Positions 1 through 45,435 of a stretch of DNA of 45,435 nucleotides are shown one piece after another. A model generated the notes under the pieces. The model had not been told where the DNA came from and ran no database searches. It saw only the letters and a list, made by a program, of their open reading frames with translations. Source of the DNA: Mariprofundaceae bacterium (GTDB lineage Bacteria; Pseudomonadota; Zetaproteobacteria; Mariprofundales; Mariprofundaceae); assembly GCA_035267815.1 (NCBI GenBank), contig DATFLK010000023.1, forward strand, positions 1 through 45,435. The letters are read 5' to 3'. How positions within the stretch are numbered: position 1 is the stretch's first letter; each line of letters begins with the position of its first letter. A program made the position numbers and the translations under genes.

Positions 1-840
1 CTGGTCATCGGCCTGACCGTCGTCGCCTTCGGTACCAGCGCACCGGAGCTGGCCGTCAGCGCCAAGGCGGCGCTGGAGGGGATGGGCGGCATCACCATGG
101 GGAACGTCATCGGCTCCAACATTGCCAACATCGCGCTGGTCATCGGCGCCGCCGCCCTAGTTCGCCCGATCGAGGTACACGCGCAGGTGATTCGCTTAGA
201 TATCCCCATCGTCATTGGCGCCTCGCTACTGGTAATCGTCTTCGCCTGGGGCGGTCATCTCTCGCATCTGGAAGGGGGCATCCTGCTGTCCGGACTGATC
301 GCCTATCTGATCTATTCGGTCGTATTGGGTCGGCGGGAGCGGGCGCGCCGGGTGGCCACCGAATTTCAGGCCGAAGTGCCGAAGGGCATGAGCAGCCTCT
401 GGAACGAAATCCTGCTGATGGCCGGCGGAATCGCGCTGCTGGTGGTCGGTTCCGATCAGGTGGTCGAGGGAGCGGTCGCTATCGCCAACCGTTTCGGGGT
501 CAGCAACGCGGTGATCGGCCTGACGCTGATCGCACTAGGAACCAGCCTGCCGGAGCTCGCCACCTCCGTCGTCGCCTCCTACAAACGGCACAGCGACATC
601 GCCATGGGCAACATCATAGGTTCGAACATCTTCAACCTGCTCGGCGTCCTCGGCATCACCGCCGTCATTACGCCGATCGACGTTACGGGCATCTACCCGG
701 TCGACTGGATCATCATGATCGCGCTGGCACTGCTGCTTTTGAGGATGTTGAGGAAGCGCTACACATTGCGCCGCTGGGAGGGGGCCGATCTCTTGGTGAT
801 CTACCTCGCCTACATCGCCTATCTGGTCTACCGGGTCTGA
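1..840 (+). CDS. CaCA-family Ca2+/Na+ antiporter (YrbG-like), 5' end cut by window edge
   Basis: Frame 1 is open from base 1 (LVIGLTVVAFGTSAPELAVS...) and runs into listed ORF 82..840. Both alpha-repeat signatures (GTSAPEL and GTSLPEL) are present. The product is almost entirely hydrophobic helices. Stop TGA 838-840. Confidence 0.8.
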   Translation: MVIGLTVVAFGTSAPELAVSAKAALEGMGGITMGNVIGSNIANIALVIGAAALVRPIEVHAQVIRLDIPIVIGASLLVIVFAWGGHLSHLEGGILLSGLIAYLIYSVVLGRRERARRVATEFQAEVPKGMSSLWNEILLMAGGIALLVVGSDQVVEGAVAIANRFGVSNAVIGLTLIALGTSLPELATSVVASYKRHSDIAMGNIIGSNIFNLLGVLGITAVITPIDVTGIYPVDWIIMIALALLLLRMLRKRYTLRRWEGADLLVIYLAYIAYLVYRV

Positions 841-971
841 GGGAGTCCCTCGCGACCCATCCGTGGGTCGCCAAAATCATGAACATCAGTGATTTATTTT
901 GTGATCAGGGGCGAAACCGCGTTTTCCCTTTAAGTGAATGAATCAGCATACGAAAGTGCTGGTCCATATCC

Positions 972-1592
972 TCACGAAATCCCCCATATCACACGACGGC
1001 CATCGAGCCTGAACCCTTCGTTGACCAGGCGAGCGAGCATAGCGGGGTAGAGCTTGTGCTCCTCGATCTGGATGCGGGCGTGCAGCGAATCGCGGGTATC
1101 GTCGTCCAGCACTGGCACCACCGCCTGGCCCAGAATCGGGCCGCCGTCGAGCACCTCGTCGACCAGATGTACCGTACAGCCGGTCACTTTCACACCGTGC
1201 GTCAATGCATCCTCGACCGCGTGCGCGCCGGCGAAAGCGGGCAGGATTGAGGGATGGATGTTGATAATGCGCCCGCGGAAGCGGCGCACGAACTCGGAGG
1301 ATAGGATGCGCATGTAGCCGGCCAGCACGATCCAGCCACACCCCTGGCTGTCGATCAGGTCAGCGCATGCCGCATCGAAGCTGGCGCGATCGGCATACTC
1401 CTTCGGGTTGATGTGCGTGACATGCGGCACGCCGGCCTCTTTGGCAATCTCCAGAGCCTGTGCGTTAGCCTTGTCCGAGATCACCAGCCGCACCTCCACC
1501 GGGCATTCGCCCGCCTTCACCGCGTCGAGGATCACTTTCAGGTTCGTCCCACGACCGGAGGCCATGACCGCTACCGCTTTAGGATTCATCAT
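972..1592 (-). CDS. purN: phosphoribosylglycinamide formyltransferase
   Basis: 206 aa. N-terminal VMASGRGTNL, central INIHPSILPAF and GCTVHLVDEVLDGGPI blocks are typical of PurN. Lies immediately downstream of purM. Confidence 0.93.
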   Translation of the reverse strand: MMNPKAVAVMASGRGTNLKVILDAVKAGECPVEVRLVISDKANAQALEIAKEAGVPHVTHINPKEYADRASFDAACADLIDSQGCGWIVLAGYMRILSSEFVRRFRGRIINIHPSILPAFAGAHAVEDALTHGVKVTGCTVHLVDEVLDGGPILGQAVVPVLDDDTRDSLHARIQIEEHKLYPAMLARLVNEGFRLDGRRVIWGIS

Positions 1593-1658
1593 AAGTCTTT
1601 GTATTGCCGATTATTATTCTAGTCTGGTTTGCATCTTCCATATGTGAACACTCAAATT

Positions 1659-6251
<4,593 letters not shown>

Positions 6252-6281
6252 GAATCGATCGGCTTCATCCGTCTCCGATCA

Positions 6282-7382
6282 TCAAATCCGCATCGGCATG
6301 ACGACATAGCGCGACACATCATTGCCCTCCTCCATCACCAAGATGGGGGAGAGGGCATCCTTCAGCGCCATACGGACATGAGAAGCGCCCATGACATTCA
6401 GGGTATCGCGGAGATAGCGGGCGTTGAAACCGACCTCGAGCGCAGGGCCATCGTACTCGACTGAGATCGACTCTTCCGCCTCCTCCTGTTCGGTATTGTG
6501 GGCGGAGATCAGCACCTCGCCGCTGCCGAACTGCAGGCGGACATCGTGAGTGAACTCGTTGGCAACGATCATGATCCTCCGTAACACCTGGTCGAAGGCG
6601 GTGCGCTCCACCCGGACGATGGTCGGGTTACCGGAGGGGATCACATCCTCGTAGTTGGGGAAGCGGGCATCGATCAGCTTGGAGGTCAGGCAGTGGTCGC
6701 CAGCGGTCAGGCGCACCTGGCGCTCGCCGAGGCAGAGCTCCACTTCGCCACCCACCTCCTCGCAGAGCTTGCGTATCTCCATGACGGCCTTGCGCGGTAC
6801 GATCACCTGTGTCGGCTCGACACTCTTGCCCAGCGGGGTGCCGGTCATGCCCAAACGGTGCCCGTCGGTAGCGATCAGATTCAGGCTTCCCTTCTGGTCC
6901 AGCTCGAAAAGGGTACCGGTCAGATACTTGCGTGTTTCGTCACTGGACATGGCGAATGCGGTAGCGCCGATCATGCCGGCCAGGTCGCTGCTCTCGAGCG
7001 ATACGCCGGTGCAGTCGGCATCCTCCTGAATGGCCGGGAAGTCGTCGGCCGGAAGGGTGGCCAGACGAAACTTCGAGCGTCCGCTTTTGATATGCATGAA
7101 CGCATCATCGATCGTCGCCTCGACCTCCGCCTCATTATCGAGCTCCTTGAGGATATCGAAAAGCTTGCGGGCGGAGACTGTGATACTGCCAGGCTCCCTG
7201 ATCGTGGCCGGAACGGAAGTGCGGATTCCCACCTCGAGATCGTTGGCGGTGATGCGAAGCCCCTGATCGGTGGCTTCCAGCAGGATATTGGCCATGATGG
7301 GAACCGTGTGCCTGCGTTCCACAATACTCTGACAGCGTTGAACCGCTTGCAGGATATGTTGTCTGGGCAAGGTGAACTGCAT
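6282..7382 (-). CDS. dnaN: DNA polymerase III beta sliding clamp
   Basis: 366 aa. Full-length beta-clamp-like translation (MQFTLPR...VMPMRI) in the conserved position between dnaA and recF. Confidence 0.96.
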   Translation of the reverse strand: MQFTLPRQHILQAVQRCQSIVERRHTVPIMANILLEATDQGLRITANDLEVGIRTSVPATIREPGSITVSARKLFDILKELDNEAEVEATIDDAFMHIKSGRSKFRLATLPADDFPAIQEDADCTGVSLESSDLAGMIGATAFAMSSDETRKYLTGTLFELDQKGSLNLIATDGHRLGMTGTPLGKSVEPTQVIVPRKAVMEIRKLCEEVGGEVELCLGERQVRLTAGDHCLTSKLIDARFPNYEDVIPSGNPTIVRVERTAFDQVLRRIMIVANEFTHDVRLQFGSGEVLISAHNTEQEEAEESISVEYDGPALEVGFNARYLRDTLNVMGASHVRMALKDALSPILVMEEGNDVSRYVVMPMRI

Positions 7383-7668
7383 GACTGATGACTCCCTTTT
7401 GGTATGAGACCGTATTTATATCAAATGATTAATCGTCATCATAGTGTTTGTGAGTATTGTGAGTAACCTGAAAAAACGAGCCGTATCAGACCATTGAAGC
7501 CGGTCTCGGTTGTGCATGATTGGTACCTGGACCTGGGTATGGATTGGGTACCGGTTTGGGCATCCCTCGTTTGGGAGCATGCATGAGAAGTTGTTCACAT
7601 GATGTGCACATCTTCTGCCTGCACTTATCCAGTGGTTGTTCAGTGTAGATGGGAATGGTCGAAAAGGC
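7383..7668. promoter_or_regulatory. dnaA-dnaN spacer: candidate oriC / dnaN promoter region
   Basis: Largest non-coding gap next to dnaA. Strongly AT-rich tract about 7411-7476. 9-mers two mismatches from the DnaA box TTATCCACA/TGTGGATAA lie at 7458-7466, 7511-7519, 7591-7599 and 7625-7633 (TTATCCAgt). Tandem TGTGAGTA(T/A) at 7449-7466. 19-nt near-palindrome at 7592-7610. No perfect DnaA box. Confidence 0.35.
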
Positions 7669-9000
7669 CTAGGATTTGAGCAGCTGAAGGATGCGTTCCA
7701 CCTCTTCGCGGAACTCGTCCGATTCGCCCATCATCCGTTCCACCTTGCGCACGGCATAGAGGATTGTGGTGTGATCCTTGCCGCCGAAGCGCTCACCGAT
7801 ATCGGGCAGCGACAGGGTGGTCAGATCTTTACTGGCATACATGGCGATCTGTCTTGGGAAGGCGACGTTGCGGGAGCGTTTGGAAGAGCGCATGTCCTGG
7901 ATGCGGATGTTGTAGTAGTTGGCGATCTTCTTTTGGATATCCTCCACCGATACGGCCCGCACCTCCTCATGCAGCAGGTCACGCAGCACATGTTTGGCGA
8001 AGTCCATGTTGATCGTCTTTCCGGTCAGTGTGGCATGGGCGGTCAGCCGGGTCAGTGCCCCTTCCAGTTCACGAACGTTACTGGTGATCCGAGAGGCGAG
8101 AAGATAGGCAACATCCTCCGGCAGGCTGACACCGGCCAGCTCCGCCTTGCGTGCCAGAATCGCCAGTCTTGTCTCCAGGTCGGGCGGCTGGATATCGGCG
8201 ACAAGACCCCAGTTGAAGCGTGATTTAAGTCGCTCTTCAAGGTGGTTCATCTCACGCGGCGAGCGGTCGGAGGTCAGGATGATCTGTTTGCGCACCTCGT
8301 AGAGCGCGTTGAAGGTATGGAAGAATTCCTCCTGCGTACTGGCCTTGCCGGCGATGAACTGGACATCATCGATGATCAGGACATCCACCTGTCGGTAACG
8401 GTGCCGGAACTGCTGAGTAGCGCCGTTTCGGATGGCCGTGATTAGCTCGTTGGTGAAACGCTCGCTGGTGCGATAGGCAATCTTGGTACCGTCCTTCTCC
8501 AACAGGCTGTTGGCGACGGCGTTGATCAGGTGGGTCTTGCCCAGGCCGACGCCACCGTGGATGTAGAGCGGGTTGTAGATCTCGCCCGGCTGGTCGGCCA
8601 CGGCACGGCAGGCGGCGTAGCAGAACTCGTTGCTGGAACCGACCACAAAGTTGGCGAAGGTGAAGCGGGGATCGATAAAGCCGTCGACGCTGCCGGAGTT
8701 GGCTTCGGGTTTGCGTTTGGCTTCGGGCTCCGGCATGACGGCCAGCGAGCTGTCGACACAAAAGGCGACCTGGGTTTCGGACCCGAATTCGCGGGTCGCG
8801 ATTTCCTCGATCTGTTTCTGGTAGCGGTCGCGCAGGCCGTCGAGAAAGAAGCGACTGGGTGTGCAGAGGGTCAGACAGTGCCCCTCGACCCGTACCTGAA
8901 CGGGACGTATCCACGCATCGAACCGGGCTGCCGGCACCTGTTCGGCCAGTATCTCCACGATTTTCTGCCAGTTGAGAGGATTGTCACGACCATCCGCCAT
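7669..9000 (-). CDS. dnaA: chromosomal replication initiator DnaA
   Basis: AAA+ Walker A GGVGLGKTHL, Walker B LIIDDVQF, C-terminal DNA-binding domain (IGERFGGKDHTTILYAVRKV). The track ORF starts at 9033, but the ATG at 9000 (MADGRDNPLNWQKIV...) gives a typical DnaA N-terminus. The start is uncertain by 11 codons. Confidence 0.95.
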   Translation of the reverse strand: MADGRDNPLNWQKIVEILAEQVPAARFDAWIRPVQVRVEGHCLTLCTPSRFFLDGLRDRYQKQIEEIATREFGSETQVAFCVDSSLAVMPEPEAKRKPEANSGSVDGFIDPRFTFANFVVGSSNEFCYAACRAVADQPGEIYNPLYIHGGVGLGKTHLINAVANSLLEKDGTKIAYRTSERFTNELITAIRNGATQQFRHRYRQVDVLIIDDVQFIAGKASTQEEFFHTFNALYEVRKQIILTSDRSPREMNHLEERLKSRFNWGLVADIQPPDLETRLAILARKAELAGVSLPEDVAYLLASRITSNVRELEGALTRLTAHATLTGKTINMDFAKHVLRDLLHEEVRAVSVEDIQKKIANYYNIRIQDMRSSKRSRNVAFPRQIAMYASKDLTTLSLPDIGERFGGKDHTTILYAVRKVERMMGESDEFREEVERILQLLKS

Positions 9001-9052
9001 AATCCCAATAGTACATACTCCACCCGGATGCATCTATGCCCGAAACAGTCGC

Positions 9053-9080
9053 TTGACAGCATCCACACCTTCCCTACCAT
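9053..9080 (+). promoter_or_regulatory. putative sigma70-type rpmH promoter with DnaA-box-like element in the spacer
   Basis: TTGACA (9053-9058), a 16-nt spacer, then TACCAT (9075-9080), about 30 nt upstream of the rpmH ATG. gcATCCACA (9059-9067) matches 7/9 of the DnaA box. Motif-level evidence only. Confidence 0.3.
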
Positions 9081-9110
9081 TCGCTGCCCTTATTTTCCCA
9101 GGAGTAGGCC

Positions 9111-9245
9111 ATGAGTTTTACGTACAAACCAAGCCGGGTACGCCGCGCACGCACACACGGGTTTCGCGCGCGCATGTCGACCCGTTCCGGACGCGCCATC
9201 ATCAATCGCAGACGTGCCAAAGGGCGCAAGCGCCTGACACGCTGA
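9111..9245 (+). CDS. rpmH: 50S ribosomal protein L34
   Basis: Not in the ORF track (44 aa). Hand translation gives [44 protein letters not shown], a textbook L34. GGAG at 9101-9104 lies 6 nt before the ATG. Stop TGA 9243-9245. Confidence 0.95.
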
Positions 9246-9592
9246 AACACGGATTTCCACCATGCTTTCGGCTCCGGACGAAAGCGGATTTTGGCGCTTT
9301 GAGGCGCGGGCGCAGGTTCACCATGGGTGGCCTGCGCTTTGTTTATACACCCAACCGGGCATCGCATGCCCGTCTGGGCCTGGCGGTATCGAGGCGGTAT
9401 GGTAATGCCGTGCGGAGAAACCGCTTGAAGCGGCAATTGCGGGCATTCTTCCGCCAGAGTCCCATGCGTGAGCTGGAAGTGGATATTCTGGTCACGCCCG
9501 TGACCGACTGGACACGGATGGAGAATGTGTATAGTGACATGCACAGGGGGCTGGAGCGCATTATGCGGCGATTGCAGCGGGAGGCATCGTGA
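9242..9592 (+). CDS. rnpA: ribonuclease P protein component
   Basis: RNR motif region [24 protein letters not shown]. The conserved N-terminal FP..FRL....F block lies upstream of the only in-frame ATG (9323). I therefore propose a CTG at 9242 overlapping the rpmH stop (alternatives TTG 9299, ATG 9323). The track ORF from 8972 is an artefactual extension. Confidence 0.8.
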
Positions 9593-9822
9593 GACGGGTG
9601 ATGATCGGTCTGATCCGCTTCTACCAGTGGGCCATCTCGCCGCTGATGCCGGCGCGTTGTATCCACTATCCGACCTGTTCCCAGTATACAGTTGAATCCA
9701 TCCAGCGGTTCGGCCCGGTATACGGGCTATGGCTGGCGATTCGCCGTCTGTTGAAATGCCACCCCTTTGCCCGGGGAGGTTATGACCCGGTGCCGGAGAA
9801 GCGGCATATTCTTTCCCGGTAA
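9589..9822 (+). CDS. yidD: membrane protein insertion efficiency factor YidD
   Basis: 77 aa. IRFYQWAISP, YPTCSQY and KCHPF.RGGYDPVP blocks. GTG 9589 overlaps the rnpA stop (GTGA). ATG 9601 is an alternative start. Confidence 0.9.
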   Translation: MRRVMIGLIRFYQWAISPLMPARCIHYPTCSQYTVESIQRFGPVYGLWLAIRRLLKCHPFARGGYDPVPEKRHILSR

Positions 9823-9844
9823 CGGCCGGAGGAGTTGATAGTAT

Positions 9845-11440
9845 ATGGAACAGCGTAACATTATTTTGGCGTTCGCCCTCTCAATGGCCGTGCTGCTGGG
9901 CTGGCAGCTGATGCTGCCGAAGCAGGAGAATGGTAAATCCGCGGTATCGCAGGGCAGCTCGCTGCCGGGCAAGGATGGAAGCCCGGCAGCGGCGCAGACG
10001 GCCGCCAAGCCGGCCTCCCCGGCATCGTCCACTGCGACGGCTGCAGCCGACTCCTCCGCAACATCCGGTGTGACCCCGAAAGAGGTAAAAGCGGAGAAGA
10101 TCGGCGAGCTTTCCAACAACGTGGTGACGATCGACGTCAACTCCCGCGGTGCTCTGGTTTCGGCCCGAATGAAGAATTATCGCGAATCGATCAAGCGCGG
10201 TTCGCCGCCGGTGGCGGTGCTTCACCAGTCGAAGGCGAGGGCCTCCTATATCAATGCCGGTATCTTGGGCCATGAGACCCCGACCTTCCATGTTGTTGCC
10301 GCCGACCGGCATTCGCTGACCATGCAGGCCACGCTGTCGGATGGCCGGGTCTGGGAGAGGAAGTTGACGCTGGCACCCGGTTCCTACGACCTCCATGAGG
10401 AGGACAGGATTCGCAACGGCAAGGGACTCAAGGTGTTCTACCAGGTGGTGGCGCGCAACCCAGACTCCGAGGGCTCTTCACGTTACGAGTTCCGCGGTGC
10501 GGTAGCGCTTCTGCATGACAAGCTGAAGACCACCAAGTACGAGGACTTGGACAAGGATGGCGCCATGCAGGTCTCCGCCAAGGGCGGGTGGACCGGTATC
10601 ATGAACCGCTACTTCATCGCTTCGGTGATCGGTGACCAAAAGCTTGGCAACCGCTACTATTTCAAGGGCGATGGTCAGGTCTATCAGGCCGGCCTGATCA
10701 CCAAGGGAGAGCAGGCCGGGAGCGATGCCGTCTACCACATCCAGATGTATGTCGGTCCGAAATCGATCCCGATTCTCAAGAAGCTGAACGTCGGCCTGGA
10801 GCGCTGTGTCGACTTCGGCTGGATCGCCTTCATCGCCAAGCCGATGCACAGCTTCCTGCTGCTGCTGCACAATTATATCTCCAACTTCGGTCTCTGCATT
10901 ATTCTACTGGTGGTGCTGATCAAGCTTATTTTCTTCTGGCCGACCAAGAAGTCGTACGAATCGATGGCCGGTATGCGCAAGCTGCAGCCCGAGATGCAGC
11001 GCATGAAGGAGCAGTACGGCGACGATCGCCAAAAGATGGGCCAGGAGATGATGGCGCTCTATAAGAAGCACAAGGTCAACCCGATGGGCGGCTGCTTGCC
11101 GATTATCATCCAGATCCCGGTCTTCTTCTCGCTTTACAAGACGCTTCTGATCTCCATCGAGCTGCGCCACGCGCCCTTTTTCGGATGGATTCACGATCTT
11201 TCGGCCATGGATCCCTTCTATGTGCTGCCGGTCCTGATGGGCGCCTCGATGCTGGTGCAGCAGAAGCTGAACCCGGCACCACCGGACCCGATGCAGGCCA
11301 AGATCATGCGCTTCATGCCGATTATCTTCACGGTGATGTTTCTCTTCTTCCCGTCCGGCCTGGTGCTCTACTGGCTGGTCAACAACGTCCTCTCGATTGC
11401 CCAGCAGTGGCATGTCATGAAGGCGCAGAAGGCCATCTAG
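9845..11440 (+). CDS. yidC: membrane protein insertase YidC
   Basis: 531 aa. N-terminal TM, an Ala/Ser/Pro-rich linker, a large periplasmic domain, and the C-terminal insertase core (KLQPEMQRMKEQYGDDRQKM, GCLPIIIQIPVFFSLY). Conserved rnpA-yidD-yidC order. Confidence 0.95.
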   Translation: MEQRNIILAFALSMAVLLGWQLMLPKQENGKSAVSQGSSLPGKDGSPAAAQTAAKPASPASSTATAAADSSATSGVTPKEVKAEKIGELSNNVVTIDVNSRGALVSARMKNYRESIKRGSPPVAVLHQSKARASYINAGILGHETPTFHVVAADRHSLTMQATLSDGRVWERKLTLAPGSYDLHEEDRIRNGKGLKVFYQVVARNPDSEGSSRYEFRGAVALLHDKLKTTKYEDLDKDGAMQVSAKGGWTGIMNRYFIASVIGDQKLGNRYYFKGDGQVYQAGLITKGEQAGSDAVYHIQMYVGPKSIPILKKLNVGLERCVDFGWIAFIAKPMHSFLLLLHNYISNFGLCIILLVVLIKLIFFWPTKKSYESMAGMRKLQPEMQRMKEQYGDDRQKMGQEMMALYKKHKVNPMGGCLPIIIQIPVFFSLYKTLLISIELRHAPFFGWIHDLSAMDPFYVLPVLMGASMLVQQKLNPAPPDPMQAKIMRFMPIIFTVMFLFFPSGLVLYWLVNNVLSIAQQWHVMKAQKAI

Positions 11441-11447
11441 ACGCCGC

Positions 11448-12764
11448 ATGACAGCGACCATCGCGGCTGTTGCGACGCCGCCCGGAAGGGGCGGCGTCGG
11501 CATAATCCGCCTCTCCGGTCCCGATGCGGTCCCGATCTCGCTGGGACTCTGCCGCCGTGAATCGGTGTGGAGACCGCGCCATGCCCACTGCACCCGCTTT
11601 CTCGATCATGACGGAGAGGTGATCGATGAGGGACTGCTGCTCTACTTTCCGGCTCCCTTCTCCTATACCGGCGAGGATGTCATTGAGTGCCAGATTCATG
11701 GCAGTCCGGTGCTGCTGGAGTCGCTGCTGCGTCGCCTGTTCGGGTTGGGAGCGGTGGCAGCGGAGCCGGGCGCTTTTACCCGTCGGGCTGTCGAGAACGG
11801 CAAGATGGATCTGTCGCAGGCGGAGGCGGTGGTGGCCTGTATCGATGCAGCCACAGAGCGCGCTGCCCGGCAGGCGCAGCGCCACCTTCAGGGGGAGTTC
11901 GGCCGACTGATCGAGGGGTTGATGCATGAACTGACCGATGCGGTGGCTCATATCGAGGCATGCCTTGATTTTCCCGAGGAAGAGATCCCCGACCTTCTAT
12001 CGGCTCAGGTGCGCCGGACGGTGCAGACAAGGCTGCTGGAGCCGATCGAGGGTCTGCTGGCGCGGGCGTCGTTCGGAGAGCGGCTCTTCGACGGGGCGCG
12101 CATCGCCATCATCGGTGCTCCCAACGTGGGCAAGTCGAGCCTGATGAATGTACTTTCGGGGCGCGACCGTGCGATCGTCAGCGATACGGCCGGAACCACC
12201 CGGGATGTGCTGGAGCTCGATTTCGAGGTGCACGGGATTCCGGTACGACTACTGGATACGGCCGGATTACGGGTTAGCGGGGATGCGATCGAACAGGAGG
12301 GGGTCCGGCGTGCCAGGCATGCAGCCGGTGAGGCGGATGTGGTGGTCTTTGTCGCCGATGCGACCCGTCCGGATACATGGGTGTGTGATGAGCTAGCGCA
12401 GCTGAGGGTGCTCAACAAGGTCGATCTCTGCGATTCCGGTTCCATACCCGATGGATTTCTTCCTGTCAGTGCCCGACAGGGTCAGGGCGTGGCGGTGTTT
12501 GTCGATCGGCTGGCGGCACTGCTTGGTGAGATACAGGCCGGGGAAGAGGGGCTCTTTGTCACGCGCCATCGCCACGAGCAGTGTCTGCGCATGACTCGCG
12601 ATCAGCTCGAGAAGGGAATCGTCATGCTGGACGATCACGACCGCTGGGAACTGGTCGCCCTGGAGTGGCGGCGTGCCTGGAGCGCGCTCGGCGAGATTGT
12701 CGGTGTCGGCGATGTCGAGTTCATTCTTGATCGCGTCTTTTCGCAATTCTGTATCGGTAAATAG
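11448..12764 (+). CDS. mnmE: tRNA modification GTPase MnmE
   Basis: 438 aa. N-terminal IAAVATPPGRGGVGIIRLSG, G-domain GAPNVGKSSLMN / DTAGLR / NKVDL, and the C-terminal FCIGK motif. Confidence 0.95.
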   Translation: MTATIAAVATPPGRGGVGIIRLSGPDAVPISLGLCRRESVWRPRHAHCTRFLDHDGEVIDEGLLLYFPAPFSYTGEDVIECQIHGSPVLLESLLRRLFGLGAVAAEPGAFTRRAVENGKMDLSQAEAVVACIDAATERAARQAQRHLQGEFGRLIEGLMHELTDAVAHIEACLDFPEEEIPDLLSAQVRRTVQTRLLEPIEGLLARASFGERLFDGARIAIIGAPNVGKSSLMNVLSGRDRAIVSDTAGTTRDVLELDFEVHGIPVRLLDTAGLRVSGDAIEQEGVRRARHAAGEADVVVFVADATRPDTWVCDELAQLRVLNKVDLCDSGSIPDGFLPVSARQGQGVAVFVDRLAALLGEIQAGEEGLFVTRHRHEQCLRMTRDQLEKGIVMLDDHDRWELVALEWRRAWSALGEIVGVGDVEFILDRVFSQFCIGK

Positions 12765-12902
12765 CGCCGGATACGACGTTTTCCTTGAATAGCTGATGCG
12801 ACCCGCGTCATAATGGGCCGGTTTTGAATTATAAAGGCGGGGCGGCTAGGGGCCCCGAAAGTTTCTTTAAATATTTGATTTCATTGGTTTTAGGGGTAAT
12901 TT

Positions 12903-13769
12903 ATGTCTGTAAAGCACCCGGTTATTTCAATTACCGGATCATCTGGTGCCGGTACGAGCACGGCAAAGGTTGCACTGGAGCATATCTTCCGTCGCGAGAA
13001 GATCTCGCCGGCAGTGGTCGAAGGTGACTGTTTCCACAAGTTTGATCGCGCCGGTTTCAAGGCGGCAGCGGCCGAATATGAGCAGAAGGGCAAGCGTCTG
13101 AGTCATTTCTCTCCCGATGCGAACCTGTTCGGGGAACTGGCACAGCTGTTCAAGGATTACGGCGACTCGGGCCAGGGCACGGCCCGCAAGTACCTTCATG
13201 ACGAAGCAGAGGCGGAGCCCTACGGGCAGAAGCCGGGTACCTTCACGCCGTGGGAGACTATTGGTGCCGACAGCGACCTTCTTTTTTATGAGGGTTTGCA
13301 CGGCGGTGTGCCCGAGGTGGCACCGTATACCGACCTGTTGATGGGCATTGTGCCCGTGGTCAATCTCGAATGGATTCAGAAGATTCACCGCGATACGCAG
13401 ATGCGCGGCTATTCGCCCGAGGCGGTGGTCGATAACATCCTGCAGCGAATGCACGACTACGTGCACTACATCACGCCGCAGTTCGGCCATACGGATATTA
13501 ACTTCCAGCGCGTGCCGCTGGTGGATACTTCCGATCCCTTCATCGCCCGCGATGTGCCGACACCGGACGAGAGCCTGGTGGTGATCCGTTTCAGGGAGCC
13601 GCAGAAGTGGAACGTCGACTTCCCGTGGCTGGTCTCCATGCTGAAGGACGCCTTTATGTCACGGCGTAATACGCTGGTTGTCCCGGCCGGCAAGATGATG
13701 CTGGCGATGGAGCTGATCCTTGCGCCGATCATTCACGACATCATGGAGGCGAAGCGCAAGGCCTCCTGA
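12903..13769 (+). CDS. prk: phosphoribulokinase (bacterial type)
   Basis: 288 aa. P-loop ITGSSGAGTST followed by a bacterial PRK-like sequence along its whole length (FYEGLHGGV..., NLEWIQKIHRD). AGGGG RBS 6 nt before the ATG. Its own terminator lies downstream. Confidence 0.9.
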   Translation: MSVKHPVISITGSSGAGTSTAKVALEHIFRREKISPAVVEGDCFHKFDRAGFKAAAAEYEQKGKRLSHFSPDANLFGELAQLFKDYGDSGQGTARKYLHDEAEAEPYGQKPGTFTPWETIGADSDLLFYEGLHGGVPEVAPYTDLLMGIVPVVNLEWIQKIHRDTQMRGYSPEAVVDNILQRMHDYVHYITPQFGHTDINFQRVPLVDTSDPFIARDVPTPDESLVVIRFREPQKWNVDFPWLVSMLKDAFMSRRNTLVVPAGKMMLAMELILAPIIHDIMEAKRKAS

Positions 13770-13796
13770 TCCGCGTTCGATAGCATGACTGAAGAG

Positions 13797-13824
13797 GGGA
13801 GGGCGTTTTCGCCCTCCCTTTTTG
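13797..13824 (+). terminator. rho-independent terminator after prk
   Basis: GGGAGGGCG (13797-13805), loop TTTT, CGCCCTCCC (13810-13818), followed by TTTTTG. Confidence 0.75.
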
Positions 13825-13872
13825 TGGATGGCGCTGGATTTTGACCGCATCCGCCCTTAATCTCTCGCCCTT

Positions 13873-15765
13873 ATGTCTTCCACCGATCACATGTTTCACG
13901 TGAAACACCCGGACGGCCCCGTCGATGTGCTGGTCATCGGCGCCGGTCATGCCGGTAGTGAGGCGGCGCTTGCCGCTGCCAGGTATGGTGCGCGCGTCCG
14001 CCTGATTACGCAGAACCTAGACACCATCGCCAAGATGTCCTGCAACCCCGCCATCGGAGGGGTGGGAAAGGGCCATCTGGTCCGCGAGATCGATGCGTTG
14101 GGCGGCGGTATGGGTGATGTGGCCGATCGGGCCGCACTGCAGTATCGCATCCTGAACCGCAGCAAGGGGCCCGCCGTGCGTGCCACCCGGGTTCAGTGTG
14201 ACCGGCGTCTTTATCATATTGGGATGCGGGCACTGCTCGATGGGATGCCGAACGTTGTGCTGCATCAGGGAACCGTGCGCGAGCTATGCTTCGATCAGGG
14301 GCGTGTCACCGGTGCGGTCGACGAATTGGGCGTGCGGCACGATGCCGGTGCAGTCATCCTGACAACCGGGACCTTTCTGGGCGGGATGATCCATGTCGGA
14401 CAAGCGCAGATCCCGGCCGGACGTGCAGGGGATGCGGCGGTTCGTGGCCTCAGCGACGAACTCTATCGGCAGGAATTCACACTGGGCCGGCTCAAGACAG
14501 GCACCCCTCCAAGGCTTGACCAGCGTAGCATTGACTGGGACCGGTTGGAAAAACAGCCGGGGGATACCGGTGCGCTGCCGCTATGCGGCCTGCGACGGAT
14601 GGTGCCGGAGGATCAGCTGCACTGTGCACTGACGCGCACGACTCCGCGTACGCACGAGATTATTCGCGAGAATCTCGAACATTCCCCGATGTATGCCGGC
14701 CGGATCGAAGGGGTTGGGCCACGTTACTGCCCCAGTATCGAGGATAAGGTAGTACGGTTTGCCGAACGGGAGAGCCATCAGATCTTTCTCGAGCCGGAGG
14801 GGCGGGATTGCGCCGAGGTCTATCCCAACGGAATCTCCACCTCCCTCCCGGTCGACGTGCAGTGGGAATTTGTCCGCTCCATCCCGGGGCTGGAGGCAGC
14901 GATGATCATCCGCCCGGGCTACGCCATCGAGTATGACTATGTCGATCCGACCGAACTGAGGCCGACGCTGGAGTGCAAGCGGGTGAGCGGGCTGTTTCAT
15001 GCCGGACAGATCAATGGCACGACCGGCTACGAGGAGGCTGCTTCGCAGGGGCTTCTGGCAGGGATCAATGCCGCCGCTTGTGCCATGGGGAAGGCGGCGT
15101 GGGTTCCGGATCGGAGCGAGGCCTATATGGGCGTGATGGTCGACGACTTGGTGAACAAGGGGGTGACGGAGCCCTACCGGATGTTCACGGCCCGCGCGGA
15201 ATTCCGCCTCCATCTTCGGGAGGATAACGCCGATCTTCGTCTGGGAGAGGCGGCCATGCGTCTGGGGCTCTATGATGATGTCCGGCTCGAGGCCTTCGAG
15301 GCGCGGATGGCGCGGCTTGAAAAGGCGGAGCGGGAGATTGCCGCTACCCGGATCGGCCACGGACGACAGTGGCAGGAGAGGCTTGAGGCGCTGGATCTTC
15401 CGGTTCCTCAGAAGTCGATGCTCTTCTCCGCCTACGTCCACCGACAGGATGTCGATACCGACCGCGCCTTGATGCTTCTGGAGAGCCTGAACGGGCTGGA
15501 GATGCATGATCGGGCTACGGTCAAGGCGATGGTTCACTACGACGGCTATCTCGAGAAGCAGGATATCGAGGTGGCGCGTTTCCGACAGATGGAGGCGCAA
15601 CTGATCCCGGAGGGTCTCGACTATCGGCGGGTGGCGGGATTGAGCAATGAGTGCCGACAACGGTTGCAGAGCGTAAGGCCGCGCAGTATCGGACAGGCTG
15701 CCCGGCTCTCCGGCGTCACGCCTGCGGCGCTGACCAGTCTGTTGATGCACCTGCGGCAGGAGTGA
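13873..15765 (+). CDS. mnmG: tRNA uridine 5-carboxymethylaminomethyl modification enzyme MnmG (GidA)
   Basis: 630 aa. FAD fold [51 protein letters not shown]. The start may be ATG 13873 or ATG 13891, and neither has a clear RBS. Confidence 0.95.
13892..13907. promoter_or_regulatory. parS: parS centromere-like site (perfect 16-mer)
   Basis: TGTTTCACGTGAAACA is identical to the widely conserved chromosomal parS palindrome. It lies in the first codons of mnmG (encodes FHVKH). Confidence 0.88.
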
Positions 15766-15766
15766 G

Positions 15767-16333
15767 ATGAAAGAGGGAGAGCAGTCGCTCGAGGCGGCAA
15801 TTAAGCGTTACTGCGCCGAGGTGTTGCGATTCTCGAAGGCGTTGAACCTGACCTCGGTGAAACAGGCAGACCAGTTTCGAGCCCGGTTTGTCGATCCTTC
15901 CCTGGCGTTGTGTGACGATCTCCCCGACCACGGGAGTATGCTGGATGTGGGCAGCGGTATGGGGATACCGAGCATTCCCATCTTGCTGGCAAAACCGGGT
16001 CTGGAGGGTATGCTGGTGGAACGACGGAAGAAGCGGGCCGAGTTTCTTCGACATCTGGCTAGGGTGCTCAGTCTCCGCATACGGGTCTACGATGCTGATA
16101 TACGGGATCTGTCGCCGCTGCATGCGGATGCGCTGGTGGCCCGGGCCGTCTCCGGTCCGGAGACGCTCCTTCAGCTTGCTGCCGGCCATATGAAGCCCGG
16201 CGGTGTGGCGATATTACCGGTTTCGCGTGCGGCCGCTCCGGCGGCGGTAAGCGGTTGGACCTATCTCGGCCAGCACAGTGTGCGGGCCGGCGATGAAACG
16301 CAGCTTGTTCAGCGGTATAGTTACAGGGCGTAG
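15767..16333 (+). CDS. rsmG: 16S rRNA (guanine527-N7)-methyltransferase RsmG (GidB)
   Basis: 188 aa. SAM-binding block MLDVGSGMGIPSIP. Conserved position between mnmG and parA. Confidence 0.9.
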   Translation: MKEGEQSLEAAIKRYCAEVLRFSKALNLTSVKQADQFRARFVDPSLALCDDLPDHGSMLDVGSGMGIPSIPILLAKPGLEGMLVERRKKRAEFLRHLARVLSLRIRVYDADIRDLSPLHADALVARAVSGPETLLQLAAGHMKPGGVAILPVSRAAAPAAVSGWTYLGQHSVRAGDETQLVQRYSYRA

Positions 16334-16345
16334 CGGCGAAGAGGG

Positions 16346-16361
16346 GGTTTCACGTGAAACA
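16346..16361. promoter_or_regulatory. parS: parS centromere-like site (15/16 match)
   Basis: GGTTTCACGTGAAACA. The right half-site begins with the GTG (16354) that the ORF track uses as the parA start. The left arm overlaps the GAGGGGG Shine-Dalgarno-like run. Confidence 0.82.
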
Positions 16362-17151
16362 TGACCGTTTGGGGCCGGTGATATCGGTGGCCAACCAGAA
16401 GGGCGGGGTCGGCAAGACCACGACCAGTATCAATGTGGCCGCATCGCTGGCGACACTCGATAAGCGCGTACTGCTGATCGATCTGGACCCCCAGGGAAAC
16501 GCTTCCACCGGACTGGGAATCGCCAAGGAGGAGGTCTCCGCGGGCTCCTATGATCTGTTGATGGGCGGCTCTCTGGAGGAGACCATCCACACTTCCTCGT
16601 GCGAAGGGCTCCATGTCGTGCCGGCCAACATGGATCTGGCCGGAGCCGAGGTGGAGCTGGTGGGCATGGAGAACCGTGAACGGGTGCTGGATAGGGCCCT
16701 GGACCACTTCAGTGGCGAACCGTTTGACTTTGTACTAATTGACTGTCCGCCCGCCCTGAACCTGTTGACCATCAATGCGCTGACCGGGTCGGATCGCGTG
16801 CTGATCACCCTGCAGGCCGAGTTCTATGCCATGGAGGGGCTGACCCAGCTGATGGATACCATTCGTCGGGTCCGGCAGAGCCTGAATCCTTCGCTGGCGA
16901 TGGAGGGAATCCTTCTGACGATGATGGACCGTCGTAACAATCTGGCGCTGCAGGTGGAGGAAGAGGTGCGGGAGTACTTCGGCCAGCAGGTCTACGAACA
17001 CACGATTCCACGCAATGTGCGGCTTTCGGAGGCGCCGAGTTTCGGCATACCAGCGCTCTATCACGATATGCGTTCGACAGGCGCTCAGGCGTATCTCGCC
17101 GTAGCGCGTGAAATGATGCAGCGGCATGAACTACACAGGAGTATGGCATGA
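16354..17151 (+). CDS. parA: chromosome partitioning ATPase ParA/Soj
   Basis: 265 aa. Deviant Walker A NQKGGVGKTTT and full-length Soj-like translation. Start is GTG 16354 (RBS GAGGGG upstream) or in-frame GTG 16378. Confidence 0.94.
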   Translation: MKHDRLGPVISVANQKGGVGKTTTSINVAASLATLDKRVLLIDLDPQGNASTGLGIAKEEVSAGSYDLLMGGSLEETIHTSSCEGLHVVPANMDLAGAEVELVGMENRERVLDRALDHFSGEPFDFVLIDCPPALNLLTINALTGSDRVLITLQAEFYAMEGLTQLMDTIRRVRQSLNPSLAMEGILLTMMDRRNNLALQVEEEVREYFGQQVYEHTIPRNVRLSEAPSFGIPALYHDMRSTGAQAYLAVAREMMQRHELHRSMA

Positions 17152-18011
17152 GACAGGGGGGTAAAAAGCGGGCACTCGGTCGGGGGCTGAACGCCCTGTT
17201 GTCGGATCAGCCGACCTCAGAGGTGTTGTCACAGGCCAAGCAGGTACCGATTTCGCAGATTCGGCCGAACCGGTTTCAGCCGCGCACCCGTTTTGACAAG
17301 GGCGAGCTGGATGAACTGATCGCATCGGTGAAACGGGACGGCGTGCTGATGCCGATCCTAGTCCGTCCCGGCGAGAGTGGATTCGAGCTGATTGCCGGTG
17401 AACGTCGCTGGCGGGCGGCGCAGGCGGCGGGTCTTCTGGAGATTCCGGCCGTGGTGCGCGAGGTGGATGACCGCCATGCCTTGGAGCTGGCAATTGTCGA
17501 AAACGAGCAGCGCGACGATTTGACAGCCATCGAGTCTGCAAGGGCCTATCAGCGCCTGATCGAGGAGTTCCATTACACCCAGCAGCAGGTAGCGGAGTGC
17601 ATCGGTGTCTCCCGCATGCAGGTCAGTAATCTGATCCGCCTGCTGCAGCTGCCCGAGTCGATCCAGGGAATGATCGAAAGGCGTGAACTAGATATGGGGC
17701 ATGCCCGGCCGCTGGTCGGTCTGCCGGAAGGGGTGGCCCGACACCTAGCCGCCGAGAGCAACGCAAAATCGTGGAGCGTACGGCAGATGGAGCGGGAGGC
17801 GAAACGCGCCCTGCAGGATGGTGGCGCGAAACGTTCCCGGAAGAAGCCGGTCGATGCCGATGTCGAGGCACTGCAGGAGCAGTTGGGGCGTACCCTTGGA
17901 CTGCCGGTGGAGTTTCGCTGCAAGGCCGACGGATCGGGGGAGCTGCGTATACGCTACGGGCGACCCGAGGAGCTCGATGGCGTGCTGGCGCGATTGCGCG
18001 GACGGACATGA
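17148..18011 (+). CDS. parB: chromosome partitioning protein ParB/Spo0J
   Basis: 287 aa. N-terminal ALGRGLNALL, arginine patch LIAGERRWRAA, and HTH region QQQVAECIGVSRMQVSNLIRLL. Start overlaps the parA stop (ATGA). Confidence 0.95.
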   Translation: MRQGGKKRALGRGLNALLSDQPTSEVLSQAKQVPISQIRPNRFQPRTRFDKGELDELIASVKRDGVLMPILVRPGESGFELIAGERRWRAAQAAGLLEIPAVVREVDDRHALELAIVENEQRDDLTAIESARAYQRLIEEFHYTQQQVAECIGVSRMQVSNLIRLLQLPESIQGMIERRELDMGHARPLVGLPEGVARHLAAESNAKSWSVRQMEREAKRALQDGGAKRSRKKPVDADVEALQEQLGRTLGLPVEFRCKADGSGELRIRYGRPEELDGVLARLRGRT

Positions 18012-18042
18012 TGTTATTGCGTACCGGTTTCGAGCAGGGGCG

Positions 18043-19332
18043 GTGGCGGCCCTAAGGCCTTTTCTGCTTCTGGCGCTGCTGTTTGCAGCGGCGTGGCCAT
18101 CCGTGTCCCGGGCCGAGGACTTACAGGATCTTGTCCTGATAAAATCCATAGAAATAAATGGTTTAAAGAGAACGAAGCCGCGTGTGATCCGGCGTAATCT
18201 GCCCTTTTCGGAGGGCGATATATGGCAATCCGGTGATGCCAAGACCGGTGAGCGGCGACTGCTCAATCTCGGTCTCTTCAGCATGGCTCATATCTCACCT
18301 CCCGACGAGAAGGGGGTGGTGCGCATCCGGGTTAAGGAGCGCTGGCCGTTCTTCCTACTGCCGGAGGGATCGCGTCAGGATACCGGCAAGACCTCAGTCG
18401 GACTGGCGCTGACAGATCACAACCTCTGGGGCTTGAACCACAACCTTCGGCTGGCGATACGCGAGGATACCGGCAAGAATTTCTCCGGACTGTCGGGCAC
18501 CAGTTATCAGGGGAACTATCTGTGGCGTCGAATCGGCGACGGGCCGGTTAACCTAGCGGTTTCGTTCAACAAGGGGCGCAGTATCTTCGATGCCTACAGC
18601 AACGCCAGCCTGGTTAGCCAGTATAAGCAGGATACGACCAGCTGGAGCGCCCGCCTGGATTACATGCTGGGACCGGTGTTCAGCGAGGGGTGGAATCTCG
18701 GGCTCGGTTTCAGCAGCGACCGAACCGACTATACGCTTGCCAGTGGTCCTGCCCTGACCACGGTGCAGGGCAGTTGCCGCAATGCCGTGCAGTCGACAGT
18801 TGGCTACCGTTTTCTGGATAACCATATCACGTGGATCACCGGAACCCTGTTCGATTATCGGCTTGATGTGGCGCACAGCGCCTTGGGCTCTACCCTCAAT
18901 GTCTATCGCCATACCGCCTCGCTGCGGCTCTATCTGCCACTCAACGAACCGAATACCCTGGATATCCGTATCGATGGCGGCGGAGCAACCGGAAAAGTGC
19001 TGCAGGACGGTCTCTTCGATATCGGCGGTGGCCACCAGATGCGTGGCTATTGGCCCGGTGAGCTTCAGGGAACCTACTATGCCTACGGCACCGTGGAAGG
19101 GCGATTTCCGATCAGTTCGGGGGGCAACTTCGCACTGGTCGGGTTTTCCGATATCGGTAATATCTGGAATCATGGCCAGTCGGCCTTTCACAAGAGCGTC
19201 ATCGTCGGGGTGGGGATGGGTGCACGCCTGACCCTGCGCTGGCTCGTCCACGGCATCTTCCGTGCCGATGCAGCCTACGGGGTCGCGACGAAGAAGTGGC
19301 GCTTCTATTTCGGCACCGGCCAGGCTTTCTGA
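18043..19332 (+). CDS. Omp85-superfamily outer-membrane protein with a single POTRA domain
   Basis: The track ORF (from 17818) overlaps parB. GTG 18043 gives a signal peptide MAALRPFLLLALLFAAAWPSVSRA|ED. One POTRA-like unit follows (IEINGLKRTKPRVIRRNLPFSEGDIW...VRIRVKERW), then a beta-rich region ending in the OMP-type terminus YFGTGQAF. Confidence 0.72.
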   Translation: MAALRPFLLLALLFAAAWPSVSRAEDLQDLVLIKSIEINGLKRTKPRVIRRNLPFSEGDIWQSGDAKTGERRLLNLGLFSMAHISPPDEKGVVRIRVKERWPFFLLPEGSRQDTGKTSVGLALTDHNLWGLNHNLRLAIREDTGKNFSGLSGTSYQGNYLWRRIGDGPVNLAVSFNKGRSIFDAYSNASLVSQYKQDTTSWSARLDYMLGPVFSEGWNLGLGFSSDRTDYTLASGPALTTVQGSCRNAVQSTVGYRFLDNHITWITGTLFDYRLDVAHSALGSTLNVYRHTASLRLYLPLNEPNTLDIRIDGGGATGKVLQDGLFDIGGGHQMRGYWPGELQGTYYAYGTVEGRFPISSGGNFALVGFSDIGNIWNHGQSAFHKSVIVGVGMGARLTLRWLVHGIFRADAAYGVATKKWRFYFGTGQAF

Positions 19333-19345
19333 AGGGCGACTTTTC

Positions 19346-20011
19346 TCAGGTGGTGGGCGTGGCGTTTCGTTCCGCCTGGGAGGGGCGGATATAGGCGGGT
19401 ACCGGATAGCGGCATGCTGCATGATCCGTGTCCGGATCCTTCAGAAGCAGGGTGGCCAGTTGTCCCAGTGCCTCCGGGCGGCTCCGCGTCAGCGGTATCC
19501 GGCGGCTATCGGAAGACACCCTCGTCGATGTCATGTCGGGGGATTGGGTGGCGTAGCAGGTCACATGAAGGCCGTTTACCCTGTCCCACGAAAGACAGTT
19601 GTCCGGTTGCAGCGCCTTTCCTGTCCGGTAGTGCCCGGCATAGACATCGCCCGACCGTGCATCCTCAAGGACCCATAATTCATTGGCATCGGTTTGCAGA
19701 GCGGTGACGGCCAGCGACGACATGCGGATCACCGGAAGCTGCAGTGTGGCATTGATGCCGGCCAGACTCGCTGCAGCGACGCGCAGTCCGGTGAAGGAGC
19801 CCGGACCGATGCCGAGTGCGAGCATGTCGAGATCGGTCCACGACATCCCTGCTTCGCTAAGCAGCCCCTCAAGCAGAGGCAGGATGCCCTGGGAATGGGG
19901 GAGTGACTCTTCCCCGGAGGCGTGATGACGGCGGCCGTCCGCTCCAAGCAGGCAGGCCGATGCCTGTCCGAAGGCGGCATCCAGTGCCAGGATGTTGCGC
20001 GCATGCTCCAT
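19346..20011 (-). CDS. tsaB: tRNA threonylcarbamoyladenosine biosynthesis protein TsaB (YeaZ)
   Basis: 221 aa. ILALDAAFGQASACLL and GIGPGSFTGLRVAAASLAGI blocks are characteristic of TsaB. Confidence 0.85.
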   Translation of the reverse strand: MEHARNILALDAAFGQASACLLGADGRRHHASGEESLPHSQGILPLLEGLLSEAGMSWTDLDMLALGIGPGSFTGLRVAAASLAGINATLQLPVIRMSSLAVTALQTDANELWVLEDARSGDVYAGHYRTGKALQPDNCLSWDRVNGLHVTCYATQSPDMTSTRVSSDSRRIPLTRSRPEALGQLATLLLKDPDTDHAACRYPVPAYIRPSQAERNATPTT

Positions 20012-20018
20012 GCGGACG

Positions 20019-20897
20019 CTATTCGCTCTTTTTTTCGAGGGTGTGACGGATGAAGCCGGCCAGATCGCTTCCGATCTCCGGGTGGACCAGTCCCAAGGCG
20101 ATGTTTGCCATCAGAAAGCCCAGAGGGTTGCCGGCATCGAAGCGACGACCGTCGATCCGTACGCCGTAGACCGGCTCCTCCTGTGCCAGCCGGTCGATGG
20201 CATCGGTCAGCTGTATTTCCCCCTGGATGCCGCGCGGCGTATCCTCGAGAAGTTCCATCAGGCGCGGAGTAAAGATATAGCGACCGATGATGGCGAGATT
20301 CGATGGGGCATGCTCCGGTTGCGGTTTCTCGACAAGATGGCGTAGCCGCAGAAGGTGACTCTCCTGTTCCGCGTCCACGATGCCATAGCGCGATACCGAC
20401 TCGTGTGGCACCTCCATCAGGCCGATGACCGAGGCGCCGGTCTCTTCATGGATACGGCGCAATTGCTGCATGGCAGGCGTTTCGGAGACGATCAACTCGT
20501 CCGCCAGCGAGACGCCGAAACAGGCATTATCGACCCAGTGTGCGGCGCAGCGGACGGCATGGCCCAGCCCGAGCGACTGTCTCTGGCGCACATAGGCAAT
20601 ATTGGCCATATGGGCGATCTTCGATACCTGCTCGTAGATCTTTTCCTTCCCGGCCTTCTTGAGGTTGTCCTCGAGTTCGGCTGAGATATCGAAGTGATCC
20701 TCAATCGCCCGCTTGCCGCGGCCGGTGATCATGATGATCTCGTCCATACCGGAAGCGAGCGCCTCCTCGACCCCGTACTGGATCAGGGGCTTGTCGACGA
20801 TGGTCAGCATCTCCTTGGGGCTCGCCTTGGTTGCAGGCAGGAAGCGTGTTCCCAGGCCGGCAGCCGGAAAGATGATTTTTCGAAGCGGACGCTGCAT
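20019..20897 (-). CDS. galU: UTP--glucose-1-phosphate uridylyltransferase
   Basis: 292 aa. KIIFPAAGLGTRFLPATKASPKEMLTIVDKPLIQY is the canonical GalU N-terminus. Confidence 0.93.
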   Translation of the reverse strand: MQRPLRKIIFPAAGLGTRFLPATKASPKEMLTIVDKPLIQYGVEEALASGMDEIIMITGRGKRAIEDHFDISAELEDNLKKAGKEKIYEQVSKIAHMANIAYVRQRQSLGLGHAVRCAAHWVDNACFGVSLADELIVSETPAMQQLRRIHEETGASVIGLMEVPHESVSRYGIVDAEQESHLLRLRHLVEKPQPEHAPSNLAIIGRYIFTPRLMELLEDTPRGIQGEIQLTDAIDRLAQEEPVYGVRIDGRRFDAGNPLGFLMANIALGLVHPEIGSDLAGFIRHTLEKKSE

Positions 20898-20928
20898 GGC
20901 GCTAGACTATGGTCTCGAAGCCCGGTGC

Positions 20929-20960
20929 ACAACGAAAGCGGCGCCCGTCATGGGCGCCGC
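20929..20960 (-). terminator. putative rho-independent terminator after ccsA
   Basis: GCGGCGCCC (20938-20946) pairs with GGGCGCCGC (20952-20960) around a 5-nt loop. On the minus strand the hairpin is followed by TTTCGTT. Confidence 0.5.
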
Positions 20961-21000
20961 CTCGATACGTCTCAGCCTCAGACAGGGCTGATTCGGGCCG

Positions 21001-22233
21001 TCAGGTCAAACGGCCGTAGGAGTGAAGGCCCGAGAGATACATGTTGACGCCGATGAAGCAGAACAGCGTCACCAGGAAACCGGCAACGGTCCACCAGGCC
21101 AGCGACCGCCCCTGCCAGCCGTGCGAGACGCGTACATGCAGGTAAGCACCGTAGGTGAGCCACACGATCAGCGCCCAGGTCTCCTTCGGATCCCATGACC
21201 AGTAGCCGCCCCATGCCTCGGCTGCCCAGGCGGCACCCAGAATGGTCGCCAGCGTGAAGGCAGGGAAGCCGATGGAAACGGCCTTGTATGCCAGCTGGTC
21301 CAGCTGATCCAGGGTCGGGAAGGAGGCCAGGAACTTGGCGTTGCTTCCCTTGCGCTCCAGGCGGTCACGGACCAAGTAGGCGGCGCCGGCGGCGCAGGCT
21401 ACGGCGAAGGAGCTGTAGCCGATGAAATTCATGGGAACATGAATCTTCATCCAGTAGGACTGCAACGCCGGTACCAGCGGCTTGATGTCGGCTTGACCGA
21501 CGGAGCTCAGCCAGATGCCGAAAAAGACACCGGCGGAGACAATGGTCAGCACAAAGGCACCCATGGAACGAACGTTGTAGCGCCGCTCGAAGTTCAGGTA
21601 GATCACGCTGGTGATACAGAAGAGCAGGATGAAGACCTCATAGAGGTTGGAGACCGGAGCGTGACCGATGTCGAGGCCGAGCAGGTAGGACTCGTACCAG
21701 CGGAGAAGCAGGGATGATCCGCCCGCATAGACGCCGGCCCAAGCGCTGGCTGTTGCAAGCTTGCCGACCAGCGAGTTCGGTGCGAACAGATGCGTGATGT
21801 AAAGCAGCGCGGCGGCCAGGAACATCACGTTCATTGTCATGATGATGCGGCCCGAGACCAGGTTGGACTGATCGTTGTAGGAGACCTGTGCCTGTGCAGG
21901 CTCGAACTGCGCCAGCAGGAAGGTCAGCAGGATCATCATTAGTGCGCCGTCAAACCAGGACACCATGTTCATGGCCAGTCTGGATTCGGCCAGTCGCGGC
22001 TTGGCCAGGCCGAGCGCCGTAGCACCGGAGAGGCCGGCGACGGCGCCGATACCGATCCAGCTTGCTGAGCTGGCAGTGAGGAAATGAAGTAGTCCGTTAG
22101 ATTGGTAACCCGCCGCGCCGAACATGGCATAGGCAGCCACGCCGACGATAGCGCCGACATAGCCATAGAACCGGGCGAAGCCGGGAAGCCCTCGGTTTAT
22201 GGCATCAAGCCGATGAGCAGTGATCGCAGTCAT
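21001..22233 (-). CDS. ccsA: cytochrome c biogenesis protein CcsA/ResC (System II heme handling)
   Basis: 410 aa polytopic membrane protein. Contains the Trp-rich WGGYWSWDPKETWALIVW motif and conserved flanking His residues. Follows resB. Confidence 0.9.
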   Translation of the reverse strand: MTAITAHRLDAINRGLPGFARFYGYVGAIVGVAAYAMFGAAGYQSNGLLHFLTASSASWIGIGAVAGLSGATALGLAKPRLAESRLAMNMVSWFDGALMMILLTFLLAQFEPAQAQVSYNDQSNLVSGRIIMTMNVMFLAAALLYITHLFAPNSLVGKLATASAWAGVYAGGSSLLLRWYESYLLGLDIGHAPVSNLYEVFILLFCITSVIYLNFERRYNVRSMGAFVLTIVSAGVFFGIWLSSVGQADIKPLVPALQSYWMKIHVPMNFIGYSSFAVACAAGAAYLVRDRLERKGSNAKFLASFPTLDQLDQLAYKAVSIGFPAFTLATILGAAWAAEAWGGYWSWDPKETWALIVWLTYGAYLHVRVSHGWQGRSLAWWTVAGFLVTLFCFIGVNMYLSGLHSYGRLT

Positions 22234-22244
22234 ATGCGCCTCCT

Positions 22245-23918
22245 TTATTGCTGATGGACCAGCATCTTTTCAAGATTGCTTAAAGTCCGCTGGAACTCCT
22301 GTTCGAATCCCAGTCGGTTGCGGTTGGTCATACCGCCAACTGTCAGGCGGACCTTGTCCGCCATCGGTTCAATTACCAGCCACAGCTTGCGATGTGGCAG
22401 GTAGAACATAATGCACAGGCCGATCACGAGGATGGCGCTGCCGATCCAGATCACATTCATACCCGGATCGCGCGTTAGCTCGAGGCCAGTGTAGTACACC
22501 TGATGGTAGTCCTGCAGGATGGGAATGAAGGGCCAGGGCACGTTCGACAGATTGTTCATCGCCTGCAGGACGCGGATGCCCATGTGCTGGAAGTTGGGCG
22601 GCAGCTTGTTGCCGAACACCTCGTGCAGTGCCGCCCTGAAGGCCTGCATGTTGGCCTGCTGCTCGTTGCCCTCCTTGCTGTCTATCAGGTGTTTGCCGAA
22701 GGCCTGCAGCAGCTTCCAGTCGTTCGGATTGCTGAAGTCGAGGCCGAGCGAGAAGGGCTGAAAATCCTTCTTGTCGCCCGACAGCGAGACCATTATCAGG
22801 GAACCGACGTTCTTTCCCTTCTGTTCGAAAGGATTCATGAAGGTTTTGACCTTGACCGGTTTCAGTCCCGGGCCGCGCATGATGAAGGTCACTGCCGGCC
22901 CCAGATCCTTGAAGTTTTTCGGTTCACCCGGCCCCGCCATGTTCTCGACATTGAAGGCGCTGAAGCCGGTGAACTCCATCGACACGCCGGTCTTGGGATC
23001 GCGGTAGGTGCTGTAGACCCGGCTGTCGACCGTGCTGACGCTGCCATCGTTGAGATGGAACAGCTTCATCTTGATGTCCGATCCACCGTCCCCAAAGCTG
23101 GCCTGATAGATGCGGACTCCCTTGTAGATCAGGGGATGGTTGACTTCGATATCCTTGTTGTGAACGACCTCTTTGCCGTGATCATAGATGGATAGGTTGC
23201 TGCGGAAGGTCTTCGGCATGCCGGTGGGGTAGAAGTCGATGTAGAACTTGTTGCACTGGATCGTGAAGGGCATGGTCATCTTTTCGGTCTTGGCGCCCTT
23301 GAGAAAGCGGATGGTGTTCTCCTGGCCGCCTCCCTCGATCACGTTCATGGTGCCCCGGAAACCGAAATGAACGCTGATCCAGCCGCCGCTCAGAATCACG
23401 AGGATAGCGGCATGCGTCAGAATATAGCCCCACTTGTTCCAGCGGCCCTTGTCGGCGCGGAGGTAGGTACGGCCATCCTTTTCGGCTGATTTGATCTCCC
23501 AGTCCCGCAGTTGATCCTCGAGGTGCGCCTGTACAGTGGCGACATCCGTCTTCTCTAGGTCCCAGTGCTTTAAATGGTGGAAGCGTTGCAGGGACTTGTC
23601 TTCGATCGTCACCTTGCGCTTGCGCATCTCCCGAAGCATGCGGGGGGTATTGCGCCACAGGCATACGGCCACGGAGACCATTAGGAAGCCGAGCAGCGTC
23701 AGGAACCACGGGGAGTGGTACATGTCGAACAGCCCGAGGCTGCGGAAGGTCCAGTACCAGAGCGGTCCAAATTGAGCCAGATAGTCGGTCTGGGCCTGAT
23801 TCTGCAACAGGACGGTGCCGATCACGGAGGCAATGGCCAGCAGCACCAGCAGGACGATGGCGAGCGACATGGAACCCAGGCGATCAAAGTAGGGTTTAAG
23901 CCAGGCAGGAGTATTCAT
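22245..23918 (-). CDS. resB: cytochrome c biogenesis protein ResB/Ccs1 (System II)
   Basis: 557 aa. N-terminal ResB-like TM region (FDRLGSMSLAIVLLVLLAIASVIGTVL, DMYHSPWFLTLLGFL), a large soluble domain and a C-terminal TM. Paired with ccsA. Confidence 0.87.
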   Translation of the reverse strand: MNTPAWLKPYFDRLGSMSLAIVLLVLLAIASVIGTVLLQNQAQTDYLAQFGPLWYWTFRSLGLFDMYHSPWFLTLLGFLMVSVAVCLWRNTPRMLREMRKRKVTIEDKSLQRFHHLKHWDLEKTDVATVQAHLEDQLRDWEIKSAEKDGRTYLRADKGRWNKWGYILTHAAILVILSGGWISVHFGFRGTMNVIEGGGQENTIRFLKGAKTEKMTMPFTIQCNKFYIDFYPTGMPKTFRSNLSIYDHGKEVVHNKDIEVNHPLIYKGVRIYQASFGDGGSDIKMKLFHLNDGSVSTVDSRVYSTYRDPKTGVSMEFTGFSAFNVENMAGPGEPKNFKDLGPAVTFIMRGPGLKPVKVKTFMNPFEQKGKNVGSLIMVSLSGDKKDFQPFSLGLDFSNPNDWKLLQAFGKHLIDSKEGNEQQANMQAFRAALHEVFGNKLPPNFQHMGIRVLQAMNNLSNVPWPFIPILQDYHQVYYTGLELTRDPGMNVIWIGSAILVIGLCIMFYLPHRKLWLVIEPMADKVRLTVGGMTNRNRLGFEQEFQRTLSNLEKMLVHQQ

Positions 23919-24013
23919 GGTGGCGTATCATAGAGCAGTGGGGGAGATGAAAAAAGCAGTGTTTCGATATGGGTATGCAAAACCGGAATATTTCGGTGCG
24001 AATTCTTGCAGAA

Positions 24014-24601
24014 TCAACGCAGACGGCGCAGTCCGGACCGCTCCAGCAGCAACAGCTTGGAGGGACGGGCGCCGGCCACAGCCCTGCCGGGAATGGCTGC
24101 GGATATATGGCGGTGCCAGCGCATCCGCAGCCGCCGACCGGGCCTCCGGATGGCTAGTCCGCGTCGGTTCAGGCTGCTGGAGACAAGCAGGCCGCCGCAC
24201 AGATGGCTCAGGTATCGGCTGGCGGCATCGGCATCGACCCGTACGGCGATGCGCCCCTGTTGGTAACAGGACGACGGCAGTCCCGGCCGGCCGGGATAGA
24301 TCAGAGTGGTCCGTCCAGGCCACTCCTGGCGCATGGTTCTGCGCAGGGCGGGGGGGAGGAAGCGCGCCCAGCGGGCTGCCGTACGCATGGAGTCTGCCAG
24401 CAGGAGAAAGGGGCCAGGGCGCTGTTTAAAGCGCTGCAGCCGGACCATGGCCCGATCCGAAAGGGGATGGGCCGCCACGCCGGAAACGGTGGAGGGGGTA
24501 TGGGCGAGAAGCTGTCCGCGTCGAAGTCGGGAGGCGGCACGACGCAGGCGGAGGGTGTCGGTCCGTTTCCCTACGAGTGAGTTTAATCTCGCTGTGCGCA
24601 T
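24014..24601 (-). CDS. YrdC/Sua5-family (TsaC-like) threonylcarbamoyl-AMP synthase, unusually Arg-rich
   Basis: The track ORF (to 24961) overlaps purD. ATG 24601 gives 196 aa that align along their length with E. coli YrdC: LQRFKQRP (K.R motif), WPGRTTLIYPG, IAVRVDADAASRYL, LVSSSLNRRG (S.N motif). Confidence 0.72.
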   Translation of the reverse strand: MRTARLNSLVGKRTDTLRLRRAASRLRRGQLLAHTPSTVSGVAAHPLSDRAMVRLQRFKQRPGPFLLLADSMRTAARWARFLPPALRRTMRQEWPGRTTLIYPGRPGLPSSCYQQGRIAVRVDADAASRYLSHLCGGLLVSSSLNRRGLAIRRPGRRLRMRWHRHISAAIPGRAVAGARPSKLLLLERSGLRRLR

Positions 24602-24629
24602 ATGGTGGGTAACAACGACGCCGGTGTGG

Positions 24630-25910
24630 TTAGCCGGCGGTTTCCCGGGCCGCAGCTCGATAGCCGATATCACGGCGATAGAATCCACCGGGCCACTCCA
24701 GTTTTTCCAGCGCTTGATAAACGGTCCGCTGTGCCTCGCGCACGCTGCTTCCCAGGGCGGTGACACCCAGCACCCGTCCGCCGGTATTGACGATCTTCCC
24801 CGCTTTTTCGGCCGTGCCGGCGTGGAATACCGTGGCACCGGCTGCTTCAATGGCGTCCAGTCCGCCGATCTCCTGCCCCCTTTCGAAGCTGCCGGGGTAA
24901 CCATCGGAGGCGACCACGACGCAGAGGGCAACGCGATCGTCCCATGCCAGCGAGATCTCATCCAGTCGTTTCTCCGCCGCGGCCAGAAGCACCTCGCCGA
25001 GATCCGACTTGAGTCGGCTCATCAACGGCTGGCACTCCGGATCGCCGAAGCGGACATTGAACTCGAGCGTTTTCGGTCCTTCGTCGGTCAGCATGATACC
25101 GGCATAAAGGGTGCCGATGAATTCGATACCGCGCGCCTTCAGCGCTGCGATGGTCGGTCGCGCGATGGTCTCCAGCACCGCATCGGAAATCTCCGGTGTC
25201 ACGCAGGGGGCGGGCGAGTAGGCGCCCATGCCGCCGGTGTTCGGTCCCGCATCGCCGTCAAGCAGCGCCTTGTGGTCTTGCGAAGAAGCCAGTGGAAGGA
25301 TGGTGTCGCCGGAGACGATGAAGAGGCAGGAGGCCTCCTCGCCGATCAGGCACTCCTCGATGACTACCTGCGAGCCAGCCTCCCCGAATGAGTTGCCGGA
25401 AAGCATGTCACGCGCCGCAGCCACAGCCTCCTCGATGGTCTGTGCCACGATGACACCCTTGCCGGCGGCGAGCCCCGAGGCCTTAACGACGATCGGTGCG
25501 CCCCATTTGCGAATCAGTGCCTCGGCGGCATCGGCATCGGTATGCACCTCGAATTTTGCTGTCGGTACACCGGCTTCATGCATCAACTGCTTGGAGATGG
25601 ATTTACTGCCTTCGAGCTCGGCGGCTGCCTGGTCCGGACCGTAGACGGCGAATCCCTCGCCGCGCAGCCTGTCGGCCAGCCCTGCCACCAGCGGTGCCTC
25701 CGGCCCGACCACGACCAGATTCGGTTGCTCGCTCCTGGCCAGTGCCATCAGGCCGTCGAGATCCCCGACGCCGACGGATACGCAGCGGGCATCGCGGGCG
25801 ATGCCGGGATTGCCGGGCACGCAGATCACCTCGGAAACGGATGGCGAGCGTTTCAACTTCCAGCAGAGTGCATGTTCGCGACCACCGCCGCCGACGACCA
25901 AAACTTTCAT
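24630..25910 (-). CDS. purD: phosphoribosylamine--glycine ligase
   Basis: 426 aa. [19 protein letters not shown] start and ATP-grasp core, with full-length PurD-like translation. Confidence 0.96.
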
Positions 25911-26024
25911 TCGATGACTCCCTTAGAAAAAGAGGTGCGAACGATAGCGGAGTTTCTCCGGATTGTGCACCGCCGGTAGCGCAGGGCTTGCAGGTGGCGG
26001 GTATGGCCATAGCATGATACGGGT

Positions 26025-26402
26025 ATGGGACAACGGCCAATGCGCGACGAACAGAAGGCAAACCTGCGCTGGTGGGTCGCCATGGTGGTCATGTGCGCCC
26101 TGATTGTGGCCCTGAACTACAAACATCTGTCCCATATTCTCGTGGAGGCCGCGAAGGCGGCGCTGACCATCTCCGCCTGGGGCTTGTGGACCAAGGCCTT
26201 CGCCGATATCTATCATCGCTTCTTCGACCGCAGGCCATTCACCGAGTGGAGCAATATCGTGTTCGCCGCCGCCGCTGTCTGCTCGTTGCTGATGTGGGCC
26301 ATCCATGATGATTTCAGGGAGGTGGCGGGCGTGCTTTATTTTGCAGCCATCTCCGCCGCTGTCATCCTGATCGTCTTCCGTTCGAGCGGGACGCGCCAGT
26401 AA
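26025..26402 (+). CDS. hypothetical small membrane protein
   Basis: 125 aa with about four hydrophobic helices and no recognisable motif. Preferred over the 426-aa antisense ORF, whose H/R/G/D-rich composition looks like a shadow frame. No clear RBS. Confidence 0.45.
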   Translation: MGQRPMRDEQKANLRWWVAMVVMCALIVALNYKHLSHILVEAAKAALTISAWGLWTKAFADIYHRFFDRRPFTEWSNIVFAAAAVCSLLMWAIHDDFREVAGVLYFAAISAAVILIVFRSSGTRQ

Positions 26403-26525
26403 CGAATCGATGTAATGGCCTTCTCGCATGGGCGTGACGCGATGCCTTTCGCCGGCGCGCACACCATGCGACCCTGTTTGCCTTGGTTGGTGCCGAGGCC
26501 CTTTCCATCCCGTGCGCGCTTGCCT

Positions 26526-27254
26526 ATGGTCCTGCTTATGAAGCTTTCCAAGTCCCATATCAACCGCAGCTGTTCCGAGCAGGAAATCTGGAACGAGCAG
26601 CTCGATCTCGATCACAAGCATCTTGTGGAGCTGGGCTGTGGCCGCGCCGAGCTTACCCGTCTTCTCGCCACGGAGGGTCCGGGGCGCCGCATGGTCGCAC
26701 TCGAAGTGGATGAGGTGCAGCACGATCCGCACAAGCGGATCACCGATCTTCCCAACGTGCAGTTCATCATGGCAGGGGCCGAGGATGTTCCGTTCCCTGA
26801 TGCGAGTTTCGATGTCGCCTTCATGTTCAAGTCGCTGCACCACGTGCCGCTGGAGCTGATGGACCAGGCGCTGGCCGAGGTGAAACGGATCCTGAAGCCC
26901 GGTGGCCACGCCTATATCTCCGAGCCGGTGTTTGCCGGTGATTTCAACGAGATCCTGCGCATGTTCCACGACGAGGAGGAGGTACGACTGGCCGCCTTCG
27001 AGGCGGTGAAGCGTGCGGTGGATTCGGGCCTCTTCGATCTGGCCAGCGAGATCTTCTTCAACGCGCCGATGCATTTCGAGGATTTCGCCGACTTCGAGCA
27101 GAGGATTCTCGGCGTTACCCACACCAACCACCAGCTCTCCCCGGAACTGTACGAGCGGGTCAAAGCCAAGTTCGAAACCCACATGACGCCCGATGGCGCC
27201 CATTTCCAGATGCCGATCCGGGTCGATTTACTAAAAAAGCAGAAGATGCTTTAA
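26526..27254 (+). CDS. class I SAM-dependent methyltransferase
   Basis: SAM motif I LVELGCGRAE, followed by DASFDVAFMFKSLHHV and ILKPGGHAYISEP. The start is ATG 26526 or 26538; the track start 26415 adds an implausible leader. Confidence 0.78.
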   Translation: MVLLMKLSKSHINRSCSEQEIWNEQLDLDHKHLVELGCGRAELTRLLATEGPGRRMVALEVDEVQHDPHKRITDLPNVQFIMAGAEDVPFPDASFDVAFMFKSLHHVPLELMDQALAEVKRILKPGGHAYISEPVFAGDFNEILRMFHDEEEVRLAAFEAVKRAVDSGLFDLASEIFFNAPMHFEDFADFEQRILGVTHTNHQLSPELYERVKAKFETHMTPDGAHFQMPIRVDLLKKQKML

Positions 27255-27288
27255 ACAGGTCGACCAGGTTTCACGAGTGAATACAAGA

Positions 27289-27321
27289 AGGAGGCCCGCT
27301 CAGTAAGCGGGCCTCCTGTTT
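27289..27321. terminator. bidirectional rho-independent terminator between the methyltransferase gene and purH
   Basis: Perfect 12-bp stem AGGAGGCCCGCT (27289-27300) / AGCGGGCCTCCT (27306-27317) with a 5-nt loop. GTTT follows on the plus strand and TCTTGTATT on the minus strand. It sits between convergent genes. Confidence 0.8.
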
Positions 27322-27342
27322 GGGCAGATTCTCTCTAATTCA

Positions 27343-28899
27343 TCAGTGACGGAAGTGGCGGACGCCGGTGAAGACCATGGCGATGCCGTGCTCGTCCGCC
27401 GCCGCGATCACCTCTTCGTCGCGGATCGAACCGCCTGGCTGGATGACTGCCACGGCACCGGCCTCGGCCAGTGCGTCGACACCGTCGCGGAACGGGAAGA
27501 AAGCATCGGAGGCGACCGCCGAGCCCTTGATCGCTTCGCCGCCGTGGTGAGCGGCGATGCGGGTGGAGTTCACACGGTTCATCTGGCCGGCGCCAATGCC
27601 CAGGGTGATGTTCTCCTTGGCGAAGACGATGGCGTTGGATTTGACATGCTTGGCCATGGTCCAGGCGAAGAGCATATCCTGCCACTCCGATTCGGTCGGC
27701 TGGCGTTGGGTCACCACCTTGCAGGCACTGCGCTCAAGGATATGCGTGTCGCGCTGCTGTACCAAAAGGCCGCCGTTGACGCGCTTGAACTCCCAGCCGC
27801 CCGTGACCGGCTCGGCCGAGGGGGCCAGCAGCAGACGAAGGTTCTTCTTTTCGGCCAAGATGTTTCGAGCCTCGTCGGAGAAGCCGGGGGCGATGACCAC
27901 CTCCATGAAGGTTTCGGCGATCAGCTTCGCCGTTGCGCCCTCCAGCTCGCGGTTGAAGGCGGCGATGCCGCCGAAGGCCGAGACCGAATCGGCGGCACGT
28001 GCCCGCTCGTAGGCCTCGGATTGGTTGCCGCCGACCGAAGCGCCGCAAGGGTTGGCATGCTTGACGATGACAGCGGCACTATCGGCAAAGTCACGCACGC
28101 AGGCGAAGGCGGCATCGGCATCGGCGATGTTGTTGTAGGAGAGCTCCTTGCCCTGAAGCACCTCGCAGTCGGCCAGCGAAACGCCGGCATCCTCCGGATC
28201 GGCGTAGAAGGTGCCCTGCTGGTGCGGATTTTCGCCGTAGCGCAGATCGCGAGCCCGCACGAACTGGCGGGTGAAGATGTCGGGAAACGCACGTCTGCTG
28301 TCGTCGGTATTGAGGGAGGAGAAGTGGTTGGCGATGGCGCCGTCGTAGTCGGCGGTATGGGCGAAGGCCTTGACCGCCAGCATACGGCGGATGTCGTCAC
28401 CGACCGAGCCGCCGGAGGATTCGATCTCCTTCTGCACCCGTGCGTAGTCGCCCGGGTCGACGACCACGGTGACGAAACGGTGGTTCTTGGCCGCGGCGCG
28501 GATCATGCAGGGGCCGCCGATGTCGATGTTCTCGATGGCATCGTCGATGGCACAGTCCGGATTGGCGATGGTCTCGCGGAAGGGGTAGAGATTGACCACG
28601 ATCAGATCGATGCGCCCGATACCGTGTGTCTCCATGGCTGCCATGTCTTCATCATGGTTGCGACGCGCCAGAATGCCGCCATGCACCCTGGGATGCAGCG
28701 TCTTGATTCGGCCGTCCATCATCTCCGGAAAACCGGTATAGTCGGAGACGTCGCGCACCGTGATGCCGGATTCACGCAGCAGTCTGGCGGTGCCGCCGGT
28801 CGAGAGAATCTCGATCTGCTGATCCGACAGGTGGCGGGCGAACTCCACGACCCCCGTTTTATCGGATACGCTGATCAGGGCTCGGGTGATAGCAGGCAT
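27343..28899 (-). CDS. purH: bifunctional AICAR formyltransferase / IMP cyclohydrolase
   Basis: 518 aa. [27 protein letters not shown], and C-terminal [30 protein letters not shown]. Confidence 0.97.
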
Positions 28900-28986
28900 A
28901 TAGGGCTCCGTGGTCGGGTTGATGAGAGGGCGGAACGATACGCATTCACTCTATCTGTGCAAGATAAGAGGTGTCGCGGCGTTTCG

Positions 28987-31146
28987 TCAGGAAAGTTTTT
29001 CCATCAGCTGGTTGTAGACGCGGTAGGTGTTGCGCCCCGCTTCCTTGGCGGCGTACATGGCCTGGTCGGCGCAATTGAGCAGGATATCGCCCTCGGCGGC
29101 ATGATCCGGCTGGACCGCCATGCGCCAGCGGTCCGCCTCTTCGTCTGATGTCGTGTTGCCGGTGCTTACCGCGATACCGATGCTGGCGCCGACGATGCAG
29201 TCCTGGCCGGCGATGCGGATGGGACGGGCTAACTCCTTGACGATCTGGGAGGCTACCCGTTCCGCATCACCGGCCTCATGCAGGTTGGTCAGCACGACGG
29301 CGAACTCGTCGCCGCCGAAGCGTGCCGCCGTGTCCGTTTCGCGCAGGCAGTTCAACAGGCGATGGGCGATCTCGCGCAGGGCCTCGTCGCCGGCATCATG
29401 TCCCAGCTCGTCGTTGATGGGTTTGAAGCGGTCGAGATCGACCATCAGGACGGCGATCTTCCGGTTGTTTCGCTTCGCCTGGGCGATGGCCTGTTCCAGC
29501 CGGTCGAAGAAGAGCAGGCGATTGGGCAGGCCCGTGAGTGTATCGTGCTGCGCCAGGTGCATTGCCTCCTGTTCGGCGCGGACCTGGTTGGTCACATCGA
29601 TGGCGTAGGCGCGGACATTGTTGTTGTTGGCATTGGGGTGGAGTTGCCAGATCATGATCTCGTCGCCCACTTCGAAGGAGACGGTATCGATCGAGATGTT
29701 CTCTTCACGGCAGATATTGACCGCCTCGCGGAAATCCTCGGGCAGGATCTCGTCGATCCTGTCGGCCGAGAGGATATGCAGTTTCAGGTACTCCAGTGTC
29801 GCCGGATTCATGTACAACACCTCGGCGCTATTGCCGTCCACCTCGATGATGGGGAAGGGGTTGAGCTCGGGAATGCTGGAGAGCCACCCGATCTCCTCCT
29901 GCCGCTGCCGGTCCTCGGTAATATCCTCGGAGATCTCGATCAGCTCCTGCAGTCCTCCCTCATCGTCCCGCAACGGGATCAGGCTGATGCGGGCGATCCA
30001 CTCCGAGCCGTCCTTCCTCTTCCGGGTGGTGATTTCGGCATAGGGGCTGCCGACCTTCTTTAACAGCCGCTCGATCCGCTTCCGGAAACCCGTTTCGGAG
30101 TGGCTGCGCTCCGATGCAGGATAGAAGGCCTTGTAGGAGAGTCGTTTGTACTCGTCCCGCGAATAGCCGGTGATGGCCAGCATGCGGGCATTGACGTAGG
30201 TGATGCTGCCGCTGCCGTCATAGACGACCACTCCGTTCGAGAGCCCGTCCAGCAGGTGCAGGTAGTAGTCGGAGAGCGCCTTGGATTCGGCGATGTGGTC
30301 CACCAGTCGCCGGGTCATGTGGTTGAAGCTCATACCAAGTCGGCCGATTTCGTCGCGCCGCCTGATTGGGGCACTGGCGGAGAAATCACCCTCATCGATA
30401 CGCCGGGCGGTGTCGTACAGTGCCTGAATCGGCTGGGTCACCTGCCGGCGGATGAGAAAGAAGAGGCTGATAGCCAGCAGTAACGTGGCGCCGATACCAA
30501 TGCCGATACTTTTTCTGTGGGCCTGGGTGATGGCGTCCTCCGCATGCTTCAGGGAGGTGGTGATACGCAGCACACCGCGGATGGGGGAGGCGTCGTAGCC
30601 ATGACAGGCGTTGCAGGCATTCAGTTTCTTAATGGGCAGAAGATAGGTCAGGTGTCCGGCATCCTCGTCGCGGATGCTGACCCGATGGCCCGCTACGGCC
30701 TGCCGGAACTTGGTGGCGGGGATATCGGTCACCGTGTGGGCCGGCAGAGCCGGTCGGGCGAACACCTTGTTGCCCAGAAAGCGGTTGACCTGATGGATCG
30801 TCTTCAGATCGAGAAACGCCTCATTGCCGTTGCGTCGGACGACCTCCGCCTTGAGGACGCCGGTCTCTTTCGATACCCGTTCGAGCCAGTCGCGCGCCAA
30901 CGGGCCGTTGCCGGTCAGCATCAGGGTCTGCAGGCTGGCCAGCAGACCTTCGGCCATGAAGTCCGCGCGGGTCTCCTCCTCCTGCATGATCGACCGCCGC
31001 TGCTGCTGAAGCTGGATACCCATCGACAGCATCATGACCAGCGCGAGTAGAACGGTCAGGGAGAGCACCACGCGGGTGCCGAGTCGTTCCCGGAACGGTA
31101 ACCGTTCCGCCCCCGCGGAACTCCCCGGAAGATCGCCCTTCATCAA
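28987..31146 (-). CDS. diguanylate cyclase: periplasmic CxxCH sensor - HAMP - PAS - PAS - GGDEF
   Basis: 719 aa. TM1 VVLSLTVLLALVMMLSMGI, then a roughly 150-aa periplasmic segment containing CNACH (nt 30601-30615). TM2 IGIGIGATLLLAISLFFLI, HAMP (DEIGRLGMSFNHMTRRL), two PAS-like segments, and a GGDEF domain (RFGGDEFAVVL) with RETD I-site spacing. Confidence 0.9.
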   Translation of the reverse strand: MMKGDLPGSSAGAERLPFRERLGTRVVLSLTVLLALVMMLSMGIQLQQQRRSIMQEEETRADFMAEGLLASLQTLMLTGNGPLARDWLERVSKETGVLKAEVVRRNGNEAFLDLKTIHQVNRFLGNKVFARPALPAHTVTDIPATKFRQAVAGHRVSIRDEDAGHLTYLLPIKKLNACNACHGYDASPIRGVLRITTSLKHAEDAITQAHRKSIGIGIGATLLLAISLFFLIRRQVTQPIQALYDTARRIDEGDFSASAPIRRRDEIGRLGMSFNHMTRRLVDHIAESKALSDYYLHLLDGLSNGVVVYDGSGSITYVNARMLAITGYSRDEYKRLSYKAFYPASERSHSETGFRKRIERLLKKVGSPYAEITTRKRKDGSEWIARISLIPLRDDEGGLQELIEISEDITEDRQRQEEIGWLSSIPELNPFPIIEVDGNSAEVLYMNPATLEYLKLHILSADRIDEILPEDFREAVNICREENISIDTVSFEVGDEIMIWQLHPNANNNNVRAYAIDVTNQVRAEQEAMHLAQHDTLTGLPNRLLFFDRLEQAIAQAKRNNRKIAVLMVDLDRFKPINDELGHDAGDEALREIAHRLLNCLRETDTAARFGGDEFAVVLTNLHEAGDAERVASQIVKELARPIRIAGQDCIVGASIGIAVSTGNTTSDEEADRWRMAVQPDHAAEGDILLNCADQAMYAAKEAGRNTYRVYNQLMEKLS

Positions 31147-31201
31147 CGCGCATCGAGCCCGCGGCCGCGGGCAGACAGGAGACGAAGGGAGACGGGTGGG
31201 A

Positions 31202-31951
31202 TCATTCGTCGGTGGATGAAAGCTTGGCCCAGGCGCCGCTCAAACCGAGTGCCTCGAGCAGCGCGGTGTGATCCGCGAAGCGGCCGATCAGTCTGCAGGT
31301 CGGTTGCGGATCCAGCTTGAGCAGCGTCGGCGTGGCGACGATGTGATCGGCCGCCGCGCTGCGCGGATGCTTGATGACGTCAAGCACCTCCAGATGGTAG
31401 TGCCCTCCCCAGGTTTTCAGGGCGGCCCTGATGTTCTCCTGTGCCTGTACGGAGTTGGCGGTCTGACCCGCGACGTAAAGCCTCAGGTCGAGAGCCTGCC
31501 CGGTATGTACGGCCGCCTCCGGAACCGGTTGTGCCGCTGCGGCGGGGTCCTGAAGAAGACTGTCGGCGATCTCGCGCAACTGGGCTGCCGTGATCGGTTT
31601 TCGGCACACCTCGAAGGCCAGGTCGTTGGCCCGCTCCGGCCGTATCAGGTCGTCGAGCGAGCGGTCGAAGGCCGTCACCATGTAGACCGGCACCTTTGGC
31701 AGGAAATCGCGCAGGCACTCCAGCGTTTCGATGCCGTTCAAGACCGGCATCATCAGATCGAGGAAGATCAGATCCGGGGTGAGGGCCTTGGCGCATTCGA
31801 TACCTTCGCGGCCGCTTTGTGCGGTGTCGAGGGTATAGCCGGAGTCCTCGATGGCCGCTTCGTACAGCTCGAGCGCATAGATATCATCATCGATTGCCAG
31901 AATATGTTTGGCCTGTTTGTTCACACCTGCCCCCATGCCCTTGTCCGACAA
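31202..31951 (-). CDS. response-regulator receiver domain fused to a KaiB-like domain
   Basis: 249 aa. REC residues are intact (DDD, LIFLDLMMP, MVTAF, CRKPI). After an Ala/Pro linker, aa about 153-237 (nt 31241-31495) read LRLYVAGQTANSV...LDVIKHP...IVATPTLLKL.P.P...LIGRF, matching KaiB conserved blocks. The start codon is uncertain (TTG 31951, ATG 31936 or GTG 31924). Confidence 0.85.
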   Translation of the reverse strand: MSDKGMGAGVNKQAKHILAIDDDIYALELYEAAIEDSGYTLDTAQSGREGIECAKALTPDLIFLDLMMPVLNGIETLECLRDFLPKVPVYMVTAFDRSLDDLIRPERANDLAFEVCRKPITAAQLREIADSLLQDPAAAAQPVPEAAVHTGQALDLRLYVAGQTANSVQAQENIRAALKTWGGHYHLEVLDVIKHPRSAAADHIVATPTLLKLDPQPTCRLIGRFADHTALLEALGLSGAWAKLSSTDE

Positions 31952-32019
31952 GGATATACAGCCTTGTAATCGAAAGCAAAAACCACAATATTTTAATATG
32001 ATAGCGTCTGTGGCGCGAG

Positions 32020-32736
32020 CTATCCGCCGATCTCTTTGGTGGCATGTTCGATCATATCACGGACACGCTCCACCATCTTGTCGCGTGGCGTATCGGTCAC
32101 CTCCTGCGGCGGGATAAAGGGAAGGAAGCGCACGGTAATGGTGCCGGGGCGTTTGATGAACGAGTTCTTGGGCCAGCAGAGGCCGGCATTGTGGGCCATC
32201 GGCAGGATGCCTGTACCGGCCCGGTGCGCCAGCATGATGCCGCTGGACTGGTAGTTGCCGGTGGTGCCCGGCGCGACCCGCTCGCCTTCCGGAAAGATCA
32301 CGATCCAGCGTCCCTGCCGGATAAATGCCTGCCCCTGTGCAATCACCTGCTTCAGTGCCGCGCGCGGGTTGCTGCGCCGGATGGCAATGGCGTTGAGCGC
32401 CCACAGGGCCCATCCGAATACGGGGATATGGAAGAGCTCGCGTTTCAGCACCCATACGAAGGGTGGTATCAGTGAGGGCATGGCAATGGTTTCCCAGGCG
32501 GACTGGTGTTTGGCCAGCACGACGCATGGCGTATCGGGAAGGTGTTCAAGCCCCTCGAACCGGAAGCGGATACCACAGATCCACTGTGCCAGGTGGATGA
32601 TGGATGCGGACCAGCAGCGTCCCCAGAACCATGCCGGTGAAAAACCGAACGGGCGGCTGAGCAGCAGCAGGATGGAGAACAACATGGTTGCCAGCATCAT
32701 GCAGAGATTGAACAGGGTGGAGCGGAACATGAGCAT
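32020..32736 (-). CDS. plsC: 1-acyl-sn-glycerol-3-phosphate acyltransferase
   Basis: 238 aa. N-terminal TM, acyltransferase blocks AKHQSAWET (H-x4-E variant of H-x4-D) and VIFPEGER. Confidence 0.86.
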   Translation of the reverse strand: MLMFRSTLFNLCMMLATMLFSILLLLSRPFGFSPAWFWGRCWSASIIHLAQWICGIRFRFEGLEHLPDTPCVVLAKHQSAWETIAMPSLIPPFVWVLKRELFHIPVFGWALWALNAIAIRRSNPRAALKQVIAQGQAFIRQGRWIVIFPEGERVAPGTTGNYQSSGIMLAHRAGTGILPMAHNAGLCWPKNSFIKRPGTITVRFLPFIPPQEVTDTPRDKMVERVRDMIEHATKEIGG

Positions 32737-32739
32737 TGT

Positions 32740-33300
32740 CTACGGCTCCAGTATGGCATTCACGGCGGCTGCCAGGTCGGGATAGACGGCAATGCCGGGA
32801 TGAAGCGAGTCGGCCTTTTGATGGATCGCTTCGGCATCGCCATAGCCGCTCTGTACCAGTACGGGTATCATGCCTGCAGCCACGCCCGCTTCCACATCGC
32901 GCAGCGAGTCGCCGATGAAGAGCACCTCGCCGGCCCGCCCGGATAGGCCGAGCGTCTGCAGTGTTTCGTACAGCATACCAGGCATCGGTTTGCGGCAGGC
33001 ACAGTCGTCTTCCGGTGCATGGGGGCAGTAGGCCATATGGACGATTTCGCCTCCGGCATCGGTGATGGCCTGCATCATCTTGGTCTGAATGGCCTCGAAG
33101 GTGGCATCGTCCAGCGTACCGCGCCCCAGTGCTGACTGGTTGCTGGCAATGGCCACGGCGATGCCGGCCTTCGTCAACCGGGCAATGGCTTCCAGGCTGC
33201 CGGGAATGGGCTGCCACTGTTCGGGCGTCAGTATATAGTCGGGTGAGTCGAAGTTGATGACGCCATCCCGGTCGAGCACGACTGCACATACCTGCTTCAT
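32740..33300 (-). CDS. gmhB: D-glycero-beta-D-manno-heptose 1,7-bisphosphate 7-phosphatase
   Basis: HAD motif I VVLDRDGVIN, Zn-loop CPHAPEDDCACRKP, and motif FIGDSLRDVEAG. ATG 33300 (MKQVCAVVLDRDG) is preferred to the track start 33336. Confidence 0.86.
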   Translation of the reverse strand: MKQVCAVVLDRDGVINFDSPDYILTPEQWQPIPGSLEAIARLTKAGIAVAIASNQSALGRGTLDDATFEAIQTKMMQAITDAGGEIVHMAYCPHAPEDDCACRKPMPGMLYETLQTLGLSGRAGEVLFIGDSLRDVEAGVAAGMIPVLVQSGYGDAEAIHQKADSLHPGIAVYPDLAAAVNAILEP

Positions 33301-33377
33301 GCAGCGAATGTTGAAGCCTGCGGGGCAAAGCTGCAATCTGTCGTCTGCTGCTACTGCAGCATTGAAAGGATCAATCT

Positions 33378-33662
33378 ATGCCGGATACACCGAAGCAGAA
33401 GCAGTGGAAGCCCAACGCGAGGGATGCGATCTTCGTGGTCATTGTGGTGGCCGTCGTGCTGGTTCTGAGCCTCAGCAGCCACAAACGCATGACAAAGGCG
33501 ACCCCGAATGACGCCACCCACATCCACGCCACATCGCGCGAGCAGTGTATGCACTGTCACAGTGCCGGGGGCGTGCGTCCGCAACCGAAGGGACATACCA
33601 AAGAGGGCCAGTGTTTCCTGTGCCACGCGCAGCCGAAGGACTGGGTCGGGAAGGCGAAGTGA
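33378..33662 (+). CDS. small membrane-anchored diheme c-type cytochrome (paired CxxCH module)
   Basis: 94 aa. One TM (AIFVVIVVAVVLVLSL), then CMHCH (nt 33546-33560) and CFLCH (nt 33612-33626), with extra His residues as possible distal ligands. AAGGA RBS 8 nt upstream. Its stop overlaps the nadK GTG. Confidence 0.72.
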   Translation: MPDTPKQKQWKPNARDAIFVVIVVAVVLVLSLSSHKRMTKATPNDATHIHATSREQCMHCHSAGGVRPQPKGHTKEGQCFLCHAQPKDWVGKAK

Positions 33663-34531
33663 GCAGAAGCGTCGGCATCAGTATCAAGCCAGGGGCTCAG
33701 CGGGCGCTCGAGCTGGCAGTCGAGCTGGCCGGCTGGCTGAAACAGCAGGGGTTACGGGTGGTCGTTGCCGGGGATGGCTTGGACCGGTTGGACGGAGTCG
33801 ATCGCTTGTCGCTGGAGGAGATGCCTCGGCATGTGGATTTGATGGTGGTCCTGGGCGGTGACGGAGCGCTTTTGCACGTGGCGCGCCGTTTCATCGGAAG
33901 CGATACCCCCATTCTCGGGATCAATCTGGGTCGGCTCGGGTTTCTGACCGAGGCGCCGTTCGCCAATATGCTCGATGCCGTGGCCACCGTGCTGGACGGA
34001 CGCGGGCAGGTGGTGCGTCACAGCAGCCTGCAGGCCACCAGCTGGCGCGACGGCGAGATGCTCCATCGTGGCATGGCCGTCAACGATGTGGTACTGCAAC
34101 GCAAAGAGCACCCGCGCATGATCGAGTTCGAGATGCATGTGGCCGACCAGTTCGTCTTCCGTCTGCGGGCGGATGGCCTGGTGCTGGCTACGCCGGCCGG
34201 CTCCACGGCCTATGCACTTTCGGCCGGCGGACCCATCGTGCATCCCAGTCTTGAGGCCATCAGTGTGGTGCCGATCTGTCCCCATACCCTCTCCAACCGC
34301 CCCGTTGTGGTACCGGACAGTGATGTGATCGAGGTGGTGCTGACCGAGAGTCCTGCGCTGGCCGCCCTGAACCTAGATGGCCAGGAACATATGGCGCTGC
34401 AGGTTGGGGATCAGGTGACGGTGGAGAAGTCCGGTACCGTGTCGCTGGTCTATTTGCCCGGCAGAAACTACTACGGCGTGCTGCGCTCCAAGCTGCACTG
34501 GGGCGGGCCGGCCGCCGAAGCATCCGGCTGA
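33659..34531 (+). CDS. nadK: NAD kinase
   Basis: GGDGALL motif (VVLGGDGALLHVARRF), NDVVLQR, and TPAGSTAYALSAGGPIVHP. GTG 33659 is preceded by GGGAAGG and gives the typical N-terminus (VSRSVGISIKPG). The track ORF from 33545 overlaps the cytochrome gene. Confidence 0.9.
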   Translation: MSRSVGISIKPGAQRALELAVELAGWLKQQGLRVVVAGDGLDRLDGVDRLSLEEMPRHVDLMVVLGGDGALLHVARRFIGSDTPILGINLGRLGFLTEAPFANMLDAVATVLDGRGQVVRHSSLQATSWRDGEMLHRGMAVNDVVLQRKEHPRMIEFEMHVADQFVFRLRADGLVLATPAGSTAYALSAGGPIVHPSLEAISVVPICPHTLSNRPVVVPDSDVIEVVLTESPALAALNLDGQEHMALQVGDQVTVEKSGTVSLVYLPGRNYYGVLRSKLHWGGPAAEASG

Positions 34532-34538
34532 CGCTTCG

Positions 34539-36224
34539 ATGATCTCCGAGTTCGTCATCCGGCAGTTTGCCCTGATCGAGCATGCCCGGCTGGAGCTCAC
34601 ACCGGGCATGACGGTGTTCAGCGGCGAGACCGGGGCCGGCAAGTCGATCCTGGTGGATGCGTTGGGGGCCGCCTTCGGAGCGCGCGCCAGAAGCGAATGG
34701 GTCCGTTTCGGCGCCGAGCGTGCCGAGGTATCGGTGATCCTCTCCGGGGCGGATGCGCGCATCCGGGAGCAGTTGGCGTCACAGGATATCGATGCAGGCG
34801 ACGACGAGCTGATTCTGCGTCGTGTCATCCATGCCGATGGCCGCTCCCGTGCCTATATCAACAGTGTACCGGTGGCCGTGAAGGTATTGCAGCAGATCGG
34901 TGACATCTGCTTCGACCTGCATGGACAGCATGAACATCAGGCGCTTCTGCGCGAGGAGGTGCAGCGGCAGCTGCTCGATGCCCGTATCGAACCGGCCCTG
35001 GTGACTGAAACCCGACAGGCCTTTGCCGCCTGGCAGGAGGCGGAGGCATCCCTTGAAAGGCTCCTGAACGAGCGCGAGGAGAGCGGGCGCCAGAAGAGCT
35101 GGATGCGTGAGGAGCTGGAACGCCTGCAGGGGCTGGAACTGGAGGAGCGGCTGGAGGAGCGGCTCGCCGACGAGGTCGCTGCGGGACGCCATTTTGCCCA
35201 GATCCAGGAGGCGGCTGCTACAGCACTGTCGGCACTGGAGGGTGGCGAACCCAACGTGCGCCAGCTGCTGGCGCGAAGCAGCCATGCACTGGAGCCGGTG
35301 GCCGACTATCGCGCCGGAATGCGTGAATCGCTGCAACTGCTGGAGCAGATGGATGCACTGCTTGGCGAACTGGAGCCCGCCCTGCGCCCGATGCTGGAGG
35401 AGGCGTTTGATGCCCAAGCGCTGGAGGCGGCCGAGTCCCGCCTGATGGTGTTGCACGAGTCGATGCGCCGTTACCAGACCAATGTATCGGGGCTGATCGC
35501 CGAACGCGACAGCCTGGCGGAGCGGGTTGCCCGGATGGATACCGCCGGCTGGGATGAAGCAAGCTGCCGGAAACGTCTGGCGGAGACGGAAGACGCCTAT
35601 CTGAAGGCGGCCGACGCCCTTTCGGCAGCAAGGAGAAAGGCCGCCGACGATCTGATCGAGGCCCTGCGGCCGTTGCTCGATACGCTGGCGCTGGAGGGCA
35701 TGCGGGTGCGCGTCGATATCGACGCGCACCGCGATCGGTCGACGCAGTGGAGTCGGCACGGGTTCGATACCATCACCTTCATGGCTGCCTCCAATCCGGG
35801 CGAGCCGTTCCGGCCGCTGGCCGCCGTCGCCTCGGGCGGCGAACTCTCCCGTTTCGTACTGGCACTCAAGGGGTGCGGCGCAATGAGTCGCATGCCGCAG
35901 GTGGCCGTATTCGACGAGGTGGATGTCGGCATCGGAGGCGAGACGGCCTGGCGTATCGGCGAACTTCTGGCGGCGATGGGTACGGAGCGACAGGTGTTGG
36001 TGGTTTCGCATCTGCCGCAGGTGGCGGCCTGCGCCTCGGGACAGATTCGCATCGGCAAGCGGCAGGAGGGCGACCGCACCGTCAGTACGCTGAAGTTTCT
36101 GGAGGAGGATGAACGGGTGGCGGAGCTGGCGCGCATGCTGGGCGGCAGCGATCATGCCGAGAGTCTGGATCACGCCGGTCAGATGCTGCAGCGGGGGCAA
36201 CAGGCGCTCGAGGTGGCGGGTTGA
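34539..36224 (+). CDS. recN: DNA repair protein RecN
   Basis: 561 aa. Walker A GETGAGKSILVDAL, a long coiled-coil middle, SGGELSRFVLALK signature, and Walker B VAVFDEVDVGIGG. Confidence 0.95.
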   Translation: MISEFVIRQFALIEHARLELTPGMTVFSGETGAGKSILVDALGAAFGARARSEWVRFGAERAEVSVILSGADARIREQLASQDIDAGDDELILRRVIHADGRSRAYINSVPVAVKVLQQIGDICFDLHGQHEHQALLREEVQRQLLDARIEPALVTETRQAFAAWQEAEASLERLLNEREESGRQKSWMREELERLQGLELEERLEERLADEVAAGRHFAQIQEAAATALSALEGGEPNVRQLLARSSHALEPVADYRAGMRESLQLLEQMDALLGELEPALRPMLEEAFDAQALEAAESRLMVLHESMRRYQTNVSGLIAERDSLAERVARMDTAGWDEASCRKRLAETEDAYLKAADALSAARRKAADDLIEALRPLLDTLALEGMRVRVDIDAHRDRSTQWSRHGFDTITFMAASNPGEPFRPLAAVASGGELSRFVLALKGCGAMSRMPQVAVFDEVDVGIGGETAWRIGELLAAMGTERQVLVVSHLPQVAACASGQIRIGKRQEGDRTVSTLKFLEEDERVAELARMLGGSDHAESLDHAGQMLQRGQQALEVAG

Positions 36225-36739
36225 TGACGCTGAAGATACGACCTGCCGGTATCGAGGATGTCGAGGCCATTGTGGGGCTGCTGACACCCTTTGCCGAACA
36301 GCAGTTGATCCTTCCGCGACCGAGGGACGATATCTACCAGCATCTGCAGGAGTTTCTGGTGGCGGAGTATGACGGCGTGGTGGCCGGCGCTGCCGCCATG
36401 CATATCTATACCTCGAAACTGGCCGAAATCCGCTCACTGGTGGTCGACGGATCGCATCAGGGGCGGGGCATCGGCCGCCTGCTGGTCGAGGCCTGTGAGA
36501 AGTGGGGCGCCGGTCTCGGCGTGGTGAATATCTTTGCACTCACCTACGTGCCCGGTTTCTTTGTCGGCATGGGTTATGAGCGTGTCCCGAAGGAGAGTCT
36601 GCCGCACAAGATCTGGACGGTCTGTATCCACTGCGCCAAGTTTGCCGATTGCGATGAAATCGCCGTGCAGAAGCGGCTCTCCGACGAAACGGTCGAGCCG
36701 GTACCGGTGGTGCCGATTCTGGAACGCGAGAACGGGTAG
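36224..36739 (+). CDS. GNAT-family N-acetyltransferase (short ArgA-like)
   Basis: About 171 aa. Acetyl-CoA motif A SLVVDGSHQGRGIGRLLVE. Resembles stand-alone N-acetylglutamate-synthase-like GNATs. ATG 36224 overlaps the recN stop (TGATG). Confidence 0.82.
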   Translation: MTLKIRPAGIEDVEAIVGLLTPFAEQQLILPRPRDDIYQHLQEFLVAEYDGVVAGAAAMHIYTSKLAEIRSLVVDGSHQGRGIGRLLVEACEKWGAGLGVVNIFALTYVPGFFVGMGYERVPKESLPHKIWTVCIHCAKFADCDEIAVQKRLSDETVEPVPVVPILERENG

Positions 36740-36846
36740 GTCGGCCGCGGCGTTGCCGCTGCGGAACGGGGCGCTAGCATGCGCCGTTCCAAGTATTCAA
36801 TTTGAAACAAAATCATGCCGCATGAAGAGTGACGGAGGATGGATCA

Positions 36847-38727
36847 ATGAGCGAACAGGCGCAGAAAGAGACCATGGAGTTCCAGGCGGAGGTGACGCAG
36901 CTGCTGGATCTGATGATCCACTCGCTCTACTCCAGCAAGGAGATCTTCCTGCGCGAACTGATTTCCAACGCCTCGGATGCCGCCGACAAGCTGCGCTTTG
37001 AAGCGCTCTCGGACGAGAGCCTGTTCGAGGGCGATACGAACCTGCACGTCTTCATCGATTTTGATAAAGAGGCGCGCACGATCACCGTCCGAGACAACGG
37101 TATCGGCATGAACCGCCAGGAGGTGACCGACCATATTGGTACGATCGCCAAGTCGGGCACGCGTCAGTTCTTCGAATCGATCTCCGGCGATGCGGCCAAG
37201 GATGCGCACCTGATCGGCCAGTTCGGAGTCGGCTTCTACTCCGCCTTTATCGTCGCCGACCGGGTTACATTGACCACGCGGCGGGCCGGTCTTGGCACCG
37301 AACACGGTGTGCGCTGGGAGTCGACCGGCGACGGCGGTTTTACGCTGGAGACGGTCGAAAAGAGAGATCGCGGCACCGAGATCGTACTGTATCTGCGCGA
37401 GGGGGAAGAGGAGTTCCTCGAGCGCGCACGGTTGACCACCATCATCCACAAATATGCCGACCATATCCCGTTTCCCATCCGCATGCCGGTGGAGGGCGAG
37501 GAGAAGCAGGGGGAGATCGAGACGGTCAACCAGGCATCGGCCCTGTGGACACGACCGAAGAGCGAATTGACACAGGAGGATTACGACACCTTCTACCGTC
37601 ATGTGGCGCACGATTTCGAGGCGCCGATGGCCACCCTGCATCAGCAGCTGGAAGGGAAATACGAGTATACCCTGCTGCTCTATATCCCATCCAATCCACC
37701 GTTCGACCTGTGGGATCGCGATGCCATGCACGGCGTCAAGCTCTACGTACGCCGCGTCTTTATCATGGAGGGTAGCGAGGAGCTGATGCCGCGCTATCTG
37801 CGTTTCGTGCGCGGCATCATCGACTCCAGCGATCTGCCGCTGAACGTTTCGCGTGAGTTGTTGCAGCATAATCCGGCTGTCGAGGCGATGAAGAAGAGTG
37901 CGATCAAGCGTGTGCTCGGACAGCTCGAGGAGATGGCACGGGACGATGCCGAACGCTACGCGAAGTTCTGGGAGGCCTTCGGAACGGTGCTGAAGGAGGG
38001 GATTATCGAGGATGCTGCCAACCGCGAGCGCATCGCGGGGCTGCTGCGATTCTCCTCCACGCACGAAGAGGGGGATACGCAGTCGGCGTCACTGGCCGAT
38101 TACGTGGCACGCATGCCGGAGGGTCAGAAGGCGATCTACTACCTGACGGCGGACAGTTATGCCGCCGCATCGCACAGCCCGCACCTGGAGGTATTCCGGG
38201 CCAAAGGCATCGAGGTGCTGCTGCTGCACGACCGCATCGACGAGTGGGTAACCTCGCATCTGACCGAATTCGACGGCAAGCCGCTGCAGTCGATCACCAA
38301 GGGCGAACTCGACCTCGGCGACTTGGATGATGCGGAGAGCAAAGATGAGGAGGCACAGAAGGCAGAAGAAGAGGAGTTCAAGCCTTTGGCCGAAAGCATC
38401 AAAAAGGTGTTGGAAGACAAGGTCAAGGAGGTGCGGGTGACGCATCGCCTGACCGAATCGCCGGCCTGCCTGGTCTCCGAAGGGTTCGATATCAGTACCA
38501 ACCTGGAACGCATCCTGAAACAGGCCGGGCAGGAGGTGCCCGACCTGAAGCCGATCCTGGAGATCAATCCGAAGCATCCGCTGCTCGCTCGCCTGAAGGA
38601 CGAGAAGGACGAGAAGGCGGTGGCGGAGTGGAGCGCCATCCTATTCGACCAGGCGGTGCTCAGCGAGGGCGGGCAGCTGGAGGATCCGGCCGGTTTCGTG
38701 CGTCGCATCAACGGTATGCTGGTGTAG
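36847..38727 (+). CDS. htpG: molecular chaperone HtpG (Hsp90)
   Basis: [34 protein letters not shown] and [11 protein letters not shown] blocks, full length. ATG 36847 is preceded by GGAGGA at a 7-nt spacing, so it is preferred to GTG 36829. Confidence 0.96.
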
Positions 38728-38840
38728 CCGTTCGGCAATCCGGAGAAGCCCGGGGCTGCCATGCATGACGGGGCCGGTGCATCTTCTCCACCTGGGCCAA
38801 CATTTGAATGCCGCCGTCTGCTTCTGGCAGGAGTCGCGGT

Positions 38841-39464
38841 CTAGGGCTTCGTTCCCTGTTCGCCTGAGCGGTGCGTCCTTTCATGCTGTGCGAAGTCGCA
38901 GCGCACCTTTTCCAAACTTTCGTGGTAGGCCTTGGCATCGCCGTAATCGAGGAAGCGGCTGTAGTGCGAATGGGCACCGGCCACGCGCCGGGCATGCTTG
39001 ATGGGACACCAGTACTGCTCGGTGCGGGCGGCGATCTCGCGTACATAGGCGATCAGGCCGTTGCCGTAACCGCAGTAGAGGCAATTGAATTTCTCGATGA
39101 TGTTCAGGTAGCCAAGCTGGTGGCGGTCGAAGATCAGGTGATCGGAGCGACGTACCTTCGGGATGCCGTAAACCGGGAAGCAGATGGCCTGGTAGAGGGT
39201 GATGAACAGATCCAGCAGCAGGAAGGGGACAATCAGTGCATAGATGAACGGGGCGGTCAGAAGCACCAGCGGCCGCGCCTCGATGATGTAGCGGAAGAGC
39301 TTGGTCTTCAGCGCCCTGTGCTGCTCCAGAACCTCCTGTTCGAAGTGCACCTTGCGCCCGACGAGTTCGAAGCGCAGCTCCTCCCGTCGCCGTGCCAGCT
39401 CTACCTCGAGATCCTCCTCCAGTTCCCGGATGCGTTCGATCAGGTTTTCGATTTGTCCGTTCAT
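38841..39464 (-). CDS. hypothetical protein: N-terminal coiled coil, hydrophobic hairpin, C-terminal Cys/His-rich domain
   Basis: ATG 39464 is preceded by AGGAG. 207 aa: a charged heptad-like N-terminus (IENLIERIRELEEDLEVELARRREEL), a roughly 35-residue hydrophobic stretch, then CLYC...WCPIKH (CxxC-x21-C-x3-H). I could assign no family from memory. Confidence 0.62.
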   Translation of the reverse strand: MNGQIENLIERIRELEEDLEVELARRREELRFELVGRKVHFEQEVLEQHRALKTKLFRYIIEARPLVLLTAPFIYALIVPFLLLDLFITLYQAICFPVYGIPKVRRSDHLIFDRHQLGYLNIIEKFNCLYCGYGNGLIAYVREIAARTEQYWCPIKHARRVAGAHSHYSRFLDYGDAKAYHESLEKVRCDFAQHERTHRSGEQGTKP

Positions 39465-39556
39465 ATGGTCTCCTCTCCGATCCCACAATAGGCTAGGCGG
39501 GTGGGTTCGTCAGCTCTGCCGCGATCGTGCTATCCTTGATTTCGGGTGACAGGAAG

Positions 39557-40525
39557 ATGGCGATGGCTGCAGACGAGCTGAATGTGGTGCTGGGCGCGGG
39601 GCCGGTCGGACGTGCTCTGATTTCGCTGCTGCACGGCAGAGGGGTGCCTCTGCGCGTGGTGACCCGAAGCGGCTCGGCGGATGTGCCGGAGGGGGTCGAG
39701 GTGGTCGCCGCCGACCTGAGTCGGGCCGACGAGGCGGTACGGGCCTGCGCCGGTGCGTCGATCGTCTATTCGTGCGTCGGTATCGGTTACCGCGAATGGC
39801 CCGAGCGCTGGCCGCCGCTGATGGCCGGCATGCTGGCGGGTGCCGAGGCCGCCGGAGCCCGTTTCATCTTCGCCGACAATCTCTACATGTACGGCCCGAG
39901 GGAGGGGCTACTGACCGAGGCGTTGCCGCTGACCGACTATGGTCGCAAACCGGCCACACGCGCCCATATCACCCGCATGTGGCAGGTGGCCCATGCCGAG
40001 GGGCGTGTGCAGGCAGCTGCTGTGCGCGCCAGTGACTTTTACGGCCCTTCCGTACGGAAGGCGGTGCTCGGCAATGCCACCTTCGCCCGCATCGTCCAGG
40101 GTATGGGGGCGCTCTGCCTCGGCGATGTCGATCAGCCGCACAGCTTCACATATGTGCCGGATATTGCCCGCGCTCTGGTCACGATCGGGGAGGCCGACGA
40201 GACAGCATGGGGTCGCGCGTGGCATGTGCCTAATGCTCCGGACCGGACGGTACGCGAGATTCTGACAATGTTTGCCGAGGCGTCCGGACAGGAGTTGAAG
40301 ATCAGCGCGTTGCCGCGCTGGCTGCATGCGATTGTCGGGTTGTTCGACGAGGATATGCGTGAGCTGAAGGAGATGCGCTACCAGTGGGAGTGGCCATTCT
40401 GTGTCGATGCTTCGGCTTTCACCGATGCCTTCGACATGGAGGTTACCCCCTTCGACGAAGGAATAGCACAGACGCTTGCCTGGTATCGCGAGCGGCTCCG
40501 CCAGCGGAAAGAAGCTCAGAAGTAG
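39557..40525 (+). CDS. NAD(P)-dependent epimerase/dehydratase-family (SDR-like) protein
   Basis: Rossmann N-terminus VVLGAGPVGRALISLL followed by an extended-SDR-like body. Start is ATG 39557 or 39563. The 3' end overlaps the convergent OMP gene by 10 nt. Confidence 0.75.
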   Translation: MAMAADELNVVLGAGPVGRALISLLHGRGVPLRVVTRSGSADVPEGVEVVAADLSRADEAVRACAGASIVYSCVGIGYREWPERWPPLMAGMLAGAEAAGARFIFADNLYMYGPREGLLTEALPLTDYGRKPATRAHITRMWQVAHAEGRVQAAAVRASDFYGPSVRKAVLGNATFARIVQGMGALCLGDVDQPHSFTYVPDIARALVTIGEADETAWGRAWHVPNAPDRTVREILTMFAEASGQELKISALPRWLHAIVGLFDEDMRELKEMRYQWEWPFCVDASAFTDAFDMEVTPFDEGIAQTLAWYRERLRQRKEAQK

Positions 40526-41727
40526 GCGCGAACCTCCGCCAGAAGCATGGCGGGGTAGCTGCCGAACTCGCTTTTCAGCACCGTTCCCCGAGGCCGGCGG
40601 CCGACGGGGAGTACACCATTGAGCACCAGTTCCGCTTCGTCGGCGAGGGAGTAGACGGTATTCATCGACAGCAGCCAGGAACCGTCGTCGATATTGCGAA
40701 TGGCGACGGCATCGCCCTTGAGCAGGGGCGTGAATTCGTAACCGCCACCCAGCGCCAGGTAGCGGCGGCCCGCGTAGCTGCCGCCGGTGGCGGAGGGTCC
40801 GACCGTCGTGTAGCCGGCCACGTTGGTGGCGCCCGCGCCGTGGTAGTAGTACTCCGCTCGGAGATCGAGGCTGCTGGCGAAGCGGTGTTCGATCCCGCCG
40901 GCGAACTCGATACGCCGGTGACCGCCCGTATCGCGGCGGACATGCCCCTCCATGCGCAGACCCAGCCAGTCGAACAGCTCCCCCTGAATCGAACCGCCGA
41001 CCAGATTGCTCCGGCGGACCCGGCCGGCCAGCCAGGCCCATTCGATCCCCCGTATGACGGTGGAGTAGCGCGCCACCATGCCGGTGCGCTTCGCATCGGG
41101 CGCGTTGCGCCAGCCGCCGGCCCGGGTGGCGTCGCGGCTGTATCCGGCCGTTGCGATCAGCGACAGCTGGGACAGCGCACCGAGTCGCACCTCGGTGCGC
41201 AGTGCATCCACCCCCGGTTTGAAGGTGCGGTAGAAGGTCTGGGCTGCGAAGGGAGCGAAGAGATCGTTGGGAACGAAATAGAAAGTGGTGGCGAGGTTGA
41301 TCGCCTGCCTGCCCGCGATGACATCGACGTTACCCTCTGTCCAGCGCAGGTTGAAGCGGTCGATGGCCAGATGATTGTAGCGACTGTCGCGACCACTGCG
41401 GCCGAATTGCCACTCGGCGATGCCGCTGCGTTCGACGCCGGCCGTGGCGGTTGTATAGCCGGTCATGAAGGCGGGCAGCGAGGTTTGGTAGGCATTGAAC
41501 TGCCAGGCGAGGTGTGCGCCCTCGTGGCCCTCGGTGATCAGACGGGCGAGGCCACCCAGCCCCTGTTCATTGCGTTTCGGATAGAGCGGGGAGGCCGGGT
41601 TGCGGTCGGCCAGCGCGAAACCGCGCAGCAACATGCGGGCACCGCCACCCTGCCATGTGGCGAAGGCGTGCGCCGGCAGCGGCAGCAGAAGGAGCGCCGG
41701 AAGCAGCAGATGCCGCCATCGACTCAT
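40516..41727 (-). CDS. outer-membrane beta-barrel protein (porin-like), last gene of the Lol-like ABC operon
   Basis: 403 aa. Signal peptide MSRWRHLLLPALLLLPLPAHA|F, alternating beta-strand pattern rich in G/Y/R, and a C-terminal beta-signal ending AEVRAYF. Start overlaps the ATPase stop (ATGA). Confidence 0.7.
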   Translation of the reverse strand: MSRWRHLLLPALLLLPLPAHAFATWQGGGARMLLRGFALADRNPASPLYPKRNEQGLGGLARLITEGHEGAHLAWQFNAYQTSLPAFMTGYTTATAGVERSGIAEWQFGRSGRDSRYNHLAIDRFNLRWTEGNVDVIAGRQAINLATTFYFVPNDLFAPFAAQTFYRTFKPGVDALRTEVRLGALSQLSLIATAGYSRDATRAGGWRNAPDAKRTGMVARYSTVIRGIEWAWLAGRVRRSNLVGGSIQGELFDWLGLRMEGHVRRDTGGHRRIEFAGGIEHRFASSLDLRAEYYYHGAGATNVAGYTTVGPSATGGSYAGRRYLALGGGYEFTPLLKGDAVAIRNIDDGSWLLSMNTVYSLADEAELVLNGVLPVGRRPRGTVLKSEFGSYPAMLLAEVRAYF

Positions 41728-42437
41728 CGGCGAATATCGTCGCGCTCGATACGGCCGTCACGCATGTAGATCAGCCGGTGCGTGCGCGCCATCAGTCGCT
41801 GGTCGTGGGTGGAGAAGAGGAAGGTGATACCCTCCTCACGGTTCAGCTTCTGCATCAGGTCGAGGATGGCATCGGCGGTTACCGAATCGACATTGGCCGT
41901 CGGTTCGTCGGCCAGCACAATGGCCGGTCGGGTGACGATGGCGCGAGCGATGGCAACGCGCTGCTGCTGGCCGCCGGACATCTCGTCCGGACGGCGGTGC
42001 TCCAACCCGTCAAGCCCCACCTCCTGCAGTACGGCCATGACCCGTTCATGGCGCTCCGCATCGGGTACGCTCTGCAGCCGCAACACGAATTCAGCGTTTT
42101 CGTAGGCGGTCATCACCGGTACGAGGTTGTAGGCCTGAAAGACGAATCCGATGCGGTCGCGCCGCACGCGCGCCACCTGGCTCCGGGAATATTCGGCGAG
42201 GTCCCGGTTCTCCAGCCAGATGCGTCCTTCGCTCGGTTCATCGAGTCCGCCGACGAGGTTGAGCAGCGTGCTCTTGCCGGAACCGGAGGGGCCGCAGAGC
42301 GCCGCGAAATCACCCTCATCGACCTCGAGAGTCACGCGATCCAGTGCCGTCACGGTGATCTTTCCCTGCATGTAGAGCTTGCTCACCGCCTGCATGCGGA
42401 CGATGTGTGCGTGTGGCGTTTCTTCGGTTGTGCTCAT
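41724..42437 (-). CDS. ABC transporter ATP-binding protein (LolD/MacB-type)
   Basis: 237 aa. Walker A GPSGSGKST, signature LSGGQQQRVAIARA, Walker B LADEPTANVD. AGGAG lies 7 nt upstream of the ATG. Confidence 0.93.
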   Translation of the reverse strand: MSTTEETPHAHIVRMQAVSKLYMQGKITVTALDRVTLEVDEGDFAALCGPSGSGKSTLLNLVGGLDEPSEGRIWLENRDLAEYSRSQVARVRRDRIGFVFQAYNLVPVMTAYENAEFVLRLQSVPDAERHERVMAVLQEVGLDGLEHRRPDEMSGGQQQRVAIARAIVTRPAIVLADEPTANVDSVTADAILDLMQKLNREEGITFLFSTHDQRLMARTHRLIYMRDGRIERDDIRR

Positions 42438-42462
42438 CCGGCATCTCCTCTCGCAGGGGCTC

Positions 42463-43692
42463 TCACAGCGCTTTCAGGCTCTCCACCGGGGGAATACGGC
42501 CGGCCCGCCAGGCCGGGTAGAGACCGGCAAGGATGGCCAGCGTAAAGAGACCGGCAAGGATGGCAACGATACTTTCGGCGAAGAGACGGATATGGAAGAC
42601 CGGGTCGATTAGCACGCCGCCGGCACTGTAGTCGTGGCCGATCGAGCCGGAGAAATCGATGCCGTAGGTGGCCAGATACCAGTACCACGGGGCGGTGATG
42701 ACGGTGCCCATCAGCAGGCCGATGCAGGCGAGCCAGAACGATTCCGTCATAATCAGGCGGAAGAGCTGTCCCGGCGACATGCCGACGGCCATCATGATGC
42801 CGAACTCGCGCGTGCGCTCCAGCACGCTCATCAGCAGGGTGTTGAGGATACCGGCGGCAATCAGCAGGCCGATCAGCAGTTGGCTGATGTAGTTGCTGGA
42901 GCGGTCGATATTGATGATACCGGCCAGATCCGGCTGGGTCTGTCGCCAGTCAAGCACCGCCACGCTGGTGCCAATCCTGTGCTGCAACGCATCGCGCACA
43001 CGGCGGGTGCGGCGCTGGTCACGCAGCATGATCGCTACCATCGTCGCCTCGCCCTTTCTGTAGCCGAGCACATGGCGCAACCGGTCGATCGGCAGCATGA
43101 CGAAGGCGTTGTCGACCTCATTGATACCGGTGTGGAAGATGCCGCGCACCCTCGCCGCCTCGCTGACAATCTCCCCGCTGGCATCGGTGGTGGTGTAGAC
43201 CAGTTTCTTTCCGAGGTCGAGGTTCAGGTGGTCGGCCATCTTGCTGCCGATGATCACGCCGCTACCGTCGCGGTCACGGAGCATGTTGCCCCGAACCAGC
43301 GAACGAAGCAGCAGGCTCCATGCGGGTGTTTCGGAAGCCGGGTCGACACCGAGAAAGCTGCCGCCGATCGAATTGCTGGCGGTGGCGAACATGCCCTGGC
43401 CGAGGATGCGTACGATCGCATCCCGAACATCGGGCTGCGACAGGGCGTCGGCGCGCAGGGCGGCACTGTCGCCGATGCGCTTGTCGAGCGTCGGCGTGCG
43501 GTTGTAACCGACCGGTTCGATGGTGACATGGCCGTAGCCCATCGAGGCGCCTGCATCGATCATGTTGGTGTAGGCATAGTCGCCGGTGCCGGTGAAGGTG
43601 ACGGCCAGCAGCACGCCGAAGCCGATGGAGAAGGCAGTGATCAGCGTGCGCCGCCGGTTGCGCCACAGGTTGCGCCAGGCCAGCCGGATCAT
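42463..43692 (-). CDS. ABC transporter permease, FtsX/LolC-E type
   Basis: ATG 43692 (MIRLAWRNLWRNRRRTLITAFSIGFGVLL) overlaps the upstream permease stop (ATGA). TM1, a large periplasmic domain, three C-terminal TMs, and an ...YPAWRAGRIPPVESLKAL terminus. The track ORF to 43995 is an extension. Confidence 0.88.
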   Translation of the reverse strand: MIRLAWRNLWRNRRRTLITAFSIGFGVLLAVTFTGTGDYAYTNMIDAGASMGYGHVTIEPVGYNRTPTLDKRIGDSAALRADALSQPDVRDAIVRILGQGMFATASNSIGGSFLGVDPASETPAWSLLLRSLVRGNMLRDRDGSGVIIGSKMADHLNLDLGKKLVYTTTDASGEIVSEAARVRGIFHTGINEVDNAFVMLPIDRLRHVLGYRKGEATMVAIMLRDQRRTRRVRDALQHRIGTSVAVLDWRQTQPDLAGIINIDRSSNYISQLLIGLLIAAGILNTLLMSVLERTREFGIMMAVGMSPGQLFRLIMTESFWLACIGLLMGTVITAPWYWYLATYGIDFSGSIGHDYSAGGVLIDPVFHIRLFAESIVAILAGLFTLAILAGLYPAWRAGRIPPVESLKAL

Positions 43693-44909
43693 CTGTAGTG
43701 GATCGCCTCGATCGGCCGGATCATGGCCGCCTTGAGGGCGGGGTAGATGGCCGCGATGGCAGCCACGCCGATCAGCATCAGCAGCGGGGTGGCCAGCACA
43801 TGCGGGGTGACATGGGCATGCCAGACCGGATCGATGGCGATACCGCCGAAGGAGGCGCTGTCGGCCAGCTTCGAGAGATCGATGCCGTGTCGCTCGTAGT
43901 AGTTGCCGGCCAGCCAGCCTCCCCCCAGCGCTAGGAGGCCGGCGACGCTTACCTGCAGCAGGGTTTCGGTATAGATCAGGGATGCCACCTGCCACGGCAT
44001 GACACCGATCGCCTTCATGATACCGAACTCGCGGATGCGCTCGAAGACACTCATCAGAATGGCGTTGAGGATGATGGTGGCCACAGCGATGTAGGTGATC
44101 AGGGTCATGATCAGAATCTGGTTATCCATGATATCGATCAGGTTGGCGATGGTCGGCATCAGCTGGCGCCAGTTGCGCGTCTCGTATCCCCTGGCCAGCG
44201 CCGCCACCTTCCGGGTCGCCTCGGCCAGGCCGAGGCTGCGGTCGGCTCGCATGACGGCGATCTCGTGCGCGCCTGTCGGCAGGCGCATCAGGGTGCGGAA
44301 TGCCGATGCGCTCATGTAGATACCGGCACGATCGATCTGTTCGCTGACCGACTTGAGCACGCCGCGCACCCTGTAGAGGTCGTTGGCGATCGAACCGTCG
44401 GCTGCCTGGCCGAGGAAGACCACTTCGCTGCCGGGGTGGACGCCGAGCGTGCGCGCCAGCTTGCGTCCGATGACGATCCCGTGCCCGTCGTCGGGCGACA
44501 GCCACTGGCCCGAAAGCAGGTGACGGTTGATCTCGGTGACGGTCGGCTGCAGCACCGGATCGATGCCGTGGAGCTGCACGCCGGCGGACGCGGTGCCGGC
44601 TGCCGCCAGGCCGAAGGCGTAGAGACGCGGCGCGGCGTGAAAACCCGCCTTCTGCAATCGGGCGATCAGCGCAGCCGGGTCATGGATGCGCTTGTAGATA
44701 TCGGGATCGTCACGGTAACCCCTGGCATGGATCTGGACCTCGCCGAGGTTCATGGCCACGACGTTGTGCTCGCTGGTTTCGACCATTCCCTGCATCAGGG
44801 CGGCGAAGAGAATCATGATGAAGCCGGCGAATGCCATGGCCAGCGTGGTGATGAGGCTGCGCTGCCAGTAGCGGCCGACGTTCCGGATGGCGATGGCGAG
44901 GAGCCTCAT
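43689..44909 (-). CDS. ABC transporter permease, FtsX/LolC-E type
   Basis: 406 aa. MRLLAIAIRNVGRYWQRSLITTLAMAFAGFIM start, same topology as its paralogue, and terminus IYPALKAAMIRPIEAIHYR. Confidence 0.88.
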   Translation of the reverse strand: MRLLAIAIRNVGRYWQRSLITTLAMAFAGFIMILFAALMQGMVETSEHNVVAMNLGEVQIHARGYRDDPDIYKRIHDPAALIARLQKAGFHAAPRLYAFGLAAAGTASAGVQLHGIDPVLQPTVTEINRHLLSGQWLSPDDGHGIVIGRKLARTLGVHPGSEVVFLGQAADGSIANDLYRVRGVLKSVSEQIDRAGIYMSASAFRTLMRLPTGAHEIAVMRADRSLGLAEATRKVAALARGYETRNWRQLMPTIANLIDIMDNQILIMTLITYIAVATIILNAILMSVFERIREFGIMKAIGVMPWQVASLIYTETLLQVSVAGLLALGGGWLAGNYYERHGIDLSKLADSASFGGIAIDPVWHAHVTPHVLATPLLMLIGVAAIAAIYPALKAAMIRPIEAIHYR

Positions 44910-44952
44910 GCGTTGTCCTGAAGGCGCTGTCCGGAACGCGGTATCGGCATCG

Positions 44953-45435
44953 CTAGAAGCGCCGTAGCGAGGCCAGCGAGAAGAGGGAGTCCGGCAGCGG
45001 CACGTTCAGTTCCAGCGACTGGTAGGTGAGCTGGGTATACTCGTTCGGCTTGTCGGCCGGCACCATGCGCATCACCGCGGGACGACGTCGGCCAGCCAGC
45101 ACCTTCACGTCGGAGAAACGCATCGTGCGAGCCACCTTCATGTCCTCATCATAGTAGGTTTCACTGACCGGGATCAGACCATCGGATTCGACCACCAGCT
45201 CCAGCTTGCCCCAGACAACGGCCGCATCGGGCTTCGGAAGAAGCTCGAAGACGATGATATCGCGCCTGCCGCGCTTCCCCTCGAAGGTGATGCGCGGGTT
45301 GTAGTCGTCGGCCATGCGCGATTCCTTGACCAGATCATCGTTGGTGAAGTGGCTGCCCATCCACGAGCCCATCATCATGCCCGAGGTGAGCAGGATGGTG
45401 CGGTCGGTTCTGGGCAGGTAGGTGTAGATGGTGGT
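44953..45435 (-). CDS. LolA-like outer-membrane lipoprotein-sorting family protein, 5' end beyond window
   Basis: The frame is open to the window edge. The C-terminal 160 aa (SWMGSHFTNDDLVKESRMADDY..., VFELLPKPDAAVVWGKLELVV...) resemble LolA-like proteins commonly found next to FtsX-type ABC transporters. Stop TAG 44953-44955. Confidence 0.7.
   Translation of the reverse strand, partial: TTIYTYLPRTDRTILLTSGMMMGSWMGSHFTNDDLVKESRMADDYNPRITFEGKRGRRDIIVFELLPKPDAAVVWGKLELVVESDGLIPVSETYYDEDMKVARTMRFSDVKVLAGRRRPAVMRMVPADKPNEYTQLTYQSLELNVPLPDSLFSLASLRRF

Follow-up and report, generated by a model that had tools for sequence, protein, structure and literature searches.

KaiB is among the best-studied metamorphic proteins, and the canonical kaiB gene forms an operon with kaiC; the KaiB of Legionella pneumophila is presumably also a member of a kaiBC operon. 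The KaiB fold works together with CheY-like folds, as in the complex of fold-switched KaiB (fsKaiB) with the pseudo-receiver of CikA (PDB code 5jyv) and with regard to the N-terminal pseudo-receiver of KaiA. To our knowledge, hardly anything has been established about what KaiB does beyond the clock of cyanobacteria, and the literature views the protein as an accessory of KaiC. KaiB has been reported only from genomes that also encode full-length KaiC (PMC5520375), and kaiBC clusters outside cyanobacteria mostly precede a histidine kinase gene or one for a GGDEF/EAL protein (PMC3164672). One c-di-GMP enzyme, KidA (four PAS domains followed by GGDEF and EAL), is bound directly at its N-terminal PAS domains by fold-switched KaiB (Kim et al. 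PNAS 2022, PMC9478674). Elongated KaiB proteins, which are restricted to cyanobacteria, carry an N-terminal extension with no recognisable domain, and KaiB-like domains of the SasA type are reported to be absent outside cyanobacteria (PMC5520375).

The gene described here encodes a response regulator whose output is a KaiB-family domain fused to the receiver (REC-KaiB). It occupies positions 31202..31951 on the minus strand of the window, by which we mean the whole stretch of 45,435 nucleotides that was analysed. The frame is taken as coding because GC3 (0.77) greatly exceeds GC2 (0.42), and translation from TTG gives a product of 249 residues. The gene caller prefers an ATG at 31936 (244 residues) and the closest homologue (MSNQAKHIL...) points to a GTG at 31924 (240 residues); the true start is likely to be one of these two rather than the TTG. 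The uncertainty about the start codon affects neither the receiver nor the KaiB domain.

An earlier, sequence-only reading had described a complete receiver joined by an Ala/Pro-rich linker to a KaiB segment, and the motifs that it quoted are all present, with both domains recognized by Pfam above their cut-offs and at E values that chance would not produce. The receiver, residues 17-128 (31568..31903, minus strand), matches Response_reg (PF00072) with an E value of 6.8e-19 and 68.5 bits, the cut-off being 30.2. Its catalytic quintet is complete (D21, D22, the phospho-acceptor D65 encoded at 31757-31759 on the minus strand, T93 and K118) and is embedded in the motifs DDD at 21-23, LIFLD65LMMP, VT93AF and RK118P; the same five residues are kept in 41 of 41 fused and 33 of 33 split receivers of the family. 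The AF2 model of this part has the predicted (beta-alpha)5 fold, and a Foldseek search with the full-length model returned the Spo0F, CheY and YycF receivers with target-normalised TM scores of 0.79-0.86. Assignment as a pseudo-receiver, of the type seen in CikA or the KaiA N-terminal domain, was rejected on the presence of all five catalytic residues. The linker, residues ~129-156 (31484..31567, minus strand), reads DPAAAAQPVPEAA; its residues 137-150 have AF2 pLDDT values below 50, and its length and composition vary across the family alignment.

The KaiB domain, residues 157-231 (31259..31483, minus strand), matches PF07689 with an E value of 7.2e-19 and 67.7 bits, the cut-off being 27, and in the model its fold reaches approximately residue 245. 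It retains the conserved blocks LYVAG-T-NS, DV, ATPTL and IG, finds the solved KaiB chains in the PDB with E ~1e-15 and is 43-44% identical to the clock KaiB proteins of Synechococcus elongatus and Thermosynechococcus elongatus, which places it nearer in identity to clock KaiB than to most other receiver-linked KaiB domains. The clock KaiB equivalogs of NCBIfam, TIGR02654 and NF006798, score 60.3 and 62.3 bits, below their cut-offs of 145.3 and 110. Both topologies known for KaiB had been of interest in the earlier reading, and both AF2 models of the domain adopt the thioredoxin-like (fold-switched) topology only, with pLDDT values of 84-93 in the switch region and the ground state not seen. 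The model superimposes on fsKaiB with a TM score of 0.90 and an r.m.s.d. of 1.4 Å, and KaiC-bound fsKaiB and the N-terminal domain of SasA head the list of its structural matches; no ground-state KaiB occurs among the top 50. These matches come from the domain-only model, the full-length model having returned receiver matches only. At the positions of clock residues G89 and D91 the domain has Ala and Gly, and none of 44 distinct fused sequences has the G89/D91 pair that is characteristic of clock KaiB able to switch folds; the Ala found here corresponds to the G89A mutation, which locks clock KaiB in its fold-switched form. The domain is thus predicted from the models to be constitutively thioredoxin-like, in the fold-switched rather than the ground state.

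Downstream of the REC-KaiB gene and on the same strand lies a gene (28987..31146, minus strand) for a membrane protein of 719 residues with HAMP, PAS and GGDEF domains according to Pfam and an alignment of orthologues. Its layout comprises a predicted transmembrane segment, a periplasmic CxxCH domain, a further predicted transmembrane segment, HAMP (231-282), PAS (295-413) and GGDEF (532-666+), with a conserved but unannotated region at ~413-525 between PAS and GGDEF. The GGDEF match (PF00990) scores 164 bits, and the RFGGDEF signature is preceded five residues upstream by RETD, an RxxD I-site, both being kept in the full-length orthologues; with signature and I-site intact, the product is, as judged from its sequence, a diguanylate cyclase. 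A CNACH motif for attachment of haem c (residues 178-182; 30601..30615, minus strand) is invariant in four orthologues and lies between the two predicted transmembrane segments. The cyclase had been called a haem sensor from the outset; the matches of its periplasmic domain to known sensor profiles are weak, namely Mcp40H-20_sensor (PF21563; Geobacter GSU0935/GSU0582 type) with E 0.003 and 18.3 bits, below the cut-off of 27, and the profile of PDB entry 3b42 with E 0.14, the CxxCH motifs being aligned. The periplasmic input of the cyclase is probably haem or redox, as far as these signatures indicate. Genes for System II cytochrome c biogenesis are also present in the window, at 21001-23918.

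The spacer between the two genes (31147..31201, minus strand) is 55 nt long, in agreement with the distance and orientation first noted for the pair, and no terminator-like hairpin or promoter-like site was found within it; since so short a gap lacks a terminator, the REC-KaiB and cyclase genes are probably co-transcribed. Among relatives that are 61-80% identical, a HAMP-PAS-GGDEF gene is kept in all three whose contigs extend downstream (loci L007, L010 and L012), with spacers of 40, 62 and 18 nt, respectively; the cyclase orthologue is full-length in L007 and L012 and runs off the end of the contig in L010. The outer flanks of the L007 cassette differ from those of the window, and conservation of the pairing despite such differing flanks argues that REC-KaiB is functionally tied to the cyclase, as had been surmised from the window alone. 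Adjacency to a kinase has been lost in this clade while adjacency to the cyclase has been kept. A metagenome scan for longer contigs of the clade yielded only an identical 9.6-kb contig and VAOX01023126, which left the context unchanged.

The surroundings of the pair are housekeeping genes of the oriC region. As the sequence-only reading had stated, neither kaiC nor kaiA was found in the 45-kb window: tblastn with the validated S. elongatus KaiC gave no match at E <= 1e-3, and no KaiA or KaiC Pfam match occurs among ~40 ORFs of the window. The window likewise contains no histidine kinase. The locus was therefore rejected as a fragment of a Kai operon, given the housekeeping flanks and the failure to find kaiC. 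In the wider family, kaiC lies within 10 kb of only two of 73 modules. At these two (L074 and L023) a canonical kaiB-kaiC pair is found a few kilobases from the module, which is more than expected by chance. Independence from KaiC, as originally proposed, thus holds at the level of gene neighbourhood only.

A search of GTDB genomes with a seven-sequence alignment as the query recovered 73 modules in many phyla, of which 41 are fused REC-KaiB genes and 32 are split, a standalone receiver gene being followed by a standalone KaiB gene; the split pairs were recognized because the match spanned two frames at 31 loci. A word-indexed protein search had returned only ~8 relatives and so suggested extreme rarity, an impression overturned by the exhaustive HMMER search and the GTDB scan; the architecture is accordingly not rare. 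Carriers include the Syntrophales chromosome OY761459.1 and cultured Methylomonas (Methylomonas sp. TEB, NZ_CP180476.1; M. koyamae; M. methanica), and Ferrigenium provides a further culturable system. Databases annotate these proteins simply as 'response regulator', and we found no description of the architecture in the literature on KaiB domains, on response-regulator outputs or on KaiC in Methylomonas, Gallionella and methanotrophs. The family is therefore widespread yet uncharacterised, and its architecture is not unique to the window. The existence of both fused and split forms indicates, by Rosetta-stone reasoning, that receiver and KaiB domain act together.

In the usual gene order, REC-KaiB stands between a histidine kinase upstream and, downstream, a GGDEF/EAL or hybrid-kinase protein that contains PAS. 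A co-oriented histidine kinase gene lies directly upstream of 35 of the 41 fused and 11 of the 32 split modules, and in the fused ones its stop codon often overlaps the REC-KaiB start; representatives are of CHASE3-HK or Pkinase-GAF-HK type by Pfam. This supplies the usual source of the phosphorelay input that the earlier reading had invoked, the adjacency being the part that fails in the clade of the window. A GGDEF/EAL gene directly adjoins 36 of the 73 modules, lending family-wide support to the link with the cyclase: it is directly downstream in 20 of the 41 fused modules and adjoins 16 of the 32 split ones, where it is co-oriented in four cases and encoded on the opposite strand in 12. 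In nine of the 41 fused modules a co-oriented kinase is found directly downstream. Representative downstream partners are PAS-GGDEF-EAL, REC-PAS-HK or REC-PAS-HD proteins; Methylomonas has a PAS-PAS-GGDEF-EAL neighbour, a kinase gene adjoins the module in Methylomonas and in Rhodoferax, and in split modules of the Rhodospirillaceae type a divergent PAS-GGDEF-EAL gene is the sole conserved signalling neighbour. PAS domains occur in 44 of 50 adjacent partner proteins versus two of 35 upstream kinases of fused modules, an enrichment that is weak evidence since PAS is common in signalling proteins. About a quarter of the fused and half of the split modules have neither a c-di-GMP gene nor a kinase directly downstream, so the target of REC-KaiB is not uniform. 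REC-KaiB is, in sum, a widespread module of two-component and c-di-GMP loci outside Kai clock operons.

These observations lead us to propose, as a reading with an even chance of being right, that REC-KaiB serves as a phospho-gated adaptor: its KaiB domain would bind the PAS-bearing cyclase encoded next to it and thereby influence c-di-GMP synthesis. A histidine kinase, encoded directly upstream in most members and, for the clade of the window, necessarily at another site in the genome, would phosphorylate D65 of the receiver; phosphorylation would alter the packing of the receiver against the KaiB domain, or cause the release of the latter, which would be held permanently in the thioredoxin-like, fold-switched form that is competent to bind partners. 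Once freed or repositioned, the domain could then bind the cytoplasmic, PAS-bearing portion of the cyclase, whose gene is probably co-transcribed, and so modulate c-di-GMP synthesis, merging the phosphorelay input with the cyclase's own, probably haem or redox, periplasmic input. Binding to the cyclase PAS domain is proposed because fold-switched KaiB binds the PAS domains of KidA; we infer this contact, its gating by phosphorylation and the sense in which cyclase activity would change.

A different role would follow if the genome encoded KaiC at another site and the KaiB domain docked onto the KaiC hexamer in the manner of KaiB or the N-terminal domain of SasA; REC-KaiB would thereby connect two-component or c-di-GMP signalling with KaiC acting as a timer or stress ATPase. 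The 43-44% identity to the KaiB of S. elongatus and of T. elongatus, the KaiC-bound fsKaiB and N-SasA structures that head the structural matches, the kaiB-kaiC pairs near L074 and L023 and the reported confinement of KaiB to genomes with full-length KaiC (PMC5520375) all speak for such a role. We nevertheless consider it unlikely, given that kaiC is absent from the window and from the 10 kb around 71 of the 73 modules, that equivalog scores of 60-62 bits fall far short of 110 and 145, and that it is kinases and effectors with PAS domains that are conserved as partners. Another question is whether REC-KaiB acts back on its cognate histidine kinase, as single-domain regulators of the DivK or CheY type do, or serves only as a phosphate sink, its KaiB domain mediating dimerisation or kinase docking instead of targeting a cyclase. 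KaiB proteins do form dimers and tetramers, the kinase gene directly precedes REC-KaiB in 35 of 41 fused loci, its stop codon often overlapping the start, and kinases with a second receiver downstream of nine fused loci suggest branched phosphorelays. However, the clade of the window has a cyclase and no adjacent kinase, and the Rhodospirillaceae-type split modules keep only their divergent PAS-GGDEF-EAL neighbour, so that we regard a purely kinase-directed role as distinctly unlikely.

The remaining two readings concern the fold itself. The sequence-only reading favoured a KaiB domain whose fold switching is gated by phosphorylation, and KaiB is indeed the only family known for switching of this kind, with its sequence blocks well conserved here. 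Such a switch now appears improbable: not one of the 44 distinct fused sequences has the G89/D91 determinants, the models are thioredoxin-like with no ground-state KaiB among their 50 top matches, and the KaiB-4 domain of cyanobacterial elongated KaiB is likewise constitutively fold-switched (PMC10808063). The thioredoxin fold, the thioredoxins among the structural matches and the probable haem sensor of the neighbouring cyclase might instead hint at a redox-active domain that senses thiol redox state or passes it to the cyclase. The KaiB domain has no CxxC motif, on which ground this role was rejected, and, where thioredoxin would have its active site, the sequence is the KaiB-like LYVAGQTANS; its single cysteine (PTCRL) is not kept across the family, leaving a redox function exceedingly improbable.

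Should the adaptor proposal be correct, the family would give KaiB domains outside the clock a function open to testing, in which c-di-GMP turnover is under phospho-gated control, and in the source organism periplasmic haem or redox signals and phosphorelay signals are suggested to converge on one diguanylate cyclase. More speculatively, receiver, KaiB domain, histidine kinase and PAS-bearing c-di-GMP enzyme may constitute a KaiC-free module in which a thioredoxin-like KaiB serves as a phospho-controlled adaptor, this being the older role, and recruitment by KaiC and metamorphism being secondary; we hold this to be possible, if on balance doubtful. If true, the contacts of clock KaiB with the CikA pseudo-receiver and the KidA PAS domains would be an inheritance from an older two-component role. 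If hosts such as Methylomonas lack kaiC, the rule in the literature by which KaiB is confined to genomes with full-length KaiC would be overturned. Methylomonas and Ferrigenium are culturable systems in which to ask whether adaptors of the KaiB type predate KaiC or act independently of it.

Among the described systems, clock KaiB (PDB codes 5jwr, 5jwo and 5jyt) resembles the domain studied here in Pfam family, in conserved blocks and in the superposition on fsKaiB, and its beta2 strand reads YALKVIDV where that of the window reads YHLEVLDV. Only REC-KaiB, however, is fused to a receiver, lies away from kaiC, lacks G89/D91 and scores below the equivalog cut-offs. The KaiB of L. pneumophila (Lpp1115; PDB code 4kun), a non-clock or atypical KaiB, was solved in the thioredoxin-like form that is predicted here (TM score 0.91 to the KaiB model of the window) and is a standalone protein, whereas the domain here is fused to a receiver. 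Elongated KaiB (KaiB-4; PDB code 8ubh) is also thioredoxin-like (TM score 0.77 to the same model), but its N-terminal extension of ~150 residues (PMC10808063, PMC5520375) stands in place of the canonical receiver of REC-KaiB. SasA likewise is a two-component protein with a KaiB-like domain that is permanently thioredoxin-like and used for docking, as is proposed for REC-KaiB and reflected in the structural matches to 6x61 and 1t4y; in SasA this domain precedes a kinase and docks onto KaiC, while in REC-KaiB it follows a receiver, and Pfam finds no kinase domain (HisKA, HATPase_c) in the protein, which sets it apart from the SasA type. The receiver differs from the pseudo-receivers of CikA and KaiA in being catalytically complete and in being covalently linked to the KaiB domain or encoded next to it. 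The likeness to KidA lies in the pairing of a KaiB-fold domain with a PAS-bearing c-di-GMP enzyme, the partners in the REC-KaiB family being mostly PAS-GGDEF-EAL proteins. Pull-down revealed the KidA pairing, in the setting of a KaiC-based clock, whereas that of REC-KaiB is encoded as a probable operon, with a receiver attached and kaiC not nearby, and the cyclase of the window differs from KidA in lacking EAL, in being membrane-bound and in having a CxxCH domain. The REC-KaiB loci may thus be seen as the genomic counterpart of the contacts of KaiB with KidA and with pseudo-receivers that have been found experimentally.

The open reading frame at 31202–31951 on the reverse strand encodes a protein of 249 amino acids from a TTG start (REC-KaiB), in which a true receiver is joined to a true KaiB-family domain, as proposed in the sequence-only reading. 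Profile-HMM searches with Pfam placed Response_reg at residues 17–128 (E = 6.8e-19, 68.5 bits, cut-off 30.2) and KaiB (PF07689) at residues 157–231 (E = 7.2e-19, 67.7 bits, cut-off 27), and all of the motifs originally quoted from the product are present. The isolated KaiB half matches solved KaiB chains at an E value of about 1e-15; no solved structure covering both halves was found. Codon-position GC (GC3 of 0.77 versus GC2 of 0.42) shows the pattern of a real gene. The start codon is uncertain, as the gene caller took the ATG at 31936 (244 amino acids) and the nearest homologue, which starts MSNQAKHIL, favours the GTG at 31924; either alternative leaves both domains untouched. The KaiB domain is 43–44% identical to clock KaiB, and is not an orthologous clock KaiB by equivalog scores, kaiC linkage or fold-switch determinants.

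A word-indexed protein search returned about eight REC+KaiB proteins, while an exhaustive HMMER search gave at least 35 clusters (50% identity) of 205–250 residues matching the whole two-domain profile. A scan of GTDB species representatives yielded 80 loci, with 41 fused genes and 32 split modules, so that the architecture is not rare. In the split modules, a standalone receiver of 122–169 residues precedes a standalone KaiB of 86–116 residues at a spacing of −28 to +151 nt (loci L016–L021, L023–L025, L027, L032, L039, L056, L058, L060, L062, L068, L071, L073, L074, L076, L077, L081, L083, L084, L086–L091 and L093; match position near 10001 in most). About 32 species, spread over many phyla, have split pairs, and the existence of both forms provides Rosetta-stone evidence that the two domains act together. 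Hosts include Methylomonas, Methylobacter and Crenothrix; Gallionella, Sideroxydans and Ferrigenium; Rhodoferax and other Comamonadaceae; Rhodospirillaceae, Legionellales, Desulfobacterales and Syntrophales; anammox and other Planctomycetota; and Bacteroidales, Marinimicrobia, Dadabacteria, Aminicenantes, Ignavibacteriales and Omnitrophota. Receiver residues D21, D22, D65, T93 and K118 are kept in all 74 family receivers. Public databases give members from cultured organisms no name beyond 'response regulator', 'CheY-like chemotaxis protein' or 'hypothetical protein', and NCBIfam has no dedicated model. The output domain of the response regulator REC-KaiB is unstudied, and the family to which it belongs is sizeable and uncharacterized. 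One Candidatus Anammoxibacter locus carries a split pair (L022, 9016–9754) directly upstream of a fused gene (9893–10633) on the same strand, a tandem duplicate in both forms.

The gene lies exactly 55 nt upstream of a co-oriented cyclase gene (28987–31146, reverse strand), as first described, and no terminator-like hairpin was found in the gap. The window clade (60–80% identity) is rare, comprising a few short metagenomic contigs and one identical 9.6 kb contig; GTDB species representatives contain no close relative. A HAMP-PAS-GGDEF gene directly follows REC-KaiB in every clade relative whose contig reaches downstream (full-length in L007 and L012, ending with the contig in L010 and incomplete in L008, L009 and L011), which upholds the suggested tie to the cyclase. 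The pair is kept across the clade, and in L007 it stands between different outer flanks; cyclase and REC-KaiB genes therefore travel as a cassette. In another metagenomic relative (L013, 591–2090), REC-KaiB is followed by a nucleotidyltransferase/HEPN pair (Polbeta, HepT-like) rather than a signalling gene.

The cyclase (719 residues) has two predicted transmembrane segments around a periplasmic domain, followed by HAMP and PAS domains and a GGDEF domain in which the RFGGDEF signature is intact and an RxxD I-site is present. Its best-conserved stretch among orthologues, residues about 413–525 (29572–29908), has no Pfam match; perhaps a second PAS-like domain, it is a candidate docking site. 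The earlier 'heme sensor' label is plausible but unproven: the periplasmic CxxCH motif is invariant, and the domain (30502–31014) gives two weak but concordant matches with the CxxCH motifs in register, to Mcp40H-20_sensor (PF21563; E = 0.003) and to PDB entry 3b42 (E = 0.14), a putative chemoreceptor sensor of the haem-c PAS-like type from Geobacter.

Local HMMs detected a single REC, a single KaiB and a single GGDEF domain in the window, and neither a histidine kinase nor an EAL domain, so REC-KaiB is an orphan here with respect to its kinase. The 45 kb take in the chromosomal origin region and housekeeping genes, among them dnaA (7669–9033, reverse strand), dnaN, recF, gyrB, yidC, mnmE, gidA/B, parA/B, purD/purH/purM/purN, recN, htpG, a gene for NAD kinase and a cluster of MacB/LolA-like transporter genes. 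The GC skew changes sign at ∼6 kb (within 1–10000) beside the dnaA–dnaN–recF–gyrB cluster, consistent with a replication origin. Genes for phosphoribulokinase (12903–13769) and System II cytochrome c biogenesis (ResB and CcsA; 21001–23918) suggest an autotrophic, cytochrome-c-rich proteobacterium. Two well supported reverse-strand reading frames (38841–39488 and 40516–41727; 215 and 403 residues, GC3 about 0.8) match no Pfam family.

Across the family, Pfam annotation of representatives and local HMMs run on all neighbours of the 41 fused and 32 split modules revealed a recurrent order of histidine kinase, REC-KaiB and PAS-bearing effector. A co-oriented kinase lies immediately upstream of 35 fused and 11 split modules. 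A GGDEF/EAL gene is immediately downstream and co-oriented in 20 fused and four split cases and adjacent on the opposite strand in 12 split and no fused cases; GGDEF adjacency thus extends to 36 of 73 modules but is not consistent. PAS domains occur in 44 of 50 adjacent partners, compared with two of the 35 kinases upstream of fused modules. In Methylomonas sp. TEB the upstream kinase (L037, 4849–9969) is a giant of about 1,700 residues with Ser/Thr protein kinase, AAA_16 (STAND-type ATPase), TPR, GAF, HisKA and HATPase_c domains, with equivalents at about 22 Methylococcales loci; in a Bacteroidales MAG a split pair is preceded by a 1,599-residue fusion protein (L024, 5184–9983) that combines CheB methylesterase and CheR methyltransferase with several PAS domains and a histidine kinase.

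AlphaFold2 models predict the thioredoxin-like, fold-switched order of secondary structure for the window KaiB domain. A Foldseek search placed it nearest to fold-switched KaiB from KaiC/KaiA complexes (5jwr_B; TM-score 0.90, r.m.s.d. 1.4 Å), Legionella KaiB (4kun; TM-score 0.91), KaiB-RS on KaiC (8fwj), N-SasA (6x61, 1t4y) and KaiB-TV4 (8ubh); no ground-state KaiB was among the top 50 matches. That the domain is held in this form remains a prediction because AlphaFold2 has a known bias towards the fold-switched state. The sequence is in accord with the models. Aligned with the fold-switch-locked Thermosynechococcus elongatus G89A/D91R variant (...KVLIALRL), the window sequence (...ALLEALGL) has Ala at the position of Gly89 and Gly at that of Asp91. 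Ala occupies the former position in 35 of 44 distinct fused sequences.

The best-supported reading is that REC-KaiB is a response regulator with a KaiB-type protein-binding output. A kinase, encoded next to the module in most of the family though not in the window, would phosphorylate Asp65 and shift the packing of receiver against KaiB; the KaiB domain, predicted to stay in the fold that binds partners, could then engage the cytoplasmic part, with its PAS domain, of the probably co-transcribed cyclase and tune c-di-GMP synthesis, merging a phosphorelay signal with the periplasmic, probably haem-based, signal. Domain make-up, conservation and gene context are demonstrated; we infer the KaiB–PAS contact, the phosphorylation gating and the sign of the effect by analogy with KidA, whose N-terminal PAS domains bind fold-switched KaiB (Kim et al., 2022; PMC9478674), and with the CikA pseudo-receiver.

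An accessory role dependent on a kaiC encoded elsewhere is unlikely, if still worth entertaining. A tblastn search with Synechococcus elongatus KaiC (query validated at 1148 bits against PDB entry 1u9i) found no match in the window at E ≤ 1e-3 and recovered the Pfam-confirmed KaiC of a control locus. The initial statement that neither kaiC nor kaiA lies in the 45 kb is confirmed. Only two of 73 modules have kaiC within 10 kb, each time in a separate canonical kaiB–kaiC pair (kaiC–kaiB or kaiB–kaiC) a few kb from the module (L074, 6913–9038 and 10010–10713; L023, 3596–4450 and 5558–6048); such proximity may point to a connection of the two systems in some lineages. A regulator directed at the kinase, or a phosphate sink, has a slightly smaller chance of being correct; co-oriented kinases do lie immediately downstream of nine fused and four split modules, those of fused modules being mostly hybrid kinases, as most also carry a receiver. 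The phosphorylation-driven fold switch originally proposed is improbable: none of the 44 distinct fused sequences has the 'G..D' pair of clock KaiB, which occurs in two of 32 split KaiBs, and the models are exclusively fold-switched. A redox-active thioredoxin is barely credible, as the domain lacks CxxC.

Against 43–44% to clock KaiB, the window KaiB domain has a median identity of only 27% to GTDB fused and 33% to GTDB split members. A rough neighbour-joining KaiB tree, computed without support values, places fused forms at several positions: one large clade of Methylococcales, Gallionellaceae and Comamonadaceae, the window clade apart from it, and singletons scattered elsewhere. Clock and kaiC-linked KaiBs fall within the REC-linked ones, and the topology points to fusion or fission on more than one occasion and to recurrent exchange of partners. 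We found no description of a receiver–KaiB protein or gene pair in the literature covered, which includes few subscription journals. Non-cyanobacterial kaiC–kaiB clusters almost always precede a histidine kinase or GGDEF/EAL gene (Ramlibacter genome paper; PMC3164672), and KaiB has been reported only where full-length KaiC is present (Schmelling et al., 2017; PMC5520375). The N-terminal extension of cyanobacterial 'elongated KaiB' contains no recognizable domain (Schmelling et al., 2017), and its KaiB-4 domain is constitutively fold-switched (Wayment-Steele et al., 2023; PMC10808063). One protein from the representative search (P0138, 247 residues) has two tandem KaiB domains and no receiver, a type of concatenation that Schmelling et al. 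ruled out for cyanobacterial elongated KaiB.
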